Positions 1 to 64,000 of a stretch of 64,000 nt of DNA are shown here, piece by piece; position 1 is the first letter of the stretch; the number at the start of each line of letters is the position of its first letter. The notes beneath the pieces were generated by a model that was not told where the DNA came from, ran no database searches, and was given only the letters and a program-made list of their open reading frames with translations. The translations under genes were made by a program, and so were the position numbers. Origin of the DNA: Pseudomonadota bacterium (lineage in GTDB: Bacteria > Myxococcota_A > UBA9042); the NCBI GenBank assembly GCA_041163625.1, contig JBEARB010000067.1, forward strand, positions 426-64,425. Reading direction: 5' to 3'.

Positions 1-2
1 AA

Positions 3-2750
3 TCCGCCGGTGGGGTCGACAGCGCGTCTGCCGCCGATGCGGTCGCCGCCGACGTCGACGCCCTCTCCGATGTCGGTGCGACCGACGCCCTCACCGACGT
101 CGCCGCGACCGACGCCGACGCCACGGTCGACGCCGTGGCCGACACGAGCAACGACGCGGCCGACGCCGCGACCACCGACGCCGACGCCGACACGGTCGCG
201 GACGCCGCCGCCGACGCGGACGCAGCTGCCGACGCGGTCGCTGACGCGGGGACCGACGCCGACGTCGAGGCCGATGCCGATGTGGTCGCAGACGCCGACA
301 CCGCCGATGCGACCGACGCCAACGACACCACCGACACCACCGACGCAGGCCCGCCCGATATCGGCCCGCCGGACATCAGCCCGCCCGACATCTGCGGCTG
401 CGCGGTCGACTCCGACTGCAGTGGCGCGCCGCCGGGGGGCTGTTTCGTCTCGCTCTGCGTCAGCTGCCAATGCCAGCTCGTGCCGCTCAAGGACGGCGCG
501 AAATGCGACGACGGCAAGGCCTGCACCACCGAGGACGTCTGCCTCGGCGGCACCTGCCAGGGCGAGACGGGCAGCTGCTTGCCGCCGCTGCCGGCGGGCC
601 TCGGCAATTCGCCCTGCAAGGTCGACGGGCTGCCGCCCAAGCCGAGCAAGCTCGCGCTCGCGCCCGCCTTCCCGAACCTCGCGTTCACCATGCCGGTCGA
701 GCTGACCACGCCGGGCGACGGCACCGACCGCGTCGCCGTCGTCGAACGCGCCGGCCGCCTGCGCGTCTTCGACAACGACGACAAGGTCTCCAGCGCCGCC
801 GAGTGGCTCGACCTGACCAGCCAGATCGACGCCGGCGGCGAGGGCGGCCTGCTCTCGGTCGCGTTCCACCCGAAGTTCGCGAGCAAGCGTCAGTTCTTCG
901 CCAACTACACGCGCAAGGGCGATTTCCACACCGTCGTCGCGCGCTTCGAACTGCCCGCGCAGGGCGGCGCCGCCCCGCTCGCCTCGCAGGTCGTGCTGCT
1001 CGACATCGCGCAGCCCTACAAGAACCACAACGGCGGCCAGCTCGCCTTCGACGCCGCCGGCATGCTGCTCGTCGGCATGGGCGACGGCGGCAGCGCCGGC
1101 GACCCGCTCGACGCCGGCCAGAACGGGCAGAGCCTGCTCGGCGCGATGCTGCGCATCGACGTCGACACCAGCGCCGGCGGCAAGGCCTACGGCATCCCGG
1201 CGGACAACCCCAGCAAGGGCTGGCTGCCCGAGATCTTCGCCATCGGCCTGCGCAACCCGTGGCGCTTCTCCGTCGACGCGAAGACCGGCGCCATCTGGGT
1301 CGCCGACGTCGGCCAGAACGCGTGGGAGGAGATCGACATCGTCCAGGCCGGCGGCAACTACGGCTGGCGCGTGATGGAGGGCAACCACTGCTACAAGCCG
1401 AGCAACTGCGATCCGAAGCCCTACGATCCGCCGGTCTTCGAATACGACCATGCGGCCGGCAAGTCCGTCACCGGTGGCCACGTCTATCGTGGCAGCAAGC
1501 AACCGTCGCTGGCCGGCCACTACGTCTTCGCCGACTACGCGACCGGCCGCTTCTGGACCCTCGCCCCCAACGCCAGCGGCGGCTACGACGCGACCGATCT
1601 CGGGGTGCTGCCGGTCAAGCCGGTCGATATCGGCCAGGACGAGCAGGGCGAACTCTACGCCGTACAGCTCTTCGGCAACACGATTCAACGCTTGGTGGTC
1701 GACACCAGCGGCCAGCCCGCCCCGCCGCCCGCCACGCTCTCGGCCACCGGTTGTTTCACCGACCTCGCCAAGCTGACCCCTGCCGCCGGCGTGCTGCGGT
1801 ACGAGGTCAACGCGCCGCTGTGGAGCGACGGCGCCGACAAGGCCCGCTTCTTGGTGCTGCCGAAGGGGCAGGGCGCCGCCCCCGTGGCGCCGGCGACGAT
1901 GCCGTCGGACGACTACGCCACCTTCGACGTCCCGGTCGGCACGCTGGTGCTCAAGCATTTCGGCCTCGGCCCCGGCAACGTCGGCAGCAACGCCAACGTG
2001 CCGGTCGAGACGCGCGTCATGCGCCGCGACCCGAACGGCTGGGTCTTTCTGACCTACCGCTGGCGCGCCGACGGCAGCGACGCCGACCTCGCGCTCGGCG
2101 GCGGCAGCTACGCCGTCACCTTGCCCGGCGGCGCCACGCAGACCTGGACCCAGCCCGCCGGCACCGACTGCGGAATCTGCCACCAAGGCCCCGGCGGGCC
2201 CGGATTGCTCGGGCTCTCGGCGGTGCAGCTCAACCGCAACGGCTTGTTCCCGCCCTCGCCGACGGCGCCCCCCTCGGTCTTCGCGAACCAGCTCGACACC
2301 TGGCAAGCCGGCGGCGCGCTGCAGGGCGTCGGTGCCGGCGGGGCGGCGACCCACGCGAGCTTCCCGGCGCAGGCGCTGCTGCCCAAGACCACCGATCCGC
2401 TCTCGCTGCAGGTGCACGCGCGGACGTGGATGCACGTGCAATGCGGCTCCTGCCATCGGCCGGGCGGCTCCTCGCAGGCCGACATCGACCTGCGCGCCAC
2501 CGCCAACCTCACGCAGCTCGCCGGCGGCAAGCCCAACGTCTGCGGCGCGCAGCCGGGCTTCGGGGACATGGGGATCGCGGGCGGTACCCTGATCGCACCC
2601 GGCAAGCCGGCCCAATCGGTGCTGCTCGCCCGCCTGCTCGCCGATCCGGGCAGCAGCGTCTTCATGCCGCCGCTCGGGGTCTCGGTGCCGCAACAAGCTG
2701 CGCTCGATCTGCTGCAAGCGTGGATCGGCCAGCTCGGCAGCTGCCCGTGA
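3..2750 (+). CDS. Exported multidomain dehydrogenase, 5' partial at the window edge. N-terminal acidic D/A/T low-complexity linker, then Cys-rich repeats, then a PQQ-dependent glucose/sorbosone dehydrogenase-like beta-propeller, then a C-terminal cytochrome c-like (PSCyt1-type) region with two CXXCH motifs.
   Basis: The frame is open from position 3, and the first in-window start codon is GTG at 135. The propeller carries GSDH-family motifs ([32 protein letters not shown]). The C-terminus has CGICH and CGSCH followed by a [10 protein letters not shown]...MPP...WIGQ pattern shared with two small lipoproteins in the window. The N-terminus has a [18 protein letters not shown] Myxococcus-type cysteine-rich repeat. 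GC at third codon positions is strongly high. Confidence 0.75.
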
Positions 2751-4525
2751 GCGACGCCAGCCACGACGCAGCGTCGGGCCTCCCACCCGGGCGCGCCGGG
2801 GTCGTCGCGGCGGTCGCGCTCCTCGGCGGCGTGCTCGCGGGGCTACGTCCGGTCGCCGGCCTCGATATCTGGTGGCATCTCCGCACCGGTGAGCGGCTCT
2901 GGCACCAAGCGGGCTGGCTCTCCGTCGAGCGCCTCTCCGACGGCGCTGCCGGCCGTCCCTGGCCCTACAAGGACATCGCGTCCGACGTCCTGCTCTACCT
3001 CGCCTACGCTGCCGGCGGCGACGCCGTGCTGTCGTGGCTGCCGGCGCTGGTGGCTGCGCTGCTCGCGGCGTCGTTGTGGGTCGGCACTCCCCGTCGCGCC
3101 GGCGGCACGGCGGTCTGGGCCGCGCTGGCCATCGCGGCGCTCGCCTCGATGCTCCACCGCCTGCACGCGCGGCCGATGCTCTTCTCACTGCTCGCGTTCG
3201 CCGCGCTGCTGCCGCTGTGCGAGCGTGGCCGCCGCGACGCGCGTTGGCAGGCGCAGGTCCCCGTCCTGCTGCTGCTGCTGGTCTGGGGCTGGCTGCATCG
3301 CGGCGTTCTTCTCGGCGTCGGCGTCGCCGCCGCGAGCGCCGCCGCCGTGACGGCATCGACCCCACTGCCGGGCCGGCTGCTCCGGGGCGTCGTGGTCTTG
3401 GTCCTCGGCGGGCTCGCTGCCGTCGCCAACCCCAACGGCCTCGCCACCCTCGCGACCGCGACCGCGTTGGTCGGCGGCGAGGCGTTCCGCGCGCACGTCT
3501 CGGAGTGGCAGGCGATGCCGCTCGACGTCTGGCTGCGGCACCACGGGACGCTGCTGGTGCCGGTCGTGGTCGCGTCGGCGGCCGTGGTCGCGGGCGTGCG
3601 GCGCGGGGGCTGGCAGGCCCTGGGCGATCCCTTCGCGCTCGTCCTCGCCCTCGGCACCCTCGCGCTCGCCGCCTCGAGCGCGCGCTACCTCCCCTACGCC
3701 GCGCTGGCCTCGGCGCGGGTCGCTCTGCTGCTGCTGCCGGCGACGCTGCCGGCCCGGATCTCCGGCGCCTTCGCGGCGCTGACCCTGGCGCTGCTCGGAT
3801 TCCTGGCGTGGGAGCGGCCCGCCTCGCCGCTCCGGCCCGATGGGGGCTTCGTCGGCCTCCAGGTCGACCGCTACCCCGGCGATGCGCTGGCCTACGCGCG
3901 CCGGGAAGCGCTCCCGGCCGAGGTCGAGAACGCCTACGATTTCGGCGGCTACCTGCTCTGGTTCGCGGACGGGTGGCTGCGGCCGAGCGTCGATGGCCGC
4001 GCCGATATGGTCTATGCCCCCGACGCCTTCGACCTCGCCCTGCGCGCCGAGCACGATCCGGAGGCCTTCGCGCGGCAGCAGGCGTTGCACGATCGCAGCT
4101 GGGTCCTCGCGCGGCAGGAGCCGGGCGGCCGCACGCACGGCTTCCTCGCGCGCGACCCTGGCTGGGCGCTGGTGTTCTGGAGCGAGCCGGCGGCGATCTT
4201 CGTCCGCTGCGACCGCCACGCCGCCCTCTGCGAACGCGACGGTCTGCGGCTGTTCCGCGGCGTGGCCCTCGACGCGCAGGCCTTCGCCCACGGCCGAGAC
4301 CCGAGCCGCCGCGAGCCCGCCCGCGCCGAGCTCGAACGAATGCGCGCGATGGCGCCGGGCAGCGTCCGCGTCCGCGTCGCCGAGGTCGTCCTGCACCACG
4401 CGGCCGGCGAACGAGCGCGGCGCGACGCGCTGCTCGAGGTGCTGGTGCGCGAGCACGGCGAGTCGATGGCCGTGCGGGCGCTGCTCGAGCGCCTCAGTCG
4501 GGCGGCGTCGGCGCCGGCGGAGTAG
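2747..4525 (+). CDS. Polytopic integral membrane protein, possibly a GT-C-type glycosyltransferase, with a C-terminal soluble domain.
   Basis: GTG 2747 overlaps the upstream TGA (GTGA). There are many hydrophobic helices (AAVALLGGVLAGL, LLLLLVWGWLH, VLVLGGLAAV) and codon usage is coding-like. I recognise no specific family. Confidence 0.5.
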   Translation: MSDASHDAASGLPPGRAGVVAAVALLGGVLAGLRPVAGLDIWWHLRTGERLWHQAGWLSVERLSDGAAGRPWPYKDIASDVLLYLAYAAGGDAVLSWLPALVAALLAASLWVGTPRRAGGTAVWAALAIAALASMLHRLHARPMLFSLLAFAALLPLCERGRRDARWQAQVPVLLLLLVWGWLHRGVLLGVGVAAASAAAVTASTPLPGRLLRGVVVLVLGGLAAVANPNGLATLATATALVGGEAFRAHVSEWQAMPLDVWLRHHGTLLVPVVVASAAVVAGVRRGGWQALGDPFALVLALGTLALAASSARYLPYAALASARVALLLLPATLPARISGAFAALTLALLGFLAWERPASPLRPDGGFVGLQVDRYPGDALAYARREALPAEVENAYDFGGYLLWFADGWLRPSVDGRADMVYAPDAFDLALRAEHDPEAFARQQALHDRSWVLARQEPGGRTHGFLARDPGWALVFWSEPAAIFVRCDRHAALCERDGLRLFRGVALDAQAFAHGRDPSRREPARAELERMRAMAPGSVRVRVAEVVLHHAAGERARRDALLEVLVREHGESMAVRALLERLSRAASAPAE

Positions 4526-6083
4526 GGGACGCGTGCGCTCTCGCCCGCTCGGGGCGGAGCCATGCCCAGAGCGCGGGCCCGAAGAGCGCGGCGGTGACGA
4601 CGAGCACGCCCGGGGCGGCGAACGCGCCGGGTCCGAGGGCCAGCCACGCGCCGTTGACGACGATCGGCGCGGCCACGATCAGCCACAGGCTCGCGCGGCT
4701 CGCCGGCGTCGCTGCGCCCGTCTGCCCGCTTGCGGCGGCCCAGGCGACCAAGCCCGGGATCGCGTACCAGGGGTGGAAGATGCCGCTCGCCAGCGCCGTC
4801 AGGCCGAGCCAGATCTGCACGGTCGCGGTGGCGGTCGCCGCGTCGTCGTCGTCGTCGTCGGTGTCGTTTGGTGCCGCCGTCAGCGCACGATCGAGCGCCC
4901 GCAGCGCGGCCACCGACGCGAGCCCGAACAGGCCGAGCAGCAGCGGCCGGGCGATCCGCAGGTCACCGGCCATGCCCAGCGCTTGCGCCGCGCGGCGTAC
5001 CACGTCGAGCGGCGTGCGCACGCTGGTATCGCCGACGTCCATCAGGCCGCCGAACGGATGCGGATCGGTCCACAGCGCGAGATACCCGATGGCGACGAGC
5101 CCGCCACCGATCGCGACCGCGCCTGCCGCTGCCGCCACCCCTCGTCGCCGCCAGAGCCGCCCGATCGCCGGTGCGCCGAGCGCCAGCAGCGGGAGCTTGA
5201 GCGCGCCCAGGACTGCCCAGGCTACGCCGGTGCGCACGGCCCCGCCGCGCCGCCCGGGCGAGAGCAGGGCCAGCAGCGCCAACGCCGCGAACGCCTCGAG
5301 GTGGCCCTCGCCGGCGGCCCCGACCACGCCGACCGGCAGCCACGCGAGCATCGCACCGACGCCGGTGCCGAATCGCCGCAGCGCCCAGACCGTCGCGAGC
5401 AGCCACGCCAGCGCCGCCGCCGCGCGCAACAACCAGACGTTGGCTTCGGGCGGCAGGGCCTCGACGTAGGCGGCGCGGAACAGGCCGAGCGCCAGAGGGC
5501 CGTAGGCCGCCCGGACTTCCAGCCACGCCTGGTAGGGCACGAAGGGGTCGACCAGGCAGCGTGAGGGCGGAGGGCAATGCGCGTCGGCACGGCACGGCCG
5601 GCCGGGCGTGACCGGCCGATGCGGCAACGCGGGCAGCGCGCAGGTACGCGCAAACGCCCGCCCCGGCAGGCGGTAGGGGTTTTCTCCGTGGACGGCCTGG
5701 ATCTTGCCGTAGTAGGCGAAGAGGAACGCGTCGCTGGACCAGCGCGGCGGCGCCGCCAGCTGCACCAGGGTCGCCGCGACCAGTCCGACCAGGACGATGC
5801 CGCCGCCGTGGCGGCCGAGCGCGTCCCGATCCCGATACGCCCGCGCCGCGGCCCACGTCGGCAGGCCCATCGCCAGCGCGAAGCACACGAGCGCGAGAGG
5901 CTCGCGCAGACCATCGGCGTCGGCGCCTTGTAGCGTCGCGAGCAGGCCCTCGCGCAGGGGCCAGTCCGCCAGCAGCGCCGGCAGCTCCGGCTGCATCCAT
6001 ACGCCGGTCAGCAGCCCGAAGACCGCGCCGACCGCGACGCCGAGCGCGCCGCGTCGGAGGCGTCGCTCGGCGGCCTCAGCCAA
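4494..6083 (-). CDS. Polytopic membrane protein, GT-C/DUF2029-like putative glycosyl/mannosyltransferase.
   Basis: A 529-aa ORF with at least 10 predicted TM segments and an internal D-rich loop (NDTDDDDDD). It is convergent with the previous gene and overlaps it by 32 bp. Confidence 0.55.
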   Translation of the reverse strand: MAEAAERRLRRGALGVAVGAVFGLLTGVWMQPELPALLADWPLREGLLATLQGADADGLREPLALVCFALAMGLPTWAAARAYRDRDALGRHGGGIVLVGLVAATLVQLAAPPRWSSDAFLFAYYGKIQAVHGENPYRLPGRAFARTCALPALPHRPVTPGRPCRADAHCPPPSRCLVDPFVPYQAWLEVRAAYGPLALGLFRAAYVEALPPEANVWLLRAAAALAWLLATVWALRRFGTGVGAMLAWLPVGVVGAAGEGHLEAFAALALLALLSPGRRGGAVRTGVAWAVLGALKLPLLALGAPAIGRLWRRRGVAAAAGAVAIGGGLVAIGYLALWTDPHPFGGLMDVGDTSVRTPLDVVRRAAQALGMAGDLRIARPLLLGLFGLASVAALRALDRALTAAPNDTDDDDDDAATATATVQIWLGLTALASGIFHPWYAIPGLVAWAAASGQTGAATPASRASLWLIVAAPIVVNGAWLALGPGAFAAPGVLVVTAALFGPALWAWLRPERARAHASPTPPAPTPPD

Positions 6084-6600
6084 TCGTCTCGACCCGGCCC
6101 TGTTGGTGGGCCTGCATGTACTGCACGTAGGCCCGCCAGCCCTCGTCGATCATTCGACGTAGCCGGTCGTCCAGCGGGCGCTTTTCCTGCACGGGGTTGC
6201 CGGCCCACAGCCCCGGGCCGAGCCGCTTGCGACCGGGCACCAGGCTGGCCGCCGCGACCATCGTCCAGGCCGGGATCTCGGCGTTGTCGAGCAGCGTACT
6301 GCCCATGCCGATCAGGCAATCGTCGCCGATCTGGCAGCCGTGCAGGATGACGCCGTGGCCGACGGTGACGCGTTCACCCACCACCAGCTCCGAGAAACCG
6401 CCGGTGGTATGGCAGACGCTGCCGTCCTGGATATTGCTCTGCGCGCCGATGCGGATCGGGCCGCAATCACCGCGCAGCACCGCGCCGGGCCAGATGCTGA
6501 CCTCGGGGCCGAGCTCGACGTCGCCGATGACGGTCGCCATCGGATGGACCCAGGCGGTCGGGTGGATCCGCGGGCGCTTGCCTTCGTAGCTCTGAATCAT
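6076..6600 (-). CDS. Gamma-carbonic anhydrase family, hexapeptide-repeat (left-handed beta-helix) protein.
   Basis: The sequence MIQSYEGKRPRIHPTAWVHPMATVIGDVELG...HGVILHGCQIGDDCLIGMGSTLL is typical of YrdA/PaaY-like proteins. ATG 6600 is preferred over the upstream GTG 6615. Confidence 0.85.
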   Translation of the reverse strand: MIQSYEGKRPRIHPTAWVHPMATVIGDVELGPEVSIWPGAVLRGDCGPIRIGAQSNIQDGSVCHTTGGFSELVVGERVTVGHGVILHGCQIGDDCLIGMGSTLLDNAEIPAWTMVAAASLVPGRKRLGPGLWAGNPVQEKRPLDDRLRRMIDEGWRAYVQYMQAHQQGRVETIG

Positions 6601-6616
6601 CGCCCGTGCTCCCACA

Positions 6617-7954
6617 TCAGGGCGTGAACCCCTTGTACGCGAAGGTGAACCAATCCTTGGCCGGTGCCGTCAGCGCGGCCGCGGCGCTCGCGTCCCCGAG
6701 CAGCCAGAGGCGTGCGGCGGCCAGCGCGCGGTCCGCGACCTCGGCGTGCACCTCGTCGAGCGAAGGCTGCGCGTTCGCCGCGCACATATTGCCGAGCTGG
6801 GCCTTGAAGCTCGCCGGCAGCACCTTCTCCAAGGCGCAGATATCCGAGAAGATGTAGTGGTTGCTGCCCTTGATCAGCAAGAGCGCGCCGACGCCCGGCA
6901 GGTCGTCGTAGACCGGCTGCTGCTCGGTGCTCGAAGGCGTGAGCGTGTCGCCGGTAGCGCCCATGATCACCAGCGGCGGGAGCTTCTCGCTGCCGTCGAG
7001 GTGGTCGAGCATCTGCCAGCCGTAGCCGGCCGGGGCGAGGGGAACGCCGACCGCGCAGCGGTCGTCGTGCAGGTCCCAGGGCTGCGGGCCCATCTTCGCG
7101 ACCTCGTCGCAGACCGGCTGCGGCGGCTTCTCGCCCGAACAGTCGAGGTTGAACTGCGGCGGCACGCGAACCTTCAGGCCGGCGATGGCGAGCGTCGTGA
7201 AGCCGCCGAACGAGTGGCCCATCATCGCGTATTTGCTGGTGTCGACCAGGCCATCGAAGAATTTCGGATCGGCACCGGACGGCGCCTTCTCCAGGTGGTC
7301 GACGGTCGCGATGACATCGAGCGGCCGCCACAGCGGCATCACCGCGGTGAGCTTCTCGTCCATCGAGAAGATCGAGTTGCCGACGTGCTCGGGCGACGCG
7401 ACGACGAAGCCGTAGCGCGCGAGCCACTCCGTCAGGAAGACCGATTGCTCGCGGATGCCGCCGTTGCCGTGGCTGAAGATGACGAGCGGGAAGCCCTTGC
7501 TACCGGCCGGCGGCTCGGCCGGGTCGGTGTCGCGCACGGCGCCGAACGGCGAGGTGGCGATGCCGCTCGCGTACGTGGCCGCCTTGGCGCCCGGAGCGAC
7601 CTTGGCGGGGTACCAGACCTCGACGGGCAGCTTGCGGCCGGCCGCGCCGACGACCTCGATCGTGGTCACGCCGATGGCGTAGACCTTCTCGTCGCCCTCG
7701 CCGGTGTCCGCGCCAGCGTCCTCGCCGGCGTCGATGCCCGCGTCGGCACCGGCGTCGCTGCCACCGGTCGACCCGTCGGCGCCGCCGTCGAGCGTGCCGC
7801 TCGCGTCGTCGGTGTTGCCGCTGCTGCCGCCCTCACCGCCGTCGCTGCCGCAGCCGAGCGTCAGCAGCAAGAGCAACGCCAGCAAGGCGCGCAGGGGGAC
7901 GGTCCAGGAGCCGTCGGCGCGTCGCCCTGGCCCGGTCGTCGGGATGGTGTTCAT
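6617..7954 (-). CDS. Lipoprotein alpha/beta hydrolase, dienelactone-hydrolase/PAF-acetylhydrolase-like.
   Basis: It has a signal peptide with LTLGC and an acidic G/D/S linker. A GHSFGG nucleophile elbow is present, with FSHGNGG upstream. It lies immediately upstream of the gamma-CA-like gene. Confidence 0.8.
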   Translation of the reverse strand: MNTIPTTGPGRRADGSWTVPLRALLALLLLLTLGCGSDGGEGGSSGNTDDASGTLDGGADGSTGGSDAGADAGIDAGEDAGADTGEGDEKVYAIGVTTIEVVGAAGRKLPVEVWYPAKVAPGAKAATYASGIATSPFGAVRDTDPAEPPAGSKGFPLVIFSHGNGGIREQSVFLTEWLARYGFVVASPEHVGNSIFSMDEKLTAVMPLWRPLDVIATVDHLEKAPSGADPKFFDGLVDTSKYAMMGHSFGGFTTLAIAGLKVRVPPQFNLDCSGEKPPQPVCDEVAKMGPQPWDLHDDRCAVGVPLAPAGYGWQMLDHLDGSEKLPPLVIMGATGDTLTPSSTEQQPVYDDLPGVGALLLIKGSNHYIFSDICALEKVLPASFKAQLGNMCAANAQPSLDEVHAEVADRALAAARLWLLGDASAAAALTAPAKDWFTFAYKGFTP

Positions 7955-8051
7955 CGTCGTCCTCGAATGGTTCGCGTTCTCTCGCTGCCACGCCGCGGCC
8001 GAGGGGCTCCGCGCGGCGCGCCGGCAGAGTAGAAGTGCGTGCGGGCCGCGT

Positions 8052-9866
8052 CTAGCGCGGACCGGCCAACTCGACCAGCACCGCCTTCATCCGCGCGGCC
8101 GGATGATCCATCGCGGCGGAGCGATGCTGCAGCGCGGCGATCGGCCGGCCCGCGGTGCGGCACCCGTCGCGGATCATCTGCTCGAAGCGCCGCCGGTCCA
8201 CGCCCGCGTGGTTCACCGAGGCGAGCAGGGTGCCGCCCGGGGCGAGCAGCTCCAGCGCGGAGACGACCAGCTCGGCGTAGTCGCGGGCGGCCGAGAACCG
8301 GCGCTTGCGAACCCGCGCGTAGCTCGGCGGGTCGAGCACGACGATGTCGAAGCGGTCGCCGCGTCGCGCCAAGCGCGGCAGCCAATGGAAGACGTCGCCG
8401 CGGATGGTGTCGTGTCGCTCGGGATCGTCACGCCCGTTCAGCGCGAGGTTGCGCCGTCCACGCTCGAGCGCCCGCGCGCTCGCGTCGATCGAGACGGTGC
8501 GCCGCGCCCCGCCCACGGCCGCCGCCACCTGGAACGCGCAGGTATACGAGAACGTGTTGAGCACGCGCCGGTCGGCGGCGAACTCGCGCAGCCAGCGTCG
8601 ATTGTCGCGTTGGTCCAGGAACAGGCCGGTCTGCAGGCCGTCGGACAGGTCGACCCAATAGCGCACGCCGTCTTCCTCGACGATTCGCTCGCCGCCGGGC
8701 GCGGGTTCGGCGTCCGGCGCGACCCAGACCGGCGCCTTCGGCACCAGCCCGGCGGCGACCGCGTCGACCACGACGTTGGCCTGGCGCGGACGCAGCTTCA
8801 GCCACGCGCGCTGCAGGCCCAACTCGCGACACAGGCGTGCGGCATGGGCGCGATGCTGCTCGACGGCCGCCTTCAACGCCTCGGGCACCGCGGCGGCGGC
8901 GTCGGTGGTGGTCGCCGTCACGTCGGGCAGATCGCCGTAGACAGCGACCACGAGGTCGTCGCCGTAGCGCTCGAGGACCAGCTCGTGCTCGTCGTCGCGT
9001 AGCCGGATCGCGTCGCTGCGTCCGTGCGCGATGCCGTAGCGGCGCCGCAGCGCGCGGTCCATCCGCAGCGCGTCGCTCTCGGGCCGATCGTCGAGCCAAT
9101 GGGCGAACGCCGTGGGCGTGGGGGCCTGCACGGCGAGGCCCGGAGCGGTGATGGCGGCGCGATGCCAGATCCGGCGCCCTGCCTCGCCGCCGCGGCCGGC
9201 GCGCGGGTCCAGGGCGGGGCCGATCTCGTCGGTGTGGCCGACGCGCAGTCCGCGCCGACCGAGCAACTCGACCACGTCCATGCCGCCGGCGGCCGGCAGC
9301 CGCAGCTCGACCAGGGCACGGGGACCGAGCCCGCCGCGCGGCGGACGCGCCTCGACCAGCCGAGCTGCCACGCCCTCGGTGCGTAGGCCGGCGCACAACC
9401 CGGCCTCGGCGTCGCTGCCGGCGAGCGGCCAGCCCTGCACGCCGACCAGGTAGGTCGCGAGGACGTCGTCGCGGGCGAGCAGACGCGCCAGCTCCTCGGC
9501 GCGCGCCTCGTCCATCGCGACGAGCACCACGCCCGAGGCCAGCGCGTCGTCTTCGGCCCGGAGCTTGCCGCGACCGCCGACCCCGTCACCGACCACCCGC
9601 AGCGCCGCCACGCCGGCTGGGGCGAGGCCTGCCCGCGCCATCCGGGTGAGGACGTCGTTGCCGTCGGCGGGCTCGCTGCCGGGGCGAACGCGCCGCGGGG
9701 CCGCGACCTGGCTCGGCTTGTCCAGGGCGACGAAGGCGTCGGTGCGGTCCAGGCGCCAGCGGGTCGGGAGGTGCGGCCAGAGGGCGTCCACGCGCACGAT
9801 GGGGAGCTCCTTCGCGCCGTCGCGGCGCCGCTCCGTATGTTGATCACGCCATCGCGGCGTGTCCAC
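8052..9866 (-). CDS. Class I SAM-dependent rRNA (m5C) methyltransferase, RlmI/RlmK-like, with an N-terminal extension of about 300 aa resembling a degenerate RluA-type pseudouridine synthase.
   Basis: The C-terminal half (YWVDLSDGLQTGLFLDQRDNRRWL...TFSYTCAFQVAAA...FDIVVLDPPSY) matches RlmI/YccW methyltransferases. The N-terminal segments FVALDKP and ASGVVLVAMDEARAEELARLLARDDVLATYLVGVQG resemble RluA motifs, but the catalytic HRLD is not recognisable. Confidence 0.75.
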   Translation of the reverse strand: MDTPRWRDQHTERRRDGAKELPIVRVDALWPHLPTRWRLDRTDAFVALDKPSQVAAPRRVRPGSEPADGNDVLTRMARAGLAPAGVAALRVVGDGVGGRGKLRAEDDALASGVVLVAMDEARAEELARLLARDDVLATYLVGVQGWPLAGSDAEAGLCAGLRTEGVAARLVEARPPRGGLGPRALVELRLPAAGGMDVVELLGRRGLRVGHTDEIGPALDPRAGRGGEAGRRIWHRAAITAPGLAVQAPTPTAFAHWLDDRPESDALRMDRALRRRYGIAHGRSDAIRLRDDEHELVLERYGDDLVVAVYGDLPDVTATTTDAAAAVPEALKAAVEQHRAHAARLCRELGLQRAWLKLRPRQANVVVDAVAAGLVPKAPVWVAPDAEPAPGGERIVEEDGVRYWVDLSDGLQTGLFLDQRDNRRWLREFAADRRVLNTFSYTCAFQVAAAVGGARRTVSIDASARALERGRRNLALNGRDDPERHDTIRGDVFHWLPRLARRGDRFDIVVLDPPSYARVRKRRFSAARDYAELVVSALELLAPGGTLLASVNHAGVDRRRFEQMIRDGCRTAGRPIAALQHRSAAMDHPAARMKAVLVELAGPR

Positions 9867-9945
9867 CGTTCGGCGCGCAGGACTCGATTGACGCGGCCGC
9901 GAGGGTTGGCTACAACCCGCCGGCTCGCCCGACGTGGCGAGCGAC

Positions 9946-10022
9946 GCGCGGCTAGCTCAGTTGGATAGAGCGTTGGCCTCCGAAGCCAAAGGCCGCTGGT
10001 TCGAATCCAGCGTCGCGCGCCA
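9946..10022 (+). tRNA. tRNA-Arg (anticodon CCG).
   Basis: A manual cloverleaf fits. The acceptor stem GCGCGGC/GTCGCGC has one G-U pair. The D-arm is GCTC-AGTTGGATA-GAGC and the anticodon arm is TTGGC-CTCCGAA-GCCAA, giving anticodon CCG. The T-arm is GCTGG-TTCGAAT-CCAGC, followed by discriminator G and CCA. Confidence 0.9.
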
Positions 10023-10104
10023 CTCCCTCCCCCCCGTGCATCAAGACCTCGCTCGGCCAGCGCGTCGGGCCGGCGTCCGCTTGCGTTCGCGGAGGTAGCC
10101 GACC

Positions 10105-10689
10105 GTGCCAATCGATTGGTGTCGAACGAATCCACCGATGTGGACCCTCGCGGTCGCCGGCAAGCTCGATTTCACCTCGCTCAACGCCGACGTGATCCGC
10201 GGCGAGACCAGCTACGAGTTCCGGCGTCTGCGCGATACGTGCCTCGAGCGCGCGCGCTGGGCGCCGATCCTCACCGCCTACGGCCGCGTCCGCACCGGAT
10301 TCGACGTGCCGACCACGCAGCCCTAACGCTTCTTCGACGTCGACGGCCTCCTCGGCGCCGCGTGGGAGCTGATGCCCTGCCTACAAGTTTGCGCCGGCGC
10401 CGGCGCCAATATCGAGCTGCTCCGCGTCAACCCCGGCCCCTACCCGCGCTCGATGGTGCACATGGGCCTCATCCTCGAGCGCTACCCCGTCCTCACCATC
10501 GGGCAGAGCGAGCGCTTCCTGCAGCTCGAGGCCGATGTCCGCGGCGAGGGTCTCGGCGGCGACCAACGCTGGACCGCCTTCCTCGACGGCATCGTACTCG
10601 CGCGCCTGTTCGGCCCGCTGATGGTCTGCGGGCAATGCCAATGGTTCGGCATGCGCGCGGACGGGCCAACGCAGGACTTCGCCGGGCTA
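10105..10689 (+). pseudogene. Disrupted ORF remnant. Two same-frame, coding-like ORFs (10105..10326 and 10372 onward) are separated by an in-frame TAA and have no proper stop before running antisense into the next gene.
   Basis: Both pieces have high GC at third codon positions. They lie in the same frame (frame 1) and are interrupted at 10324..10326. The downstream frame loses codon bias where it overlaps the 3' end of the minus-strand lipoprotein gene. I recognise no homology. Confidence 0.3.
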
Positions 10690-13020
10690 GTAGGGGATCC
10701 GCGAGAGGTCGACGGCGATCCGCTGCCAATCGTAGCCGGTCGCCTCGTAGACCTGCTGCTCGATGCGGGCGCGGGTGGTGTCGTCGAGACCGCGACCGAC
10801 CGAGAGCGCGAGCACCCACCAATGCAGCTGCTCGTCCGGCTTGCGGGCGGACTCGGCGCGGCGCACGAAGCGCTGGCCGTGCGCCGCGAGCGGCGGCCAC
10901 ACCTTGGCGGCGACGGCGTCGAGCGCGCGGCCGAAGAGCTCGGCCTGCAGCGTGGCGTCGTCGGGGAGGGCGCTCTGGCGGGCGGCCTCGACCAGCTGGC
11001 CCTTGGCCGAGATTTCGGGAGTCTCGTAGTCGACTCGGACGTCCTCGAGTCGAAACTCGCCGTGCGCGAGCTCCTGTCCGCTGACGCGATCCTTCCAGCC
11101 GATCGAGAGATCGACGTCGATGCGCAGCTCGTGCACGACGACCTCGTAGGGGTAGTCCTTCCAGATCTCCTCGCGGAGCTTCGCGGGCGTCTCGCGCGCC
11201 TTGCGCTCGGCGGCGTCGAAGCGGCGCTGGCCCTCCTGCACGCGAGCGCGGGCGGCGTCGAGCGCCGGCGCGAGCTGGCGCAGCTCGTCGCTGATCTGCC
11301 GCGACTTCCCCACGTAGTAGTCGAGTTGCTTCTGCCAGCGCTTGGCGCCGTACGACTCCGCGCAGCGCGTCGAACCGTCCGGGCACGGCGCCGGCTTGCC
11401 GCGGTAGTGCTCGGCGTTCTCCGCGTCGATGCGGGCGCGGATCTCGGCGAGCTTGCGGTCGACCTCGGCCAGGCGCGTCTCGGCGTCGTCGGCCTTCTGC
11501 TGCAGCGGGCGCAGCTGGTCGGTGGCCAAGTTCAGCGCCGTCAGCGCGGCGGCTTGCTCGTTCTGCGCCGCCTGCCAAGCCGGATTCGCGGGGAACTCGA
11601 CGTGGTCGAGGATCTTCTTGCGGCGCTCTTCGCGGCGCTGCAGGCGGACGAGCTCCCACCGCGCGACGTCGACCTGGAGCGTGCCGTCGGCCGAGCGCGC
11701 CTCGCGCCCCGCAACGACCCGGACACCCGCCTCGCCGAGCGCCGTGTCCGCGAGACGCGAGGCGATCGCGTTCTGCAGTGCGGTCGTCAAGGTCCCGCGC
11801 ACCGGCTTGGGCACCGCCGGCGTCTGCACCGCGACCGCGTAGGTCCGCGCCGCCTCGATCGTCCGCACCGACGACTCCAGGCCCTTGCCGATCGCCTTGC
11901 TGGTGCCGCCGAGCGCCGCCGCCGTGCGCCACGCGATCAGCGCAGCGCCGAAGAGCTTGCGTGCCTGCAGCTTGCGCGCCGATTTCTCGAAGGCACCGAC
12001 GGCGGCCGCGTGCGCGCGGGCGTGGGCCTTGTCGAGCGCGGCCTGGAGCTTGGCGTCGTCGGTGCCGACCTCGGCCGCCTGTCGCAGCAGCAGGAGCGCG
12101 TCGCGGCGCTTGCGCGCCTTCTCCGCCGCCTTGGCCGCGTCGAGGTGGACCTTCACCCACGACGCACGGGCCTCGGAGCGTCCGCGCAGGGCAGCCTCGT
12201 GGTTCGGGTTCTGCGTCAGCGCCTCACCGAACGCCCGCAGCGCGCGGTCGAGTTGGCCAGCCTCGAGGGCGGCTTGGCCGGTGGCGACGAGGCTGTCGGC
12301 GTCGCCGGCGGCGCGCAACTGGTCGCGCAGCTCGACCCCGCCCTGAACGTCGGCGTCCCATCGTAGCGCCTCGTCGGCCAGGGCGGCCGCCGCAGCGGCA
12401 CCGGCGGTTGGCGCGGCGGCGCGTGCTTCGCCGATCAGGCGGCGGGCCAGTCCACGCCGAGCGCGGTCCCACAGCGCCTCGGTCTGCGGGTAGTCGCGTC
12501 GCCAAGCGCGCAGCGTGCGTGCGCGTCCGGCCGCGGCGCGGTACGCCGTGAGGTCCGACCCGTCGCCGGCTCCCTCGAGACCGGTCAGCACGCGCTCGAG
12601 CTCGCGCATCCCGTTCTCGATTTCGGTGCGCAGCGCAAGCAGCCGAGACAGCGCCGCGACGACCTTCGGATCGGCCGGGGCGTACGCGCGAGCGCGGCGG
12701 TAGTGATCCGCCGCGACCGAGAGGCTGTTCGCCTCGAAGGCGATGTCGCCCCGTCGGACCGCGTCGTGCGCGGCACGACGGCGCGCTTCGCGGCCGCGCT
12801 CTTCGGCGAGTCGGCCGTCGACGGTGGTGAGCCCTGCCCGGCGGGCCGCGTCGTCGTAGGCGCCGATGGCGGCGTCGTAGTTGCCCTCGGTCAGCGCGCG
12901 ATCGCCGCGACGCAGAGTCTCGCCGACGCCGCAGCCGGCGAGGATGGCCAGCAACGCCAGGGCGACGGGCAGTCGCTGCCGCGTGGCTCGCGGGAAGGGA
13001 AGGGCGCTCGTTCGGATCAT
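10687..13020 (-). CDS. Large lipoprotein with TPR-like repeats and long coiled-coil segments.
   Basis: The signal peptide plus lipobox is LAILAGCGVG. There are TPR-like helices (GNYDAAIGAYDDAARRAG, ALEAGQLDRALRAFGEALTQNPNHEAAL) and a heptad-rich central region. It is the last gene of the minus-strand signalling cluster. Confidence 0.75.
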   Translation of the reverse strand: MIRTSALPFPRATRQRLPVALALLAILAGCGVGETLRRGDRALTEGNYDAAIGAYDDAARRAGLTTVDGRLAEERGREARRRAAHDAVRRGDIAFEANSLSVAADHYRRARAYAPADPKVVAALSRLLALRTEIENGMRELERVLTGLEGAGDGSDLTAYRAAAGRARTLRAWRRDYPQTEALWDRARRGLARRLIGEARAAAPTAGAAAAAALADEALRWDADVQGGVELRDQLRAAGDADSLVATGQAALEAGQLDRALRAFGEALTQNPNHEAALRGRSEARASWVKVHLDAAKAAEKARKRRDALLLLRQAAEVGTDDAKLQAALDKAHARAHAAAVGAFEKSARKLQARKLFGAALIAWRTAAALGGTSKAIGKGLESSVRTIEAARTYAVAVQTPAVPKPVRGTLTTALQNAIASRLADTALGEAGVRVVAGREARSADGTLQVDVARWELVRLQRREERRKKILDHVEFPANPAWQAAQNEQAAALTALNLATDQLRPLQQKADDAETRLAEVDRKLAEIRARIDAENAEHYRGKPAPCPDGSTRCAESYGAKRWQKQLDYYVGKSRQISDELRQLAPALDAARARVQEGQRRFDAAERKARETPAKLREEIWKDYPYEVVVHELRIDVDLSIGWKDRVSGQELAHGEFRLEDVRVDYETPEISAKGQLVEAARQSALPDDATLQAELFGRALDAVAAKVWPPLAAHGQRFVRRAESARKPDEQLHWWVLALSVGRGLDDTTRARIEQQVYEATGYDWQRIAVDLSRIPY

Positions 13021-13110
13021 GGTCGGCTCCCGCGCGTGTGGCCCAGCGGCGGCGGGGAAGCTACGCAGCGGGCGCGAGGACCGTCAAGCACGACGCGATG
13101 TTCGGGCGCA

Positions 13111-14571
13111 TCAGCGGGTCGCGCGGGCCGCTGCCAGGGCCGCCTCGATCGCCTCGTGACCCGAGACCACCACGCAGGCGCCCGCCGCGACCCCGTCGAG
13201 TACCCCGAACCGGTCGCCGCCGTCTTCGCCGAGCGCGACCTCGCGGCGGACGAACGCCTCGGCGCCGACGGCCTCGAAGACCCAGCGCTCGGCGCCACGA
13301 CGGATAGCCGCCGCGCGCACCATCGACAGCGTCGGATTCGCGGCCCCGAAGCGCAACAGCGCGCGCGTGCGCTGCCCCATCACCAGCCCGTGCCCCGGCG
13401 GCAACGCCGCGACCAGTCGATAGCCCGACTCGACCCGGACCAACTCGGCTTCGAGCACCAGCGGCGCCGCGACCTCGTCGGTCAGCACGAGGTCCACGCG
13501 CCCGACCGCGGACGCGTCGGCCGACAGCCCCAGACGCCCCAATTCCCGGGCCTGCAGCGGCAAGCCGACGCCCAGGGCGTCTCGGCGTCCCCACTGCAGC
13601 AACGGCGCTCCGGCTCGCACCCGCGCGCCCGGCCGGACCTGCACCGCGGCGACCACCCCGTCGTCGGGCGCGTGCAGCGCCAGCAGCGACGTCGGCGCGT
13701 CGTCGGGCCCCGCGGGCCGCCAAGGCGCGGGTACGCCGTCGCGCGGGACGGGCCGGTCCGGCAGGAGCGTCAGCAGCGCCTCGCCGGCCGTGGTGTTCGC
13801 GCCGCCGCGGGCGAAGGTCTCGCCCGCCCGCGCGACGCGACCGGCGACCGGCGACCGGACGGCCATCGGGGCCAACGCCTCGACCTCCACCTCCACCGAC
13901 TCGCCCCGTCGCAGCGGCGCCTCGGCGACCGGTTCGCAGCGCACGTCGGCGCGCACCTGCTCGGACCAGCCGAGCCGGAACGCGCCTTCGGTCCGCCGTG
14001 CCGGGCGTCGCTCCAACGGCACCGCCAGCACCCGCGTGCCGACGTCCGGGACCCGCAAGGTCAGCAAGCAGGGCAGGGTCGATAGCCGCACTCGGCCGTG
14101 GAAGAGCCCGTCGGCCCCGACGCGGGCGACCTCGTGTTCGTCGCGGTCGTCGCGGCAGCCCAAGCGCAGCGTGAGTGGTCCTTCGGCGGGGTGCGAGGGC
14201 GCGCCGGCGGCCCAGCCGACGTGGACGCCCGTGGTGGCGCCCGCCTCGACCCGATCGACACGGACCCAGACTCGCTGGCCGGCGTCCCGCAGCACGCGAT
14301 CCAGCGCCGCCGGCGGAAGCGGCCGCGCCGTGGCGGCCGCCTCGCGAGGTGGTGGTTTCGCCGGGGTCGGCGATCTGACCGCCGGGCGGGGCGCCTCCTC
14401 GGGCCCCGCCGCGCCCGCCCCGACCCGAATCTCGCCGGCCGTCGCCGCGGGCGGCGGTGGGGCCTCGGCGGGGCGGCAGCCGGGCGACATCAGCGCCGCA
14501 GCCCAGCCCAACGCCGCCAGCCGGAGGGGCCGGAACGCGGCGATGCCGGGGCGTCTCGTCGGCTCGCTCAC
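13111..14571 (-). CDS. Membrane-fusion-protein (HlyD/RND periplasmic adaptor) family lipoprotein with a Pro-rich linker.
   Basis: GTG 14571 overlaps the upstream stop (GTGA). The N-terminus is hydrophobic and followed by a PPPP linker. Biotin-lipoyl-like hairpin motifs are present (MAVRSPVAGRVARAGE, ALHAPDDGVVAAVQVRPGARVRAGAPLL). The C-terminus, WVFEAVGAEAFVRREVALGEDGGDRFGVLDGVAAGACVVVSG, is typical of MFPs. Confidence 0.7.
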   Translation of the reverse strand: MSEPTRRPGIAAFRPLRLAALGWAAALMSPGCRPAEAPPPPAATAGEIRVGAGAAGPEEAPRPAVRSPTPAKPPPREAAATARPLPPAALDRVLRDAGQRVWVRVDRVEAGATTGVHVGWAAGAPSHPAEGPLTLRLGCRDDRDEHEVARVGADGLFHGRVRLSTLPCLLTLRVPDVGTRVLAVPLERRPARRTEGAFRLGWSEQVRADVRCEPVAEAPLRRGESVEVEVEALAPMAVRSPVAGRVARAGETFARGGANTTAGEALLTLLPDRPVPRDGVPAPWRPAGPDDAPTSLLALHAPDDGVVAAVQVRPGARVRAGAPLLQWGRRDALGVGLPLQARELGRLGLSADASAVGRVDLVLTDEVAAPLVLEAELVRVESGYRLVAALPPGHGLVMGQRTRALLRFGAANPTLSMVRAAAIRRGAERWVFEAVGAEAFVRREVALGEDGGDRFGVLDGVAAGACVVVSGHEAIEAALAAARATR

Positions 14572-15545
14572 GGGGCGTCGGGGCCGTCGGTCGCGTCGAC
14601 CGCGTCGTCCGGGGTGTCCGATCGCGCGTCCATCTTCAGCAGCCGCACGCGGTCGCCGCCGGCACGGGCGGCCTCGTTGGCGGCGCGCTCGAGGACCGCA
14701 GCGATCACGTCGACATCGGGGATGTCCTCGGGGGCGTCGCACGGCAGGCCGAACGCACCGATGCTGCAGGTCACGGCGACGCGGCCCTGACTGGTCACCA
14801 CCGAATCGCTCCGGATCGCGGCCAGCAGGCGCTCGGACAGCGCGCCGAGTTGGTCGATCTTGCAACCGGGCAGCACGGCGAGGAACTCCTCGACCCCCCA
14901 CCGACCGAAGCTGTCGTAGCGCCGCAGCACGCGCCGTAGCCGCGCGGCAATCGTCGTCAGCACCGCGTCGCCGGCCTCGTGGCCGAACACGTCGTTGAAG
15001 GCGCGGAACTGGTCCACGTCGATGAGCAGCAAGCCGATGGGGGCCGCCATGCGCTTGCCGCGCGCGAGCTCGTCCTGCAGCCGTTCGGTGATGGCCCGAC
15101 GGTCGGCCAAGCCGGTGAGTAGGTCGACCCGGCTGCGGCCGATCAACTCGGCTCGCAGGCGAAGGACCTCCATCCGCGCGGCCTGGGTTCGCATCCCGAT
15201 CCGCAGGCGGAGCTCGAGCTCGTCCAGGCGCAGGGGCTTCTCGATCAGATCGTCCGCGCCGACGGTCAGCGCCGTCCGAGCCGCCTCGCGCTCACCGGGC
15301 GCTGCGGTCAGCAGCACGTACGGGGCGCGCGGGCCCAAACTGCGCAGGCGCCGCGCGAGGTCGACGCCGTCGACGCCATCGGCGCGCCAGTCGAGGATGG
15401 CGAGAGCGGGCAGCGGTTCCCGAGCGAACCGGGCCAACGCTTCCTCGCCGTCTGCGAAGGTCTCGAACGCGTGGCCGGCGCGGCCGAGCGCCTCGTGCAG
15501 CAGGACGCGAGCGACGGGATCGGCGTCGACCACCACCGCCCTCAT
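14568..15545 (-). CDS. Response regulator with REC and GGDEF domains; the diguanylate cyclase active-site motif is the non-canonical GVEEF.
   Basis: The REC domain is canonical (VVVDAD, phosphoacceptor ILD, LLTAAP, DLIEKP). An RRYD I-site lies five residues before GVEEF, in place of GG(D/E)EF. The ATG overlaps the Hpt stop codon (ATGA). Confidence 0.85.
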   Translation of the reverse strand: MRAVVVDADPVARVLLHEALGRAGHAFETFADGEEALARFAREPLPALAILDWRADGVDGVDLARRLRSLGPRAPYVLLTAAPGEREAARTALTVGADDLIEKPLRLDELELRLRIGMRTQAARMEVLRLRAELIGRSRVDLLTGLADRRAITERLQDELARGKRMAAPIGLLLIDVDQFRAFNDVFGHEAGDAVLTTIAARLRRVLRRYDSFGRWGVEEFLAVLPGCKIDQLGALSERLLAAIRSDSVVTSQGRVAVTCSIGAFGLPCDAPEDIPDVDVIAAVLERAANEAARAGGDRVRLLKMDARSDTPDDAVDATDGPDAP

Positions 15546-15904
15546 GCGCCGTCCCCGTCCCGCCAAACCTGCAACTCGGCTTGCACCGCCTGCACGGCCA
15601 CTTCGAGCTCGGACACCTGCGCGATGGCCCCGGCGGCATCGCCACGACGGGCGGCTTGTTCCACCGCGGACGCCAGCTTCCAGCTCGGTCCGGTCGTGAA
15701 GTTCGAGAGCGAGCCCTTGAGCGCGTGCGCGCAGTCGGCCAGTGTAGCGATATCGCCTGCGCCTGCCGCGTCACGGACCGCCGCGATGCGGGTCGGCAGG
15801 TGCGTCAGCATCACGCCGACCAGCTGCGTGAGGGCCCCGTGATTGCCGTGGATGCGGGCGAGCAGCCCGTCGAGGTCCAGCCCCGTGTCCTGTGGGTCGG
15901 CCAT
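15542..15904 (-). CDS. Histidine phosphotransfer (Hpt) domain protein.
   Basis: The 120-aa protein carries CAHALKGSLSNF, which matches the Hpt consensus HxLKGS with a conserved His. Confidence 0.8.
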   Translation of the reverse strand: MADPQDTGLDLDGLLARIHGNHGALTQLVGVMLTHLPTRIAAVRDAAGAGDIATLADCAHALKGSLSNFTTGPSWKLASAVEQAARRGDAAGAIAQVSELEVAVQAVQAELQVWRDGDGA

Positions 15905-15951
15905 GCTTGCCCCTCCTTTCCTCGCTTCGGGACGGTGGCCGCCCCGCGGCG

Positions 15952-17121
15952 CTAGTGCGGCCGCTTCATGTGCCGCATCCCGGGGGGAGGCGCGACTACA
16001 CCGGCCAGCGTGACACGAATCGACTCGGACGTCGCCTCCAGCCGCGGTCGGAAATCACGCAAGAGTTCGGTCGCAGTCAACCGATCGCCGGCCGCGCAGC
16101 GGGTGCCGAGCTCCAAGGCAGCGGTGGAGAGCGCGCGCAGGCCGATTCCCGCCAAACTCGCGCCGAGGGTGCGCGCCGCACGCGCTGCGGCCGCGAGGTC
16201 TCCACGCGCGAGCCCGCCGGCGACCTCGCCGAGCAGCGGCAAAGCCTTGGAACCGACCTCGGAGAGCAATTCGCGCGCGAAGTCTTCGTCCGATCCGACG
16301 TGGGCGGCGATGCGGTCGAGTTCGAGCACGGCGGTCGGCTCGCGCTGCGGTTCGCGTCGCCCGCTGCGCAGCTGCGGCAGCACGCGCATCAAGGTGGCTT
16401 CGTCCAGCGGGCCGATCGCGATCTCGTCGACCGGCACGTCCGACGGCAGTCCGGCCGAGGACGCGGCTGCATCCATCACCGCCAAGACCGGTGGGCGACG
16501 TCCCGGCAGCAGGTCCGCGGTCGCCGACTGAAGCCACGCGCGCGGGTCGTCGAACGTGCCGGCATCGAGCACGAGCAGGTCGGCGCTCTCGAGGTCGGTG
16601 CCATCGACGACGCGATGCCCCATCCGCTCGAGGGCCTCGATGGTCACTCTCAGCTCTCGGCCGCGGACGGCGATCTGCAGGCGCCGCCGCGATTCGCGGA
16701 GGAAATGCCGCGTGACCAGGGGCTCTTCGGAGCTCTTGGAGACATGGCGTCGCAGGCTGCCACCGAGATCGCCCAGCGCGCGCAGGGCATCGGCCACGTC
16801 GCGATCCGAGCATGGATGAAACAAGTAGGCCGCCAGCCCCGCCGTCCGACAGACGGCCGCGTCGCCACGGTGTCCGTTGCGGACCATCAGCCCGATCGGC
16901 ACGCGCTCCTCGGCGCGCACGGTGGTGACCAGATCCTGTACCTGGGCTCGGCCGCGCGCAGTGGAGAGCGGGGCGCAGACCAACACGGCGTCGAAGGGTT
17001 GCTGTCGGAGCAGGCCTCGCGCCGCGGTCTGCGTGGTGCAGGGCGCCACCCGGATGCCGATGCGGTGGAGCTGCTCGATGACCTCCTCGATCGGTTCCTC
17101 GGTCGGTGCGTAGAGGAGCAC
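15952..17121 (-). CDS. Pseudo-phosphorelay scaffold: two receiver-like domains, the first lacking the phosphoacceptor Asp, plus a C-terminal Hpt-like domain in which the His is replaced by Arg.
   Basis: The first REC-like region has FDAVLVCAPL, with C/A at the phospho-Asp position. The second has ADLLVLDAG. The C-terminal region, AARAARTLGASLAGIGL, aligns to the Hpt HxLKGS motif with R for H. The start is uncertain. GTG 17121 is preferred because the upstream 54 codons are Arg-rich, and the ORF could extend to 17283. Confidence 0.5.
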   Translation of the reverse strand: MLLYAPTEEPIEEVIEQLHRIGIRVAPCTTQTAARGLLRQQPFDAVLVCAPLSTARGRAQVQDLVTTVRAEERVPIGLMVRNGHRGDAAVCRTAGLAAYLFHPCSDRDVADALRALGDLGGSLRRHVSKSSEEPLVTRHFLRESRRRLQIAVRGRELRVTIEALERMGHRVVDGTDLESADLLVLDAGTFDDPRAWLQSATADLLPGRRPPVLAVMDAAASSAGLPSDVPVDEIAIGPLDEATLMRVLPQLRSGRREPQREPTAVLELDRIAAHVGSDEDFARELLSEVGSKALPLLGEVAGGLARGDLAAAARAARTLGASLAGIGLRALSTAALELGTRCAAGDRLTATELLRDFRPRLEATSESIRVTLAGVVAPPPGMRHMKRPH

Positions 17122-17484
17122 GTCCGCGAACAGCCAGGGTCCGTCGTCGTCGTGTGCAGCACCTGCCGCAGCCGTCCCGCGTCGCCGCGGACCGTCTCGG
17201 GGACGTCCGGCGCGATGCTCAGGTGCAGCTCGACGCCTTCCCGGGTGGCGCGTGGCCGCTCCCCTGGTCGGTCGCGAGCGCATCCAGACGTTCGAGCAGG
17301 GTCGCGCGGCGGATGGCGACGTCGGGGCTGGACTTCATGCGTAGATCCTACGCCAGAACATGGCGCGATCGTCCTCTCCGACGACCACGACGTCAAGGCG
17401 CGGAACTGGCGGCCCCGGCGGCCCTTGCTACCATGCGACGGATTCCCCGCGGCGCGGCCGGCCCGTGCCGCGCGTGAGGTCCGG

Positions 17485-19242
17485 ATGCGTCGTCGCCCGA
17501 TTTCGTTCGACCTGCTGGCAGCCGCCGCTGCGATCTTCGCCGTGGTGGCGTGCGGGCCGAGCCAGGAGGGGCAGACGCCGGGCGGCGGCGGTGGCGTCGT
17601 GCTCGGCGACGACGTGCTTGCCCAAGACGTCGCCGGCACCAAGGACGGTTCGGGTGGCGGCAAGTTGCCGCCCTGCGGGACCGACGCGGACTGCGAGCTG
17701 CAACTCGTCACCGAGGGCTGTGAACGCGCGCGCTGCCTCGCCGGCAAATGCGTCCTCGGCACGGCCCTCGACGGGGAGAGCTGCCAGGACGGCGACGCCT
17801 GCACCCTCGAGGATCGGTGCCTCGGCGGCACGTGCCTGCCCGGATCGCCGCGGGTCTGCGACGACGACAACCCCTGCACCGCCGACAGCTGCGCGCCCGC
17901 CGACGGCGCCTGCGTCGCGGTGCCCGTCGACGGCGCCTGCCCGGCCGGCGGCGGCTGCGCGCTCGGCGTCTGCAAGGCGGGCAGCTGCGCCGTGGTCGAC
18001 GCCTACCCGAGCGTGGACCTCGCCGGCGACGCCACCGTCGCCACGCGCGGCGTCGCCGTCGGCAGCCAGCGTCTGCTGGTGGTGTCCGGGCCCGTCGGGT
18101 CGCCGTTCTCGCCGCGGCCCTTCGCCGGCGCGATGCACTGGCTCGACCGCGCCGGCGTGCCCGTCGCCACGCTGCCGACCGCCGCGACCCGGCTCGACGA
18201 CGCCGTCGCGCTGCCCGACGGCGGCTTCGTCTTGGTCGGGGCGCTGCCCCAGCAGGCGACGATGACGGCGCCGGGCGACCTGTCCGACGGTGCCCTCGTC
18301 CGCACCGATGCTCAGGGCACGGTGCTGTGGACGGTCGGCTACGGCACGCCCGCGCGCGACGCGCTGGTGGCCGTCGATCGCCGCGGCGACGGCGGGTTGG
18401 TCGCCGTCGGCGCGCGGCACATCGCGCACGACGGCGAGCCGGGCTTGGCCGAAGGCTGGCTGCTGCTGCTCACCGCCGGTGGGCAGATCACCCTCGACTA
18501 CCACTACGCGAGCCCACAGCCGCTGCTGCTGCGGGACGTCGCGGCGGTCGGCAACGCGGCGGTGGTCGCCGGCTGGCAGCAGGTCGACGCGGGCCACCGC
18601 GCCGGTCTGCTGATGCGCGTCGGCGCGGGCGCGGGAATCGAGAAGGTTCGTCAACTCGGCGTCGGCGCGGCGGCTGTCGCGGTGCTGTACGACGCGGCCC
18701 ACGGTCGGGTGGTGGCGGCGCTCGCGCCCGACCCGGGCGGCGACGGCGCCGGCGCGGTCTGGGTCGGCGACCTCGAGCTCGAGACGCTCGCGAAGGTCAG
18801 CACCGCGCCGCTGCACGTCGGCGCAGATCGCTTCGTTCCCGTAGGCTTGCAGCCCGGCGTCGGCGGCTGGCGGCTGGTCGGCACGCGCGGCGTCGGCACC
18901 ACGCTGGTCGCCGGGCTGGGGCCCTTCGCGGCGCTGCAGTGGTGGCGCGAGGTGCCGACGTTGAGCGGTCCGGCGTGGGTCGCGAGCGACGCCGGCGCGC
19001 TCTGGCTGGCCGGTGCGGCGCCCTCGACCTCCGCGCCGCGGCTTTGCCGCGTCGACGGCTTCGGCTATAGCGCTTGCACCACGGCCGGTGCGTGCGCGGC
19101 CGAGGCGGCCACGGGGTGCGACGACGGCGACCCCTGTTCGGCCGATTCATGCGAGCCGATCGCCGGTTGCGTCCACGACGCGCTCGGCGACGGCACTGTC
19201 TGCGGGGTCGCCAAGACCTGCGCCCTCGGCGTCTGTCCCTAG
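17485..19242 (+). CDS. Lipoprotein with N-terminal Myxococcus-type cysteine-rich repeats and a C-terminal beta-propeller-like domain.
   Basis: ATG 17485 is followed by the signal peptide plus lipobox AVVACG. The repeats are CQDGDACTLEDRCLGGTC and CDDDNPCTADSCAPADGAC, and similar repeats recur at the C-terminus. It ends 23 bp before hisG. Confidence 0.75.
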   Translation: MRRRPISFDLLAAAAAIFAVVACGPSQEGQTPGGGGGVVLGDDVLAQDVAGTKDGSGGGKLPPCGTDADCELQLVTEGCERARCLAGKCVLGTALDGESCQDGDACTLEDRCLGGTCLPGSPRVCDDDNPCTADSCAPADGACVAVPVDGACPAGGGCALGVCKAGSCAVVDAYPSVDLAGDATVATRGVAVGSQRLLVVSGPVGSPFSPRPFAGAMHWLDRAGVPVATLPTAATRLDDAVALPDGGFVLVGALPQQATMTAPGDLSDGALVRTDAQGTVLWTVGYGTPARDALVAVDRRGDGGLVAVGARHIAHDGEPGLAEGWLLLLTAGGQITLDYHYASPQPLLLRDVAAVGNAAVVAGWQQVDAGHRAGLLMRVGAGAGIEKVRQLGVGAAAVAVLYDAAHGRVVAALAPDPGGDGAGAVWVGDLELETLAKVSTAPLHVGADRFVPVGLQPGVGGWRLVGTRGVGTTLVAGLGPFAALQWWREVPTLSGPAWVASDAGALWLAGAAPSTSAPRLCRVDGFGYSACTTAGACAAEAATGCDDGDPCSADSCEPIAGCVHDALGDGTVCGVAKTCALGVCP

Positions 19243-19265
19243 CGGCGGCGCCGGAGAGGAGTCCG

Positions 19266-20117
19266 ATGCTCAAGCTGGTGTTGCCCAAGGGGCGGATCTT
19301 CGCCCGTGTCTCTGCGTTGCTCGGTGATTGCGGGCTGGACATCCACGTCCCGGATCGCGCCTACCGACCGACCTGCCGCGACGACCGGCTGCAGGTCAAG
19401 ATCATGAAGGCGCAGAACATCCCGACGCTCATCGAACTCGGCAGCCACGATATCGGCATCACCGGCCACGATTGGGTGCAGGAGACCGGCGCGGGCGTCG
19501 AGGTGCTGCTCGACCTCGGCTTCGATCCGGTGCGGATCGTCGCTGCCGCCCCGCGCGGGCTGGATCTGCGGGCGCTGGCGGCGGAGCGGCCCCTGCGCGT
19601 GGCGACCGAATACGAGGCACTCACCGAGCGCTGGCTGGAGGCGCAGGGGCTGCCGGCGCGGATCATCCGCAGTTACGGTGCCACCGAGGTCTTTCCGCCG
19701 GAGGACGCCGACCTCATCGTCGACAACACCGCCACCGGCACGACGTTGCGCGAGAACGGCCTGGAGATCCTCGACACGCTGCTGCGGAGCACCACACAGG
19801 TGGTGGCGTCGCCGGCGGCGCTGGCAGACCCGGAGCGCCGGCGTGTCATCGACGAGATCTTGCTGCTGATGCGGGCGGTGCTCGACGGCCGCGACCGCGT
19901 CCTGCTCGAGATGAACATCCCGGCCGACCGGCTCGAGCAGCTGATCGCCACGCTGCCGGCGATGAAGTCGCCGACCGTGGCGCAGCTCTGGGGCGAGCAG
20001 GGTTACGCGGTCAAGGCCGCGGTGCCGCGGACCGACGTGGCGCGGCTGTTGCCCGAGCTCCGACGCCTCGGCGCGACCGACATCCTCGAGACCTCGATCC
20101 GCAAGGTGATGGCCTAG
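19266..20117 (+). CDS. hisG: ATP phosphoribosyltransferase, long form with the C-terminal regulatory domain.
   Basis: The sequence MLKLVLPKGRIF...LIVDNTATGTTLRENGLEI... matches HisG. An RBS GGAGAGGAG lies upstream of ATG 19266. Confidence 0.9.
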   Translation: MLKLVLPKGRIFARVSALLGDCGLDIHVPDRAYRPTCRDDRLQVKIMKAQNIPTLIELGSHDIGITGHDWVQETGAGVEVLLDLGFDPVRIVAAAPRGLDLRALAAERPLRVATEYEALTERWLEAQGLPARIIRSYGATEVFPPEDADLIVDNTATGTTLRENGLEILDTLLRSTTQVVASPAALADPERRRVIDEILLLMRAVLDGRDRVLLEMNIPADRLEQLIATLPAMKSPTVAQLWGEQGYAVKAAVPRTDVARLLPELRRLGATDILETSIRKVMA

Positions 20118-20143
20118 GCCGCGGCGGCCGACTCGGAGGACGC

Positions 20144-21982
20144 ATGTCGCTCGTGCCGCTGCTCGACGTCGATGGCGTCATCGCCTACGTGCCGCCGGAC
20201 TTGGACCGCACGGCGTTCCTGCGCCTGGACGTCAACGAAGATCCGCGTGGCGCGCCCGCTCACGTCGTGCAGGCGTTGCAGCGCGAGCTGACGCCGCACG
20301 CGCTCGCCACCTACCCGGCCTACGGCGCCCTGCGTGCGGCGGCGGCGGCGGCGGCGGGCGTCGCGCCCGACCAGGTTTTGCTCTGCAACGGCGGTGATCA
20401 GGGGCTCGAGGCGATCTTGCGCCTGTACCTGCCTGCCGGTCGGGCGCTCGTCACCCATGCGCCCGGCTTCGACATGTTTCCGCTCTGGGGCCGGCTGCAC
20501 CACGCTGTCGTCATCGGGGTGCCGCTGGCCGCACTGGGTCCTGCGCACCTCGACTTCGACGCCGACGCCTTCCTCGCCGCCATCGACGCCGCCATTGCCG
20601 GGCCCGGGCTCGGCGCCGTCGCGCTGGTCACGCCGAACAACCCGACCGGTAGCATCGTGCCGCGCGCGGCGACGCTGCAGGTGCTCGAGCGGGTGGCGGC
20701 GCTGCCGACGCCGTGCCCGGTCATCGTCGACGAGACCTACGTCGACTTCGGCGGCGAGAGCGTGGTCGATTGGCTCGACCGTTTCCCGTTCCTCTTCGTG
20801 CAGCGCTCGCTCAGCAAATCGGCCGGATTGGCGGGCTTGCGGCTGGGGTGGGTGCTCGGCCATCCGACGGAGATCGTCCGGCTGGAGCGGGCGCTGGAGC
20901 CCTTCCGCGTCAACCGCGCCGCCGTGGTCGCCGGGCTCGCCGCGCTCGAGGGGGCGGAAGGCGGCCGACCCGCGCCGTGGCTGCAGGAACGCGTCGCCGA
21001 GATCCGCGCCGCACGTAGCCGGTTGGCCGAGGGCCTGCAGGCGCTCGGCTTGGCGGTCGGGGCGCGCGAAGCCAACTTCCTGCTCGTTCACGTCGGGCAG
21101 CGCCACGCGGCGTTCTGCGACACGATGCAGGCGCAGGGCATCTTGGTCCGCGACCGCGACGGTAAGCATCCGCTCCTGGCGGGCTGCGTGCGCATCGGCG
21201 TCGGCAGCCTGGAGCAGGTCGAGCGCACGCTGTGCGCCGCCCGCGTCGCGCTCGCCGAGCCGCCGGCGCTCGACGCGCTGATCCTCGACATGGACGGCAC
21301 GCTCGTCGACGTCAGTGGCTCGTGTCGGCGCGCCATCGTCGAGACGGTGCGCGGCCTGCTCGCCGAGGCCGGCATCGACGTGGTCGCCGACGACGCCATG
21401 GTCGACGCCTTCAAGGCGCGCGGCGGCCTGAACAACGATTGGGATTGCGCCGACGCCATGCTCCGCGAGCACGGCGTGCAGGTCCCCTACGACGCCATCG
21501 TCGCGCGCCACCAGGCCGCCTACCGCGGCACCGATTGGGACGGGTTCATCGCCGACGAGCGCTGGCTCTGCGACGCCGCGCTGGTCGATGCCGCCGCTGC
21601 GCGCTATCGGCTCGGGCTGGTCACAGGCCGTCCGACCGAGGAGGCACGGTTCACCCTGCGCCGCGACGACGCGCCCTTCCGGGCCGAGCGCGGCTCCGCG
21701 ATGGAGGTCGTGGTGGGGATGGACGACACCGACGCCGGCAAGCCCGATCCCGCGGGCATTTTGCTGGCCTGCCGGCAGATGGGGCTGGATCCGACGCGGG
21801 TGGCGTACGTCGGCGACGCGGTCGACGACATGCGCGCGGCGCGCGCGGCCGGGGCCTTCGCCATTGGCGTATTGGCGCCGGGGCGGGGATGGAATTCGGG
21901 CTGGCCGGAGCGGCTGGCCGCGGCGGGTGCGCACATCGTGGCGCGCGACGTGCAGGAGGCGGTGCGATGGCTGACGCGATGA
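20144..21982 (+). CDS. hisC: Histidinol-phosphate aminotransferase fused to a C-terminal HAD-superfamily (subfamily IA) phosphatase domain, a putative histidinol-phosphate phosphatase.
   Basis: The HisC fold-type I aminotransferase motifs are present (VTPNNPTG, SLSKSAGLAGLRLGW). All four HAD motifs follow: DMDGTLVD, VTGRPT, GKPDP and GDAVDDM. Confidence 0.85.
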   Translation: MSLVPLLDVDGVIAYVPPDLDRTAFLRLDVNEDPRGAPAHVVQALQRELTPHALATYPAYGALRAAAAAAAGVAPDQVLLCNGGDQGLEAILRLYLPAGRALVTHAPGFDMFPLWGRLHHAVVIGVPLAALGPAHLDFDADAFLAAIDAAIAGPGLGAVALVTPNNPTGSIVPRAATLQVLERVAALPTPCPVIVDETYVDFGGESVVDWLDRFPFLFVQRSLSKSAGLAGLRLGWVLGHPTEIVRLERALEPFRVNRAAVVAGLAALEGAEGGRPAPWLQERVAEIRAARSRLAEGLQALGLAVGAREANFLLVHVGQRHAAFCDTMQAQGILVRDRDGKHPLLAGCVRIGVGSLEQVERTLCAARVALAEPPALDALILDMDGTLVDVSGSCRRAIVETVRGLLAEAGIDVVADDAMVDAFKARGGLNNDWDCADAMLREHGVQVPYDAIVARHQAAYRGTDWDGFIADERWLCDAALVDAAAARYRLGLVTGRPTEEARFTLRRDDAPFRAERGSAMEVVVGMDDTDAGKPDPAGILLACRQMGLDPTRVAYVGDAVDDMRAARAAGAFAIGVLAPGRGWNSGWPERLAAAGAHIVARDVQEAVRWLTR

Positions 21983-22755
21983 GTGGGACCTCCGGGGCTC
22001 CCGAGACCTTCGGGCGGCTGGAGCAGCCGGGCCCGCGTTCGGCCTACGTCGAGCGGATGACGCGCGAGACGCAGATCCGCTGCGAGGTCGATCTGGACGG
22101 CGTCGGCCGCTCGACGGTGCAGACGCCGATCGGCTTCCTGACGCACATGCTCGAGGCGTTCGCGCGGCACGCCCACGTCGACCTGCGCATCGCGGTGGCC
22201 GGCGACCTCGAGGTCGACCAGCACCACACCGTCGAAGACACCGGCCTGGTCCTCGGCGAGGCGTTGCGCAAGGCGCTCGGCGACCGTCGCGGCATCTGGC
22301 GCACGGCGAGCGTCGAATTCCCGATGGACGAGACGCGTGCCGCCTGCGCGGTCGACCTCTCCGGCCGGCCCTTCCTCGTCTTCGAGGCGAACTTCCAGCG
22401 CGATTTCATCGGCCAACTCGCCAGCGATCTGATCGTCGAGTTCTTCGCGGCGTTGACCAACAGCCTCGCGGCGAACCTGCACCTGCGGCTCGCGTGTGGC
22501 GAGAACGATCACCACAAGGCCGAGGCGTTGTTCAAGGCGTTCGCCCGCGCGTTCGAGCTCGCCGCCTCGATCCACCCGCGCGCGCACGCCGAGATTCCCA
22601 GCACCAAGGGCGCGCTCGACAGCGTCGGCCAAGCGGTCGCAGGTGGCGGCGGTCACGCCCTGAGCGCTGCCGCGGCGGCCCCGGCCACGCCGCCAGGGAT
22701 GGTGCGGCCGTCCGCCGGTGGCTTCTCGCTCGACGACCTCGAGGACGCGCCATGA
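21967..22755 (+). CDS. hisB: Imidazoleglycerol-phosphate dehydratase, monofunctional, with no phosphatase domain.
   Basis: The IGPD motifs are present ([45 protein letters not shown]). It overlaps hisC by 16 nt. Confidence 0.9.
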
Positions 22756-23390
22756 TCGCCATCGTCGACTACGGCGCCGGCAACGTGGAGAGCGTGCGCC
22801 GGGCCATCGCGCACGTCGGCGCGACCGCGACGCTGACCGACGATCCGGCGCAGCTGCAGCGCGCGGATCTGCTGGTTTTTCCGGGGCAGGGCCATTTCGG
22901 GCAGGCGATGGCGCGGCTGCGCGAACGCGGCCTGCAAGACGTGCTGCGGGCCCACATCGACGCCGGTCGCCCCTTCGTCGGCATCTGCCTCGGGCTGCAG
23001 CTGCTCTTCGAGCGCAGCGAGGAGGCGCCGGGCGTCGCGGGTCTCGGCGTCCTCGCCGGCGAGGTCCGCCGCTTCGCCGAGCGCGACGCCGATGGGGCGC
23101 GGGTGAAGATCCCGCAGATCGGCTGGAACGCGGTGCAGCGCGCGCGCGCCGGCACGCCGCTCGACGCCGTTCCGGACGGCACCAGCTTCTATTTCGTGCA
23201 CAGCTACCACGTCGTGCCCGACGACGACGCCGTGGTGGCAGGGCGCGCCACGCACGGCGGCCCCTTCGTCGCCGCGGTGCAGCGCGACAACGTCTTCGCC
23301 GCGCAGTTCCACCCCGAGAAGTCCGGCGAAGCGGGCCTGCGGCTGTGGTCGGCCATCCTCGAGGGCGGCTGGTGGGGGCGCGCATGCTGA
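22752..23390 (+). CDS. hisH: Imidazole glycerol phosphate synthase, glutamine amidotransferase subunit.
   Basis: The sequence [15 protein letters not shown]...GICLGLQLL...FHPEKS matches HisH. It has an ATGA overlap with hisB. Confidence 0.9.
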
Positions 23391-24160
23391 GCCGTCGCTT
23401 GATCCCGTGCCTCGACGTCAAGGACGGGCGCGTCGTCAAAGGCGTCCAATTCCTCGGCCTCGCCGACGCCGGCGATCCGGTCGAGCTCGCCGCCCGCTAC
23501 GACGCCGAGGGCGCCGACGAGCTCTGCTTCCTCGACGTCACCGCCTCGGCCGACAAGCGCAGCACGCTCACGCAGCTCGTCGGCCGGGTGGCGCGCGAGC
23601 TCTTCATCCCGTTCACCGTCGGCGGCGGCATTCGCAGCCTCGACGACATGCGAGCGGTGCTCGAAGCCGGCGCCGACAAGGTCTCGGTCGGCACCGCCGC
23701 GCTGCGCGATCCGGCGCTGATCGAGCGGGCGGCGCGCGAATTCGGCAGCCAGTTCCTGGTCATCAGCCTCGACGTCGGCCGCCGCGCCGATGGCGCCCGC
23801 GTGCTCACCACCCACGGCGGACGCGAGCCGACCGACGTGCTGGTCCACGACTTCGCCCGCCGCATGGCCGACGCCGGCGCCGGCGAGCTGCTGCTCAACG
23901 ACATGGAGCGCGACGGCACCAAGGACGGCTTCGGCGTCGAGCTGCTCGCGAGCATCACGGCCGCGGTCGATATCCCCGTCATTGCCTCGGGCGGTGCCGG
24001 CACGGCCGCGCATTTCGTCGACGCGGTGGCGCACGGAGGGGCCGACGCCGTGCTCGCCGCCAGCGTTTTCCACTACGGCGAGCTCTCCATCGCCGAGGTC
24101 AAAGCGGCGATGGCCGCGGCCGGCATCCCGGTCCGCAAGCCCCTCGGAGGCACGGCGTGA
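23384..24160 (+). CDS. hisF: Imidazole glycerol phosphate synthase, cyclase subunit.
   Basis: The sequence [19 protein letters not shown]...VGGGIRS...IASGGAG matches HisF. It overlaps hisH by 7 nt. Confidence 0.9.
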
Positions 24161-25470
24161 TTCACCCCAGCATCGACATCCTCGGCGGTCGCGTGGTGCA
24201 GCTGCGCGGCGGCAACCCCGACGATTGCAAGGTCGCCATCGACGACGTCTTCGGCGTCGCCGAGCAATTCCATCGCCACGGTGAGCTCGCCGTCATCGAT
24301 CTGGACGCCGCCCTCGGTCGCGGCGACAACCTCGCGCTGATCGAGCAGCTCTGCGCTCGTTTCGACTGCCGTGTCGGCGGCGGCATCCGCGACCACGAGC
24401 GCGCCGATCGGCTGTTGCGAGCCGGCGCACGCAAGCTCATCGTCGGCACCCGCGCGACGCCCGAGTTCCTCGGCCGGTATCCCCGTGAGCGGATGATCGT
24501 GGCGCTCGACGCCAAGGCCGGCAAGGTCGTCGATCACGGCTGGACCCAGACCACCGGCGACAGCGTGCTCGACCGAGCGCGGGCGCTCGAGCCCTATTGC
24601 TCCGAGTTCCTCTACACGCTGGTCGATCGCGAGGGCAGCCTCTCGGGCATCGATCTCGACGCAGTGCGCGCGCTCGTCGAGGCGACCCGCAACGTCGTCG
24701 TCGCCGCGGGTGGCATCGCGGCGCTGCCCGAGGTCGTCGCGCTCGACCAGATGGGCGCCTCGTGCCAGCTCGGCATGAGCATCTACACCGGGACGATCAG
24801 CCTCACCGACGCCGTGCTGGCGATGCTCGATTGGTCCAAGCACGGCGGGCTGCTGCCGGTCGTGGTGCAGGACCAGGCCCGCCAGGTCGTGATGCACGCC
24901 TGGGTCGACCGTGAGGCGCTGGCGATGACGCTGGCGACCGGGGACGCGTGGTATTTCTCGCGCAGTCGACAGCGGCACTGGCGCAAGGGCGAGACCAGCG
25001 GCCACACGCAGAGGGTCGGCTCGGTGCGCTACGATTGCGACCGCGACACCTTGCTCTACCGCATCGAGCAGACCGGCCGCGCCTGCCACCTCGAGCACCA
25101 ATACGGCTGCTTCGGTGCCCGCGAATTCGACCTGCAGCGGCTCGAGGCGACGCTGCGTGATCGGCTCGCCGGCGTCCGCGACGGCAGCGCGCCCGCGGGC
25201 AGCTACAGCGCGCGCCTGCTCGCCGAGCCCGGGTTGGCCGAGGCGAAGATCCTCGAAGAAGCCGGCGAGCTCGCCGAAGCCGTCGAGCGCCGCGAGATCG
25301 TCTGGGAAGCCGCGGACGTGATCTTCTTCACGCTGGCCAAGCTGGTCCGCGAAGGCATCCCGCTCGCCGCCGTGCTGCGCGAGCTCGAGGGCCGGGAGGG
25401 CCGACGGCGCGCCGAGGGCGGCGGCATGGTGCGCGCCGACGACACTGGGGCGCAGGAGGCCGGGCGATGA
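24157..25470 (+). CDS. hisA: Triple-domain fusion of HisA (ProFAR isomerase), HisI (PR-AMP cyclohydrolase) and HisE (PR-ATP pyrophosphohydrolase).
   Basis: The GTG start overlaps the hisF TGA (GTGA). The HisA barrel is recognisable ([15 protein letters not shown]...GGGIR). The HisI portion follows ([39 protein letters not shown]), then the HisE portion ([24 protein letters not shown]...[10 protein letters not shown]). Confidence 0.85.
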
Positions 25471-26696
25471 GCGGGATGGCGGGGCAGGGCGCCGATCCAC
25501 AGGCGGTCGCGGCGCTGTTGGCGGAGATCCAATCCGGCGGTGACGCGGCCGTGCGGCGGCTCTCGGAGCGCTTCGACGGGGCTGCGCCGGCGCTGCTGCA
25601 GGTGCCGGCAGCCGCGCTGGACGCCGCGGTCGCGGGCCTCGACCCCGACGACCGGGCAGCGCTCGAGCGCGCCCATCGCAATATCCGTCGCGTCGCAGAG
25701 GCGCAACGCGACGCGCTCGGTGGCTTCCGGGTCGAGGTCGAGCCCGGCGTCGTGGTCGGCCAGCGCGTGCTGCCGATCGAGCGCGTGGCCTGCTACATCC
25801 CCGCCGGGCGGCATCCGCTGCCTTCGACCGTGCTGATGACGGTCACGCCGGCCAAGGTCGCCGGCTGCCCCTTCGTCGCGGTCTTCAGCCCGCCGCGAAC
25901 CGCCGGTGCGCCGCATCCGGCCATCCTCGCCGCCGCGCGCATCGCCGGGGCCGACGCGGTCTTCGCCATCGGCGGGGTGCAAGCGGTCGGGGCCGCCGCC
26001 TTCGGCACCGAGTCGGTGCCGCGCTGCGATCTGCTGGTCGGGCCCGGCAACGCCTGGGTCACCGAGGCCAAGCGGCAGGTCTACGGCCGCATCGGCATCG
26101 ACGGCGTGGCCGGTCCCTCCGAGGTCCTGGTCCTGGCCGACGCGAGCGCCGATCCGGCCCGCGTCGCGGCCGACCTGCTCGCCCAAGCCGAGCACGACGT
26201 CGATGCCCGTGCGCTGCTCGCCACCACCGACGCGACCCTGCCGGCGCGGGTCGAGGCCGCGTTGGACGCGCAGCTCGCGACGCTGCCGACGGCGGAGACC
26301 GCCCGCGCGGCGCTCGCCGCATCGGGCGCCGCCGTGGTCGTCGCGGACCGAGATGCCCTGCGCCGCCTCGCCGACGAAAAGGCCCCCGAGCACCTGCACC
26401 TGCACCTGCAGGACGCGGCGGCGTTCTCGGCCGAGGTCCGCGCCTACGGAGCGGTCTTCGTCGGCGAGCACGCGGCCGAGGTCTTCGGCGACTATTGCGC
26501 CGGCAGCAACCACGTCCTGCCGACGGCGGGCGCGGCGCGCTTCACCGGTGGACTCTCGGTGGCGACGTATTGTCGTTTGGTGGCGTTCCAGGAGATGGAC
26601 GCGGCGGGCGCTGCGGGACTCGCCCCAGTGGCGGCGCGGCTCGGGCGACTCGAAGGCCTCGAAGCCCACGCGCGCGCAGCCGAGGCGCGAAGCTAG
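25467..26696 (+). CDS. hisD: Histidinol dehydrogenase.
   Basis: The motifs CYIPAGRHPLPSTVLMTVTPAKVAG and QAEHDVDARALLATTD are typical of HisD. It has an ATGA overlap with the previous gene. Confidence 0.9.
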   Translation: MSGMAGQGADPQAVAALLAEIQSGGDAAVRRLSERFDGAAPALLQVPAAALDAAVAGLDPDDRAALERAHRNIRRVAEAQRDALGGFRVEVEPGVVVGQRVLPIERVACYIPAGRHPLPSTVLMTVTPAKVAGCPFVAVFSPPRTAGAPHPAILAAARIAGADAVFAIGGVQAVGAAAFGTESVPRCDLLVGPGNAWVTEAKRQVYGRIGIDGVAGPSEVLVLADASADPARVAADLLAQAEHDVDARALLATTDATLPARVEAALDAQLATLPTAETARAALAASGAAVVVADRDALRRLADEKAPEHLHLHLQDAAAFSAEVRAYGAVFVGEHAAEVFGDYCAGSNHVLPTAGAARFTGGLSVATYCRLVAFQEMDAAGAAGLAPVAARLGRLEGLEAHARAAEARS

Positions 26697-27799
26697 TCGT
26701 TGCGCTGGTCGCCGACCGGCTCGACGGGCGGCGGATCGTCGTATTGGTCCTTGATCGCCGAGACGTCGTCGATGTGATTCCAGAACACGTCGAAGAGATT
26801 CGGATCGAAGTGCTTGCCGCGGCCCTCGAGCATGATCGCGCGCGACTTCTCGAGGCTGAAGGCCGGCTTGTAGCAGCGGGCGGACGTCAGCGCGTCGAAG
26901 ACGTCACAGAGCGCGACGATCCGGCCTTCGAGCGGGATGTCCTCGCCACGTAGGCCGCGCGGGTAGCCCGAGCCGTCCCATTTCTCGTGGTGCGTCCAAG
27001 CGATCTCGGCCGCGAGCTGGAGCATCTCCGAGTTGCTGCCGTGCAGGATGCGGTAGCCGATCTCGGCATGCCGCTTCATCACCTCGAATTCCTCGGGGCT
27101 GAGCTTGCCGCGCTTCATCAGGATCGAGTCGGGGGTGCCGATCTTGCCGATATCGTGCATCGGGCTGGCGATGCGGATCTGTTCGGCGCGCTCCTCCCCG
27201 AGTCCGACGTGGCGGGCGAGCAGTTCGCTGTACAGGCTCATCCGGCGGATGTGGAACGCGGTCTCGTCGCTGCGGAACTCGGCGGCGAGGGCGAGCCGCT
27301 GGATCGTCTCTTCGCGGCTGCCGTTGAGCTCGTCGCGGATCTCCTCGAGGTCTCGGATGGTCTTCTCGAGCGCGACCGTCCGGTCCGCCACCAGCTGCTC
27401 GAGGTGGGTGCGGTGGTTGCGGTTCTCGATCTCGAGGGTGCGGCGCCGCAGCGCGTTGGCCACGTTGATCAAGACTTCGTTGGTCTCGAAGGGCTTGATG
27501 ATGTAGCCGTAGGCGCCGATATCGAGCGCCGTCTCGGCGATCTCGGGGTCGTCGACACCGGTGACCATCACAGCCGCCGTATCGGGGTGCTGCGCGAGGA
27601 CGTGCCGGACCAAGTCGATGCCGCTCTCGCCCGGCATGTTCACGTCCGAGAGCACGAGTTCGAAGGACTGCTCGGCGAGGAGCGCGCGCGCCCGGGCAGC
27701 CGATTCGGCGATTGTCGTGTCGAAGCCTTGTCGCTTGAGCAGCCGCGCGAGCATACGACGGATCAACTCTTCGTCGTCTACGATCAGGATGCGGGTCAT
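26693..27799 (-). CDS. Response regulator with REC and HD-GYP (c-di-GMP phosphodiesterase-type) domains.
   Basis: ATG at M28 gives the N-terminus MTRILIVDDEE. The phospho-Asp lies in ELVLSDVNMP. The HD-GYP motifs are HDIGKIGTPD and HHEKWDGSGYPRGL. Its stop shares the palindrome CTAG with the hisD stop. Confidence 0.85.
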   Translation of the reverse strand: MTRILIVDDEELIRRMLARLLKRQGFDTTIAESAARARALLAEQSFELVLSDVNMPGESGIDLVRHVLAQHPDTAAVMVTGVDDPEIAETALDIGAYGYIIKPFETNEVLINVANALRRRTLEIENRNHRTHLEQLVADRTVALEKTIRDLEEIRDELNGSREETIQRLALAAEFRSDETAFHIRRMSLYSELLARHVGLGEERAEQIRIASPMHDIGKIGTPDSILMKRGKLSPEEFEVMKRHAEIGYRILHGSNSEMLQLAAEIAWTHHEKWDGSGYPRGLRGEDIPLEGRIVALCDVFDALTSARCYKPAFSLEKSRAIMLEGRGKHFDPNLFDVFWNHIDDVSAIKDQYDDPPPVEPVGDQRND

Positions 27800-27987
27800 G
27801 CGGGCTCCGGGGGGCCGCGCAGCGCGGCGAGAGCCTAGAATGCGGCGGCTGTGAACGGCATGCAAATCTCGCGCTCTCACGTCGACGTTCGGTGTCGGTT
27901 CGACGCCTCCGAGGGCGGGTCCGGGTTGTTCGGTGCCGGGCCATCGTCCATCCTTGCGACCGTTCGGCCCGCTACCGGAGGGAGCTC

Positions 27988-28929
27988 GTGAACGCCGCCA
28001 TCATCGATATCGGGAGCTCGTCGGCCGTCGTGCAGGTGGTGCGCGCGCAGGCCGGTCGGGTCCGCATCCTCGCGCGCGAGAAGGTGTCGCTGCGGCTCGG
28101 CGGGGCGCTCGGTGCCGACGGCGCGCTGCACGAAGAAGCCGTCGCTCGCACCGTGGCGACGCTGCGTCGATTCGCCGAGCTCGCCGCGACACACGAGGCA
28201 CCGGTTCTGGCGGTCGCCACCGAGGCGATGCGCCGAGCCCGCAACGCCGCTGACGTTTGCGCCGCAATCGAGGCCGACGCCGGGGTACGCCTCCAGGTCA
28301 TCGACGGTACGCAGGAGGCGGCGCTCGTCTTCGCCGGGCTGCGTCTCTCACGGCCGAACAATCCGCTGCTCGGCGTCGACCTCGGCGGCGGCTCGACCGA
28401 GCTGGTCTTCGGCGCCGGCGATCAGCTGGAGCGGGCGGTGAGCCTGCCGCTCGGTGCCGTCACGCTCACCGAGCGCGTCGGGCTCGGCGGGCCCGCGAGC
28501 GGCGCAGCGATCGCCGCTGCCGAGGCCGAGATCGCGGGCCACCTCGGCCCTGCTGCCGTCGATTTTGCCGGTCGCGTCGAGCGACTCGTGGGCGCTTCGG
28601 GAAGCGCGCAGCGCATCGGGCGTCTGGTGCTCGGCCGCGACGGGCGCCTGGGCGAGGACCTCGACGGGTTGCTGCTCACGCCGGCGGATCTGGACTGGGC
28701 CGTCCGCACCTTGGCGCCGCTGTCGCACGCCGACCGCCTCGCGCTGCCGGGCATGGATCCGGAGCGGGCCGATGTCCTGCTGGCGGGCGCGATGGTGCTG
28801 CGGGCGGTCGTCGCGAGCCTGCGCGCCTCCGCCCTGGAAGTGGCGCTCTCGGGCATCCGCGCCGGTCTCTCGGCGATGGCGCTCGGGCTGCTCCCGCTCG
28901 CGCCCGGCCTGCTGCCTCCGCGCCGTTGA
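27988..28929 (+). CDS. Ppx/GppA-family phosphatase (ASKHA fold); a short form without an HD domain.
   Basis: The sequence NAAIIDIGSSSAVVQVV...LGVDLGGGSTELV is typical of exopolyphosphatase/GppA N-domains. GTG 27988 is preferred over the upstream Arg-rich ATG 27892. Confidence 0.7.
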   Translation: MNAAIIDIGSSSAVVQVVRAQAGRVRILAREKVSLRLGGALGADGALHEEAVARTVATLRRFAELAATHEAPVLAVATEAMRRARNAADVCAAIEADAGVRLQVIDGTQEAALVFAGLRLSRPNNPLLGVDLGGGSTELVFGAGDQLERAVSLPLGAVTLTERVGLGGPASGAAIAAAEAEIAGHLGPAAVDFAGRVERLVGASGSAQRIGRLVLGRDGRLGEDLDGLLLTPADLDWAVRTLAPLSHADRLALPGMDPERADVLLAGAMVLRAVVASLRASALEVALSGIRAGLSAMALGLLPLAPGLLPPRR

Positions 28930-28992
28930 CGCGAGCGTCCGAGGGGGCTAGGACGTGGCCCCGAGTGCGGCGCGCCGCGAGGAGGAAATCCG

Positions 28993-29460
28993 ATGGACCG
29001 AGCCTATCTGAACTGGGACGAGACGGTGGTTCCCTATGGTGAGATTGCCGAGGCACGGCACCCGATGCTCGGCCAGAGCGGCTACTACTGCCTGGTCGGC
29101 GCGCAGCTCGACGTCGAGGCCGACCTGTACAAGGGCCTCGAGTTGCTCTTCGTCGGCAGCGCGCAAGACACGTCGCTGCGCAAGACGCTCGCAGAGGACC
29201 GGCCCGAGCACGCCGAAGCCCTCGCTCAGGCGACGGCGGCCGGCAAGACGGTGGTCGTGATGCTCGGCGAGCTCACCGAGACCAACCTCGGCCGCAAGAC
29301 CAAGGAATTCCTGACGGACGTCGAGATGTGCCTGGCCCTGCGCAACGCGCCCAAGGTCAGCCAGGTGCCCGAGGACTTCGTCGAGAGCCGCCACCTGAGC
29401 GTGGTGAACCGCGGCGACTTCGCGCCGCTGAACTGGCGCTCGCTGATGCGGCCCGCCTGA
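28993..29460 (+). CDS. Hypothetical cytoplasmic protein.
   Basis: A 155-aa ORF with very strong GC bias at third codon positions and a balanced amino-acid composition. I recognise no homolog. Confidence 0.55.
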   Translation: MDRAYLNWDETVVPYGEIAEARHPMLGQSGYYCLVGAQLDVEADLYKGLELLFVGSAQDTSLRKTLAEDRPEHAEALAQATAAGKTVVVMLGELTETNLGRKTKEFLTDVEMCLALRNAPKVSQVPEDFVESRHLSVVNRGDFAPLNWRSLMRPA

Positions 29461-29558
29461 AGCGCCCGCCGCCGAAGCGGTCCGGGCCCCCACGCTCCCG
29501 GGAGGACGCACCCGCCCGTCCGGCGCTCGACCGACTCGCCGCGGTCGTCGAGCGCTAC

Positions 29559-30713
29559 GTGGCCGACGTCTACGCGCCGCGTGGTGGCCGAGACCTGCCG
29601 CCGGCCCGCGCCCATGCCGGCGCGCTACAGCGCCTCTGGACCGGCTTCACGGTCGAGCGAGGGGCGCGAAAACCCGGCTACCTCGCGGCGGCCCCAGCTC
29701 GCGCCGCCTACGTGCTCTACTATACCGTCACGACCGCCGGCAGCGTCGTTGCGGCGCTGGAGTTGGCGCGCGCGAGCGGATGGCAGCCGCGTGCGCAGGA
29801 CGCCGAGGCGCCGCTGCGTGTGCTGGACCTCGGGGCCGGGAGCCTGGGCGCGAGCATGGGTGTCGCCGCTGCGCTGGGGCCGCGTCCGCTCGAGGTGACG
29901 GCGCTCGACGGCACCGCCGCGGTCCTCGCCGACGGGGCCGCGATCTTCGAGCATTTCGCGCCGGGCGTGCGGGTCCGCACCGGGCGTGTCGACTTGCGCG
30001 ACGCGCTCGCGCTCTCCCGTGCCAAGGTCGGCCGCTTCGACTTGGTACTCTGCGCCAACGTTTTGAACGAACTGCCCGAGGCCCGCCCCGGCCAAGCCAG
30101 CGCAGCCGAACGGTTGGTCGAGCGCGTGCTGCGCGACCACCTCGCACCGGGCGGCGCGTTGCTCTTGCTCGAGCCGGCCACACGCATGGGTTCGCTCGGG
30201 GTCATCGCGCTCCGCGAGGCGCTGCTGGCCGAGGGAAACGCCAGAGTCGTGGCGCCGTGCACGCACGAGGCGGCGTGCCCGCTCGCCGAGCAGCGACGCG
30301 ATTGGTGCTTCTTCGACGTTCCGTGGCGTGCCCCGAACGTCGTGCGCGCGTGCGACGACATCCTCGGCCACGGCCGGAGCTCGTTGAAGGCGAGTTGGTT
30401 GATGCTGGGCGCGGCCGCAGACACCACCACCGACACCACTTCGGCTGCGGGCAGTGGCCTGCCGGCCCGCGTGGTCGGGGGCGAGATGCGTGCCGGTCCG
30501 CTGGTGCGACGCTACCTCTGCACCAGCGAAGGCCGTCTCTGCGCCCGCGCCGAGGCGCTCTCCACGCCAACCTGGATGCGTGCGCCGGGACGCGGCTTTC
30601 GTATCGAAGTGGCCGGCGACGCGCGTCGCGAGACGGGGCGCAACGGTGAGGTCGAGGTGGTGGTGGCCGCGCCTCGCACGCCGTCGGCGCCCGAGCCACG
30701 GAGGCGACGGTGA
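29559..30713 (+). CDS. Rsm22-like class I SAM-dependent methyltransferase with a C-terminal Cys cluster.
   Basis: The SAM-binding motif is LRVLDLGAGSLGAS. The sequence FDLVLCANVLNELPE and a Cys cluster (CTHEAACPL...DWCFFD) are typical of PF09243-type proteins. The start is uncertain: GTG 29559 is the first start codon after the upstream gene, and GTG 29328 would require a 133-bp overlap. Confidence 0.6.
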   Translation: MADVYAPRGGRDLPPARAHAGALQRLWTGFTVERGARKPGYLAAAPARAAYVLYYTVTTAGSVVAALELARASGWQPRAQDAEAPLRVLDLGAGSLGASMGVAAALGPRPLEVTALDGTAAVLADGAAIFEHFAPGVRVRTGRVDLRDALALSRAKVGRFDLVLCANVLNELPEARPGQASAAERLVERVLRDHLAPGGALLLLEPATRMGSLGVIALREALLAEGNARVVAPCTHEAACPLAEQRRDWCFFDVPWRAPNVVRACDDILGHGRSSLKASWLMLGAAADTTTDTTSAAGSGLPARVVGGEMRAGPLVRRYLCTSEGRLCARAEALSTPTWMRAPGRGFRIEVAGDARRETGRNGEVEVVVAAPRTPSAPEPRRRR

Positions 30714-31321
30714 CGAGGCGACGCTATCAGCCCGAGGATTTCGCATGGGATCTCGGTACGCCGCTCGCGGGCGATCGCGCGGTGGCCGCGTCGAGTGACG
30801 CGCTCGCCGGGAAGGTCGTCGCGGTCGTCGTCTGCGGCGGGATCGCCGCCTACCGCACGCCGGATCTCTGCCGCGAGCTGCGCCGCCACGGCGCCGAGGT
30901 CCGGGTCTACTGCACGCCCGCCGCGCTGCAGTTCGTCACCGAGACGGCGATCGAATGGACCGCGCTGCGCCCCCCGATCGTGCGCCTCGGTGGCGACGCC
31001 GCCCACGTGGAGCAGGGCGACGCCGACCTCTGGCTGATCGCGCCGGCGACCTACGGCACGATCAACAAGCTCGCGGTCGGCATCGCCGACAACGCCGCCA
31101 CCACCGCGCTCGCCGCCGCCCTCGGGCGCCTCGAGCGTGGGGATTGCCAGATCCTGCTCGCGCCGACGATGCACGGCGATATGGTCCACGCCATCCTGCG
31201 CGAGAACCTGGCGCGCCTGGCCAACCTCGGCGTGCAGGTGCTGCCGCCGCGCCCGCGCGACGGCAAGGCGCTGTTGCCCGAGACGGCCGATTTGGTCGCC
31301 GCCGTCCTCGCCGCGCTCTAG
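30710..31321 (+). CDS. Flavoprotein of the CoaC/EpiD/UbiX family, a putative phosphopantothenoylcysteine-decarboxylase-like enzyme.
   Basis: The sequence VVAVVVCGGIAAYRTPDLCRELRRHGAEVRVYCTPAA and the ILLAPTMHGDMV (PxMN-like) motif support the family assignment. It has a GTGA overlap with the upstream gene. Confidence 0.75.
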   Translation: MTRRRYQPEDFAWDLGTPLAGDRAVAASSDALAGKVVAVVVCGGIAAYRTPDLCRELRRHGAEVRVYCTPAALQFVTETAIEWTALRPPIVRLGGDAAHVEQGDADLWLIAPATYGTINKLAVGIADNAATTALAAALGRLERGDCQILLAPTMHGDMVHAILRENLARLANLGVQVLPPRPRDGKALLPETADLVAAVLAAL

Positions 31322-32442
31322 CGCGCTCGCTCGCCGCCGCGCTGCACCCCGCGCCGACGCTCGAGCCACGCCCGCAGCCGGGGGTGGTGCTGCTCGAACA
31401 GGGCGTATGCCGCCACGCCGGCGGCGAGGCAGATCCCGAGCCGCACGACGAACCATCCGACGCTCTCGGTCGTGACGGCGGCACGCTCCGGCAGCAGCCC
31501 CGCCAGGCTCCGGTTCACCGGATAGTGGAAGAGGTACAGGCTGAACGAGACGGCGGCGAGCCGGGCCGCTGGTCGGCGCAATCGCCCGAGCCACCGCTCC
31601 GCCTCGGCGCCGGCCAACCAAGGCAACGCCGCCGCGCAGCCCGCACCAACCAGGCATTCCGCGACCTCGAGCGGGATCGGAGCCGTGAACGCGTAGGTCT
31701 TCGAGGGCTGCGCGAGCTCGTAGGCGAGCGTGCCGAGCACGCCGAGCGCGCCGCCGCCGACCAGGCCGAGCCGCGCCCGACGCTCGAAGCGGGGCAACGC
31801 CGCCGCCGCGCCCAGGAGCCAGATCAGCGCGTAGTGGGGCGCGAGCACCGAGAAGACGGCCACGGTCGCCGCCAACCCGAGCCACGCGCCGCCCGAGCGC
31901 GCCCGACGGGCCCAGACGGTCGCGAGCGCTCCGGCGCCGACGTAGAACCAGATCTCGTAGGCGAGCGACCACAGCGGCCCGTTCCACGGCGACGTCGGGA
32001 CCAGCACGCCGTTGAGGCCGACGAGGTGCGCCGACAGCGCGACGAGCGAGGGCGGCTCGGCGCCGCCCGCCAACGCGAGGCCGCCCGTGAACAGACAGGC
32101 CGGCAGCAGGGGCAGGCCGATGCGCGAGAGCCGCGCCAAGGCATACGCTTCGGGATCGAATTGTCGCGACGCGAGGCGGCACAGCAGCCCGCCGCCGACC
32201 AAAAAGCCGCTCAGGGCGAAGAAGACCAGTACGGCTTCGCGCCCGAGGCGGCTCACCGCGAACAGCGCCAGGGTGGTGGGCCCACGATCGGTGTCGGGTA
32301 GGGCGCCGAAGTCGACGAAAGCGGCCGTGCGGGTGTGCAACAGCACGACGGCGAGCGCGGCGAGGCCGCGGAGGAGGTCGAGCCCGACGGCGTGAGGACG
32401 CGCAGGCGGGTTGGACGACGAGGGCTCGTCGGACGCGCGCAT
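31318..32442 (-). CDS. Acyltransferase family 3 (OafA-like) integral membrane O-acyltransferase.
   Basis: The sequence GLDLLRGLAALAVVLLH...FFALSGFL plus about 10 TM segments supports the call. Its stop shares CTAG with the flavoprotein stop. Confidence 0.7.
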   Translation of the reverse strand: MRASDEPSSSNPPARPHAVGLDLLRGLAALAVVLLHTRTAAFVDFGALPDTDRGPTTLALFAVSRLGREAVLVFFALSGFLVGGGLLCRLASRQFDPEAYALARLSRIGLPLLPACLFTGGLALAGGAEPPSLVALSAHLVGLNGVLVPTSPWNGPLWSLAYEIWFYVGAGALATVWARRARSGGAWLGLAATVAVFSVLAPHYALIWLLGAAAALPRFERRARLGLVGGGALGVLGTLAYELAQPSKTYAFTAPIPLEVAECLVGAGCAAALPWLAGAEAERWLGRLRRPAARLAAVSFSLYLFHYPVNRSLAGLLPERAAVTTESVGWFVVRLGICLAAGVAAYALFEQHHPRLRAWLERRRGVQRGGERAR

Positions 32443-32455
32443 CCCGGCGCGCCGC

Positions 32456-34863
<2,408 letters not shown>

Positions 34864-34864
<1 letters not shown>

Positions 34865-35181
34865 CAGTGCGCCTCCACCGTCAGCTTCAAGGGTGCGCCG
34901 TTGGCGCGCGCGAAGTCGGTCACCTGCGCGGCCTTGGACTCGGCGATATCGCGAGCGTACGTGCCCGCGACGCCTTTGCCCTTGTGATGCACGGTCAACA
35001 TGATCTGGCGCGCATCGGTGTCGTTGTGGTGGAAAAAGACTCGCAAGATTTCCACCACCAATTCCTGGGTCGTGTAGTCGTCGTTGTGCAGGACCACGTC
35101 GTACAGGCGCGGTCGCTTGACCTTGCGCCTTGTGATGGTCAGCACTCCGTCTTCGTGCTCTTCGTCGGGCATTCGGGGCAT
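34864..35181 (-). CDS. clpS: ATP-dependent Clp protease adaptor ClpS.
   Basis: The sequence RPRLYDVVLHNDDYTTQELVVEILRVFF is typical of ClpS. A GGAG RBS lies 8 nt upstream. Its stop shares one nucleotide with the clpA ATG. Confidence 0.9.
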
Positions 35182-35278
35182 TGTGCGGACTCCGAGAGAC
35201 GGTTCGTGGCGTACCGCCCGCGAACGGCATGGTAGGGTGCATCGGGAGGCTGGCAAGGGTTGGGGCCGCAACTCCGCG

Positions 35279-37843
35279 CTACCGCCCGCGCCCCGGCGGT
35301 CGGGCGTCGGCGGCGGTGGGTCGCTCCGGCCAGGCATGTTTCGGATAGCGTCCGCGCAGCTCTCGCCGCACCTCCGGCCAGCTCGAGGTCCAGAAGCCGC
35401 CGATATCGGCCGTGACCTGCGCGGGCCGATTGTTCGGGGCGAGCAGCTCGACCACGACCGGCACGCGACCGCCCGCGACCCGTGGGGTCTCGACCATGCC
35501 GAAGGCGTCCTGTAGGCGCAGCGAGAGCCGTGGAGGCTCGCCGGGCGTGTAGCGCACGCGGCCGCTGCGGCCCGACGGCAGGGGCAGGCGCTCGGGCGCT
35601 TGCGCGTCGAGCGCTTGGCGCTGCGGCCACTCGAGCAGGGAGAGCGCGACGCTCGCGACCGGGGCGCGGCGCAGCTCGTCGAAGCTGCGGCGGCCGACGC
35701 AGAGCGCGCCGAGCAGGTCGAAGCGATCGCCGACGGCCTCGGCACCGATCGGGTCCCAGCGCGGCAGCTCGAGCTCCGGCCGCACCGCGGCGAGCCAGCG
35801 GATCCGGCCGAGCAGCGCGAGCGCGTCGTCGTCGAGCGAGAGCGCGCGGTCGGGCTCCCGAGCCGCTTGTTCGCGCAAGAGCATCGCCGCAGCCAGCGGA
35901 TCGGCGGCGTCGCCGGCGGGACGCTCGCCGACCTCGACCGCGCCGTAGCGGCGGACGCGCCGCTGGATCACCGCGAGGCGCTGCGGATCCCAACGCGTCT
36001 CGAGCGTCTCGCGGGCGGGCAACCACGCGGGCTCGAGCGGAACAGCGACCGGCACCTCGAGATCGTTGCGGCCGCCGCGTCGCGCCGGCTCGATCACCAC
36101 GGCCACCAGCAAGTCGCCGCCCTTGGCGACCGATCGTTCGGAGAGGGTGGCGCCGCGGCCGCTCGCGAGCAGCAGGCGTGGACTGCCCGGTTCGCGTCGC
36201 CGCGCGACGCGGTCGGGAAAGCCGGCCAGCAGCCACGCTGCGGGGGCTCGCTGGCCCGGGGTCGGTGGCGGCAGCGCCGCGAGCTCGGCCGAACCCGCCA
36301 GCCCCTCGGCCTGCCGACAGAGCGCGTCGCGGGTATCGAGCAGGCGGCGCAGCGCGGCCGGCTCCACGCCCCAACGCCACGCGGCGCCGGGGCCGCCGCG
36401 GCCGATCGCTTCGAGCGCGGCGAGCCGGACCTCGATATCGTCGTCCCCGCCGAGGCGTGCTCCGGTCTCGCCGCCGAAGGGGTCGCGCTCGCTCGCCAGC
36501 GCGCAGATCGTCGCGGCGACGTCGGCTTGGCCGTGGCGCAGCCCCTCGACCAGCACCCGTCCCAGCCGTGGCGCGAGCGGGAGTGCGGCGCAGGCGCGGC
36601 CGATGCCGGTCAGGCCGCCCTCGTCGAGCAGCCCGATCTCGCGGAGCAGGGCGTCGGCCGCCGTGCGGGTCGCTTCGGGCGGCGCCTCGAACCAGCCGAA
36701 GCGCTCCGGATCGGCACCCCAGGCGCGCACCTGCAAGCAGACGCCCGAGAGCTCGGCTCGCGCGATCTCGGGCGCCTCGAAGGGGGCCATCGCCTCGTGC
36801 TCGGCCAGGCTCCACAGCCGGCGGCACAGACCCGGGCCGAGGCGACCGGCGCGACCGGCCCGCTGCTCGGCGCTGGCCCGCGAGATCCGGCCCCGCACCA
36901 GGCGGTCGATGCCGAGGACCTCGTCGTGCTGCGGTTGACGCTGCAGGCCGCTGTCGACCACAGCAGCAACGCCCTCGATGGTCAGCGAGGTCTCGGCGAT
37001 ATTGGTCGACAGGACCACCTTGCGCCGCGGGCTCGGCGCCAGCGCCTGGTCCTGCGTGGCGGTCGGCAGGGCGCCGTGCAGCGGACGGACGTCGAGCCCG
37101 GGCGCCACCTCGGCCAGCCGCCGCGCCGCCGCCTGGATCTCCGACATCCCGGGCAGGAAGCACAGGATATGCCCCGGTACTACCGCGCCCGAGGGCGGCT
37201 CGGCCTGCAGGCGCGCGTCGAGCGCGACCACTGCCTCGGCGACCCGCTCGTCGAGCGGGCGGGCATCCGGCGCGCGGTCGTGCACGATCTCGACCGGGTG
37301 CCGACGCTCCTGTGCGCGGACGATCGGCGCGTCACCGAGGAAGGCCGCCAACGGCTCGGCGTCGAGCGTCGCCGACATCACGCACAGGCGTAGATCCGGC
37401 CGCACCTCGCGGCGCACCTCGGCGAGGAGCGCCAGCGCCATGTCGACGTCGAGGCTGCGCTCGTGCACCTCGTCCAGGACCACCGCGTCGACGCCCTCGA
37501 GCAAGGGATCGCGCTGCAGTCGACGCAGCAGCAGCCCCTCGGTCATCACCTCGAGCCGGGTGCGCGGCGAGACGCGACGCTCGAAGCGCACGCTGTAGCC
37601 GACCACGCCGCCGAGCGCTTCGCCCCGTTCGGCGGCCATCCGCGCCGCCGTCGCCCGCGCGGCCAAGCGCCGTGGCTGCAGCACCCAGACCTTGCCCTGC
37701 ACCCGGTCGAGCAGGCGCGGCGGCACCCGCGTCGTCTTGCCGGCACCGGGCGGCGCGACCACCACCACGGCGCCGTGGCGTTCCAAGGCGTCGTCGATGG
37801 CGGGGAGGACGGCGTCGATCGCGAGCGGGCTCGGCTTGTGCAT
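35279..37843 (-). CDS. hrpB: ATP-dependent RNA helicase HrpB (DEAH-box).
   Basis: A Walker A motif (APPGAGKTT) and a DEVHE box are present, followed by HA2/OB domains and a C-terminal HrpB domain. Confidence 0.9.
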   Translation of the reverse strand: MHKPSPLAIDAVLPAIDDALERHGAVVVVAPPGAGKTTRVPPRLLDRVQGKVWVLQPRRLAARATAARMAAERGEALGGVVGYSVRFERRVSPRTRLEVMTEGLLLRRLQRDPLLEGVDAVVLDEVHERSLDVDMALALLAEVRREVRPDLRLCVMSATLDAEPLAAFLGDAPIVRAQERRHPVEIVHDRAPDARPLDERVAEAVVALDARLQAEPPSGAVVPGHILCFLPGMSEIQAAARRLAEVAPGLDVRPLHGALPTATQDQALAPSPRRKVVLSTNIAETSLTIEGVAAVVDSGLQRQPQHDEVLGIDRLVRGRISRASAEQRAGRAGRLGPGLCRRLWSLAEHEAMAPFEAPEIARAELSGVCLQVRAWGADPERFGWFEAPPEATRTAADALLREIGLLDEGGLTGIGRACAALPLAPRLGRVLVEGLRHGQADVAATICALASERDPFGGETGARLGGDDDIEVRLAALEAIGRGGPGAAWRWGVEPAALRRLLDTRDALCRQAEGLAGSAELAALPPPTPGQRAPAAWLLAGFPDRVARRREPGSPRLLLASGRGATLSERSVAKGGDLLVAVVIEPARRGGRNDLEVPVAVPLEPAWLPARETLETRWDPQRLAVIQRRVRRYGAVEVGERPAGDAADPLAAAMLLREQAAREPDRALSLDDDALALLGRIRWLAAVRPELELPRWDPIGAEAVGDRFDLLGALCVGRRSFDELRRAPVASVALSLLEWPQRQALDAQAPERLPLPSGRSGRVRYTPGEPPRLSLRLQDAFGMVETPRVAGGRVPVVVELLAPNNRPAQVTADIGGFWTSSWPEVRRELRGRYPKHAWPERPTAADARPPGRGR

Positions 37844-37889
37844 CGCGCGAGCTTGCCACGGCCCCGCCGGCGCGCGCTATGCTCCGGCC

Positions 37890-39383
37890 ATGCCCACGCT
37901 CTCGCCCTCTCGCTCCGCTCGTCCCCGCATCGGCCCTGCGGCCACGCGACGGTGGCTGTGTCGGCTCGTCTGCTGCGCGGCGCTCGCACCCGCCCCCGCG
38001 CTCGCCAAGACGCCCGCGACCGCCAACACGCCGACAGCCGCCAACACGCCCACGGTGCGGCCCGCGAAGGGCGCGGTCGATGCGGCGAGCCGCATCGTCG
38101 TCGGTCTCGCGACCGAGATCGCCGCCAGCGTCGCGTCGCTGCGCGGCCTGCGCTTCCGTTGGCCCGTCGAGGTCGGTGTCCACGACGACGCCAGCCTGCG
38201 CGCCTTCGCCGGTGCCGAGCTCGAACGCGACGGCGGGCGTGCGTGGCGGGCGGCGCAGTCCGCGGCGTGGATCCGGCTCGGTCTGCTCCCGCCGGGCACG
38301 GACCTGCTCGCCGAGACGCTGTCGCTGCTGCAGGCGCAGGTCGCCGGCTTCTACGTGCCGGGCAAGCGCGCGCTGCGCATCGCCCGCGGACAGGTACCGG
38401 TCGGCCCGCAATTCCCCAACCCGCTGCATCTGCTGACCGGCACGCCGGAAGAGAAGCTCCGCTTCGTGATGGCGCACGAACTGGTGCACGCGCTCGGCGA
38501 CCAGCGGTGGGACCTGAAGCGACTCACGGCCGAGCGCCACGGCGAGACCGACGTCGAGCTCGCCATCGCGGGCCTGCTCGAAGGCGACGCGACCATCGCC
38601 GGCTTGGCTTGGGCGATGCGCGAGCGGGAGCCCGCGTTCGACCTTGCCGGCCTGTTCGTCGGCGGCGACGCGGTGACGTGGCTGCTGGAGGCGGCGATTC
38701 GCCTGGCCCGCCGTGGCCTGCTCCCCGACGGCGGCGGCCTGGATCGCGCGCCGGCCGCCTTGGCCGAGACGCTGCTCTTCCCCTACGTCGCCGGCAGCCG
38801 CTTGGTGCTGCTCGCCGGCAGCGGCCTTCGACGCGCCGACGGGCGCCGCTTCGCGCCCGGGTTCGCGGGCGTCGATGCGCTCTACGACGATCCGCCGCGC
38901 TCGACCGAGCAGGTCCTGCACCCCGAGCGCCTGTTGCAGCAGCGCGACGATCCCGTGCGCCTGTCGCCCAAGCTGCCGGCTCGGCTGTTGCCGCGTGGCG
39001 CCCGTCTGCTGCATCGCGACGTCCTCGGCGAGCTCCTGCTGCGGACGTTGCTGCGCCGCCGCTTGCCCGAGCCCGTGGCCGACGCGGCCGCCGACGGCTG
39101 GGACGGTGACGTCCTGGTCCACTACGGCCGCCCGGGGGACCCGGCTGAGCAGAGTGTTTTGCTGTGGCTCGTCGTCTTCGACTCGGGCGCGGACGCCGCC
39201 GAAGCCCTGCGCGCGCTGCAGCGGCTCTACGATCCGCCGGGGGACGCGCACTTGCTGCGGCTGCGCGACGCGCTCGTCCTGGTCCGCGGCCCGGACGCGG
39301 CGCAATGCCTGCGTTTGGCCCAGGCCGCCCTGGCAGCACAACGACGCCGCCCGGCGTCGCGCGTCTCAGTTCGGCGTCGGTAG
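37890..39383 (+). CDS. Secreted protein with a HEXXH zinc-metallopeptidase motif.
   Basis: ATG 37890 is followed by a signal peptide (WLCRLVCCAALAPAPALA). The motif is FVMAHELVHAL. It is divergent from hrpB with only a 46-bp spacer (coordinates 37844..37889), and I recognise no family. Confidence 0.6.
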   Translation: MPTLSPSRSARPRIGPAATRRWLCRLVCCAALAPAPALAKTPATANTPTAANTPTVRPAKGAVDAASRIVVGLATEIAASVASLRGLRFRWPVEVGVHDDASLRAFAGAELERDGGRAWRAAQSAAWIRLGLLPPGTDLLAETLSLLQAQVAGFYVPGKRALRIARGQVPVGPQFPNPLHLLTGTPEEKLRFVMAHELVHALGDQRWDLKRLTAERHGETDVELAIAGLLEGDATIAGLAWAMREREPAFDLAGLFVGGDAVTWLLEAAIRLARRGLLPDGGGLDRAPAALAETLLFPYVAGSRLVLLAGSGLRRADGRRFAPGFAGVDALYDDPPRSTEQVLHPERLLQQRDDPVRLSPKLPARLLPRGARLLHRDVLGELLLRTLLRRRLPEPVADAAADGWDGDVLVHYGRPGDPAEQSVLLWLVVFDSGADAAEALRALQRLYDPPGDAHLLRLRDALVLVRGPDAAQCLRLAQAALAAQRRRPASRVSVRRR

Positions 39384-42300
39384 CTTCGCGGTGCGCAGCC
39401 AGAGCTTGCCGGCCCCCTCCCACGCGATGCTGTAGCGGGTCGCGTCCGGCGAGACGATCAGCTCGGAGAGCCCGCCGGAGCTGTCGGCCGCGTCGTCGAC
39501 GAGGTGGCTGACGAACTGGCCGCCGACGTCGCCGAGCGCGACCACGTTGAAGCTGGCGTCGTCGACCGGCTCGATCCGCAGCGCCTTCAGCGTGCCGGCG
39601 CCCGGCACGGCGTAGACCAGCAAGAACTCCGGATCGTTCGGCATCGAGGCGATCCGGAAGGTGTCGAAGCGCAGCTTGGAGCCGGCAACCCCGTCGATGA
39701 CGCTGACCAGCTTCGGGCCGGCAGTCGGCGCTTGGTCCGGGTGCACGCGGGCGAACGCCAAGAAGTGACGCGGCTTGCCGGCATCGACCGCGAGCCCGCC
39801 GAGGACGACGCCCAGGCGCGAGTGGGCCGGGTCGAGCGCCGCCTCGACGGCGACGTAGGTGATGGTGCCGCCGACGCTCGCGCCGGTGAGCACGACGCTT
39901 CGGGTCTTGGCTGCGACGCCCGCCGCGTCCACCCGCAGCGCCGTCAGCGCCGCGACCGTCTTGCTGCCCTGCACGAAGCGCGTCGGCTGCAGCAGCACGG
40001 CCCCGGTCGTCCACGGCACCACGGTCGGTCGCGCGCTGCCGGGCGTCTCGGTGTAGCCGCCGAGCGTGGCGCTCGGCAGCGCGACGCCCTTGCCGCCGCC
40101 CCAGCCGCCGACCGGGTCACCCCCGAAGAGCTGGCTGCCGCCGCTGCTCGCGCGCAGCAGGCTACCCGTGACCTCGGACAACTTCGGCGCGCCGCCGCTG
40201 CTGCCCTTGCCCGCGAGCGCGAACGCCGGTCGCCACGGCAGCAGCGCCGACTTGCCGGTCGGGCAGGCCGCCGCCACCCCGAACTCGAGGCCGTCGCCCT
40301 GGTTGCCGAGCAGACCCAGGCGGAGGCTGCCGCCGGCCGTGCCGAGGCTGCAGGCGCTGCCGTCCGCGCCGCCTTCGATCCAGCCGAGCACCACGGCGTC
40401 GTACGAGTTCGGGTGCGCCTGCAGCACCGGCTGCAACGCGCACCACGCGCCGGCCCCGGTCGGCGAGGGGGTCTTCAACGTCGTCACGACCGGGGCCGCC
40501 AGCTGCGGGGCGAACCGGGCCACACTGAGCTGGGCGGAGACGCCGAGCGCCGCGTCGCAGCCGTTGCGTTGCGCCGCCACCCAGAGTTGGGGCAGGGCGC
40601 CGAAGATGCCCGTCGAGGTCTCCTGCCAGATCAGGCTCGGTCGCAGCGGCTGCGTCGCGCCGCCGAGCGGGACTTCGACCGCCGCGCCGGTCGTGCCGTT
40701 GGTCGAGGTCTGGCAGATGCCCGAAACGCAGGCGTGCAGCGTCGGGCAGGCCGAGACGACGGTGCAGCCGCCCTGTGACGGGATGCAGACCGAGACCTCG
40801 CAGGTACCCGAATCGGCGGGCTGCGCGCAGACCACGGGGCCGCCCGGCACGCAGTTCCCGCTGACGCAGGAATCGCCGGTGGTGCAGGGGTCGCCGTCGT
40901 CGCAGGCGTCGCCGCCGGGCTGATGGCTGCACGCCTTGCCGTCGTTGCAGCTGTCGATGGTGCAGGGGTTGCCGTCGTCGCAGGCCTTGCCCTGATCGCC
41001 GACGCATTTGCCGCCGGCGCAGACATCGCCGCCGGTGCAGAGGTCGCCGTCGTCGCAATCGACGCCATCCTTGTCGAGCGCGAAGCAGCCCGAGGAGGGC
41101 GAGCATTCGTCGGTGGTGCACGGGTTCTCGTCGTCGCATTCGACCGGCGCGCCGAGGCAGACCCCGCCGACGCAGTTCTCGCCCACGGTGCAGGCGTCGC
41201 CGTCCTCGCACGGGCCTTTGGTGACGACGTACGAGCAGGGGTCTTGCCCGATCTTGCCGGGATCACAGGCGTCGAGCGTGCAAGGGTTGTCGTCGTTGCA
41301 GTCGATCGCCGCGCCGAGGCATGCGCCGGTCGCGCTGCAGGTGGTCTTGCCGGTACAGGCGTTGCCGTCGTCGCATGCGCTGCCGAGCAACAACGACCAA
41401 CCGAGCGGGTTCTGCTGCGGCACGCAGCCCTGGCAGACCTTGGCCGGATGTGAGGCGCCGCCGGAGATGCAGGCCCCGCTGATCAGGCAGAAACCCGGCG
41501 CGACCAGGTCGTGCTTGCAGGCGCCGCCGACGCAGAGGTCGAGGGTGCAGGGGACCGCGTCGGGCATGCAGTTCGAGCCGTCCGGCGCCGTGTTGTGCTT
41601 GCACAATCCGGTCGCGGGCGAGCAGGTGTCGAGCGTGCAGTCGTTGCCGTCGTCGCAGACCTTGGGCGAGCCGAGGCAGACGCCGTCGAGGCAGACATCG
41701 CCCTTGGTGCAGGCGCTGCCGTCGTCGCAGACCACGCCCTGCAGCGGCTTGCCGACGCAGCCGACCGCGCTCGCACACGACGCCTTGGTGCACGGGTTGC
41801 CGTCGTCGCACTCGAGCTTGATGCCCTTGCAGATGCCGTCCTTGCAGGCGTCCGCGCCGGTGCAGGCGTCCGCGTCGTCGCAGGGCACCAGGTCGAGCAT
41901 CGGCTTGTTGGCGCAGCCCTTGCCCAGCTCGCAGATATCGATGGTACAGGGGTTGCTGTCGTCGCAATCGGAGTTGAACTCGCACGGACAGACGATCTGG
42001 CCGGCCACGCACAATCCGGCGGTGCAGAAATCGCCTTTGGTGCACGGGTCGCCGTCGTCGCAGGCGTTGTTGGTCGGTGTGTGCGTACAGCCGACCACGT
42101 CGTCGCAGCTGTCGGCGGTGCAGGGGTTGCCGTCCAAGCAATCGGCCGAGCTGACGGGGGTGCCCTTGCAGGCGCCCTTGACGCAGGTATCGCCGACGGT
42201 GCACGCCGAGCCGTCTTCGCAATCGCTGTCGACCGGCGTGAACACGCAGCCCTTCTTGTTGTCGCAGCTGTCGAGCGTGCAGGGCGAGGCGTCCTTGCAG

Positions 42301-43556
42301 GTCAGCTGCGCGCCCTTGCAGCTGCCGTCGATGCAGGCGTCGAGCGCCGTGCAGGCGTCGCCGTCGTCGCACGCGACGTTCGCGAGTACGGTCCAGGTGT
42401 CCTTGCTGATATTGGGCGCACAGGTCAGGCACGGGTTGGCGTCGGAGACGCCGCCGGCGGGCACGCACACGCCGCCGATATCGCAGACCGAGACCGACGG
42501 CACCGCCACACAGGCGCCGCCGAGGCAGACGTCGTCGGTGCACGGGTCGGCGTCGGCCAGACAGGGGCCGGCTTGCGGCGCGTGCACACAGCCCAGGCCC
42601 GGCGAGCAGGTGTCGGCGGTGCAGGGGTTCTGGTCGTCGCAATCGAGCTTGTCGAGCGGCACACAGACGCCGACGGTGCAGATGCCGCCCAGAGTGCACG
42701 GATCCGCGTCGGTGCAGGTGGCGTCGATCGGCAGGTTCACGCAGCCGCCCTCGGCGTCGCATTGGTCCGCGGTGCAGGCGTTGTCGTCGTTGCAGTCGAT
42801 GGGGGCGGCGAGGCAGTCGCCCTCGGCGTCGCAGACACCGGCGCCGGTGCAGTCGTCGCCGTCGTCGCAGCCGCCGCTGGTGACGAGCTGCCAGCTCGTC
42901 GGCGCGCTCGCGTCGCAGATCCGACACGGGATGCCCTCGGGCACGGCGCCGTCCAGGGCGCATTGCCCGTCGACCAAGCAGCGACCTTCGCGCAAGGGAT
43001 GGGCGCAGATGCCGTTTTGGCATTGGTCGTCGGTGCAGGGTAGGCCATCGTCGGGGCAGCCGATCCCGGTGGCGAACGCGACGTGCTTGCAGCCGTCGGA
43101 GCCGCATTGGTCGGCGGTGCAGGCGTTCTGGTCGTCGCACGGCGCGCCGAACGCGACGCAGGCGCCGAGCGCGCAGTTGCCCGGCGCAGGGCAGATGCCG
43201 CCGGTGCTGCAGGTCACCTCCGCCGGCAGCGGCACCAGCGCGCAGAAGCCGTCCTCGCAGCGAGCGATGGCGCAGCTCGAGAGCTGCGGGAACGCGACGA
43301 TGCAGGTCTGATCCACCGAGCAGGGGATATCGCCGGGCAGCACGGTGTCGGCGTTCGCGTCCAGCGCAGCGTCGGGTTGGCCGATATCCGCGTCGCCGGT
43401 GACGACGCAGACCCCCGCGACGCAGGCGCCGCCGGGGCATTGCGCGTCACTGCTGCAGCCGAGCGAGGGATCCGGCACCGGCGAACACGCCGCGACCCAC
43501 ACCGCGAGCGCGGCGAGTCCGATCCATGCGGAAGTAGGTGGGCTGCCCGGTCGCAC
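39366..43556 (-). CDS. Giant lipoprotein (1396 aa) built of about 40 tandem Myxococcus-type cysteine-rich repeats plus a C-terminal non-repeat domain of about 450 aa.
   Basis: GTG 43556 is followed by the signal peptide plus lipobox VWVAACS. The repeats follow the pattern CxDGNPCTxDxCxxxxGC (for example CDDGNPCTKASCASAVGC, CDDQNPCTADTCSPGLGC). The first 224 track codons are Arg-rich and were discarded. Confidence 0.8.
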   Translation of the reverse strand: MRPGSPPTSAWIGLAALAVWVAACSPVPDPSLGCSSDAQCPGGACVAGVCVVTGDADIGQPDAALDANADTVLPGDIPCSVDQTCIVAFPQLSSCAIARCEDGFCALVPLPAEVTCSTGGICPAPGNCALGACVAFGAPCDDQNACTADQCGSDGCKHVAFATGIGCPDDGLPCTDDQCQNGICAHPLREGRCLVDGQCALDGAVPEGIPCRICDASAPTSWQLVTSGGCDDGDDCTGAGVCDAEGDCLAAPIDCNDDNACTADQCDAEGGCVNLPIDATCTDADPCTLGGICTVGVCVPLDKLDCDDQNPCTADTCSPGLGCVHAPQAGPCLADADPCTDDVCLGGACVAVPSVSVCDIGGVCVPAGGVSDANPCLTCAPNISKDTWTVLANVACDDGDACTALDACIDGSCKGAQLTCKDASPCTLDSCDNKKGCVFTPVDSDCEDGSACTVGDTCVKGACKGTPVSSADCLDGNPCTADSCDDVVGCTHTPTNNACDDGDPCTKGDFCTAGLCVAGQIVCPCEFNSDCDDSNPCTIDICELGKGCANKPMLDLVPCDDADACTGADACKDGICKGIKLECDDGNPCTKASCASAVGCVGKPLQGVVCDDGSACTKGDVCLDGVCLGSPKVCDDGNDCTLDTCSPATGLCKHNTAPDGSNCMPDAVPCTLDLCVGGACKHDLVAPGFCLISGACISGGASHPAKVCQGCVPQQNPLGWSLLLGSACDDGNACTGKTTCSATGACLGAAIDCNDDNPCTLDACDPGKIGQDPCSYVVTKGPCEDGDACTVGENCVGGVCLGAPVECDDENPCTTDECSPSSGCFALDKDGVDCDDGDLCTGGDVCAGGKCVGDQGKACDDGNPCTIDSCNDGKACSHQPGGDACDDGDPCTTGDSCVSGNCVPGGPVVCAQPADSGTCEVSVCIPSQGGCTVVSACPTLHACVSGICQTSTNGTTGAAVEVPLGGATQPLRPSLIWQETSTGIFGALPQLWVAAQRNGCDAALGVSAQLSVARFAPQLAAPVVTTLKTPSPTGAGAWCALQPVLQAHPNSYDAVVLGWIEGGADGSACSLGTAGGSLRLGLLGNQGDGLEFGVAAACPTGKSALLPWRPAFALAGKGSSGGAPKLSEVTGSLLRASSGGSQLFGGDPVGGWGGGKGVALPSATLGGYTETPGSARPTVVPWTTGAVLLQPTRFVQGSKTVAALTALRVDAAGVAAKTRSVVLTGASVGGTITYVAVEAALDPAHSRLGVVLGGLAVDAGKPRHFLAFARVHPDQAPTAGPKLVSVIDGVAGSKLRFDTFRIASMPNDPEFLLVYAVPGAGTLKALRIEPVDDASFNVVALGDVGGQFVSHLVDDAADSSGGLSELIVSPDATRYSIAWEGAGKLWLRTAKLPTPN

Positions 43557-43657
43557 GAGGCCTCGTCCGGGGCGTGGACGCACGCCCCCGGCCGTGAGTA
43601 TTCGTGAGCCTGTGCGGAAAGACAAAAGCCTTGTTCGAACAGGGTGCTCGGAAACGG

Positions 43658-45577
43658 TCAGCCGGCCCCGCGCGCGCCGAGGATCCGGGCCGCGATTTCG
43701 ACCACGTGGCGATCGGTCACCAAGCCCAGGAGCTTGCCGTTCCGCACCACCGGCAGGCAGCCGACGCGATTGCGCCGCATGATTTCGACCGCTTCGCGGG
43801 TGGTCGTCTCGGGCGTCACGCAGATCGGATCGCGGCGCATGATGTCCGCGATGGGCACCTGCGCCATCGCGCCGCGGTCGAAGCGGCGACCGACCAGACG
43901 CAATAGATCGTGGTTGGTGACCAAGCCGACGAGTTGACCCTCGTCGTCTTCCACCGGGATATGGCGCAAGCCCTCCCACTCCATCAACGAGGCGGCGAGA
44001 TCGACGATGTCCTCCGAGCGCACGGTGAACAGGTCGGTCTCCATGAACTGGCTGACGCTGCGGTACGAGCTCAGCCAGCCGTCGGCCTCGTCGAGCGAGC
44101 CGAGCTCCCACTCCGCCACTGGCTGACCGCTGCGCTGGCGCGCGATCGTGCCGGCGACCAGCGCGCGCAGGCGCTCGTCGCGGTTGCCACCCTCGCGGGC
44201 CATCGCCGCGAGCGAGGAGATCGCCCACTGCGAGCCGGTCTGGTCGCGCTGCACGCGGTCTGCGATCACGTCGAGGTAGCGGTCACGCTCCTCGGCGTCG
44301 ATGCCCGCGTGCTCGAGACCGAAGCGCGCGAGCGGCAACAGGCGATCGACGATCAGCTGACGGGCCGGCAGCGTCTCGCCACCGAACCAGGTCATCTCGG
44401 CGTTCAGACCGCGACGCGCCGCCGACACGAAGTTGGCCTTCGCGTCGTCGAACGCCATCTCCTGCTCGACCCGGAAGGGCTGTTCCAACATGCCGGCCAT
44501 CAGGCCGAAGTAGAACGCGGCGTTGGCGACCTCGTCGATGATGGTCGGCCCCGCCGGCAGCACGCGGTTCTCGATGCGCAGGTGGGCGACGCCCTCGTGG
44601 ATGCCGTAGCAGGCGCGGTTCCAGCGATAGACCGTGCCGTTGTGCAGCCGCAGCGCGTTGAGCTCGGGGACCAAACCACGCTCGACGAGCGCCACCGGAT
44701 CTTCCTCGCTCGCCTGCGAGAGCAGCACGCGGAAGCGCGCGATGTCCTCGCGGTAGATCTCGATGACCGAGTCCTTGACCCAATCCTCGCCGAAATGCAC
44801 GCGAGCACGCTGGCCGCGCGAGGCATGCAGGCTCGAGCGCGCGTCGATGCTCTGCTGGAACAGGGCGATGCGCGTCTCGGACCAGAGCCGATGGCCGAGC
44901 AGCACCGGCGAGTTCACCGCCGCCGCGAGCACCGGCGCCGTCACCGCCTGCGCCACGTTGTAGAGCTTGGCGAACTCCTCCGGACCGACCTGGAAGTGCA
45001 CCTGGAAGCTGGTGTTGCAGGCCTCGAGCATGACGTTGTCGTGCGTCAGCTCGAGCTCGTCGATGCCCTTGAGGTTGGTGCGGAACTGGCCGCCGCGCAG
45101 GCGAAGTAGCGCGTCGTTCAGCTCGAAGTAGCGCGGCCGCGGCGTCATGCTGTCGAGGCCCAGGTTCGCCTGGGAGATCGTCGGCAGGATGCCCGTCAGC
45201 ACCACGCGCGCGCCGATCTGCTCGGCCGTGGCCTGCGCGCGGTGGTAGAGCTCGAGCAGCTCGAGTTCGAGGGCCCGCAGGCAGCCCGAGCCGAAGACCT
45301 GCACGCTCGCGTTGGCTTCGAGGTTGAAGCGGGCGAGCTCGTTGGTGAAGCGCGGATCGTCGATGCGTTCGAGGATCTCGTCTGCGACGCAGGCCGGATG
45401 CTGGCCCGAGTCGACGAGGAACATCTCCTGCTCGGCACCGATCCGGCGTTTGCCGGATTCGATCATGCCGTTCTCGAGCATCCGCTCGAGGGCAGCGACG
45501 TCCTGCAGGAGCCGGCGCGTGAAGTCACGCAGCTCCTCGGGGCTCATGCCGCCCCGACTCACCCCTTGCTCGCCCAT
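43658..45577 (-). CDS. Glutamate-cysteine ligase family 2 (YbdK-like carboxylate-amine ligase) fused to a C-terminal tandem CBS pair.
   Basis: The N-terminal 470 aa are GCS2-like (IGAEQEMFLVD...). The C-terminus carries two CBS motifs (VRSEDIVDLAASLMEWEGLRHIPVEDDEGQLVGLVTNHDLL and IMRRDPICVTPETTTREAVEIMRRNRVGCLPVVRNGKLLGLVTDRHVV). Confidence 0.8.
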   Translation of the reverse strand: MGEQGVSRGGMSPEELRDFTRRLLQDVAALERMLENGMIESGKRRIGAEQEMFLVDSGQHPACVADEILERIDDPRFTNELARFNLEANASVQVFGSGCLRALELELLELYHRAQATAEQIGARVVLTGILPTISQANLGLDSMTPRPRYFELNDALLRLRGGQFRTNLKGIDELELTHDNVMLEACNTSFQVHFQVGPEEFAKLYNVAQAVTAPVLAAAVNSPVLLGHRLWSETRIALFQQSIDARSSLHASRGQRARVHFGEDWVKDSVIEIYREDIARFRVLLSQASEEDPVALVERGLVPELNALRLHNGTVYRWNRACYGIHEGVAHLRIENRVLPAGPTIIDEVANAAFYFGLMAGMLEQPFRVEQEMAFDDAKANFVSAARRGLNAEMTWFGGETLPARQLIVDRLLPLARFGLEHAGIDAEERDRYLDVIADRVQRDQTGSQWAISSLAAMAREGGNRDERLRALVAGTIARQRSGQPVAEWELGSLDEADGWLSSYRSVSQFMETDLFTVRSEDIVDLAASLMEWEGLRHIPVEDDEGQLVGLVTNHDLLRLVGRRFDRGAMAQVPIADIMRRDPICVTPETTTREAVEIMRRNRVGCLPVVRNGKLLGLVTDRHVVEIAARILGARGAG

Positions 45578-45653
45578 GCTCCCGCCTCCGCTGTGGCTCC
45601 GACAGCGATCCTATCGAGCCGTTCGGAACCCGACAACCGGAGGCAGCGCGGCC

Positions 45654-46694
<1,041 letters not shown>

Positions 46695-46781
46695 GGGCGC
46701 GGAAGTTGCCGGATCGCGCCGACCTGCGCAAGACCCGACCCGGTTTGCGTTCCGGGGTCGGAAGGGGCAACCTCGCCGGCC

Positions 46782-47909
46782 ATGATCGCGGCCCCTGCCC
46801 ACGACTGTCCCCTCTCTCCCTTGGCACCGCTGCCCCGTTGGACCGCCGATCGTCCCGGCGTCGGCGGAGTCGCCCGAGCCCAGGTCGAGGATTTCGAGGT
46901 GGAGGAGTTGCCGCTCTACACCCCCTGTGGGCAGGGCGATCACCTCTACCTCTGGGTGCAGAAGCGCGATCTCGCCGGGCCGATGTTGCGCCGTGTGCTG
47001 AGCGAGCAGCTCGGTGTGCCGCAGGGCGATATCGGCATGGCCGGGCTGAAAGATCGCCGCGCCGTGACGCGCCAGTGGATCAGCGTGCCCGCCCGCGGCG
47101 TCGATCCCGACCGCCTCGACGATCCCCGCGTGCAGGTGCTGCGCGCCGAGCGCCACGGCAACAAGCTGCGCACCGGCCACCTCGCCGGCAACCGCTTCGT
47201 CGTGCGGCTGCGTGAACTCGAAGGCGATCCGAGTACGTTCGCCGGCCGCGTCGCCGCCAAGCTCGCGGCGATTCGCGAGCATGGCATGCCGAACTTCTAC
47301 GGTGAGCAGCGGATGGGCCACGGTGGTTCGACGCTCGCGGCGGGTTGGGCGCTCGGTGCCGGCCACGACGGTCGCGTACGCGTGCGCACGCCCGACGGCG
47401 TGGTGCACCAACTCCACCTGCGCGATCGCAGCCTGCGTCGGCTCGCCGCGAGCGCGGTGCAGTCGGAGATCTTCAACCGCGTCGTGGCCGCGCGCCTCGC
47501 AGCGGGCAGCCTCGATCGCGTTCTGCCCGGCGATCTCTGCCAGAAGACCGACACCGGGGGCTCCTTCGTGACCGACGACATCGTCCGCGAGCAGGGCCGG
47601 CTCGAGCGCGGCGAGGTCGCGATCACCGGCCCGATGTGGGGACCGAAGATGATGCGGCCCGCCGCAGACGTCGCTGCTCTCGAAGAGCGCGTGCTCGCCG
47701 AGTCCGGGCTCACCGAGTCGCTGTTCCGGACCATCGGGAGCCTGGCCGCCGGCACCCGTCGTGCCGTCGTCGTCCGCCCCGGCGAGCTCGAGGCGACGCT
47801 GGACGAGGACGGCTTGCAACTTCGCTTCACGCTGCCGGCTGGCAGCTTCGCCACGGTGCTCATGCACGAGTTCATGGGCCCCTCGGAGGATGCGCTGCCA
47901 TGCGCCTGA
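46782..47909 (+). CDS. truD: tRNA pseudouridine(13) synthase TruD.
   Basis: The sequence GQGDHLYLWVQKRDLAGPMLRRVLSEQLGVPQGDIGMAGLKDRRAVTRQW matches the TruD N-terminal consensus and includes the catalytic Asp. It is divergent from the FKBP gene. Confidence 0.85.
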   Translation: MIAAPAHDCPLSPLAPLPRWTADRPGVGGVARAQVEDFEVEELPLYTPCGQGDHLYLWVQKRDLAGPMLRRVLSEQLGVPQGDIGMAGLKDRRAVTRQWISVPARGVDPDRLDDPRVQVLRAERHGNKLRTGHLAGNRFVVRLRELEGDPSTFAGRVAAKLAAIREHGMPNFYGEQRMGHGGSTLAAGWALGAGHDGRVRVRTPDGVVHQLHLRDRSLRRLAASAVQSEIFNRVVAARLAAGSLDRVLPGDLCQKTDTGGSFVTDDIVREQGRLERGEVAITGPMWGPKMMRPAADVAALEERVLAESGLTESLFRTIGSLAAGTRRAVVVRPGELEATLDEDGLQLRFTLPAGSFATVLMHEFMGPSEDALPCA

Positions 47910-50900
47910 ACCTCGGACTTCTCGAGGCCGGCACTCGCCCGCCGCTCTGGCGCGCGGGCCGGGATCTCTTCCGCGCCGGTGGTGTGGTGCGCATCGCGCA
48001 GCGCGATCCCGAGGAGGATGGCGGCGACGGCTACGAAGCGGTCGTCGAGCCCGAACGTGGCCGCGAGCGGATGCACGTGGTGCTCGGCATCGATCTCTCC
48101 GGGCAGACCGCGGTCCTCGAAGAGTGGGCCTGCGATTGCTCCGACGCCGACGCGGCCTGCTCGCACGTGGTCGCCTCCGCGCTCGCTGTGCGCGACGTGC
48201 TCGGCCGCAGCGACAGCGAAGACGTCCTGGCCGATGCAGGCTGGCAGCAGCTCGCGGCGGCTGGCGCCACGGTCGCCGCGGGAGGGCTGCGCAACTCCTG
48301 GATCTGCTACGACCTCGCACTCGAGAGCCGCGACGGCGAGACCACCGTCGGCATCGTCCGGCGCAAGCGTTCGATGAACGAGCGCGGTGCCCGCGGCGGC
48401 GCCGTGCTCGGCTGGACCCCGACCGCCGTCGGACATTTCGGCTACCGAACGGGCTCGGATCCCGCCAAGAATCGAGACGACCTGATCCCGGTGCTCTGCG
48501 TGGTCAACCGCCACGATCTGCGCGTGCGCACGCTGCAGCCGGGCTTCGTCGACGTCTTCCTGCGGCTGTTCGTCGACGCCGAGCCCTATACGCTCCGCGT
48601 CGACGGCGAAGACGCCCGCGTCGATGGCGCCGAGCGGCCGATCACGCTCAGCGTCGAGGACGCCTCGGACGGGGGCCTCGAGGTCCGCGCCCGGCTGCGC
48701 AGCTTCGCGCCGGGTGGCGAGGAGGACGACGTCGTGCCGATGCCCGGCCCGGTGCCGTGGCTCTACATGCGTCGCGAGCACGCGATGGTGCGGCCGGCCA
48801 CCGGTTCGCCGCTGGTGCTCGAGTTGTTGCGTCGCCGCCGTGTGCACGTGCCTTCGGACGAGATCGACGCGTTCTGCCGCGACGTGCTGCCGCTGCTGCG
48901 CGCCGAGGGCGACCTGCGCGAGCGCTCGTCGCGTCTGCCGCCGCTGCGCTCGGCCACCGGCGTTGCGCGCATCCTGCTCGACGAGGTCGACGGCGCGCTC
49001 GCGGTCTCGCTCCGCTTCGGCTACCCGCCGCCGCCCGGACTGCCGGTCGATCGCGGGGAGGCGACGCAGGGCCTGGACGAGACCGGCCACTACGTCTTCG
49101 AGCCCGGCGTCGGCCAGCGCATCTTCGCGCGGCACGTCGGCGAGGGCGGCAAGAGCGTCCTCTGGCAGCGGGACGAGGCCTTCGAGCAGCATTGGCTGCA
49201 GCGCGTCTCGGACGCCGTTCACGCCGCGCTGCCCGCCACGCTCGCCACCGACGACGCACTCGACTTCCTGCTCGATCGCTTGCCGGAGCTCGAGGCCGAG
49301 GGCGCTCGCGTCTTCGGCCGCGAGGGGCTCACTGCGCTCCGGCCCGCGCGGCACGGCGTCTCGGCGCGCGTGCGCCTCTCGTCGGGCATGGATTGGTTCG
49401 GCATCCGCATCGAGATGCTCGCCGGCGATGTCGTGCTCGACACCGCCGACGTGCTGCGTGCGTTCCGCTCGGGCGCCCGCCACATCCGCCTGGACAACGG
49501 CGAGCTCGCCCGCCTGCCGACGGCGTGGCTGAACCGCAACCTCGGCGCCATCACCGATCTGCAGGAGCTCGGTCGCGAGGATGGCGAAGGCGGCTTCGAG
49601 GTCGCGCCCTACTTGGTGCCTTCGCTGCTGGACCTGGTCTCGGACCCGAGCGAGATCGACACGGGCTGGCGCTCGCTGCGCGACCGTCTGGCCGATTTCG
49701 CCGGTGTGACCGCATTGCCGCTGCCCGGCGGGCTGCAGGCCGACCTGCGCACCTACCAGAAGCACGGCTACGATTGGTTGTGCACGCTGCGTGACCTCGG
49801 CCTGCACGGCTGCTTGGCCGACGACATGGGCCTGGGCAAGACGGTGCAGACCTTGGCCGTGCTGCTCGCCGAGGTCGAAGCCGGCCGCGCGCGGGGCCCG
49901 TCGCTGGTGGTCGCGCCGACATCGGTGGTGCAGAACTGGGTCGACGAAGCCCGCCGCTTCGCGCCCAGCCTGCGCGTGCTGCGCCTGGGCGGCGAGGATC
50001 GCGCCGGCCGCATCGAGAGCCTCAACGCCGTCGCCGAGTACGACATCGTCGTCACCAGCTACGCGCTGCTGCGCCAGGACATCGACGTGCTCGGCGCCGT
50101 GGGCTTCCACTACGCGGTGCTCGACGAGGCTCAGGCGATCAAGAACCCGAACAGCCAGACGGCGAAGTCGGCGCGTCGCATCGACGCCCGCCACCGCCTG
50201 ACGCTGACCGGTACGCCGATCGAGAACAACCTGCTCGAGCTGTGGAGCCAGTTCGAGTTCCTGATGCCCGGCTTCTTCGGCAGCCGCGCCCGCTTCGTGC
50301 GGCGCTACGGCGCGGTCGGCGGCGACGGCGGTCGCGACGGCGCGGCAGAGGCGTTGCGGGTTCGTCTGCGCCCCTTCGTGCTGCGCCGGCTCAAGGCCGA
50401 CGTCGACCGCGAGCTGCCACCGGTGACCGAGATGACGGTGCGCTGCCAACTCGGGACCAGCCAGCGCGCGCTCTACGAGAAGGTGCGCAACACCTACCGC
50501 AGCCGCGTGCTCTCGCTCGTCGACGAGGTCGGCGTCGAGCGCGCCACGCTCGGCGTGCTCGAGGCGTTGCTGCGCCTGCGGCAGGCCGCTTGCCACCCCG
50601 ACCTGCTGCCCTTCACCGAGGCGCGCAAGGTGCGCGAGTCCGCCAAGACGCGCACCTTCCTGCAGACGCTCGGCGAGCTGCTCGACGAGGGCCGTCGCGT
50701 CCTGGTCTTCTCGCAATGGACCTCGATGCTGCGGATCTTGCGCACCGAGCTCGACGAGGTCGGCGTGCAATACGCCTACCTCGACGGTGCCACCCGCGAT
50801 CGCGCTGGCGTCGTGCAGGATTTTCAGCGGCCCGACGGCCCGAGCGTCTTCCTGATCAGCCTCAAAGCGGGCGGCGTCGGCCTGAATCTGACGGCGGCCG

Positions 50901-51208
50901 ATACCGTCATCCACTACGATCCGTGGTGGAATCCGGCCGCCGAGCAGCAAGCCAGCGATCGCGCGCACCGCATCGGCCAGACGCGTCCGGTGCTCGTGCT
51001 GCGCCTGGTCGCCGAAGACACCGTCGAGGAGATGATCCTCGCGCTGCAGGAGCGCAAGCGCGACCTGATGCGCCGCGCCATCGAGTCCGAGAGCGACGGC
51101 GTGAAGGCGCTCGGTCGTGACGATCTGCTCGAGATCTTCGGCGAGGGTGGTGCCACGCTGACCGAGCCGGTGGATCTCGGCTCCGACGCCGGCGCGCCGG
51201 CAGCCTGA
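47900..51208 (+). CDS. SNF2-family helicase/translocase with an N-terminal SWIM zinc finger.
   Basis: The SWIM motif is CDCSDADAACSH. The SNF2 motifs are GCLADDMGLGKTVQTL, DEAQAIKNP, LTGTPIENN and the helicase-C region (LISLKAGGVGLNLTAADTVIHYDPWWNPAAEQQASDRAHRIGQ). It overlaps truD by 10 nt. Confidence 0.9.
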   Translation: MRLNLGLLEAGTRPPLWRAGRDLFRAGGVVRIAQRDPEEDGGDGYEAVVEPERGRERMHVVLGIDLSGQTAVLEEWACDCSDADAACSHVVASALAVRDVLGRSDSEDVLADAGWQQLAAAGATVAAGGLRNSWICYDLALESRDGETTVGIVRRKRSMNERGARGGAVLGWTPTAVGHFGYRTGSDPAKNRDDLIPVLCVVNRHDLRVRTLQPGFVDVFLRLFVDAEPYTLRVDGEDARVDGAERPITLSVEDASDGGLEVRARLRSFAPGGEEDDVVPMPGPVPWLYMRREHAMVRPATGSPLVLELLRRRRVHVPSDEIDAFCRDVLPLLRAEGDLRERSSRLPPLRSATGVARILLDEVDGALAVSLRFGYPPPPGLPVDRGEATQGLDETGHYVFEPGVGQRIFARHVGEGGKSVLWQRDEAFEQHWLQRVSDAVHAALPATLATDDALDFLLDRLPELEAEGARVFGREGLTALRPARHGVSARVRLSSGMDWFGIRIEMLAGDVVLDTADVLRAFRSGARHIRLDNGELARLPTAWLNRNLGAITDLQELGREDGEGGFEVAPYLVPSLLDLVSDPSEIDTGWRSLRDRLADFAGVTALPLPGGLQADLRTYQKHGYDWLCTLRDLGLHGCLADDMGLGKTVQTLAVLLAEVEAGRARGPSLVVAPTSVVQNWVDEARRFAPSLRVLRLGGEDRAGRIESLNAVAEYDIVVTSYALLRQDIDVLGAVGFHYAVLDEAQAIKNPNSQTAKSARRIDARHRLTLTGTPIENNLLELWSQFEFLMPGFFGSRARFVRRYGAVGGDGGRDGAAEALRVRLRPFVLRRLKADVDRELPPVTEMTVRCQLGTSQRALYEKVRNTYRSRVLSLVDEVGVERATLGVLEALLRLRQAACHPDLLPFTEARKVRESAKTRTFLQTLGELLDEGRRVLVFSQWTSMLRILRTELDEVGVQYAYLDGATRDRAGVVQDFQRPDGPSVFLISLKAGGVGLNLTAADTVIHYDPWWNPAAEQQASDRAHRIGQTRPVLVLRLVAEDTVEEMILALQERKRDLMRRAIESESDGVKALGRDDLLEIFGEGGATLTEPVDLGSDAGAPAA

Positions 51209-51388
51209 AAACGCGACGGATCGGCCGCCCTTCGCATCTCCAGATCTTTACGAGCGAGCCTGGAATCCGGCACCGTAGCGCACTCGGGCCTCGCCGATGG
51301 GGCCCGTCCCGCCCTGCCGCTCCGGTGCGCCTGTCGCGCGCCGCCGCGCCCCACCTGCGCACCCCGCGTGCGACCATCGGAGCCCTCG

Positions 51389-51976
51389 ATGCCTGTCCGT
51401 CGAATCGTCCGCACCCTCTTCGTCGCCGCCTTGGTCGCCCTGGTCGCCGCCTGCAGCACCGAGCCCGGTAGCTCCGGTACCGGCGGCAACGACGCCCTCG
51501 TCGACGCCAGCAGCGGCAACGACGCCGCCGCCGACACCGGCACCGGCGGCCAGGACACCGTCGCCACCGACACCTCCGCCGCCGACGGCACCGTCGCGGA
51601 CGGCGCCACCGACGACGGCGCCATCGCCGACACGACCGATCCGCAGGACACCGGCCCGACCGGCCCGACCTTCGGCGAGGTCTTCACCCAGGTGATCGTC
51701 GCCGAGGGCTGCAACGGCCAGTACTGCCACGGCGGCATCTGGCCCGACGAAGCCAAGGCCTACAAGCACCTGACGACGGCCACGGTGAAGCTGCCGGCCT
51801 GCAAGAGCGCGGCCTACGTGACCCCGGGGGATGCGAGCAAGAGCTTGTTCTGGCTGAAGATCGACAGCACCGCGGTGCACGGATGCGGCAACAAGATGCC
51901 CGTCGAGAAGAAGGGCGTGACGGCCGCGCAATCCAAGCTGGTCAAGGACTGGATCGAAGCGGGTGCCAAGCCTTAG
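51389..51976 (+). CDS. Small lipoprotein with a PSCyt1-like (planctomycete-type cytochrome c) domain carrying an atypical CX4CH motif.
   Basis: GGAG precedes ATG 51389. The signal peptide plus lipobox is LVAACS, followed by a D/T/G-rich linker. The sequence CNGQYCHGG...SKSLFWLKI...WIEAGAKP is paralogous to the 52638..53117 protein and to the C-terminus of the first gene. Confidence 0.6.
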   Translation: MPVRRIVRTLFVAALVALVAACSTEPGSSGTGGNDALVDASSGNDAAADTGTGGQDTVATDTSAADGTVADGATDDGAIADTTDPQDTGPTGPTFGEVFTQVIVAEGCNGQYCHGGIWPDEAKAYKHLTTATVKLPACKSAAYVTPGDASKSLFWLKIDSTAVHGCGNKMPVEKKGVTAAQSKLVKDWIEAGAKP

Positions 51977-52007
51977 ACTCGGCGCTCCCCCAGCTTTCGG
52001 AGCCCCG

Positions 52008-52628
52008 ATGTCGCCGTCCCGTTCTCCCCTCGTCCCGCTCGTCGTCCTGGTCGCGACGCTCGTCGCGACCGGCTGTGGTCGCACCATGCAGCCGCGTACC
52101 AGCCGCCAACTCGATCCGTCGACGTGGCTGCAAGGCGCGGTCCTCGACGCTTCGGACGCCTACCCGATCGCCTTCTGGGCCGATCCCTGCCGGCCGCCGG
52201 CCGAGCACGAAGTGGGTAGCGACACGATCCGCACGCAGACGTGGCTCTGCCATTTCGCACGCCAGCTCAACGCAACCGTCGCCAAGCGGGGGCTGTACGA
52301 TGCCCGCTTCGCCTCGGCCGGCAAGGATGTGCTCGGCGGTCGAATCGAGGCCGGTCTGCACGAGTATCCCTGCGAGCCCGATGCGGTCGATCGCCTCAAG
52401 CGCGAGGCCGTGCGGCTCGCGCGCATCGAGCTGGTCAAGGCCGAGACCACGACGCTGCGCGAGACGACCGCGGTTCGCTTCCGCATCGCCGTGATCGTCG
52501 GTACGCAGCGACTCGAGTACGAGACCAACTCGTCGGTCGTGAGCTGGGACGTCGACGTTTTTCAACGCCTCGGCACGATGATCCTCTCGGATACGCGCTT
52601 CTGGTCGGCCGTGAAGATGGCGCTCTAG
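52008..52628 (+). CDS. Hypothetical lipoprotein.
   Basis: GGAG precedes ATG 52008. The signal peptide plus lipobox is LVATGCG. It is coding-like, with no homology that I recognise. Confidence 0.5.
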   Translation: MSPSRSPLVPLVVLVATLVATGCGRTMQPRTSRQLDPSTWLQGAVLDASDAYPIAFWADPCRPPAEHEVGSDTIRTQTWLCHFARQLNATVAKRGLYDARFASAGKDVLGGRIEAGLHEYPCEPDAVDRLKREAVRLARIELVKAETTTLRETTAVRFRIAVIVGTQRLEYETNSSVVSWDVDVFQRLGTMILSDTRFWSAVKMAL

Positions 52629-52637
52629 GCGCGTCGA

Positions 52638-53117
52638 CTACTCGGCGCCGGCCTCGATCCAGGCCCGCAGCTTCGCGATGGCGTCGGGATCGCTGCCGCC
52701 CGTCTGCACCGTCATGTCCGAGATCGGGCCGGAGCCGTCGCAGCCCGCGGCGCTGGCGTTGTCGAATTTCTGCCGCACCGTCTCGTCGAGCACGGCCATG
52801 AGGAGGCTCTCGTCCGGCTTGCCGGCCACCACGAAGGGCACGCCGTTGCAGGCGGCCTGGTTGCCGACCAAGCCCGCAGCGCTGCCGCCCTTGAGGGTGG
52901 CGCGCGCCGTGTCGGCAGTGGAGAAGTCCAGGCTGGTCTCCGCCCCCGAAGGCTGATTGCCCGGCGAGTGGCAGCTCGCGCATTTGTTGAGGTAGCCGTC
53001 GTAGGCGGCGGTGAAGTCGTCGCCGGCGGCGATGGCCTCGCAGCCGGCGGCCGCGACGAGGGTGGCGAGCAGGGCGGCACGGCCCGGCAGCGAACGGAAC
53101 AGCGAGCGCATCGTCAT
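52638..53117 (-). CDS. Small lipoprotein with a PSCyt1-like cytochrome c domain (CXXCH).
   Basis: The signal peptide plus lipobox is LVAAAGCE. The sequence CASCHSPG...VAGKPDESLLMAVL...WIEAGAE carries the heme-binding motif. Its ATG overlaps the stop of the upstream giant gene (ATGA). Confidence 0.6.
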   Translation of the reverse strand: MTMRSLFRSLPGRAALLATLVAAAGCEAIAAGDDFTAAYDGYLNKCASCHSPGNQPSGAETSLDFSTADTARATLKGGSAAGLVGNQAACNGVPFVVAGKPDESLLMAVLDETVRQKFDNASAAGCDGSGPISDMTVQTGGSDPDAIAKLRAWIEAGAE

Positions 53118-56100
53118 CCTCCGGTTGCGGGCGTGGTGCGGCCCGCGGCGCGACCCGCGACCGGCGCACCGGCGCCGTCGTCGAGCAACGTCAAATAGAG
53201 CTGCAGCGCGTCGCGGTCGGGGCGCCAACGCGGTGCGCCGAATTGGCAGAGCGCAGCGTACACGGCCCGCAGATCCGGCAAAAGGGGCCGGCCGAGCGCC
53301 GAGAGCGGTGCGCCTGCGAACAGGTGCAGCTCGGCGGCGGAGCGCACCAGCCAAATCCGCTCCGGCGGGGCGGGTGTGCCGGTCGCGCGGGCGAAGCGAT
53401 CTGCGTCCGCCAGCCCGGCGCCGAGGTCGGCCATCGCGGCGCGATGCTCGCCGAGCAGGCTGCGAGCGACGCCGCGGTGCCAGAGCATCGCGGCGCGGTC
53501 GAGGCGGCCACGGCTCTCGTCGTCGGCGTCCGCCAGCGCGGCGATCCGTCGATCGAGCAGGGGCAACGCGTCGCGTGGGCGACCGAGCAGCAGCTCCGCT
53601 CGCGCGCGCAGGCCGTCGCGCAACGCGAGCAGGCGCTTGCGGTCGGCCTCCAGCGGCGGTTGATGCGGACGCCGACCCGCCCGCAGCGCGTCTTCGTCCG
53701 CCTTGGCGAGCGCGGCGTCTGCCGTCGCCAAGTGCGCCAGCGTCGCCTTCCCATCGGCCGAAGCCAGCGCCGCGGCCGCCGCGACCAGCGCAGCGCGCGC
53801 ACGATTCGCGGCGACGCGCTGCAGCTCGGGGCGTGCGAGCAGCGCCTCGGACGCAGCCCGCCCGCGCGCGAGATCGCCGGATTCGAACGCATAGAGCGCC
53901 GTCCGGTCGAGCAGCAGCGTGCGGTGGCGGGCAAGCGTCGGGGTGGCGTCGAGTTTCGCTTGCGCGCGCGCGAGCGTGGCCAACGCGGCGTCGGCGAGGC
54001 CGACGTGCCATTGCGAGCGCGCGGTCGCCACCAGCACCGCCAGCTCGGCCTCGGGGTCGACGAAGGGCAACGCCATGCGTCGCGCGAACGAGTCCAGGGC
54101 GATCCGATGGTTGCCGACGGCCTGCTGCAACAACCCGAGCGCGGCGAGTAGCGCGCCACGGATGCGCGCGTCGCCGTCGGCCAGCGCCAGGGCGAGGCGG
54201 TAGCGGTCGTGTGCCTGCACCGCGAAACCGCGCCCGTCGCCGAGCAGGAAGCGTTGGTGTGCCACCCAGCCGCGGAGCTGATGCAAGTGGCGATCGCCTG
54301 GTGCGCCTCGTTGCGCGACCGCCAGGTCGGCGTCGGCCGCCTCGAGGGCCTCGCGTCGAGCATCTGCGTCGCCGCCGCCGCCTTCGGCCAGCGGCCGCAG
54401 CCGCAGCCACGCGTGCACCGTCCGCAGCGCGGGATGATCCGGCTGCTTCGCGAAGCGCTTGGTGACCTGACCGAGCACGTCGCGGTTGCCCTCGCGATGC
54501 TGTGCCTCGACGTAGCCGAGCCAAGCCTCGAGGTCGTCGGTCTGCAGGGTCACGCCGTAGAAGTTGGTGCGAGCGTCGCGGATCTGTCCGGTGTTCCAGG
54601 AGATCCACGCGCGTTCGAGCACGACCTGCCGGAACAGGTCGACGGCCTGCGCGCGGCCCGGATGGTCCCGCGGGATCACCGAGACGTAGGAATTGGCGAA
54701 CTGGTAGAGCAGCCAAGCGCTGTCGACCGCGGCCGCGCGGGCCACCGTCGCCCGAACCAGGGCGCGGCGTCGATCGAGCTCCCGCCAGCTGCGGAAGATG
54801 GCGAAGAGTTGTTCGCGGACGGTCTCTTCCTCGGCGCTGCCCAAGCCCGCCGTCGCCGCCACAGGCGGTCCCCGCTTGGACTTCGGCGGTAGCGCCAGCA
54901 GCGCGCGTTCGACATCGAGCCGCATCGCGAGCTCTCCGTCGGGCGCTGCCTTGGCACGCAGCCGCTCGATGGCCTCCCGACGCGCGACGACGCCGCGGCC
55001 GCGGGTGGCCTGGCGAACCAAGCGCTCTGCCACATCCAGGCGCTCGGCCGGCCGAAGCGCGCGATGCTCGCCCGCAGCCAGCAACCAAGCATCCGCTTCG
55101 GTGTGTGCCTGAAGTGCCCGGAGCCGCGGCACACCGAGCAGGACCACCGCGAGGATGGCGTCGTGACCGAGCGTGTCGGCGGCGCCCAGCCCCTGCACCT
55201 GCGCGAGGGCGAGCTCCTCACGACCGAGGTCGTCCAGAATCTCGGCGCGCACGAGTCGCAGCCAGGCTTGTCCGTCCGTGCTCGATTCGGCCTCGCCCAG
55301 GGTCGCGAGGCGCTTGTCGGCACGGTCGGCGAAGCCTTCGTCGCGGGCACCGGCGTCGACCCGCGCCAGCTCCTTGCGGTGGGCCGAGAGCGCGACGAGC
55401 GCGCGGGCCGCGGCGCTGCGGGCCGCGGAACCTGGACCGCTGCCGGCCTCCGCGGCCGCCCGTCCGGCGTACCAGGACGCGAGGGCCGTGTCGTTGCCGG
55501 CGAGCGCGCGCACCGCAAGGGCGCCGAACGTGGCGGACCGCGCCTCCGGTTGCCGTTGCCGTTGCACGAGGTTCGCAAGGAGCAGGCTCGCGACCTGGGG
55601 GTCGGTGCTGTGGTCGAGCGCCGTGAGGATCCGCGCCTCGGCCCACGCGGCCGGAACGACGCCGTCGGGCGGCAGGCTGTAGATATCGAGTCGACCGCCG
55701 CGCTCGCAGGTCAGGTAGAGCGCGTCCGCGGCAGGCGCCGGGTAGCGGCAATTCCACGAGGCGGGCGTCAGCTGTACCGGTGCGTCGCCCCGCAGCGGTG
55801 CCGCGTCGCCGGTTCGAAAGGGCAGTCGGAAGATGACGCCATGGTCGTCTCCGTCGACGACGCCGTCGCCGTTGGTGTCGCGCAGCGATTGCGTGAAGTA
55901 GAGCCACCGCCCATCGGGTGAGAACGCCGGAAATCCGGTCTCGCCAGGCAGGTCGACGCGCACCGTGCGGGTCCGCTTGGGGGCATCGACGCGGACGACG
56001 TGCAGGCCTCGCCCGAGCTGCATCGCGAAGTGCACGCCGACGGCGGTGCTCGCACGCTCGACGGGCACGTAGACCAGCCAGCGTCCGTCCGGGCTGACGG

Positions 56101-56656
56101 TGGGGGTCGACACCGAGCGATCGACGAGCACCTCGCCGTCCGCGACGCCGCCCGCCTTGTCGCCCCGCAGCCACACGCGGCGCAGCACCTGCTCGCCGTG
56201 CATCGAGCCGCGGGCGACCACGCCGAGGCTGGTGCCGTCCGGGAACCAGAACGCCGAACTCTCCGCGGTCTGCGGTCCACCGAGGCAGCGCCGAGCGCCG
56301 GTCTCGAGCGTGCGCAGGCAGACATCGCCGGTCGCGTCGTCGCGCGTCGAGATGTAGAGCAGCGTGCGACCGTCGGGCGAGAGGCGGGGCAGGCTGATGT
56401 CGGCGCCCTCGTCGAAGAGCGAGCGGGCTACGCCGTCCGGCAGCGTCTGGCGGAACGCGCCGACGACGGCGTCGCGGTTGCTGGCGAACACGAGCGTGCG
56501 GCCGTCCGGGCCGAGGCTGCCGAGGAATTGGTCGCTGTCGCCGGCAGTCAGACGCCGCGGCTCGCGCAGGGCGGCGTCGGTGCCGACCGGTCCCATCATC
56601 GCCGCGTGAGCCGACACGGCGAGCAGGAGCGTCAGACCGAAGCTCAGCGCTCGCAC
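53114..56656 (-). CDS. Large periplasmic protein with an N-terminal TolB-like (PD40/WD40-like) beta-propeller and a long TPR-like alpha-helical domain.
   Basis: GTG 56656 is followed by a signal peptide (LSFGLTLLLAVSAHA). There are repeated SPDGRxLxY PD40 motifs (LSPDGRTLLYIS, VSPDGRWLVYV, FSPDGRWLYFT), then about 800 aa of Ala/Leu/Arg-rich helices. The upstream 116 codons are Arg-rich and were discarded. Confidence 0.7.
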   Translation of the reverse strand: MRALSFGLTLLLAVSAHAAMMGPVGTDAALREPRRLTAGDSDQFLGSLGPDGRTLVFASNRDAVVGAFRQTLPDGVARSLFDEGADISLPRLSPDGRTLLYISTRDDATGDVCLRTLETGARRCLGGPQTAESSAFWFPDGTSLGVVARGSMHGEQVLRRVWLRGDKAGGVADGEVLVDRSVSTPTVSPDGRWLVYVPVERASTAVGVHFAMQLGRGLHVVRVDAPKRTRTVRVDLPGETGFPAFSPDGRWLYFTQSLRDTNGDGVVDGDDHGVIFRLPFRTGDAAPLRGDAPVQLTPASWNCRYPAPAADALYLTCERGGRLDIYSLPPDGVVPAAWAEARILTALDHSTDPQVASLLLANLVQRQRQPEARSATFGALAVRALAGNDTALASWYAGRAAAEAGSGPGSAARSAAARALVALSAHRKELARVDAGARDEGFADRADKRLATLGEAESSTDGQAWLRLVRAEILDDLGREELALAQVQGLGAADTLGHDAILAVVLLGVPRLRALQAHTEADAWLLAAGEHRALRPAERLDVAERLVRQATRGRGVVARREAIERLRAKAAPDGELAMRLDVERALLALPPKSKRGPPVAATAGLGSAEEETVREQLFAIFRSWRELDRRRALVRATVARAAAVDSAWLLYQFANSYVSVIPRDHPGRAQAVDLFRQVVLERAWISWNTGQIRDARTNFYGVTLQTDDLEAWLGYVEAQHREGNRDVLGQVTKRFAKQPDHPALRTVHAWLRLRPLAEGGGGDADARREALEAADADLAVAQRGAPGDRHLHQLRGWVAHQRFLLGDGRGFAVQAHDRYRLALALADGDARIRGALLAALGLLQQAVGNHRIALDSFARRMALPFVDPEAELAVLVATARSQWHVGLADAALATLARAQAKLDATPTLARHRTLLLDRTALYAFESGDLARGRAASEALLARPELQRVAANRARAALVAAAAALASADGKATLAHLATADAALAKADEDALRAGRRPHQPPLEADRKRLLALRDGLRARAELLLGRPRDALPLLDRRIAALADADDESRGRLDRAAMLWHRGVARSLLGEHRAAMADLGAGLADADRFARATGTPAPPERIWLVRSAAELHLFAGAPLSALGRPLLPDLRAVYAALCQFGAPRWRPDRDALQLYLTLLDDGAGAPVAGRAAGRTTPATGG

Positions 56657-57258
56657 GTCTTCGGTCCCCAGACGCCGGCCTGTTGCTCGATCATCCCGCC
56701 GCAGACGACGCGCTCGAGGTGGCTCGTGCGCCAGCGGTCGCGCAGGGTCTCGTACGGGACGTCCTTGCGCTGCCGAGCCAACCACGCCCAGACCTGCCGT
56801 CGCGAGCGATTCTCCCGCTCGACCAGGCGGCCGACCTCGGCCGGATCGACCGCTCCGGCGCAGCGGCGGGGCAGGCTGCGCAACGTGCCGTCGCGGGCTT
56901 CGCCGACGCAGCCGCGCAGCAAGAGCGCGTCCAGTCGTTCCTGCTCGTCTTCGGGGCGCCGCGTCATCGCCGCGATCGCGTCGTGCTCGGCTTTCGGGCG
57001 CCACCCGGCCGCCTCCAGCGTGGCGCGTGTCAGCGGTGCCGGGCGCGGGTCGGTCGCTTTGTCGTCGAGGCGGCGCTCGTCGGCCTCGAAACGGCCGGCA
57101 GCCTCGGCTTCGAGCGCCGTGCGACGGTCGACCAAGACCACGTCGGGCGCGCGGATGCAGCCGGACGCGCCCACGACCCAGCCGAGGGCGAGCGCCGTCG
57201 TGACCCAGCGGGGCGACGACGCGGCGTGGCGGCGGTGGTGTACGGGGCGGGCGTTCAC
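56644..57258 (-). CDS. Lipoprotein with a C-terminal YdbL-like (DUF1318) domain and an N-terminal extension, possibly YnbE-like.
   Basis: The signal peptide plus lipobox is VVGASGCI. The C-terminal segments ENRSRRQVWAWLARQ...ETLRDRW and LERVVCGGMIEQQAGVWGPK resemble the YdbL family, as recalled from memory. It overlaps the AsmA-like gene stop by 4 nt. Confidence 0.5.
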   Translation of the reverse strand: MNARPVHHRRHAASSPRWVTTALALGWVVGASGCIRAPDVVLVDRRTALEAEAAGRFEADERRLDDKATDPRPAPLTRATLEAAGWRPKAEHDAIAAMTRRPEDEQERLDALLLRGCVGEARDGTLRSLPRRCAGAVDPAEVGRLVERENRSRRQVWAWLARQRKDVPYETLRDRWRTSHLERVVCGGMIEQQAGVWGPKTCER

Positions 57259-60200
57259 GGCGGCGGGTCTCCCAGCAGCGGCAGGACGGCGCGGGTCATC
57301 AGCGGGCCGAGCGCGATGCCGCGAATCTCATCGATGCGGACCAAGTCGGCAAGGCCACCGAGCTCGACCTTCACATCGGCGAAGCCGTGCCGGAAGCGTA
57401 GCCGCATCTGTTCGGGATAGCCCAGCTTCAGCGCCAAGCGCGCGCGGTTGGCCTGGAGGTCCTCGTGATAGGGGTCGAGCAGGTCCAGCGCGGCCAGCAG
57501 GTGGCCCTTCGACAGGCGCAGCACCTGGGCGCGGCCCTGCACGGCGAGACGCCACGGCTGCAGCTCGAGCGCGGCGTTGGCGTCGATGCGTCCGGGCTGA
57601 TTCGGTAGGCGCAGGCCCGTGACGTTGCCGCGCAGCAGGACGCGCGTGTCGGCGCCGTCCCACTCGATCGCGCATTGGCCGGTGAGCTGACCGCCGAGCA
57701 GGCGCATCTCGAGTTGGTCGAGGCGGAACACGTCGCGGTCGACGCTGGCGTTGGCGGCGAGCGGGCCGACCTGGTGCTTGCCCAGCCGCAGCGACTGCAC
57801 CGCCAGGAAGTGGTCGCCGGTCAGGAAGGGCTGCTGGTCGACGTAGCGCCATCGGGCCCAGAGGCTGCGCCGCCCGCCGCCGAGCGGACGGACCTGCATC
57901 CCTTCGCGCGCGAGCTCGAAGCGCAGCGGGATCTCGCCCTGCACGCCCACGATCTCGGCGTCGGTGGCGGCATGGCGGGCCCCCACGCCCTCGAGGTGGG
58001 CGCGCGCTTGCACACCGAGTACGCGGAAATCGCCGGTCTCGATCGCGAACGGCAGGCGCACGACGCCCTGGGTCCGGACCCCGAAGAGCTCGGGCAGGCG
58101 GTCGAGGTCCTGCCGGAGTTCGCCGTCGACTGCGGCGCCGCGCGCACCCGGGACGCCGCCGTCGTCGTCGTCCGAGAGGCCGATGCGATCGATGCGACCG
58201 CGCGCCCAACCCGAGCTCCCGGTGGCTTCGTTGCTGAAGGTCGCGCGCTCGAGTGCGAGTTTGCCGACCCGGTCGACATGGGCGCGGACGGTGGCGCGCG
58301 CGTCGGCGACCGGCAGCGCCGGCATCAGGTCCTGATCGAGGCGCTCGAGCTTCGCCTCGCCCTGCAGTTCCAGCCCGCGCAGGCTGCGGTCCAGTGGCCC
58401 CTTGACCCGTAGCGTGCCGCCGGCCTTGCGGAGGTCGAAGGGGTGGGCGCCGAACGCGCCACGCATCCGCAGCATGGCGCCCTCGAAGGTGGCCTCGAAG
58501 CGGCCTTGGCTCACGCTGAGCTGCATGCCGCCGTCGACCTGCGGCGCGGCGACGTCGAGACCCTCCTGATGGCAGCGCAGGCCGTAGACGGTCGCTTTGC
58601 CCTCGGCGCGGACGTCGGCCGCGGCCGGCCGATCGGCCCACGCCGCGAGTGTCGCCGGGCGGTCCAGCGCGGCCAGCGGCAGCCGAATCGCAAGCGTGCC
58701 CTCGCCGTGCAGCCGCTCGCCGTCGATGCACGGCACGCCGGCGGCCAGGGCGGCACCCAGCTTGCCGAGCTTGCGCACCTTGCCGCTGCCCTCGAGCTGC
58801 CAGCCGTCCCCGCGCCGGACGGCCAAGCTCGCCTCGCCACGGGTCTTGCCGTCCAGGTCCAGCCGCGCGCGCAACGTCGCGGAGCGCAGGCGCTGGTCCG
58901 CCAGGGCGACCTCGACCTCGGCCTGCGCCCGGGTCGCCGGGGTGCGTGCGCCGTCGACGCGCAGGCCCTCGGGCAGCAGCACGATCGTTGCGTTCAGACC
59001 GGTCGCGCGCACGGTGCCCGACATCGTCGAGCGCAGGCGTTGGCCGCTGACCACGCGCTGTTGCATTCGCAGCTCGTAGCCGTCGAGCTGCAGGGCGCTC
59101 TCGTGCTCCGCCCGGGCGGCGAGGAGCCATCGCGCCCAATCGTCGGCCGGCTTCGCGTGCGGCAACGCCAGGCTGCCCCGGCTCTCGACGCCGACGTGGC
59201 TGAGCTTGCGCACGACGACGGCGCCGTCGCGCGGGAGCCGGACACCGACGGTCGCGGCGAGCTGCAGCGGGTCGCGCACGCCGAGCCGACCATCCCATCG
59301 CAGCGGCGCGTCCGCCGGTCGGCGCGCGGTGAGCGCGGCGTCCATGCCCGGGCCGGTGGCGCGGAGCGTCAGACGATCGAGCTCGAATGCTCTGACGGCC
59401 GTGGGATCGGCGCCGGCGCGGGCGGCAAGGCCACGCAGGTCCAACTCCGCGCGCGCGGTGCCGGGCAGCGCGTGCCGCCCGACGCGCAGCTGCGCCACGT
59501 CGCCGCGCGCGTGGGCCTCGTCGCAACGCCAAGATCCGTCGGCGCCTCGGCGAACGCCCGCGGCAGACAGCTCCGCCTTCGCCTCGCTGAGCGCGATCGC
59601 CTCGCCGCCGAAATCGGCGTCGAGCGACTCGGCCGCGACCTCGAGCCGTTGTCGTGCCGGGTCGCCCTCTGCCTGCAGCGACGCTGCGCGCACTTCGGCC
59701 GACGCCCCCGCTGCCCGTCCGCTCGCGCGCTCGACACCGGCGTCGATCCGCCCGGCGAGCCCGCCGGCCCAGCGCGCATCGAGCCGCGGCGACTCGAGCG
59801 TGGCGCGCGCGTCGCCGACGGCGCCCGCGAGTTCTCGGGCGCGCAGCGCGACCGTGGCGCCGGGCTCGGGCTTCAGCGATGGCCAGCCCGCTGCGGCGTC
59901 CACCGCCACGGTGGCGTCGCGGACGCGGGCCGTCACGCCGCGCGCGGCGGCGTCCAGGTCGCGCGTCTCCGCGCGCAGGCCGACGACCAGCCGGTCGCCC
60001 AGACCGTGCGCCTGCAGCGTGGCCTTCGCGTGCGTCACCGCCAGCCTCGCCGTCGGCGCGCGCACGTCGACCGCGTCGAGCGCGACGGTCGCGGTGAGGT
60101 CGGCAGCCAGCGCCACCGCGGAGATCTCGCGTGCCGCACCGCTGGCGGTCGCGGTGAAAAGGCCCGGCCATCGCGCGGCGAGGGTGAGCGCTTCCAGTCG

Positions 60201-61370
60201 CGGGCGCAGGGGGGCCCCGGCGGTGCTCGGGTCGTCCACCGCACCGCGGAGCGAAAAGCGCGCCTCTCGGCTCGGTTCCTCCGTCGAGAGCGTGACGCGG
60301 CCGCCCTCGACGGTGACGCTGGCGCCCGGCCCGCCGACGTGGACCTCGACCCGAACGGCCGCGAAATCCTCGGCGCCGATGCAGCCCCGCGCGCCGCCGA
60401 GCCAGCGCAGCGACGGGCTCCGCACCCCGGCCTGGAGCCGAACGCGGTCGCGGGCGAGCTCGAGCCGCAGGGTCGGCGTCGCGCGCGCCTCGGCGGTGGC
60501 GGCGTCGGCCGGGGCCGCGGCGACGGCGCGGGTCCACGCATCGGCCAGGCCGACGGCGTCGTCGACCCAGGGCTGCAGCTCGGGCGGCAGCGCGTCCGGC
60601 CGCGACGCCAGCGCCTCGGCCACGCGGTCGAGCAGCCAGGTCCGCGGGAGCCCGTCGATCCGCACCTGCCACGGCGCCCCGTCGGTCGTCATCGTGGCGA
60701 CAGTCTCGGCGTCGCCGTCCGCGCGTAGGCGGATGCCTCCGCCGTCGATGGTGAGGCGTGCATCGGTTCCGGCGAGCGCGGCTCGAACCGAGATGCCCTG
60801 CACGGACAGCGCGTCGAGCGCGTAGCCGCGGGCCGCGTCGAGCGCGCGCAGCCAGCCCGAGGGCGGCACCGGCGGGCTCGGCTCGCTCGGCGGCGGGAGC
60901 GTCAGCGCGCGCGCCCAGCTGCCGCCACCCTCGCCGCCGACCACGACACCGATGTGCACGCCGCGCACGGTGATCGCGTCCACGCGCCGCGTCTGCTCGA
61001 GCAGGGCGCCCAGGCGCCAACGGATCTCGACTTCGTCGACGGCCAGCAGGGGGCCGACGCGCGCGTCGTCCGCCGGCGGATTCTCGATGCGCAGTCCGCG
61101 CAGCACCAAGCCCGACGCGCTCACCGCGCCGGACTCGTAGCGCAACGTCGCGCCGGCCAGGTCCTGCGCCAGCGCGGCCACGCGGCCCTGCACGAGCGGG
61201 TGCGCGAGGTGGCCGGCCAGCCACGCGCCCACGCCGATCGCGCCGATCGCGCCGAGCAGGCAGGCGATCGCGAGCCGTCGCAGCCAACGTCGTCGCGGAC
61301 GCGGCGGCGTGACCGGATGGCGTTCCTGCGCGGCGGCGGGCGGCAGCTCGAACGGCGGCTCCTGCGACAA
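57255..61370 (-). CDS. Giant (1371 aa) N-terminally anchored envelope protein, AsmA-family (YdbH/TamB-like).
   Basis: TTG 61370 is preceded by a strong SD, GGGAGG. An N-terminal TM helix (LAIACLLGAIGAIGVGAWLAG) follows a basic stretch (RPRRRW). The body is very long, Ala/Gly/Arg/Leu/Asp-rich and beta-rich. Its genomic coupling to a YdbL-like gene mirrors the E. coli ydbH-ynbE-ydbL arrangement. The upstream 651 track codons are Arg-rich and overlap the previous gene in another frame. Confidence 0.55.
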   Translation of the reverse strand: MSQEPPFELPPAAAQERHPVTPPRPRRRWLRRLAIACLLGAIGAIGVGAWLAGHLAHPLVQGRVAALAQDLAGATLRYESGAVSASGLVLRGLRIENPPADDARVGPLLAVDEVEIRWRLGALLEQTRRVDAITVRGVHIGVVVGGEGGGSWARALTLPPPSEPSPPVPPSGWLRALDAARGYALDALSVQGISVRAALAGTDARLTIDGGGIRLRADGDAETVATMTTDGAPWQVRIDGLPRTWLLDRVAEALASRPDALPPELQPWVDDAVGLADAWTRAVAAAPADAATAEARATPTLRLELARDRVRLQAGVRSPSLRWLGGARGCIGAEDFAAVRVEVHVGGPGASVTVEGGRVTLSTEEPSREARFSLRGAVDDPSTAGAPLRPRLEALTLAARWPGLFTATASGAAREISAVALAADLTATVALDAVDVRAPTARLAVTHAKATLQAHGLGDRLVVGLRAETRDLDAAARGVTARVRDATVAVDAAAGWPSLKPEPGATVALRARELAGAVGDARATLESPRLDARWAGGLAGRIDAGVERASGRAAGASAEVRAASLQAEGDPARQRLEVAAESLDADFGGEAIALSEAKAELSAAGVRRGADGSWRCDEAHARGDVAQLRVGRHALPGTARAELDLRGLAARAGADPTAVRAFELDRLTLRATGPGMDAALTARRPADAPLRWDGRLGVRDPLQLAATVGVRLPRDGAVVVRKLSHVGVESRGSLALPHAKPADDWARWLLAARAEHESALQLDGYELRMQQRVVSGQRLRSTMSGTVRATGLNATIVLLPEGLRVDGARTPATRAQAEVEVALADQRLRSATLRARLDLDGKTRGEASLAVRRGDGWQLEGSGKVRKLGKLGAALAAGVPCIDGERLHGEGTLAIRLPLAALDRPATLAAWADRPAAADVRAEGKATVYGLRCHQEGLDVAAPQVDGGMQLSVSQGRFEATFEGAMLRMRGAFGAHPFDLRKAGGTLRVKGPLDRSLRGLELQGEAKLERLDQDLMPALPVADARATVRAHVDRVGKLALERATFSNEATGSSGWARGRIDRIGLSDDDDGGVPGARGAAVDGELRQDLDRLPELFGVRTQGVVRLPFAIETGDFRVLGVQARAHLEGVGARHAATDAEIVGVQGEIPLRFELAREGMQVRPLGGGRRSLWARWRYVDQQPFLTGDHFLAVQSLRLGKHQVGPLAANASVDRDVFRLDQLEMRLLGGQLTGQCAIEWDGADTRVLLRGNVTGLRLPNQPGRIDANAALELQPWRLAVQGRAQVLRLSKGHLLAALDLLDPYHEDLQANRARLALKLGYPEQMRLRFRHGFADVKVELGGLADLVRIDEIRGIALGPLMTRAVLPLLGDPPP

Positions 61371-61375
61371 CGATT

Positions 61376-61382
61376 CCCTCCC
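61376..61382 (-). promoter_or_regulatory. Shine-Dalgarno sequence (GGGAGGG) for the AsmA-like gene.
   Basis: The reverse complement of ccctccc at 61376..61382 lies 6 nt upstream of the TTG start at 61370. Confidence 0.4.
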
Positions 61383-61405
61383 GACGCGATGGCGCGCGCG
61401 CGACC

Positions 61406-63478
61406 TTAGTGAGGTGTGCGCGCAGTTGCCAGCGCCGCGAGCAGGGCGAAGCCGCCGAGCGCGCCCAGCGCCGTCAATCCGAGCGTCGGCAGCGCTACCG
61501 CGACGAGCGCGCCCGCGACGAGCGCGCCCAAGCCATCCAGGCCGACCAAGCGATCGGCGGGCATGCCCGGCTCGGCCAGCAGCGCCGCGAACGCCAGCGC
61601 GCCGGCGCTGCCGCACACCGCGGCCGCGGCAGCCGCCGCGAGTAGCGCGAGGTCGCCCGCCGCGCTCGCCAGCGCGCCGTCGATCGGCCCGGCGAGTGGG
61701 CCGAGGGCGAGCATCGCCGCGAGCGTCGTCCCCGCGCCGAGCCAGCGCCGGCGAGCGGCGTCGTGCGCCCACGCCGTCGCCGCCGCGCCCGCCAAGAGCG
61801 CGGCGGCCAGCATCCACGACGCACCCGTGCCCGGGTGCCCGCTCCACGGCACGCCGCGGGCCAACGCGACGATCTGCAGCGTCGTGCCGCCGAGCCCCGC
61901 CGCCACACCGGCGTAGGGCAGAGCGCGCGGCAGGGGCGTCGCCCCCCGGCGCCGGCGCAGCAGCGGCAGCGCGAGCAGCAGCAAGGCCGCGGCGACCCAC
62001 GCCTCGGCGGGCCAGCCGAAGGCGGCGTCGTACGCCAGCACGGGGCGATCGTCTGCCGGCACGCGCCCCGCCGTCGCGACCGGTCCGTCCGTCGCGCCAG
62101 CGTCCCGCGCGGCCACGAGGACGGCGGAGAGCGCCTCTTTCTCCTCGCTCGCGGCACACAGCACGCGCGCCGCGCTCTGCTCCGGTGCGTCCGGCAGCTG
62201 CGCGCACGCCGCGTGGCCCGGGCCGAACGCCGCGTCCATCGCCCGCAGCGTGGCGGTGCCGAGCGCGGCGCGGTTGTGCACGACCAGCACGCGCCCAGCC
62301 GGCTCCAGCACGCCGCGAGCGAGCGCGAGCGCCTCGCGAGTCAGCAGGCGCGCGTCGACGTGGGTGCGGCCGCGCAAGCCCGCCGGCGCGGTCTCGACCA
62401 AGCCCAAGAGCACGCAATCCCACCGCCGGTCGGTCGCACGTGCGGCGGCGAGGAAGCGGCGCCCCTCTTCCGTGTGCCAGCGCACCCGGGCGTCGCGCAG
62501 CGCGGTGAGGTGCGAAGGGGCGTGTCGGCGCAGCAACTCGGCCATCGCGGCGTTCTGCTCGACCGCGTCGACCCTTTGGGCCCCGGCCTGCAGCGCGACG
62601 ACGACGTCCAGGCCAGCGCCTGCGCCCAGGACGAGCACGCGGCCGCCGCGGCAGCCGTCGAGGGCGGGCCGCCGCAAGCCGACCTCGCGCTCGAGGGCGG
62701 CGTCGTCGAAGCGTGTGGCGTGGCCGTCCCAGCGCGGCGCGCGCGCGACGTGCATCCCGTCGGTGTACAGGCGCAGGGCGGCGGCGTCGGGAGCGCCGAC
62801 CAGGTCGGTGCGTCCGGCCGGACCGAAGGCGGTCGCGCGGACGGGCTCGCCGCTCCGCGCGACGTCGGCGTCGAGGTGACGCTGCACGCCGACGTCGGCC
62901 GGTAGCTTTGCGGCGACCCAGGGCGACGGCGCCAGCGCGAGGCAGGTCAACGCGCCGGCCGTGGCGATGACGCGACCGCTGCGCCGGGTCGCCGAGACCG
63001 CCGTCGCCGCGGCGAGCGCGCTCGCGCCCGCCAGCAGCGCCGCCGCGCCGCCGCCTCGCGACAGCGCCAGCGGCCCGACGACGCCCAGGCCCAGCGCGGC
63101 GCCGACCAGCTCGGCGACGTAGCGGAGGTGTCGCCGACGCGCGTCGGGGGCGGCGGCGAGTGCGGACGCGGAGACGGAGCCGAAGGCGACGAAGGGCACG
63201 GCGAAGCTCGCGGTGCCCCAGGCGAGGTCCGAGCGCGGCAGCCAGAACGCGGCGCCGGCGGCGGCCCCGGCGCCGAGCGCGAGCGCAACGGACCCCGACG
63301 GCGAGGGTCGACGCGCCGCCCACAGCGCGCCGACGGCGAGCCCGAACAGGGCGACCGCCAGCGTCGCGTAGGCCAAGCCGTGATAGAGCAGCACGCTGCC
63401 CAGGCGAAGCACGCCGGCTTCGCAGGCGCCGAGGCCGGCCGCGGCCAGCAGCAGCGCCGCCCGGACACGGCGCTCCAT
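61406..63478 (-). CDS. Membrane-anchored spermidine-synthase-like (polyamine aminopropyltransferase family) protein.
   Basis: ATG 63478 overlaps the ppc stop. There are about 7 N-terminal TM helices. A class I methyltransferase/SpeE-like core is present (RVLVLGAGAGLDVVVALQAGAQRVDAVEQNAAMAELL), and more TM helices occur at the C-terminus. Confidence 0.65.
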   Translation of the reverse strand: MERRVRAALLLAAAGLGACEAGVLRLGSVLLYHGLAYATLAVALFGLAVGALWAARRPSPSGSVALALGAGAAAGAAFWLPRSDLAWGTASFAVPFVAFGSVSASALAAAPDARRRHLRYVAELVGAALGLGVVGPLALSRGGGAAALLAGASALAAATAVSATRRSGRVIATAGALTCLALAPSPWVAAKLPADVGVQRHLDADVARSGEPVRATAFGPAGRTDLVGAPDAAALRLYTDGMHVARAPRWDGHATRFDDAALEREVGLRRPALDGCRGGRVLVLGAGAGLDVVVALQAGAQRVDAVEQNAAMAELLRRHAPSHLTALRDARVRWHTEEGRRFLAAARATDRRWDCVLLGLVETAPAGLRGRTHVDARLLTREALALARGVLEPAGRVLVVHNRAALGTATLRAMDAAFGPGHAACAQLPDAPEQSAARVLCAASEEKEALSAVLVAARDAGATDGPVATAGRVPADDRPVLAYDAAFGWPAEAWVAAALLLLALPLLRRRRGATPLPRALPYAGVAAGLGGTTLQIVALARGVPWSGHPGTGASWMLAAALLAGAAATAWAHDAARRRWLGAGTTLAAMLALGPLAGPIDGALASAAGDLALLAAAAAAAVCGSAGALAFAALLAEPGMPADRLVGLDGLGALVAGALVAVALPTLGLTALGALGGFALLAALATARTPH

Positions 63479-63999
63479 CAGCCCGTGTTTCGCATTCCGG
63501 CGGCGACGCCGTTGATGGTGACGGCCAATGCGTCCACCAGGGTCTGCGAGGCGGACTCGCCGGCGCGGCGATAGCGCGCGAGCAGCTCGACCTGCAGCAG
63601 ATTCAGCGGATCGACATAGGGGTTGCGGACCGCGATCGAGCGCGCGAGGACCGGGTTGTCTGCCAGGAGCGACGACGTGCCGAGCGTGGCGAGTACGGCT
63701 TCGCGGGTCTCGGCCAAATCGTGGGCGAGCTGTGGACCGAGCGTCTGCGCCTGCTCCGGGGCGAGGCGCGCGTCGTAGACTGCGGCGATCTCGGGGGAGG
63801 CCTTGGCCAACACCATCTCGACCATGCCGAGGGTGGTGCGAAAAAAGCGCCACTGGCGCGCCATCTCGTGCAGCAGCGCCGGGTCGCGTTCGGTCCGAGC
63901 CCACTGCAGCGCGTGGCCGACGCCGTACCAAGCCGGCAGCATCAGCCGCGTCTGCGTCCAGGCGAAGACCCACGGGATCGCACGCAGGCTCTGCACGCC
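63478..63999 (-). CDS. ppc: Phosphoenolpyruvate carboxylase, C-terminal 172 aa; the 5' end lies beyond the window.
   Basis: The sequence AIPWVFAWTQTRLMLPAWYGVG ... VRNPYVDPLNLLQVELL ... MRNTG is the conserved PEPC C-terminus, including the terminal NTG. Confidence 0.85.
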   Translation of the reverse strand, partial: GVQSLRAIPWVFAWTQTRLMLPAWYGVGHALQWARTERDPALLHEMARQWRFFRTTLGMVEMVLAKASPEIAAVYDARLAPEQAQTLGPQLAHDLAETREAVLATLGTSSLLADNPVLARSIAVRNPYVDPLNLLQVELLARYRRAGESASQTLVDALAVTINGVAAGMRNTG

Positions 64000-64000
64000 A

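Follow-up and report, generated by a model that had tools for sequence, protein, structure and literature searches.

A putative, partly decayed phosphorelay with a degenerate GGDEF protein next to two lipoprotein genes of an uncultured high-GC lineage

In the alginate secretion machine of Alg44 and AlgK, the sensing of c-di-GMP goes together with a periplasmic domain of the MFP type and a TPR lipoprotein—three elements that would also meet at the locus described here. Alg44, however, carries its PilZ sensor and its MFP-like domain in one membrane-spanning protein, with synthase and porin encoded alongside, and none of this is found at the locus. Adaptors such as AcrA, CusB/SilB, and HlyD resemble the MFP-like protein in lipidation and in its predicted split lipoyl, β-barrel, and membrane-proximal domains. 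In contrast to them, it bears no hairpin, stays below the TIGR01730 threshold, and has no transporter or outer-membrane factor nearby in five lineages.

For the signaling part, PleD/WspR-type REC-GGDEF regulators are closest: domain order, receiver catalytic residues, and RxxD spacing are shared with the response regulator of the locus—called REC-GVEEF in the following—and none of the solved structures matches it better than PleD (E=4e-31). PleD bears a tandem pair of receivers, whereas REC-GVEEF has a single one, a G369V exchange in the A-site, and an Asp for Asn335. The combination of a noncanonical A-site with RxxD is also found in degenerate GGDEF proteins listed as c-di-GMP receptors, such as PopA, PelD, SgmT, and CdgA (PMC3974145). 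Compared with these, the receiver of REC-GVEEF is fully intact and its motif is off at one or two positions, and c-di-GMP binding is putative here. The large protein of the locus is closest to noncanonical hybrid kinases and pseudo-kinases. The kinase core of its orthologues is nearest to solved GacS/RetS-type cores (RetS, E=3e-23), with DivL also being matched, and the orthologues mirror the DHp-CA-pseudo-receiver-linker-receiver layout of ShkA, which has a separate Hpt, ShpA (PMC6969517). Unlike RetS, DivL, and ShkA, the large protein here is without any phospho-site.

The window, i.e., the whole stretch of 64 kb that was analyzed, contains all five co-directional minus-strand ORFs that the initial annotation had placed at 10687–17283, each with a coding GC3 signal (Table 1). 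Its two four-nucleotide overlaps were found again, ATGA at 15542..15545 (Hpt/REC-GGDEF) and GTGA at 14568..14571 (REC-GGDEF/MFP-like), the latter also being present in L003 and L008, two of the related lineages. These are two of the four junctions in the cluster. Scaffold and Hpt genes are 47 nt apart, with a strong Shine–Dalgarno sequence (AAGGAGG) in between, and the 90 nt that separate the MFP-like from the TPR gene hold a conserved promoter-like element. The five genes are thus not a single translationally coupled unit, as had been proposed; coupling is limited to the Hpt, REC-GVEEF, and MFP-like genes. No HisKA, HATPase_c, RND, ABC, or OMF domain was detected in the ORFs called across the window, whose his-gene stretch was checked through the annotation of the source contig, and the absence of a histidine kinase and of a cognate pump from the window is thereby confirmed. 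Measured against curated models, the initial domain assignments divide: Hpt, REC-GGDEF, and HlyD_3 score above their cut-offs, whereas the TPR and scaffold models remain sub-threshold.

Table 1. Positions of the genes, relics, and elements of the locus within the window
Feature	Position	Strand	Remarks
TPR/coiled-coil lipoprotein, 777 aa	10687..13020	-	AF2 mean pLDDT 85
Promoter-like element TTGACG-N18-TAGCTT	13058..13087	-	Within the 90-nt MFP-TPR gap; from lineage comparison
MFP-like lipoprotein, 486 aa	13111..14571	-	Start overlaps REC-GGDEF stop (GTGA)
REC-GGDEF response regulator (REC-GVEEF), 325 aa	14568..15545	-	Pfam GGDEF 106 bits, Response_reg 62.8 bits
Hpt phosphotransfer protein, 120 aa	15542..15904	-	Pfam Hpt 37.1 bits, cut-off 24.6
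Pseudo-hybrid kinase remainder ("scaffold")	15952..17121	-	50% identical to the 744-aa protein of L003 (its residues 334-733)
Relic leading into the ATPase (CA) N-box (GDAGRLRQVLHT)	17151..17264	-	Third reading frame; between two deletion junctions
Ancestral kinase start relic	17219..17338	-	ATG 17338 after AGGA; 27 homologous residues, then out-of-frame sequence and stop; 39-codon ORF
Dicty_CTDC Cys-rich-repeat lipoprotein, divergently transcribed	17482..19242	+	Pfam Dicty_CTDC 45 bits; signal peptide, lipobox FAVVAC

The gene that had been taken for a scaffold is, judged by its alignments, no kinase-less design but what is left at the 3′ end of a gene for a ~745-aa pseudo-hybrid histidine kinase. 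Relatives have kept it whole: full-length orthologues of 728–750 aa are encoded at the corresponding place in L003, L008, and L009. The remnant comprises 389 aa from GTG 17121 or 443 aa from ATG 17283, and no Shine–Dalgarno sequence is recognizable upstream of either start. In tblastn comparisons, residues 1–27 of the L003 protein match 17338..17258 at 63% identity, and residues 196–233 match 17264..17151, again at 63%, in a frame that differs from those of the leader and of the scaffold ORF. As read from these relics, two frame-shifting deletions took the DHp domain and most of the ATPase domain in this genome, leaving of HATPase_c only a 38-residue out-of-frame relic where orthologues score 36–44 bits. 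ATG 17283 is probably not a genuine start, the first ~50 codons being out-of-frame relic sequence. A 39-aa gene is called at the ancestral start in the JGI and Logan assemblies. An assembly artifact as the source of the truncation was ruled out, since three assemblies—that of the window and two others—have the same sequence in the relic region. With DHp and CA deleted, RetS-like heterodimerization is impossible in this genome.

What is left has the domains initially described, namely two receiver-like domains, the first without its Asp, and an Hpt-like domain without its His. They follow each other as pseudo-receiver 1, a conserved linker LVTRHFLRESRRRL (16678..16719), receiver-like domain 2, and the Hpt-like domain. 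The Asp column of receiver 1 holds Cys103 (16975..16977), with C, A, or V in relatives; receiver 2 has its Asp, while the acidic pair and the Lys are absent; and Arg371 (16171..16173) falls in the column where a genuine fused Hpt of L017 (41 bits in Pfam) has its true His. Pfam scores of the remnant are sub-threshold for Response_reg (14 bits) and Hpt (11.8 bits), and a five-sequence profile searched against solved structures matched a receiver (E=6.8e-7), an Hpt (E=3.8e-5), and the tandem receivers of PleD (E=4e-4). Conservation is strongest on the α4-β5-α5 face of receiver 1 and in the linker, a focus that resembles ShkA. The same kind of profile search gave no specific match to ShkA Rec1, and, since ShkA is absent from the matches, a ShkA-type c-di-GMP site in the pseudo-receiver was set aside and is kept as an analogy only. 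The truncated remnant would be a weakly expressed accessory at best and is maybe a pseudogene; as its ORF is still open and contains conserved blocks, the protein may yet be produced and serve a purpose.

The Cys-for-Asp and Arg-for-His substitutions hold in alignments to relatives, as GVEEF does in those to PleD. In the orthologues, the His column of the H-box is occupied by R, Q, or G, and that of the Hpt-like domain by R or D/Q, with the true His of L017 as the exception. The alignments demonstrate the loss of the H-box His and of the receiver-1 Asp across the clade and of the Hpt His in the sub-clade of the window. These dead sites persist across lineages at 29–51% identity without frameshifts—which marks long-lived pseudo-enzymes rather than alignment artifacts. 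The same divergence with intact frames speaks for purifying selection, and the branch of the window shows only slight acceleration.

The stand-alone Hpt is bona fide, as had been claimed, with a Pfam score well above its cut-off and His60 lying in the motif AHALKGS (HxxKG type), which is invariant in five lineages. Likewise, alignment to PleD structures bears out the GVEEF A-site and the retained RxxD I-site of REC-GVEEF (14883..14924), where RRYDSFGRWGVEEF pairs with RAIDLPCRYGGEEF of PleD. GVEEF corresponds to G369V relative to the GGEEF of solved PleD, and R359xxD362 is retained as RRYD, five residues before the degenerate A-site. The guanine-contacting Asn335 is replaced by Asp (LTGLADRR vs LTGLHNRR in PleD), and the equivalent of Asp344 (FND) is kept. 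In the receiver, D7/D9, D52, T, and K103-P are intact and align to D1 of PleD. Orthologues carry GAEEF or, in L009, the further drifted DGAEF, with RxxD in all of them, and GGEEF is retained in L014, L017, and L096.

These residues bear on the question whether cyclase signaling through the relay still works, with REC-GVEEF as an active diguanylate cyclase of noncanonical A-site that is turned on by phosphorylation via Hpt and inhibited by feedback at RRYD. An intact receiver, the retained Mg/catalytic EE, Asp344 equivalent, and I-site, and a V or A held under selection at the A-site position across lineages would be in line with this, as would the natural activity of noncanonical AGDEF and SGDEF enzymes (PMC3974145). 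Those variants, however, alter the first Gly and not the second, the Asn335 equivalent is Asp in every GxEEF orthologue, and DGAEF with RxxD kept in L009 is what a receptor would be expected to show. A substitution of the second Gly by V or A could retain activity; on balance, we regard a working cyclase pathway as unlikely. Most likely, to judge from the conserved residues, the Hpt phosphorylates REC-GVEEF, which would be a c-di-GMP sensor rather than a maker. Hereby, the Hpt would take phosphate from a hybrid kinase encoded elsewhere and hand it to Asp52, and the GGDEF domain, having ceased to make c-di-GMP, would bind it at RRYD, as the motif suggests. By analogy to degenerate receptors of the PopA, PelD, and SgmT type, REC-GVEEF would integrate phosphorylation and c-di-GMP and act by protein contacts.

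The origin of the module can be read from its relatives. In many metagenome contigs, a hybrid kinase(-Hpt) gene precedes a REC-GGDEF gene of 33–39% identity, and, on this sequence evidence, the module is derived from a canonical set of three that is widespread: hybrid kinase, Hpt, and REC-GGDEF. The ancestral relay would have run from the hybrid histidine kinase via Hpt to a REC-GGDEF diguanylate cyclase, and would have lodged immediately upstream of the gene for the TPR/coiled-coil lipoprotein, which would be the older of the two. From there, lineages appear to have gone separate ways. In L006, kinase and REC-GGDEF are reduced to relics, with Hpt, MFP, and TPR genes kept; in L014, the REC-GGEEF is frameshifted. 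The adjacent receiver lacks its Asp in L009 and has Glu there in L017 and L096, so that Hpt-to-receiver transfer is not constant across the family. Every lineage is without at least one phospho-site somewhere in the relay.

The locus is best seen as a case of signaling-gene decay rather than a new kind of system. We give about an even chance to its being a partly decayed, lineage-specific descendant of a phosphorelay, with REC-GVEEF as a putative c-di-GMP receptor and with Hpt, REC-GVEEF, and the MFP-like lipoprotein as the parts that would still work, translated as a coupled unit. Decay might also have gone all the way, leaving the entire signaling part as nonfunctional debris in the course of being lost, next to lipoprotein genes that alone matter. 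Independent destructive deletions—of the kinase core here, of kinase and REC-GGDEF in L006—the L014 frameshift, and the phospho-site losses in every lineage would fit such an end point. Yet the Hpt His, RxxD, and, here, the full catalytic set of the receiver are conserved at 35–60% identity in intact frames, and the 4-nt overlaps and the strong Shine–Dalgarno sequence of Hpt are maintained, which makes complete debris improbable.

The envelope side of the locus consists of two lipoproteins, predicted to be periplasmic or outer-membrane. The MFP-like protein is predicted to be composed of a signal peptide with Cys32, a Pro/Ala-rich linker, a variable N-terminal β domain, and split lipoyl, β-barrel, and membrane-proximal domains. 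It scores 33.6 bits for HlyD_3 (cut-off 22.2) and 41.8 for TIGR01730 (cut-off 94.9), with AcrA and SilB as best, weak PDB matches; its AF2 model is all-β and poor (pLDDT 48), unfit for structure search. Family alignments and this model reveal no α-hairpin, but ~25 Pro-rich residues between the lipoyl halves and no long helices. Neither a transporter nor an outer-membrane factor lies near the gene in the window, L003, L006, L008, L009, or L017. Of the HlyD-family adaptor without a pump partner that was initially proposed, the HlyD_3 match and the missing pump stand, and the TIGR01730 score and the lack of an α-hairpin set the protein apart from regular adaptors. Only a handful of homologues were found among 5.8 billion proteins, and their alignment proved too divergent for metagenome scans. 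The gene is present in five of eleven lineages examined and is the least constant member of the module.

The TPR lipoprotein has the size and the coiled coil of the initial description, and a lipobox with Cys30; all Pfam TPR models remain under their gathering scores (best, 20.8 bits). The AF2 model displays a helical solenoid (32–390), an α/β domain, an antiparallel coiled-coil hairpin of ~58 residues (480–538 and 563–619) with the Cys546/Cys553 loop at its tip, and a helical C-terminus. The family comprises about 25–30 full-length clusters, in which C30, C546, and C553 are invariant. Foldseek returned generic TPR proteins only, at low TM-scores, and the C-terminal half has no Pfam or PDB match, its profile giving coiled-coil noise only. 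A word-indexed homologue search with a 24-sequence TPR profile yielded no new members, and metagenomes initially scanned by means of the TPR alignment gave no matches. A consensus promoter and terminator scan of 9800..17800 provided nothing useful; it missed the promoter-like element before the TPR gene because the -10 fits at only three of six positions, and the element was recognized only through lineage comparison. CTTGAC is the sole invariant block of the MFP-TPR gap in five lineages, and the element also precedes the TPR gene in L096, where an MFP gene is missing. Expression of both lipoproteins would be tied to the relay by operon position, with a promoter of its own, in addition, for the TPR gene.

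In seven of the eleven lineages, the gene immediately upstream of that for the TPR protein encodes a REC-GGDEF. The view of the TPR gene as a mere neighbor was dropped, as L014, L017, and L096 show this adjacency without, or regardless of, an MFP gene. The seven adjacencies, together with the REC-GGDEF/MFP overlap kept in three lineages and a best-conserved remnant face and linker that would suit an interaction or ligand surface, could also be explained by a dedicated scaffold complex of the dead relay proteins (remnant, Hpt, and REC-GVEEF) with an MFP-like/TPR envelope assembly as its output. But the locus encodes no inner-membrane component, its two envelope proteins are lipoproteins, the MFP-like gene is missing from L096 and L014, a separate promoter-like element precedes the TPR gene, which is solitary in distant relatives, and the scaffold itself is truncated here and gone in L006. 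We consider such a complex doubtful. The claim of a signaling module with an envelope-spanning output divides: its relay domains are indeed catalytically dead, whereas no protein encoded at the locus crosses the inner membrane, so that the sequence gives no support for an envelope-spanning output wired to a cytoplasmic relay. Quite far-fetched is a two-piece periplasmic adaptor run by a phosphorylation- and c-di-GMP-sensing pseudo-cyclase, in which the confidently modeled TPR hairpin with its disulfide-loop tip would supply in trans the hairpin that the MFP-like protein is without, and the pseudo-receiver face and Arg-rich linker of the remnant would, by analogy, form a ShkA-like second c-di-GMP sensor.

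Taken as a partly decayed phosphorelay, the locus and its relatives display a multi-step relay at several stages of turning phosphorylation-independent and then disintegrating. Different lineages have lost different sites—kinase His, receiver Asp, Hpt His, cyclase A-site—and later whole domains, with the I-site and one Hpt His persisting. Such a series could help to tell which parts of pseudo-kinases and pseudo-receivers are kept for function, and leaves the current understanding of c-di-GMP and two-component signaling unchanged. Also defined are two uncharacterized lipoprotein families from one uncultured high-GC lineage, a ~780-aa TPR/coiled-coil and a hairpin-less MFP-like one, for whose role the repeated adjacency to a c-di-GMP regulator is a starting hypothesis.

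A third lipoprotein gene, for the Dicty_CTDC protein, is absent from L012, L014, and L015 and present in L003, L006, L008, and L009. It is missing beside the TPR gene where that gene is solitary, and accompanies the form of the module with a stand-alone Hpt.

The five-gene minus-strand cluster is a known type of relay in degenerate form, with parts deleted, beside uncharacterised lipoproteins, and not a new signalling-to-secretion machine. The cluster itself is real and was accurately described in the initial annotation: all five genes carry a coding signal in codon-position G+C (the window has 73% G+C), Pfam upholds the true Hpt and the REC-GGDEF, the window's other ORFs hold no kinase, RND, ABC or outer-membrane factor domain, and the 4-nt overlaps Hpt/REC-GGDEF and REC-GGDEF/MFP lie exactly where claimed. 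One correction concerns translational coupling, which had been proposed for all five genes—it applies to these two junctions, the remaining ones being uncoupled. The window matches a metagenome-assembled genome that turned up again in JGI sample 3300043420 and in a Logan assembly.

Features of the window, with the evidence for each
Feature	Position	Strand	Evidence or remark
Scaffold (kinase remnant)	15952..17283	-	codon-position G+C
Hpt	15542..15904	-	codon-position G+C; Pfam Hpt 37.1 bits
REC-GGDEF	14568..15545	-	codon-position G+C; Pfam REC 63 bits, GGDEF 106 bits
MFP-like	13111..14571	-	codon-position G+C; HlyD_3 33.6 bits
TPR	10687..13020	-	codon-position G+C; TPR matches sub-threshold (Pfam)
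TTGACG-N18-TAGCTT	13087..13058		in the 90-nt gap before the TPR gene
Cys-rich-repeat lipoprotein gene	17482..19242	+	divergent to the cluster
tRNA-Arg(CCG)	9946..10022	+	downstream of the TPR gene
Extra ~660 bases	10023..10686		between TPR gene and tRNA-Arg
REC-HD_5 response regulator	26693..28000	-	HD-GYP-type
Ppx/GppA phosphatase gene	27739..28929	+	adjoins REC-HD_5 gene
Very large Dicty_CTDC-repeat protein and several long ORFs	39366..43700, 57255..61580, 61406..63679	-
	2561..4525, 37872..39383	+

The first gene, earlier read as a scaffold, is a truncated pseudo-kinase. In three relatives' loci (L003, L008, L009) the same slot, between the Cys-rich lipoprotein gene and Hpt, holds a 728–750-aa protein with the domain order DHp, HATPase_c, pseudo-receiver, linker, receiver-like domain and Hpt-like domain, and the 50% identity of the window scaffold to its orthologue is limited to the last ~400 residues. 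Upstream of the scaffold, tblastn detects two relics: one of orthologue residues 1–27, including the ancestral ATG at 17338, and one, in another frame, of residues 196–233, running into the ATPase N-box. The different frames imply two frame-shifting deletions of ~168 and ~115 codons, which, judged from these relics, took out the dimerisation domain (DHp) and most of the ATPase (CA) domain. The truncation is real: two other assemblies, which elsewhere differ by a few SNPs, repeat the relic region without a single base change. With AGGA in front of it, the ancestral start now leads into an ORF of 39 codons, annotated by two independent gene callers; no Shine–Dalgarno sequence was found before either candidate scaffold start (ATG 17283, GTG 17121). 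The initial statement that no histidine kinase is present holds, though solely through the deletion of the kinase-like part.

With a single sequence, the receiver and Hpt matches of the scaffold are sub-threshold, and a five-sequence profile run against solved structures recovers receivers (E=6.8e-7), Hpt domains (E=3.8e-5) and the PleD tandem receivers (E=4e-4). The kinase core of the orthologues is closest to GacS/RetS-type cores (RetS E=3e-23), with DivL also matched. Both proposed losses in the scaffold hold in the alignment: Cys103 occupies the Asp column of receiver 1 (C, A or V across orthologues), and Arg371 lies opposite the His that a relative has in a genuine fused Hpt, in a column that reads R, or D/Q in L009, with a true His in L017 and L096. 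The H-box His column of full-length orthologues reads R, Q or G (ARELEPP, AQELEAP, CGELEGP), and L017 shows SREVHAP. The kinase-like orthologues are 29–51% identical and free of frameshifts—a sign of long purifying selection on a pseudo-enzyme—and the window copy evolves only slightly faster than that of L003. By these comparisons, the degeneracy is ancient. Conservation peaks in the receiver-1 alpha4-beta5-alpha5 segment (GHRGDAAxCRxxGxxAYLxxP) and the linker LVTRHFLRESRRRL, elements which in ShkA serve c-di-GMP binding and autoinhibition (PMC6969517). Since ShkA is absent from the profile's matches to solved structures, this likeness is an analogy only. A His lies 7–8 residues upstream of the canonical H-box position (L003 residue 113; also L009, L017, L096), two helical turns away on the same face. 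Of the five orthologues that are complete or nearly so (L017 is truncated 5'), four carry it and L008 has Arg instead; the window has lost this stretch through deletion. This His may act as a shifted phospho-acceptor, or be coincidental.

An exhaustive profile search gave ~25–30 full-length clusters of the TPR family, and gene context was read in eleven lineages.

Gene context of the TPR gene in the window and in relatives' loci (identities to the window TPR protein unless stated)
Locus	Identity	Context
Window		truncated kinase, Hpt(His), REC(Asp)-GVEEF, MFP, TPR
L003	69%	full pseudo-kinase, Hpt, REC-GAEEF, MFP, TPR
L008	49%	full pseudo-kinase, Hpt, REC-GAEEF, MFP, TPR
L006	~82% nt, to L008	kinase and REC-GGDEF out-of-frame relics; Hpt, MFP, TPR intact
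L009	39%	pseudo-kinase, Hpt, pseudo-REC-DGAEF (RxxD kept), MFP, TPR, Agd3-like deacetylase
L017	34%	pseudo-kinase with fused true Hpt, REC(Glu)-GGEEF, short MFP-like lipoprotein, TPR
L096	36%	as L017, without MFP gene
L014	34%	hisG, canonical REC-GGEEF (frameshifted), TPR
L097	32%	TPR alone; divergent PAS hybrid kinase nearby
L012	27%	TPR alone
L015	27%	TPR alone
P0032	27%	TPR alone

This series makes the TPR gene the old anchor. Of the eleven lineages, seven have a REC-GGDEF directly upstream of it and five have the MFP-like gene, the member least regularly present. Each lineage has lost one or another phospho-site or catalytic site, and two carry fresh destructive deletions—losses that favour a less likely rival explanation, wholesale decay of the signalling part, against which stand the conserved Hpt His, the RxxD and, in the window, the complete catalytic set of the receiver.

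In L009 alone, an Agd3-like polysaccharide deacetylase (CBM87_Agd3 and Agd3_CE; 12584..14752 of that locus) directly follows the TPR gene, a possible hint at an exopolysaccharide link, or a coincidence. An opposite-strand block of ~8.5 kb (L006 12465..20580, L008 12362..~20900), absent from the window and L003, separates the TPR and methyltransferase genes and encodes an OmpA-domain protein, DUF4407, asparagine synthase and others. The L008 contig, CAZPHC010000002.1, a species representative with 75% G+C and syntenic with the loci compared, carries the title 'uncultured Enterobacteriaceae bacterium', a taxonomic label that is almost certainly wrong; the records of the window and L003 read 'Pseudomonadota bacterium' and 'Deltaproteobacteria bacterium', respectively.

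Aligned to solved PleD, the receiver of REC-GVEEF keeps Asp52, Thr and Lys, and RRYD falls on the I-site R359xxD362. The reported A-site substitution is borne out, GVEEF lying opposite GGEEF (G369V), and the guanine-contact Asn335 is replaced by Asp. The rival reading of a non-canonical cyclase that is still active would have precedents, yet the known active motifs depart from the consensus at the first position only, and the degenerate GGDEF proteins PopA, PelD, CdgA, FimX and SgmT are receptors (PMC3974145). L017 and L096 show the reverse of the window lineage—Glu at the phospho-acceptor position (IVEW) with a canonical GGEEF, instead of a kept Asp with a degenerate A-site.

For the relay as a whole, we give roughly even chances to the following mechanism. 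A hybrid kinase encoded away from the cluster would charge the Hpt, which would pass the phosphate to Asp52 of REC-GVEEF; the GGDEF domain, its synthesis lost, would sense c-di-GMP through RRYD. The kinase remnant would be accessory at best, and the MFP-like and TPR lipoproteins co-expressed partners. A metagenome scan with the kinase alignment returned many unrelated contigs on which a canonical hybrid kinase (Hpt fused or separate) is directly followed by a REC-GGDEF, 33–39% identical to that of the window; no MFP or TPR gene lies near this trio on those contigs. The window module descends from this common trio and is a degenerate form of it.

The MFP signature of the MFP-like protein is weak (low HlyD_3 score, TIGR01730 below cut-off), its AF2 confidence is poor, and a set of 5.8 billion proteins contains only a few true homologues. 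Its predicted layout comprises a lipobox Cys, a Pro/Ala-rich linker, a variable N-terminal beta domain, two lipoyl half-motifs, a barrel and a membrane-proximal domain; as the half-motifs are only ~25 Pro-rich residues apart, there is no alpha-hairpin. The TPR protein, with an invariant lipobox Cys30, gives a good AF2 model (pLDDT 85) of a helical solenoid, an alpha/beta domain, an antiparallel coiled-coil hairpin of ~58 residues with an invariant Cys546/Cys553 loop at its tip, and a helical C-terminus; its C-terminal half matches nothing known. A scaffold complex dedicated to envelope output, close to the relay-to-envelope assembly first proposed, is a further rival that has the gene neighbourhood for it and is weakened by the route: the two envelope proteins are both lipoproteins and the cluster encodes nothing that spans a membrane, hence the sequence offers no physical path to them from a cytoplasmic relay.

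The REC-GGDEF/MFP overlap recurs in L003 and L008, and a strong AAGGAGG precedes Hpt. The gap before the TPR gene lacks a terminator-like hairpin. CTTGAC is the sole invariant block of this gap in the five lineages compared, and is kept even in the absence of a preceding MFP gene. A separate promoter for the TPR gene is therefore probable, and read-through transcription may occur as well.

In L003 the tRNA lies ~30 nt past the TPR stop; the extra bases in the window, with coding-like G+C on the plus strand and a short minus-strand ORF starting MPNHWH that recalls an IS200/RAYT-type HUH motif, may be an insertion remnant. The REC-HD_5 gene, ~9 kb from the cluster and a candidate c-di-GMP phosphodiesterase, is the sole other c-di-GMP-related gene seen in the window. 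The Dicty_CTDC protein has 10 repeats, and several long ORFs (500–1440 aa) with strong coding signal are without Pfam match at E<=0.001.

Follow-up and report, generated by a model that had tools for sequence, protein, structure and literature searches.

Two small open reading frames in the 64,000-nucleotide stretch of DNA analysed here (the window), which we call genes A and B, very likely encode single-haem c-type cytochromes, judging from their sequences, and gene B closes an envelope operon whose arrangement recurs across distant lineages. We regard as fairly probable an explanation in which both products are lipid-anchored single-haem cytochromes and B is a partner of the envelope complex.

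Both open reading frames proposed in the first-pass annotation were confirmed. Gene A occupies 51389..51976 on the forward strand (195 aa, with GGAG 7 nt upstream of its ATG), and gene B occupies 52638..53117 on the reverse strand (157-159 aa). The true start of B is probably the second ATG, at 53111, which is preceded by GGAGG 6 nt upstream and gives a protein of 157 aa. The two genes had been described as divergently placed, which proved wrong: they are convergent, and a further lipoprotein gene, here called 'mid', lies between them (52008..52628, forward strand, 206-aa predicted lipoprotein, ATG with GGAG upstream). The 'mid' gene starts 32 nt past A, with which it is probably co-transcribed, and its product matched no Pfam or NCBIfam family in profile scans. 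It is conserved, convergent to the 3' end of B, in locus L001 (and its duplicates L002-L004), in L005-L009 and in L024, with A present or absent. The immediate neighbours of A and B are a lipoprotein, a PD40/TPR protein and an SNF2 helicase.

Each of the two proteins begins with a signal peptide ending in a lipobox cysteine, as in bacterial lipoproteins exported to the periplasm. The lipobox of A reads LVAAC, followed by S, and that of B reads AAAGC, followed by E, with L.GC in B homologues. We found 13 relatives of B; the lipobox cysteine never varies within the B family, and conservation is at least 90% over a wider set of 123 relatives. In A, a disordered, acidic tether of ~70 residues, with many D, T, G and A, leads into a haem-c domain of ~100 aa, while B combines a short tether with a B-type haem-c domain. 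The AlphaFold2 (AF2) models follow this layout, with pLDDT >90 in the domain and <50 in the tether of A, and a mean pLDDT of 85, rising to >90 across the domain, in B. Orthologues of A share 58-99% identity with it, and the database entry MEY3012180.1, annotated as a hypothetical protein, is an exact match.

That A and B are paralogues, as had been suggested, is borne out over the whole domain. Direct BLASTP comparison gives an E-value of 2e-4, and alignment of the A and B family profiles gives a probability of 97.1% and an E-value of 4.8e-11 over 96 columns that bring the haem motifs into register. The motif set said to unite them survives in part: both have a CXnCH haem motif in one and the same domain, but A carries PGDASKSL rather than GKP..S(L/V)L. 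The domain spans ~110 mostly helical residues. Its CXnCH motif (n = 2, in some members 3 or 4) is accompanied by a G.P..S.L turn, a WI..GA helix at the C-terminus and another pair of conserved cysteines, which we infer to be disulfide-bonded. An exhaustive profile search at E <= 1e-3 returned 1,913 clusters (50% identity), nearly all of 145-210 aa, alongside tandem forms of 300-360 aa, and neither Pfam nor NCBIfam holds a curated family for these clusters. The standalone form of about 150 aa, initially thought unusual, is therefore the norm for the family. CXnCH, the hallmark of c-type cytochromes, is conserved across the homologues: C46, C49 and H50, together with C126, are invariant in 123/123 aligned members (B numbering), and C90 is present in 121/123.

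In B the haem-attachment motif is CASCH (C46, C49, H50; 52968..52982, reverse strand), and in A it is CNGQYCH, a CX4CH motif (51710..51730, forward strand); both sets of coordinates were checked. The form C[NS]GQYCH is kept in five close relatives of A (P0014-P0018), while a distant relative (P0019) has CNFCH, so the CX4CH of A is a two-residue insertion between the cysteines. In Desulfovibrio cytochrome c3 and in proteins of Geobacter, haem c is known to be attached at CX4CH motifs. The first-pass annotation had singled out this spacing as rare, and it is indeed genuine, uncommon and conserved among close relatives, but it is not isolated in the family: CXXCH occurs in 144/167 family sequences, and 22/167 carry at least one CX3CH or CX4CH motif, with the CH kept. 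The haem-c domain of the A-type subfamily also has a conserved CG.[KR]MP loop, and A itself, a paralogue restricted to its lineage, belongs to a sister subfamily whose distal loop is of the classical Met-Pro type. Three further matches to the A profile in the window were rejected: a weak one at 6153..6311 (reverse strand) is an out-of-frame artefact of high-GC sequence, and those at 45657..48503 and 6620..8086 are low-complexity matches that arise from the acidic tether and not from the haem domain.

The solved haem proteins that come closest to the family do so only marginally throughout (E 5.6e-4 to 0.16), and this applies to each of the matches that follow. Searching PDB sequences with the family profile placed FoxE first (E 5.6e-4, with both FoxE haem domains matching) and the α-subunit of hydrazine synthase (HZS-α) third (residues 653-766, E 0.0096); CcoP came second, with a match confined to the surroundings of the haem motif. 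A Foldseek search of 350,542 chains with the model of A returned only chains of HZS-α (top; E 0.16, probability 0.72) and FoxE, and the model of B gave a single, meaningless match in the PDB and no cytochrome.

FoxE, from Rhodobacter ferrooxidans SW2 (PDB 5MAB), is a dihaem cytochrome that oxidises Fe(II), and it is encoded together with FoxY, a PQQ-containing beta-propeller protein, an arrangement that echoes the propeller partners seen here. Its 'WILAGAPN' helix aligns with the WI..GA helix of the family. Both FoxE and HZS-α are proven haem-c proteins (PMC10654088, PMC12758564), and FoxE is helical, with His/Met haems and a stabilising disulfide (PMC10654088). It differs from A and B in having two domains that exchange their Met ligands, whereas A and B each have just one domain and one haem motif. 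Neither foxY nor foxZ lies next to A or B, contrary to what a FoxE-type Fe(II) oxidase would call for, and the match, which is marginal, does not imply a role in Fe(II) oxidation for A or B. The haem-αII domain of HZS-α (PDB 5C2V) aligns as a whole, from CxxCH to 'WIDLGAQ', and is likewise appended to a beta-propeller protein; the NCBIfam model hydrazine_alpha is matched by 5/123 members (best E 2.8e-6). That domain is built into an enzyme of 800 aa, whereas A and B are free lipoproteins that end at the WI helix. Weak but concordant evidence thus suggests that the module of our family is also that of the FoxE haem domains and of the HZS-α haem-αII domain.

On the reverse strand, B is the last gene of an operon that begins, as far as its genes could be placed, with a predicted AsmA/TamB-like protein of ~1,350 aa with an N-terminal membrane anchor (57255..61313), continues with a 204-aa DUF1318 (YdbL-family) lipoprotein (56644..57258) and a ~1,180-aa PD40/TPR protein (53114..56656), and ends with the cytochrome. 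The AsmA/TamB-like assignment draws on sub-threshold Pfam matches to AsmA (E 0.0028; 17 vs 29.8 bits) and DUF748 (E 0.0087), both N-terminal and in register, and on annotated relatives, one of which (P0188) carries PF05359 and PF05170 and another (P0189) is named TamB by JGI; a PDB profile search with this protein found nothing. DUF1318 makes up the C-terminal half of its lipoprotein (30.9 bits vs a cut-off of 27), and the N-terminal half matches ~90-aa lipoproteins encoded at the same position in low-GC loci. The PD40/TPR protein has an N-terminal TolB-like PD40 propeller (Pfam PD40, 1.4e-20; NCBIfam TolB propeller, 8e-13, partial) and, towards the C-terminus, a long helical stretch of weak TPR character; TPR matches are weak in its L020 homologue as well. 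The module genes in the window overlap or stand a few nt apart, which suggests translational coupling, and the TGA stop codon of the PD40/TPR gene overlaps the first ATG of B.

To gauge how far this arrangement is conserved, we gathered loci in two ways, through the close family of B (16 genomes) and through the PD40/TPR protein (22 metagenome loci). The PD40/TPR gene is followed by the cytochrome gene in 16/16 genomes, from Myxococcota and Bradymonadales, and DUF1318, PD40/TPR and cytochrome genes share one strand in 15 of these, the remaining locus (L018) having no detectable DUF1318. Among the loci fetched through the PD40/TPR protein, the cytochrome gene lies 15-190 nt from the PD40/TPR gene in 21/22. 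Over both scans, a PD40/TPR homologue adjoins a mini-cytochrome in 37 of 38 testable loci, and also in L020 and L101; the one PD40/TPR locus without a cytochrome is L056. The linkage spans 43-76% GC and survives inversion of the gene orientation, and distant His-type members (~27% identity, on contigs of 43-57% GC) lie convergent to the homologous block, whose low-GC module proteins matched no family in Pfam and NCBIfam scans. Hence the suggestion that the small proteins partner the adjacent envelope machinery is upheld for B, as conserved synteny, and the literature we searched contained no description of a link between a cytochrome and an envelope operon of this kind.

The closest known counterpart of the operon is ydbH-ynbE-ydbL of E. 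coli, which encodes an AsmA-like intermembrane lipid bridge, its lipoprotein and a periplasmic modulator (PMC11126948). In what may be a similar order, a membrane-anchored giant, AsmA/TamB-like by sub-threshold matches and annotated relatives, is directly followed by a DUF1318 (YdbL-family) lipoprotein. The E. coli operon, however, has neither a PD40/TPR protein nor a cytochrome, no family match to YnbE was found in the B module, and, in contrast to E. coli YdbL, DUF1318 is here fused to a lipoprotein N-domain or, in the low-GC variants, absent.

This linkage speaks against another reading, in which A and B are generic respiratory periplasmic carriers of the cytochrome c551 or c6 kind and the place of B beside the envelope operon is meaningless, a view we consider unlikely. 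It would accommodate the weak matches of family members to cytochrome c551, c6, c550 and CcoP profiles around the haem motif, the locus in which the PD40/TPR gene has no cytochrome beside it, and the other contexts of A-type genes, which follow a gene for a ~330-aa cytochrome-c-like protein in L023 and L099 and stand alone in L021 and L100. However, persistent association of B-type and His-type members with the module, across such a range of GC content and through an inversion, is not what drift leaves; in the window itself stop and start codons overlap, and respiratory genes are absent from the vicinity. A variable putative distal ligand would also be atypical of a dedicated electron shuttle. 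In the loop after C126, the 123 members have His (71), Met (41), both (4) or neither (7). Met135, the candidate sixth ligand of B, is replaced in 7/123 aligned members, and by Glu, Gln, Gly or Ala in 12/44 distinct cytochrome sequences from the loci, all 12 of which come from module-linked loci. Either Met135 is not the ligand, then, or the haem is not uniformly six-coordinate, and both outcomes weaken a simple electron-carrier model. We rejected a distal-ligand position taken over from HZS-α, in which haem αII is bis-His and the distal His772 follows the WI helix (PMC12758564): that residue lies beyond the WI..GA helix at which A and B end, so the ligand geometry is not transferable.

A third, more distant copy of the domain had been placed at the C-terminus of a PQQ-type dehydrogenase encoded at the other end of the window by gene C (3..2750, forward strand, 5' end cut by the window). 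In its product, a propeller of the GSDH-type PQQ-dependent dehydrogenases and an SO2930/TIGR03806-type dihaem cytochrome module follow an acidic N-terminal region of low complexity. The propeller matches Pfam GSDH (PF07995) over residues 186-476 (146.8 bits, cut-off 25, E 1.2e-42), predicting a PQQ enzyme. The module aligns with TIGR03806 over profile positions 2-314 of 314 (E 4.6e-60); its 203 bits fall below the cut-off of 313.3, so that gene C could at most be a divergent member. Two CxxCH motifs, CGICH and CGSCH, are present as reported, and the domain copy corresponds to the second haem domain (2427..2726, forward strand; CGSCH at 2442..2456, with QAWI further C-terminal).

This copy is real, if distant. 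Scanning 535 six-frame segments of the window with the 123-sequence family HMM gave the C-terminus of gene C as the sole non-self match (E 4.4e-5), a separate alignment extends from CxxCH to WI, and BLASTP of B against gene C gives 3e-4; a direct comparison of A with gene C is not significant by itself, and the copy has no cysteines at the positions of C90 and C126. The comparisons support the view that A, B and the C-terminus of gene C share one haem-c domain type. TIGR03806 is the most consistent curated relative, matched by 60/123 family members (best E 4e-9), and its C-terminal third is weakly matched by B (E 7.9e-4) and A (E 0.013). Its second haem domain has the CxxCH motif, G.P..S.L turn, Met-Pro loop and WI helix in common with the family, whose module is that of the second haem domain of SO2930/TIGR03806 dihaem cytochromes, gene C included. 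Since A and B match only the last third of the model and have one haem, they are not members of TIGR03806; they are also three to four times shorter, with a lipid anchor and the extra cysteines C90 and C126.

The first-pass annotation had instead seen in A and B planctomycete-type (PSCyt1, PF07635) domains, unusual in standing alone as lipoproteins, that could carry electrons in the periplasm as small partners of the PQQ-type dehydrogenase. Our results make this doubtful, somewhat more so than a generic respiratory role. PSCyt1 is the top Pfam match of B (E 0.0018), in which the CxxCH motif and the next ~30 residues align, the G.P..S.L turn resembles the PSCyt1 consensus, and the domain is weakly matched by 12/19 close relatives and by 17/123 relatives overall (best E 0.0017); that the dehydrogenase bears a related haem domain fits too. 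Yet the match of B reaches 19.3 bits against a gathering cut-off of 22 and covers profile positions 1-32 of 59, and neither A nor gene C matched PSCyt1 in the Pfam scan. More family members match Cytochrome_CBB3 (45/123) and TIGR03806 than PSCyt1. The domain of B and PSCyt1 probably belong to the same broad superfamily, but membership of A and B in PSCyt1 proper is not supported. PSCyt1 usually occurs in large multidomain proteins of the PVC group with PSCyt2 and PSD1 (Pfam description, PMC3542564). These partner domains are absent here: A and B have no other domain, gene C carries GSDH and TIGR03806, and the standalone form is common to the family. As for the dehydrogenase, it is encoded 49 kb from A and B among unrelated housekeeping genes and has two haems of its own, and linkage of A or B to a dehydrogenase was seen in no related locus. 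On this distance and the intervening gene content we rejected any functional tie of A or B to the dehydrogenase.

Least probable of all is that the CxxCH motif holds no haem and the domain is a cysteine-rich structural or metal-binding module, with two disulfides or a metal site: four conserved cysteines, the lack of a Foldseek cytochrome match for the B model, curated cytochrome family matches that are all sub-threshold and the variable distal ligand of the B type would be compatible with it. However, the His after the second Cys is invariant and is kept at Cys spacings of 3 or 4, which is how haem-c attachment sites look and disulfide cysteines do not. An export signal is present in all these proteins, the relatives ranked first and third by profile and the sole proteins returned by Foldseek are haem-c domains, and the A type has its classical Met-Pro loop.

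The reading we prefer is that of lipid-anchored cytochromes with an envelope partner. A and B would be paralogous, periplasm-facing single-haem c-type cytochromes, with haem and axial ligands predicted from sequence, and in A a two-residue insertion would have widened the haem motif to CX4CH. B may be a stoichiometric partner of the envelope complex, a physical association to which the synteny points, most likely docking on the PD40/TPR protein, and it could equip the complex with a centre for one-electron redox chemistry or for ligand sensing. The module itself encodes no redox partner. More speculatively, and with a probability that we put well below that of the partnership itself, the mini-cytochrome could be the obligate fourth subunit of a hitherto unrecognised trans-envelope machine made of an AsmA/TamB-like bridge, a YdbL-like lipoprotein and a TolB-like propeller/TPR scaffold. 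Its haem might then sense redox conditions or a small ligand, or act catalytically, and in this way link lipid transport or homeostasis at the outer membrane with the periplasmic redox state, with the distal position varying between Met, His and non-ligating residues across lineages. To our knowledge, no AsmA-like system has previously been associated with a redox cofactor.

How phospholipids reach the outer membrane has long been sought; the present candidates are AsmA-like proteins, among them YhdP, TamB and YdbH, whose regulation and source of energy have yet to be established (PMC11126948, PMC8593681). That a cytochrome gene so consistently accompanies an AsmA-like/YdbL-like/TolB-like module, in Myxococcota and in unrelated low-GC lineages alike, is a testable hint that a redox cofactor takes part. 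The analysis also defines a family of small haem lipoproteins of ~1,900 clusters outside Pfam and NCBIfam and connects it with haem domains in FoxE, hydrazine synthase α and SO2930-family proteins, which should improve the annotation of thousands of 'hypothetical proteins'. Within one fold, the family offers a natural series of CXXCH, CX3CH and CX4CH motifs combined with Met, His or no distal ligand, useful for studies of haem attachment and ligation.

The two small haem-motif lipoproteins, A and B, are encoded in a window of high GC content, and homologues support just two of the open reading frames in the stretch flagged for them. Gene A (51389..51976, +; 195 aa) starts at an ATG with GGAG 7 nt upstream, and its product is an exact match to MEY3012180.1, a metagenome-assembled genome (MAG) protein annotated as hypothetical. 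The first ATG of gene B (52638..53117, −) shares bases with the TGA stop codon of the gene upstream, and the second ATG, at 53111 (157 aa), is the likelier start given a GGAGG 6 nt upstream of it. A and B, described in the first-pass annotation as divergent, are convergent in orientation, and between them lies a third gene, here called 'mid' (52008..52628, +), encoding a 206-aa predicted lipoprotein for which no family was found in Pfam or NCBIfam.

That annotation had also seen a third copy of the A and B domain in gene C, the PQQ-type dehydrogenase gene at the window start (3..2750, +), and this homology is directly established. Pairwise BLASTP gives weak matches of A with B (2e-4) and of B with gene C (3e-4), and no significant match of A with gene C. 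Among 5.8 billion proteins, a word-indexed search returned 13 relatives for B and 6 for A; the A-family and B-family profiles align over the whole domain (probability 97.1%, E 4.8e-11), with the first Cys of CXXCH and CX4CH sharing one column. Of the 535 six-frame segments of the window, all compared with a 123-member family profile, the one holding the C-terminus of gene C was the only match besides A and B (E 4.4e-5), and a smaller profile aligns gene C from CGSCH to QAWI, with [10 protein letters not shown] and FMPP in between. The positions of CNGQYCH in A (51710..51730, +), CASCH in B (52968..52982, −), and CGICH (2169..2183, +) and CGSCH (2442..2456, +) in gene C were all verified. TIGR03806 (NCBIfam, SO2930-family dihaem cytochrome c) spans the C-terminal 340 residues of gene C end to end (E 4.6e-60), and its last third is matched weakly by B (7.9e-4) and A (0.013), and by 60 of the 123 family members (best E 4e-9). 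A is the most diverged of the three copies.

Although the three-copy observation is real, the PSCyt1 label and the view of the standalone lipoproteins as unusual had to be dropped. B scores 19.3 bits against the PSCyt1 gathering cut-off of 22, with about half of the profile covered, and the Pfam scan gave no PSCyt1 match for A or gene C. Pfam matches among the 123 relatives (Cytochrome_CBB3, 45; Cytochrom_C, 19; PSCyt1, 17, weak) all fall below threshold, and neither Pfam nor NCBIfam has a model that claims the family. When 1.84 billion cluster representatives were searched exhaustively (HMMER) with a combined A and B profile, 1,913 proteins matched at E ≤ 1e-3, of which 290 reached E ≤ 1e-10; all retrievable source names read 'hypothetical protein'. 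The domain belongs to a large unnamed haem-lipoprotein family and not to PSCyt1. Nearly all of the best 150 matches are 145–210 aa long, so the standalone mini-protein is the normal form, while a few are 300–360 aa with two domain copies.

Conservation, counted in B numbering over 123 family sequences, shows C46, C49, H50 and C126 to be invariant, and lipobox C26, F35, A71, C90, S104, W153, I154, G157 and A158 to be at least 90% conserved; the invariance of the haem motif and the export signals are direct observations. Every family sequence keeps the His that follows the second Cys, and at least one CX3CH or CX4CH motif is present in 22 of 167 family sequences. The CX4CH of A is genuine, C[NS]GQYCH being kept in its five close relatives (P0014–P0018), and a more distant relative, P0019, has CNFCH, which indicates that the longer spacing arose via a two-residue insertion. 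The loop after C126 sorts the family into three subtypes: 'C.P...H', with a His (71 of 123 members); 'CG.[KR]MP', the classical Met-Pro loop, to which A belongs; and 'I[ST]DM', the type of B. A His or Met occurs in this loop in 116 of the 123, yet of the 44 distinct cytochrome sequences of the fetched loci, 12, all from module-linked loci, carry Glu, Gln, Gly or Ala where B has Met135, making the sixth ligand of the B type uncertain. Were this residue the distal ligand of the haem, such a replacement would be an unusual switch; six-coordination may not be constant in B-type haem. In the substituted loci (L011, L014–L017, L029, L030, L033, L037, L038, L049 and L067), the preceding Asp is retained and the cytochrome adjoins the gene for a TolB-like PD40/TPR protein.

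AlphaFold2 modelled B with a mean pLDDT of 85 and the A domain above 90, with a ~70-residue acidic tether of A below 50. In both A (51458..51673, residues 23–95) and the N-terminus of gene C (135..360), the folded part is separated from the signal or anchor by long acidic stretches of low complexity, with many D, T, A and G residues, which give spurious profile matches elsewhere in the window.

Among all PDB sequences, the family profile ranked FoxE (5MAB) first (E 5.6e-4), with both haem domains and the WILAGAPN helix matching, and HZS-α (5C2V) third (E 0.0096), with residues 653–766 aligned from CxxCH to WIDLGAQ; the match to CcoP, between them, was confined to the surroundings of the haem motif. 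In an independent Foldseek search of 350,542 chains with the A model, the only chains returned were those of HZS-α (E 0.16, probability 0.72) and FoxE (E 4.9); the B model gave nothing useful. Each signal is weak, and their agreement on FoxE and HZS-α is informative. Haem c is proven in both: FoxE, which is helical and has a disulfide, binds two haems with His/Met ligation (PMC10654088), and haem αII of HZS-α is bis-His, the distal His772 coming after the WI helix (PMC12758564). Since A and B terminate at this helix, the ligand positions of HZS-α are not transferable. The two-domain family members (P0073, P0081, P0098, P0107, P0119, P0127, P0162 and P0166), some of which combine CXXCH with CX3CH or CX4CH in a single protein, may be FoxE-like dihaem relatives.

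The suggestion that A and B partner the dehydrogenase found no evidence: gene C, in which a GSDH-type PQQ-dependent dehydrogenase propeller (1.2e-42) is joined to a divergent dihaem module of the SO2930 type, lies 49 kb away, with housekeeping genes between (hisG, a ClpB-like ATPase, an HrpB-type helicase, a methyltransferase and others). The other proposed partner, the envelope machinery, fared better for B, which closes a row of four minus-strand genes that overlap or abut. These encode a membrane-anchored, candidate AsmA/TamB-like protein (57255..61313; ~1,350 aa), a DUF1318/YdbL lipoprotein (56644..57258; 204 aa, DUF1318 above threshold), the PD40/TPR protein (53114..56656; ~1,180 aa, with TolB-like PD40 repeats and, C-terminally, a long helical part) and B. 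The AsmA and DUF748 matches of the first are sub-threshold, N-terminal and in register, and its relatives bear PF05359 and PF05170, or the TamB name. Among characterised systems, E. coli ydbH-ynbE-ydbL is the closest analogue of this first gene pair (PMC11126948).

In a scan of one genome per species, B relatives were found in 16 MAGs of Myxococcota and Bradymonadales; the PD40/TPR gene precedes the cytochrome on one strand in 16/16, with a detectable DUF1318 gene upstream in 15 (the exception being L018). When metagenomes were scanned with the PD40/TPR protein as seed, and not the cytochrome, 22 loci had a full-length PD40/TPR match and room downstream, and 21 of them have the cytochrome (E 1e-29 to 1e-51) 15–190 nt away; the remaining one, L056 (13324..15066), has a multi-pass membrane protein gene instead. 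On contigs of 43–57% GC, His-type members ~27% identical to B adjoin, in convergent orientation, a homologous block encoding a ~985 aa protein, a ~90 aa lipoprotein matching the N-terminal half of the window's DUF1318 protein, and a ~1,170 aa PD40/TPR homologue (E 5e-49). That the linkage is kept despite divergence and changed orientation argues for a functional tie, of which no mention was found in the literature searched.

Only the C-terminal half of the window's DUF1318 protein matches DUF1318/YdbL, so that, from its sequence, it looks like a fusion of a lipoprotein half with a DUF1318/YdbL half. Lipoproteins of 85–92 aa fill this slot in low-GC loci (L020, 10061..10318; L022, 12057..12335), the position of ynbE in E. 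coli; no YnbE family match was obtained.

Gene A has a different distribution. A and 'mid' occur together only in the closest genomes (L001, which is the same contig as L004; L005; L006; and L008), and other A-type members occur in other contexts, identifying A as a lineage-restricted paralogue of a sister subfamily, not core to the module. 'Mid' is present without A in L007, L009 and L024; in about 8 related loci, with A present or absent, it keeps a tail-to-tail arrangement with the B cytochrome gene, and it may belong to the module as an additional accessory. A-type members are solitary in L021 and L100, and directly follow a ~330-aa cytochrome-c-like gene in L023 and L099, suggesting another conserved pair; there (L023, 194..1635; L099, 7030..8447) the genes overlap or abut, and the upstream one has faint cytochrome-c matches. 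Upstream of A, an SNF2-family helicase with an SNF2_assoc domain (47900..51208, +) is syntenic with the A/'mid'/B region in the closer genomes (L001 and L005–L008), with no obvious functional connection.

A large protein with Dictyostelium-type CTDC repeats (15892..19242, +) has a similar counterpart at L001 (1..2182), where the module is a few genes away and GCS2/CBS and TruD genes are also present, indicating that synteny extends well beyond the module. The L005 and L009 MAGs, labelled 'uncultured Enterobacteriaceae', show myxobacterial synteny, and all relatives of the window's MAG, labelled 'Pseudomonadota bacterium', are Myxococcota or Bradymonadales; these three labels are probably wrong.

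We propose that A and B each bind one covalent haem, with a putative C90–C126 disulfide; that B would associate with the PD40/TPR–DUF1318–AsmA-like complex, supplying a redox-active or ligand-sensing haem; and that A may be a tethered His/Met cytochrome working with the 'mid' lipoprotein. Taken as a whole, we consider this proposal moderately probable, somewhat above an even chance, with most of the doubt falling on the physical or functional link and less on cytochrome identity. One subfamily is coupled near-obligately to an AsmA-like/YdbL-like/TolB-like envelope operon, and it is this coupling, together with the natural variation in haem-motif spacing and distal ligand, that is worth following up.

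What the first reader, a model, noticed from the sequence alone, without database searches (positions are those of the whole stretch)
52638..63478. Tightly coupled envelope locus: ppc, SpeE-like membrane protein, AsmA-like giant, YnbE/YdbL-like lipoprotein, TolB/TPR giant, cytochrome-like lipoprotein
Six minus-strand genes are chained by overlapping or near-overlapping start and stop codons (63478, 57255/57258, 56644/56656, 53114/53117), which suggests one transcription and translation unit.

The core resembles the E. coli ydbH-ynbE-ydbL module, recently implicated in phospholipid transport between membranes. Here it differs in three ways:
- The AsmA-like protein is 1371 aa.
- The YdbL-like protein is an enlarged lipoprotein of 204 aa. 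Its N-terminal part (CIRAPDVVLVDRR...) may be a fused YnbE-like segment.
- It is followed by a 1180-aa TolB-propeller/TPR protein and a PSCyt1-type heme-motif lipoprotein.

I do not know of a described system that combines lipid-transport-like and heme lipoprotein components in this way.
Basis: partly seen in the sequence, partly recalled or inferred. Interest (0 to 1): 0.7.

Follow-up and report, generated by a model that had tools for sequence, protein, structure and literature searches.

The report
Myxobacterial AsmA-like, lipidated-YdbL, PD40 cassette
The genes are real and tightly packed, but the conserved unit is three of them: a giant AsmA-like inner-membrane protein, a lipoprotein carrying a YdbL domain, and a giant PD40-propeller protein, kept together across about 80 myxobacterial species and probably a variant of the E. 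coli YdbH-YnbE-YdbL bridge between the two membranes.

Summary
The six minus-strand genes exist at the stated coordinates, with the stated sizes and near-overlapping junctions.

Only three of them are co-conserved:
- a 1371-aa protein with a single N-terminal membrane helix and strand-type amphipathic periodicity. It belongs to the AsmA-like superfamily on weak but repeated N-terminal matches across its family (AsmA, DUF748, TamB, GspN). No YdbH-type or TamB-type C-terminal domain was found.
- a 204-aa lipoprotein. Its C-terminal half is a YdbL domain: DUF1318 scores above Pfam's cut-off, and the only significant PDB fold match is the E. coli YdbL crystal structure. Its N-terminal ~50 residues, a very conserved hydrophobic-stretch-plus-helix module just after the lipid-anchor cysteine, show no sequence match to YnbE.
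- a secreted 1180-aa protein with a TolB-like PD40 propeller. No TPR match was found in 12 orthologues.

In 81 Myxococcota loci the giant is adjacent in 73 of 75 assessable cases and the PD40 protein in 76 of 76. The CxxCH lipoprotein is present in 21 of 60. The membrane methyltransferase-like gene occurs only in close relatives, and ppc was not found upstream in the four relatives' loci whose gene tables I inspected.

Best reading: a YdbH/YnbE/YdbL-type bridge with YdbL tethered to the outer membrane and a new third subunit. This is a new variant of a known kind. The structure prediction of the giant failed, so the hydrophobic groove is not shown.

The parts
57255..61370 (-). Core gene 1: a 1371-aa protein with an inner-membrane anchor and strand-type amphipathic periodicity, assigned to the AsmA-like superfamily.
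   Evidence: ORF and independent gene calls. Pfam on 36 family members: DUF748 in 23 (best 2.4e-11) and AsmA in 22 (best 7.6e-9), all below the curated cut-offs. The members and the window protein checked individually matched mostly in the first ~160 residues. NCBIfam: TamB in 3 of 36 (3.7e-10) and GspN in 2 of 36. The family has 455 representatives at 50% identity, mostly 1150-1550 aa where full-length. Period-2 hydrophobic pattern in 72% of windows, against 74% for TamB and 64% for YdbH.
61203..61286 (-). The giant's single N-terminal transmembrane helix (residues ~29-56), preceded by RPRRRWLRR.
   Evidence: Hydropathy scan. Apart from one marginal window at residue 416 (1.68 against a threshold of 1.6), this is the only 19-residue stretch with Kyte-Doolittle above 1.6.
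60879..61301 (-). The giant's N-terminal region (residues 24-164), which matches the N-terminal part of the AsmA and DUF748 profiles.
   Evidence: AsmA E = 0.0029 and DUF748 E = 0.007 for the window protein. Stronger matches occur in orthologues.
57258..57863 (-). The giant's C-terminal ~200 residues, the best-conserved part of the family. No known domain matches it.
   Evidence: Conservation profile of 59 full-length orthologues: 0.54-0.67 per 50-residue block. Invariant columns cluster here. No YdbH-type or TamB/DUF490-type C-terminal family was listed in any Pfam scan.
56644..57258 (-). Core gene 2: a 204-aa lipoprotein made of an N-terminal conserved module and a C-terminal YdbL (DUF1318) domain.
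57004..57159 (-). Lipid-anchor Cys34 and the family-specific N-terminal module (residues 34-85). Motif: C-[IFV]-[KRS]-[AP]-P-[DE]-[IV]-V-x-V-D-R-x-T-A-L-E-x-Q-A-x-G, followed by P-x-P-L-T.
   Evidence: Invariant or nearly invariant across 30 clusters and about 80 species. Both search patterns that the search for related loci chose as most conserved lie here. AF2 confidence is only 59-77, with short helices. No known family matches this part.
56647..56946 (-). YdbL/DUF1318 domain (residues ~105-204) with four invariant cysteines (C117, C133, C186, C202).
   Evidence: Pfam DUF1318 30.9 bits (cut-off 27), found in 29 of 30 family members. AF2 pLDDT 92-98 from residue 111. Foldseek against 28oj (E. 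coli YdbL): E = 3e-4, probability 1.0, rmsd 2.5 A.
53114..56656 (-). Core gene 3: a secreted 1180-aa protein with a TolB-like PD40 propeller followed by ~840 uncharacterised residues.
   Evidence: A Sec-type signal peptide, read by eye (MRALSFGLTLLLAVSAHA). PD40 E = 1.4e-20. Profile matches to TolB structures at 5e-6. PD40 is found in 12 of 12 orthologues and no TPR family in any. Adjacent to the lipoprotein in 76 of 76 assessable loci.
55637..56569 (-). PD40 beta-propeller region (residues ~30-340).
   Evidence: Four PD40 stretches. The TolB propeller aligns to profile positions 27-201.
52638..53117 (-). Accessory gene found in some lineages only: a 157/159-aa lipoprotein with one CxxCH heme-attachment motif (CASCH, 52968-52982).
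   Evidence: PSCyt1 19.3 bits, below the cut-off of 22. One orthologue passes at 23.9 bits. CxxCH is present in 23 of 24 orthologues, most with a lipobox. Present in 21 of 60 assessable loci.
61406..63478 (-). A neighbour, not part of the core: a 690-aa multi-pass membrane protein with a class-I methyltransferase / aminopropyltransferase-like central domain.
   Evidence: NCBIfam PRK03612 E = 1.4e-4 (20 bits against a cut-off of 472). The L007 orthologue matches Methyltransf_25 at 1.8e-4. Found upstream of the giant in the window and in L007 only; weak partial matches in L011 and L017 lie kilobases away from the giant.
63478..64000 (-). A neighbour, not part of the core: the 3' end of ppc (phosphoenolpyruvate carboxylase).
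   Evidence: Pfam PEPcase E = 7e-67, profile positions 740-919 of 919. Not upstream of the cassette in L007, L008, L009 or the P0030 locus.

Best explanation
The conserved unit is a three-gene envelope cassette found in Myxococcota. I read it as a variant of the YdbH-YnbE-YdbL type of bridge between the inner and outer membranes.

Shown:
- Protein 1 has one N-terminal transmembrane helix and a ~1300-residue remainder, presumed periplasmic, with strand-type amphipathic periodicity. Its N-terminal region matches AsmA-like superfamily profiles.
- Protein 2 is a lipoprotein whose C-terminal half has the YdbL fold.
- Protein 3 is secreted and begins with a TolB-like PD40 propeller.
- The three genes stay adjacent and co-directional across about 80 species, and their start and stop codons overlap in the window and in the four relatives' loci with gene calls.

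Inferred:
- The giant forms a long hydrophobic beta-groove that reaches from the inner membrane across the periplasm.
- The lipoprotein is sorted to the outer membrane and caps the giant's conserved C-terminal domain.
- Its conserved hydrophobic stretch (residues 39-44), directly after the lipid anchor, would do the beta-strand augmentation that YnbE does in E. coli.
- Its acidic helix (residues 46-69) would occupy the basic pocket of its own, or a neighbouring, YdbL domain.
- Tethering YdbL in one polypeptide would fix the YdbL-to-anchor ratio at 1:1, a ratio that is critical in E. coli.
- At 1371 aa against 879 aa for YdbH, the giant may reach the outer membrane without a multimerising YnbE.
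- The PD40 protein would be a third structural or positioning subunit.
- Cargo is presumed to be phospholipid or another lipid.

The CxxCH lipoprotein is an accessory in some lineages. ppc and the membrane methyltransferase-like gene are only neighbours.
For: YdbL domain:
- Pfam DUF1318 scores above its cut-off and is found in 29 of 30 family members.
- hhalign covers mature E. coli YdbL residues 22-107 with E = 1.5e-4.
- AF2 pLDDT is 92-98 for this domain.
- The only significant PDB match is the YdbL crystal structure 28oj, target-normalised TM 0.78.
- In the alignment, invariant R153 sits at E. coli R61, N150 at N58, W157 at Y65 and L160 at L68. PMC13464000 names R61 and L68 among the residues at the YnbE-binding interface.

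Lipoprotein features:
- The lipobox Cys34 is invariant, and the module just after it is the most conserved part of the protein.

Giant:
- One N-terminal transmembrane helix and TamB-like period-2 amphipathicity.
- AsmA or DUF748 matches in 22-23 of 36 members, E down to 2.4e-11.
- TamB (3.7e-10) and GspN matches in NCBIfam.
- JGI names one orthologue TamB.

Gene order:
- The giant is adjacent in 73 of 75 assessable loci and the PD40 protein in 76 of 76. The loci include Polyangiaceae, Haliangiales, Kofleriaceae, Anaeromyxobacter and cultured Hyalangium versicolor.
- Start/stop overlaps are conserved.

E. coli precedent:
- ydbH-ynbE-ydbL is an operon that encodes an AsmA-like bridge, an outer-membrane lipoprotein that adds a beta-strand, and YdbL, which binds the YnbE helix (PMC11126948, PMC13464000).
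Against: - The groove is not shown. The AF2 model of residues 172-1371, built from a 4-sequence alignment, failed (pLDDT 39.8). Its Foldseek matches are meaningless, with TM about 0.1.
- Every AsmA-like match is below the curated cut-off, and those checked are mostly confined to the N-terminal ~160 residues.
- There is no similarity to E. coli YdbH, TamB or YhdP by hhalign with a 59-sequence profile, and no YdbH-type C-terminal family in any Pfam scan.
- The N-terminal module of the lipoprotein has no detectable similarity to YnbE. Its hydrophobic stretch is not predicted as a strand in the monomer model.
- No contact between the three proteins was tested.
- Outer-membrane sorting is assumed from the lipobox alone.
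- The known YdbH system has nothing that explains the PD40 protein.
Confidence: 0.55

Rival explanations
1. The cassette is a TamB-like protein-assembly or export machine rather than a lipid bridge. The AsmA-like giant would help insert or export outer-membrane or surface proteins, possibly the PD40 giant itself, and the YdbL-domain lipoprotein would be its outer-membrane receptor.
For: The strongest named match among family members is NCBIfam 'autotransporter assembly complex protein TamB' (3.7e-10), and GspN also matches. A 2025 paper title held in the library reports that GspN helps transport lipoproteins to the cell surface. JGI names one orthologue TamB. The cassette has a large secreted partner protein that the lipid-bridge model does not explain.
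Against: No DUF490/TamB C-terminal family was listed in any Pfam scan. No Omp85/TamA-like gene appears in the four relatives' loci with gene tables. The only partner with a confident family assignment is YdbL, which belongs to the YdbH system.
Confidence: 0.2
2. The giant is not a groove-forming transporter. It would be some other beta-rich periplasmic or surface structure, such as a fibre, strut or adhesin-like scaffold. The YdbL-domain lipoprotein would act as a tethered chaperone that controls beta-strand polymerisation at the outer membrane.
For: AsmA-like similarity is weak and mostly limited to the N-terminal ~160 residues. The rest has no known domain. YdbL is proposed to restrain amyloid-like multimerisation of YnbE (PMC11126948).
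Against: The combination of an N-terminal membrane anchor, amphipathic beta periodicity along the whole length, and size is typical of AsmA-like proteins. Several independent AsmA-superfamily models match family members (DUF748, AsmA, YhdP, TamB, GspN).
Confidence: 0.12
3. One reading: all six genes, from ppc to the heme lipoprotein, form one functional system that couples lipid transport to heme or redox chemistry.
For: The genes are tightly packed and co-directional in this window. The CxxCH gene overlaps or abuts the PD40 gene in L007, L008 and L009.
Against: ppc is not upstream in any of the four relatives' loci with gene tables. The membrane protein is upstream in the closest relatives only. 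The heme-motif gene is missing from 39 of 60 assessable loci, including most Polyangiaceae and Anaeromyxobacter loci.
Confidence: 0.05

Closest known systems
E. coli YdbH-YnbE-YdbL intermembrane bridge (PMC11126948; PMC13464000)
   Same: An inner-membrane-anchored AsmA-like protein is encoded directly upstream of a lipoprotein and a YdbL/DUF1318 domain, with start/stop overlaps. The YdbL fold is conserved, as is the residue aligned with R61. The lipoprotein part has a lipid-anchor cysteine, a short hydrophobic stretch and an acidic helix, the same order of elements as in YnbE.
   Different: - The giant is 1371 aa against 879 aa.
- It has no detectable YdbH-type C-terminal domain and no similarity to YdbH.
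- There is no separate YnbE gene.
- YdbL is lipid-anchored and about twice as long, with four invariant cysteines.
- The N-terminal module has no sequence similarity to YnbE.
- A third conserved gene, the PD40 giant, has no counterpart in E. coli.
TamB / TamAB, and TamL in Bacteroidota
   Same: Comparable size (1259 aa in E. coli), an N-terminal anchor and amphipathic beta periodicity. Some family members match the NCBIfam TamB model. It also needs an outer-membrane partner.
   Different: No DUF490 C-terminal family was listed in the Pfam scans. No Omp85 partner (TamA or TamL) is encoded in the four relatives' loci with gene tables. The partner here is a YdbL-domain lipoprotein.
YhdP
   Same: A long AsmA-like protein that has been proposed to span the periplasm by itself (PMC11126948 discussion). 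One family member matches the Pfam YhdP profile weakly (E = 0.0049).
   Different: No meaningful sequence match to E. coli YhdP. No outer-membrane partner is described for YhdP in the papers read, whereas this family is always paired with two partner genes.
TolB (Tol-Pal system)
   Same: The N-terminal ~310 residues of the 1180-aa protein are a PD40 propeller. Their best matches among solved structures are TolB chains (5e-6).
   Different: The score is 48 bits against a TolB equivalog cut-off of 343. There is no tol-pal gene context. About 840 further residues have no known domain.
PSCyt1 (Planctomycete cytochrome c) domain
   Same: A single CxxCH near the N-terminus, followed by a pattern like 'GKPxxSLL'. 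One orthologue passes the Pfam cut-off.
   Different: Here it is a stand-alone ~155-aa lipoprotein. The window protein scores below the cut-off (19.3 against 22). Heme attachment has not been tested.

Membership tests
AsmA-like superfamily (Pfam AsmA, DUF748, YhdP; NCBIfam TamB, GspN) | An N-terminal transmembrane anchor followed by a large periplasmic domain. | tested here: met
   A single hydrophobic helix at residues ~29-56, after a basic stretch. Apart from one marginal window at residue 416, no other transmembrane-like segment was found.
AsmA-like superfamily (Pfam AsmA, DUF748, YhdP; NCBIfam TamB, GspN) | A sequence match to a family profile at or above the curated cut-off. | tested here: inconclusive
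   Window protein: AsmA 16.9 bits (cut-off 29.8) and DUF748 14.9 bits (cut-off 50). Family level: DUF748 in 23 of 36 and AsmA in 22 of 36, best 2.4e-11 (a 7e-11 match scored 41.4 bits), still below the cut-offs. NCBIfam TamB in 3 of 36 at 3.7e-10. The matches are consistent but none reaches a cut-off.
AsmA-like superfamily (Pfam AsmA, DUF748, YhdP; NCBIfam TamB, GspN) | An elongated repeating beta-groove with a hydrophobic concave face. | tested here: inconclusive
   AF2 with a 4-sequence alignment gave pLDDT 39.8 and the fold search was meaningless. The only indirect support is the period-2 amphipathic pattern: 72% of windows, against 74% for TamB.
YdbH family (Pfam DctA-YdbH, named from my own knowledge) | A YdbH-type C-terminal domain, or similarity to YdbH. 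| tested here: not met
   No such family was listed for 7 members at E up to 1, or for 36 members at E up to 0.01. hhalign against E. coli YdbH gave probability below 1%.
YdbH family (Pfam DctA-YdbH, named from my own knowledge) | [quoted passage not shown] | tested here: inconclusive
   A gene with a YdbL domain is directly downstream and overlaps by 4 nt. There is no separate ynbE: no room in the locus, and no phmmer hit anywhere in the window.
YdbL / DUF1318 | A Pfam DUF1318 match above the gathering score. | tested here: met
   30.9 bits against 27, residues 107-198. Found in 29 of 30 family members.
YdbL / DUF1318 | The YdbL fold. | tested here: met
   AF2 pLDDT 92-98 for the domain. Foldseek against 28oj (E. 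coli YdbL crystal structure): E = 3.1e-4, probability 1.00, target-normalised TM 0.78, rmsd 2.5 A.
YdbL / DUF1318 | Conservation of the residues that bind the YnbE helix (E60, R61, L68, K70, N72 and others; PMC13464000). | tested here: inconclusive
   From the alignment: R61 aligns with invariant R153, L68 with L160, K70 with R162. E60 aligns with a variable position (S152) and N72 with R164. Binding itself was not tested.
YdbL / DUF1318 | A small soluble periplasmic protein (~90 aa when mature). | tested here: not met
   Here the protein has an invariant lipobox cysteine and a ~70-residue N-terminal extension. All 30 relatives are 176-212 aa.
YnbE (Pfam YnbE-like lipoprotein family, named from my own knowledge) | Sequence similarity to YnbE. 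| tested here: not met
   No YnbE family was listed among the Pfam matches of 30 members at E up to 1. hhalign against E. coli YnbE aligned only the lipobox.
YnbE (Pfam YnbE-like lipoprotein family, named from my own knowledge) | A lipoprotein whose strand augments the AsmA-like partner and whose helix binds YdbL. | not testable with these tools
   The order of elements is similar (Cys34, hydrophobic 39-44, acidic helix 46-69).
TolB | A PD40 beta-propeller. | tested here: met
   PD40 E = 1.4e-20 with 4 stretches. TolB chains are the best PDB sequence matches.
TolB | The equivalog score and the Tol-Pal gene context. | tested here: not met
   TIGR02800 scores 48 bits against a cut-off of 343. 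No tol or pal genes lie nearby.
TPR repeat proteins | TPR-family profile matches. | tested here: not met
   No TPR family matched in the window protein or in 11 orthologues.
c-type cytochrome / PSCyt1 | A CxxCH heme-attachment motif. | tested here: met
   CASCH in the window protein. The motif is present in 23 of 24 orthologues.
c-type cytochrome / PSCyt1 | A profile match above the cut-off. | tested here: inconclusive
   Window protein 19.3 bits against 22. The L008 orthologue scores 23.9 bits. Of the other nine scanned, three matched only Cytochrome_CBB3 weakly, five matched nothing and one gave an evidently spurious match.
Spermidine synthase (SpeE) | An equivalog-level match. | tested here: not met
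   PRK03612 scores 20.4 bits against a cut-off of 472. TIGR00417 scores 12 bits against 249.55. Only a generic class-I methyltransferase-like motif is present.

The most novel reading that the evidence does not exclude
In Myxococcota the YdbL domain would not be a free periplasmic chaperone. It would be a permanent, outer-membrane-tethered terminal subunit of an AsmA-like bridge. One lipoprotein would combine the anchor, the groove-capping stretch and the YdbL domain. A previously unknown third subunit, the PD40-propeller giant, would complete a three-part trans-envelope conduit whose family-specific docking domain sits at the giant's C-terminus. In some lineages a heme lipoprotein is added, which hints at a redox-linked or heme-dependent accessory function at the outer-membrane end.
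Probability: 0.3. Interest if true: 0.75.

Novelty: new variant of a known kind. Interest (0 to 1): 0.55.

Why it matters
How AsmA-like bridges dock at the outer membrane, and what YdbL does, are open questions that so far rest mainly on E. coli work.

This cassette is a natural experiment on both. In a whole phylum the YdbL domain is lipid-anchored and sits in one polypeptide with a strongly conserved anchor-proximal module, next to a much longer AsmA-like protein, and always with a third partner.

If the model holds, three things would follow:
- YdbL-type domains can be stable parts of the bridge, not only chaperones.
- Fusion would be one way to fix the stoichiometry that is critical in E. 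coli.
- A new class of partner, a PD40 protein, would be added to bacterial bridge-like lipid transporters.

The system is testable. The cassette is present in cultured Hyalangium versicolor, and MAGs labelled Anaeromyxobacter also carry it.

If the model is wrong, the result is still a widespread, unannotated envelope cassette. Of the six named cluster members that belong to the giant family, five are labelled 'hypothetical protein' and one 'TamB'.

Tried and rejected
- Searches scanned the membrane protein in the wrong frame, because I gave 61406-63482. Their '0 families' result for that protein is void. The scan was repeated correctly.
- Word-indexed homologue searches with the giant returned only 4 proteins, both as a single sequence and as a profile. 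Low-complexity Ala/Arg words swamped the candidate list, and the second search was wasted.
- The AF2 run on giant residues 172-1371 could use only those 4 sequences and failed (pLDDT 39.8).
- Foldseek of that model against the PDB gave LptD, ApoB100 and porin matches with TM about 0.1 and rmsd about 38 A. I do not count these as evidence.
- The afdb50 fold library was not available.
- Profile searches of the giant family against PDB sequences found nothing.
- hhalign of a 59-sequence giant profile against single E. coli YdbH, TamB, YhdP and AsmA sequences gave nothing significant. The best was AsmA at E = 0.046.
- A metagenome scan meant to build a diverse YdbH profile returned only E. coli sequences at 99-100% identity, so it was useless.
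- The promoter and terminator scan was at chance level.
- Literature searches for DUF1318 with AsmA, AsmA-like with Myxococcus, and Myxococcus with PD40 and TPR found nothing relevant.

Rejected readings:
- The weak cinnamycin/duramycin lantibiotic match inside the giant (E = 0.0012) is treated as spurious.
- The idea that the PD40 protein is a TolB orthologue is rejected on score and gene context.

Full report
**Observation**

The region has 69-79% G+C, so many spurious ORFs appear. I read the junctions directly from the sequence.

- ppc stops at 63478 and shares one base with the ATG of a 690-aa membrane protein (61406-63478).
- A 33-nt gap holding GGGAGGG precedes the TTG start of a 1371-aa protein (57255-61370).
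- That gene's stop overlaps the GTG start of a 204-aa protein (56644-57258) by 4 nt (GTGA).
- The 204-aa gene overlaps the GTG start of an 1180-aa protein (53114-56656) by 13 nt.
- That gene's stop overlaps or abuts the ATG of a 157/159-aa protein (52638-53117 or 53111).

Gene calls made independently on other assemblies of the same sequence give 1371, 204, 1180 and 157 aa. The source is an NCBI metagenome-assembled genome labelled 'Pseudomonadota bacterium' (locus tags RIT45_919 and RIT45_920). Its relatives are all of Myxococcota type. The promoter and terminator scan was at chance level, so co-transcription is inferred from gene packing only.

One error of mine: I gave the membrane protein in the wrong frame. 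The correct scans are.

**The 204-aa protein**

It has a signal peptide and an invariant lipobox cysteine (Cys34).

Its C-terminal half is a true YdbL domain.
- Pfam DUF1318 scores 30.9 bits against a cut-off of 27, and 29 of 30 family members match.
- A 16-sequence profile aligns to E. coli YdbL residues 22-107, almost the whole mature protein, with E = 1.5e-4.
- AlphaFold2 with a 30-sequence alignment predicts residues ~111-204 at pLDDT 92-98.
- The only significant PDB match of that model is the E. coli YdbL crystal structure 28oj (E = 3.1e-4, probability 1.0, target-normalised TM 0.78, rmsd 2.5 A).
- In the alignment, invariant R153 falls on E. coli R61 and L160 on L68. The YdbL paper names both among the residues at the interface with the YnbE C-terminal helix (PMC13464000).
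- Four cysteines in the domain are invariant. I suggest two disulfides, as an inference.

The N-terminal ~50 mature residues are the most conserved part of the protein.
- The motif is C-[IFV]-[KRS]-[AP]-P-[DE]-[IV]-V-x-V-D-R-x-T-A-L-E-x-Q-A-x-G, seen across about 80 species.
- Both patterns that the locus finder picked as most conserved lie in this part.
- The module matches nothing known. No YnbE family appeared in the Pfam scan of 30 members, and hhalign against E. coli YnbE aligned only the lipobox.
- In the monomer model it has low confidence (pLDDT 59-77) with short helices. For comparison, monomeric YnbE is also predicted to be largely unstructured and forms its strand only in complex with YdbH (PMC11126948).

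It is not a demonstrated homology.

**The 1371-aa protein**

- It has one N-terminal hydrophobic helix (residues ~29-56) after a basic stretch.
- Its hydrophobic pattern has a period of two residues in 72% of windows along the family profile. E. coli TamB gives 74%, YdbH 64% and YhdP 60% by the same measure.
- The window protein matches AsmA (E = 0.0029) and DUF748 (E = 0.007) only weakly, at its N-terminus.
- The family is large: 455 representatives at 50% identity, 223 of them below 1e-30, and the full-length ones mostly 1150-1550 aa.
- Among 36 members, 23 match DUF748 (best 2.4e-11), 22 match AsmA (best 7.6e-9) and one matches YhdP. All are below the curated cut-offs, and those checked individually mostly lie in the N-terminal ~160 residues.
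- NCBIfam adds TamB (3 of 36, 3.7e-10) and Leptospira-type GspN (2 of 36).

These are independent models from one superfamily, so I accept membership at superfamily level as probable.

More specific assignments fail.
- No YdbH-type or DUF490/TamB C-terminal family appears in any Pfam scan.
- A 59-sequence profile does not match E. coli YdbH, TamB or YhdP.
- No PDB sequence relative exists.
- The best-conserved part, the C-terminal ~200 residues, is specific to this family.

The structure prediction failed because only four sequences could be supplied (pLDDT 39.8). The fold search on that model is worthless. The groove itself is therefore not shown.

**The 1180-aa protein**

- It has a Sec-type signal peptide, read by eye.
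- It carries a PD40 propeller over roughly residues 30-340 (PD40 E = 1.4e-20). TolB chains are the best PDB matches at 5e-6.
- It is far below the TolB equivalog cut-off (48 bits against 343).
- Neither it nor 11 orthologues match any TPR family.
- The remaining ~840 residues are uncharacterised.

**The small protein**

- It has a lipobox and one CxxCH, kept in 23 of 24 orthologues.
- PSCyt1 scores 19.3 bits against a cut-off of 22 for the window protein. One orthologue passes at 23.9 bits.

**The membrane protein and ppc**

- The 690-aa membrane protein has only a generic class-I methyltransferase / aminopropyltransferase-like signal (PRK03612, 20 bits against 472).
- ppc is confirmed.

**Conservation**

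A scan of one genome per GTDB species with the lipoprotein alignment found 82 species. Most records carry myxobacterial names: Polyangiaceae, Haliangiales, Kofleriaceae, Anaeromyxobacter and cultured Hyalangium versicolor. A few are labelled Enterobacteriaceae, Proteobacteria or simply 'bacterium', and I take those to be mislabelled.

Among 81 unique loci:
- The giant lies directly upstream on the same strand in 73 of 75 assessable loci.
- The PD40 protein lies directly downstream in 76 of 76.
- The CxxCH gene is present in 21 of 60.

One exception, L055, has about 7.6 kb inserted between the giant and the lipoprotein. In its close relative L051 no giant was detected within the 10 kb upstream.

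The membrane methyltransferase-like gene is upstream of the giant in the window and in L007, its second-closest relative in the scan; L011, the closest, showed only a weak match about 5.5 kb further upstream. ppc is not upstream in any of the four relatives' loci whose gene tables I inspected. Overlaps of 1-10 nt between the core genes recur in those four loci.

The conserved unit is therefore three genes, with the heme-motif lipoprotein as an accessory in some lineages.

**Mechanism**

In E. coli, ydbH-ynbE-ydbL encodes three proteins (PMC11126948, PMC13464000).
- YdbH is an inner-membrane-anchored AsmA-like protein that is too short to span the periplasm.
- YnbE is an outer-membrane lipoprotein that extends YdbH's groove by beta-strand augmentation and can multimerise.
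- YdbL is a periplasmic protein that binds the YnbE C-terminal helix. Its ratio to YnbE is critical.

The myxobacterial cassette has the same logic with different parts.
- The anchored AsmA-like protein is longer.
- The YdbL domain is tethered by a lipid anchor.
- Between the anchor and that domain sits a conserved hydrophobic stretch followed by an acidic helix.

I propose that the lipoprotein is the outer-membrane end of the bridge. It would dock on the giant's family-specific C-terminal domain, with YdbL built in at a 1:1 ratio. The PD40 protein would be a third structural or positioning subunit.

- Shown: the domain identities, the membrane-anchoring signals and the conserved gene order.
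- Inferred: the groove, the contacts between the proteins, outer-membrane sorting and the cargo.
- Rivals: a TamB-like protein-assembly role, or a non-groove beta-rich scaffold controlled by a tethered YdbL chaperone.

**Comparison with what is known, and novelty**

- The lipoprotein is a member of DUF1318/YdbL by sequence and by fold, but it fails the 'small soluble periplasmic protein' feature.
- The giant is a probable AsmA-like superfamily member, but it is not a YdbH-family or TamB-family member by any test I could run.
- YnbE membership is not met.
- Full-text searches found no paper that links DUF1318 with AsmA-like proteins outside the E. coli and Pseudomonas work, and none on AsmA-like proteins in Myxococcus.
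- Of the six named cluster members that belong to the giant family, five are labelled 'hypothetical protein' and one 'TamB'.

I rate this a new variant of a known kind. It is moderately interesting to specialists in envelope biogenesis, and it is testable in cultured myxobacteria.

Noticed in passing
L053 and L062 (both from MAG SMAG_U15880, contigs DATIQP010000086 and DATIQP010000023): One genome carries two separate giant-lipoprotein-PD40 cassettes, so the module has paralogues in at least some Polyangiaceae.
   Followed up: no
L055:2316-9937, and its relative L051: In L055 about 7.6 kb, including a 1663-aa plus-strand ORF (4946-9937), lies between the giant and the lipoprotein. The giant there is split across two frames; this MAG was assembled from nanopore reads. 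In L051 no giant was detected within the 10 kb upstream. The L055 lineage is the only one in which the giant gene was seen separated from the other two.
   Followed up: partly
window 51963-52628 (+): A 221-aa lipoprotein-like ORF (LVATGC lipobox) converges on the cassette. Its stop lies 9 nt from the stop of the CxxCH gene. Two small opposite-strand genes are also downstream in L001, L007 and L008, followed by an SNF2-family helicase and TruD in L007 and L008.
   Followed up: no
L012, L013, L025; the window's own NCBI record (RIT45_919/920): Several public records that hold this Myxococcota-type cassette are titled 'uncultured Enterobacteriaceae bacterium' or 'Pseudomonadota bacterium'. These taxonomic labels look wrong.
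   Followed up: no
L007:2126-5763; L008:3808-5463: The gene just upstream of the giant varies. It is a methyltransferase-like membrane protein in the window and in L007 (where a MORN-repeat protein precedes it), a 551-aa MORN-repeat protein in L008, and unrelated genes in L009 and the P0030 locus.
   Followed up: partly
window 58002-58136 (giant residues 1079-1123): A weak match to the cinnamycin/duramycin lantibiotic precursor families (NCBIfam E = 0.0012; Pfam DurB-like E = 0.069). It lies inside a conserved region of a 1371-aa protein and is most likely a chance or compositional match.
   Followed up: no
window 56647-56946 (lipoprotein C117, C133, C186, C202): Four cysteines are invariant in the YdbL domain of this family. 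The aligned mature part of E. coli YdbL (residues 22-107) shows no cysteine. This suggests two disulfides specific to the myxobacterial form.
   Followed up: no
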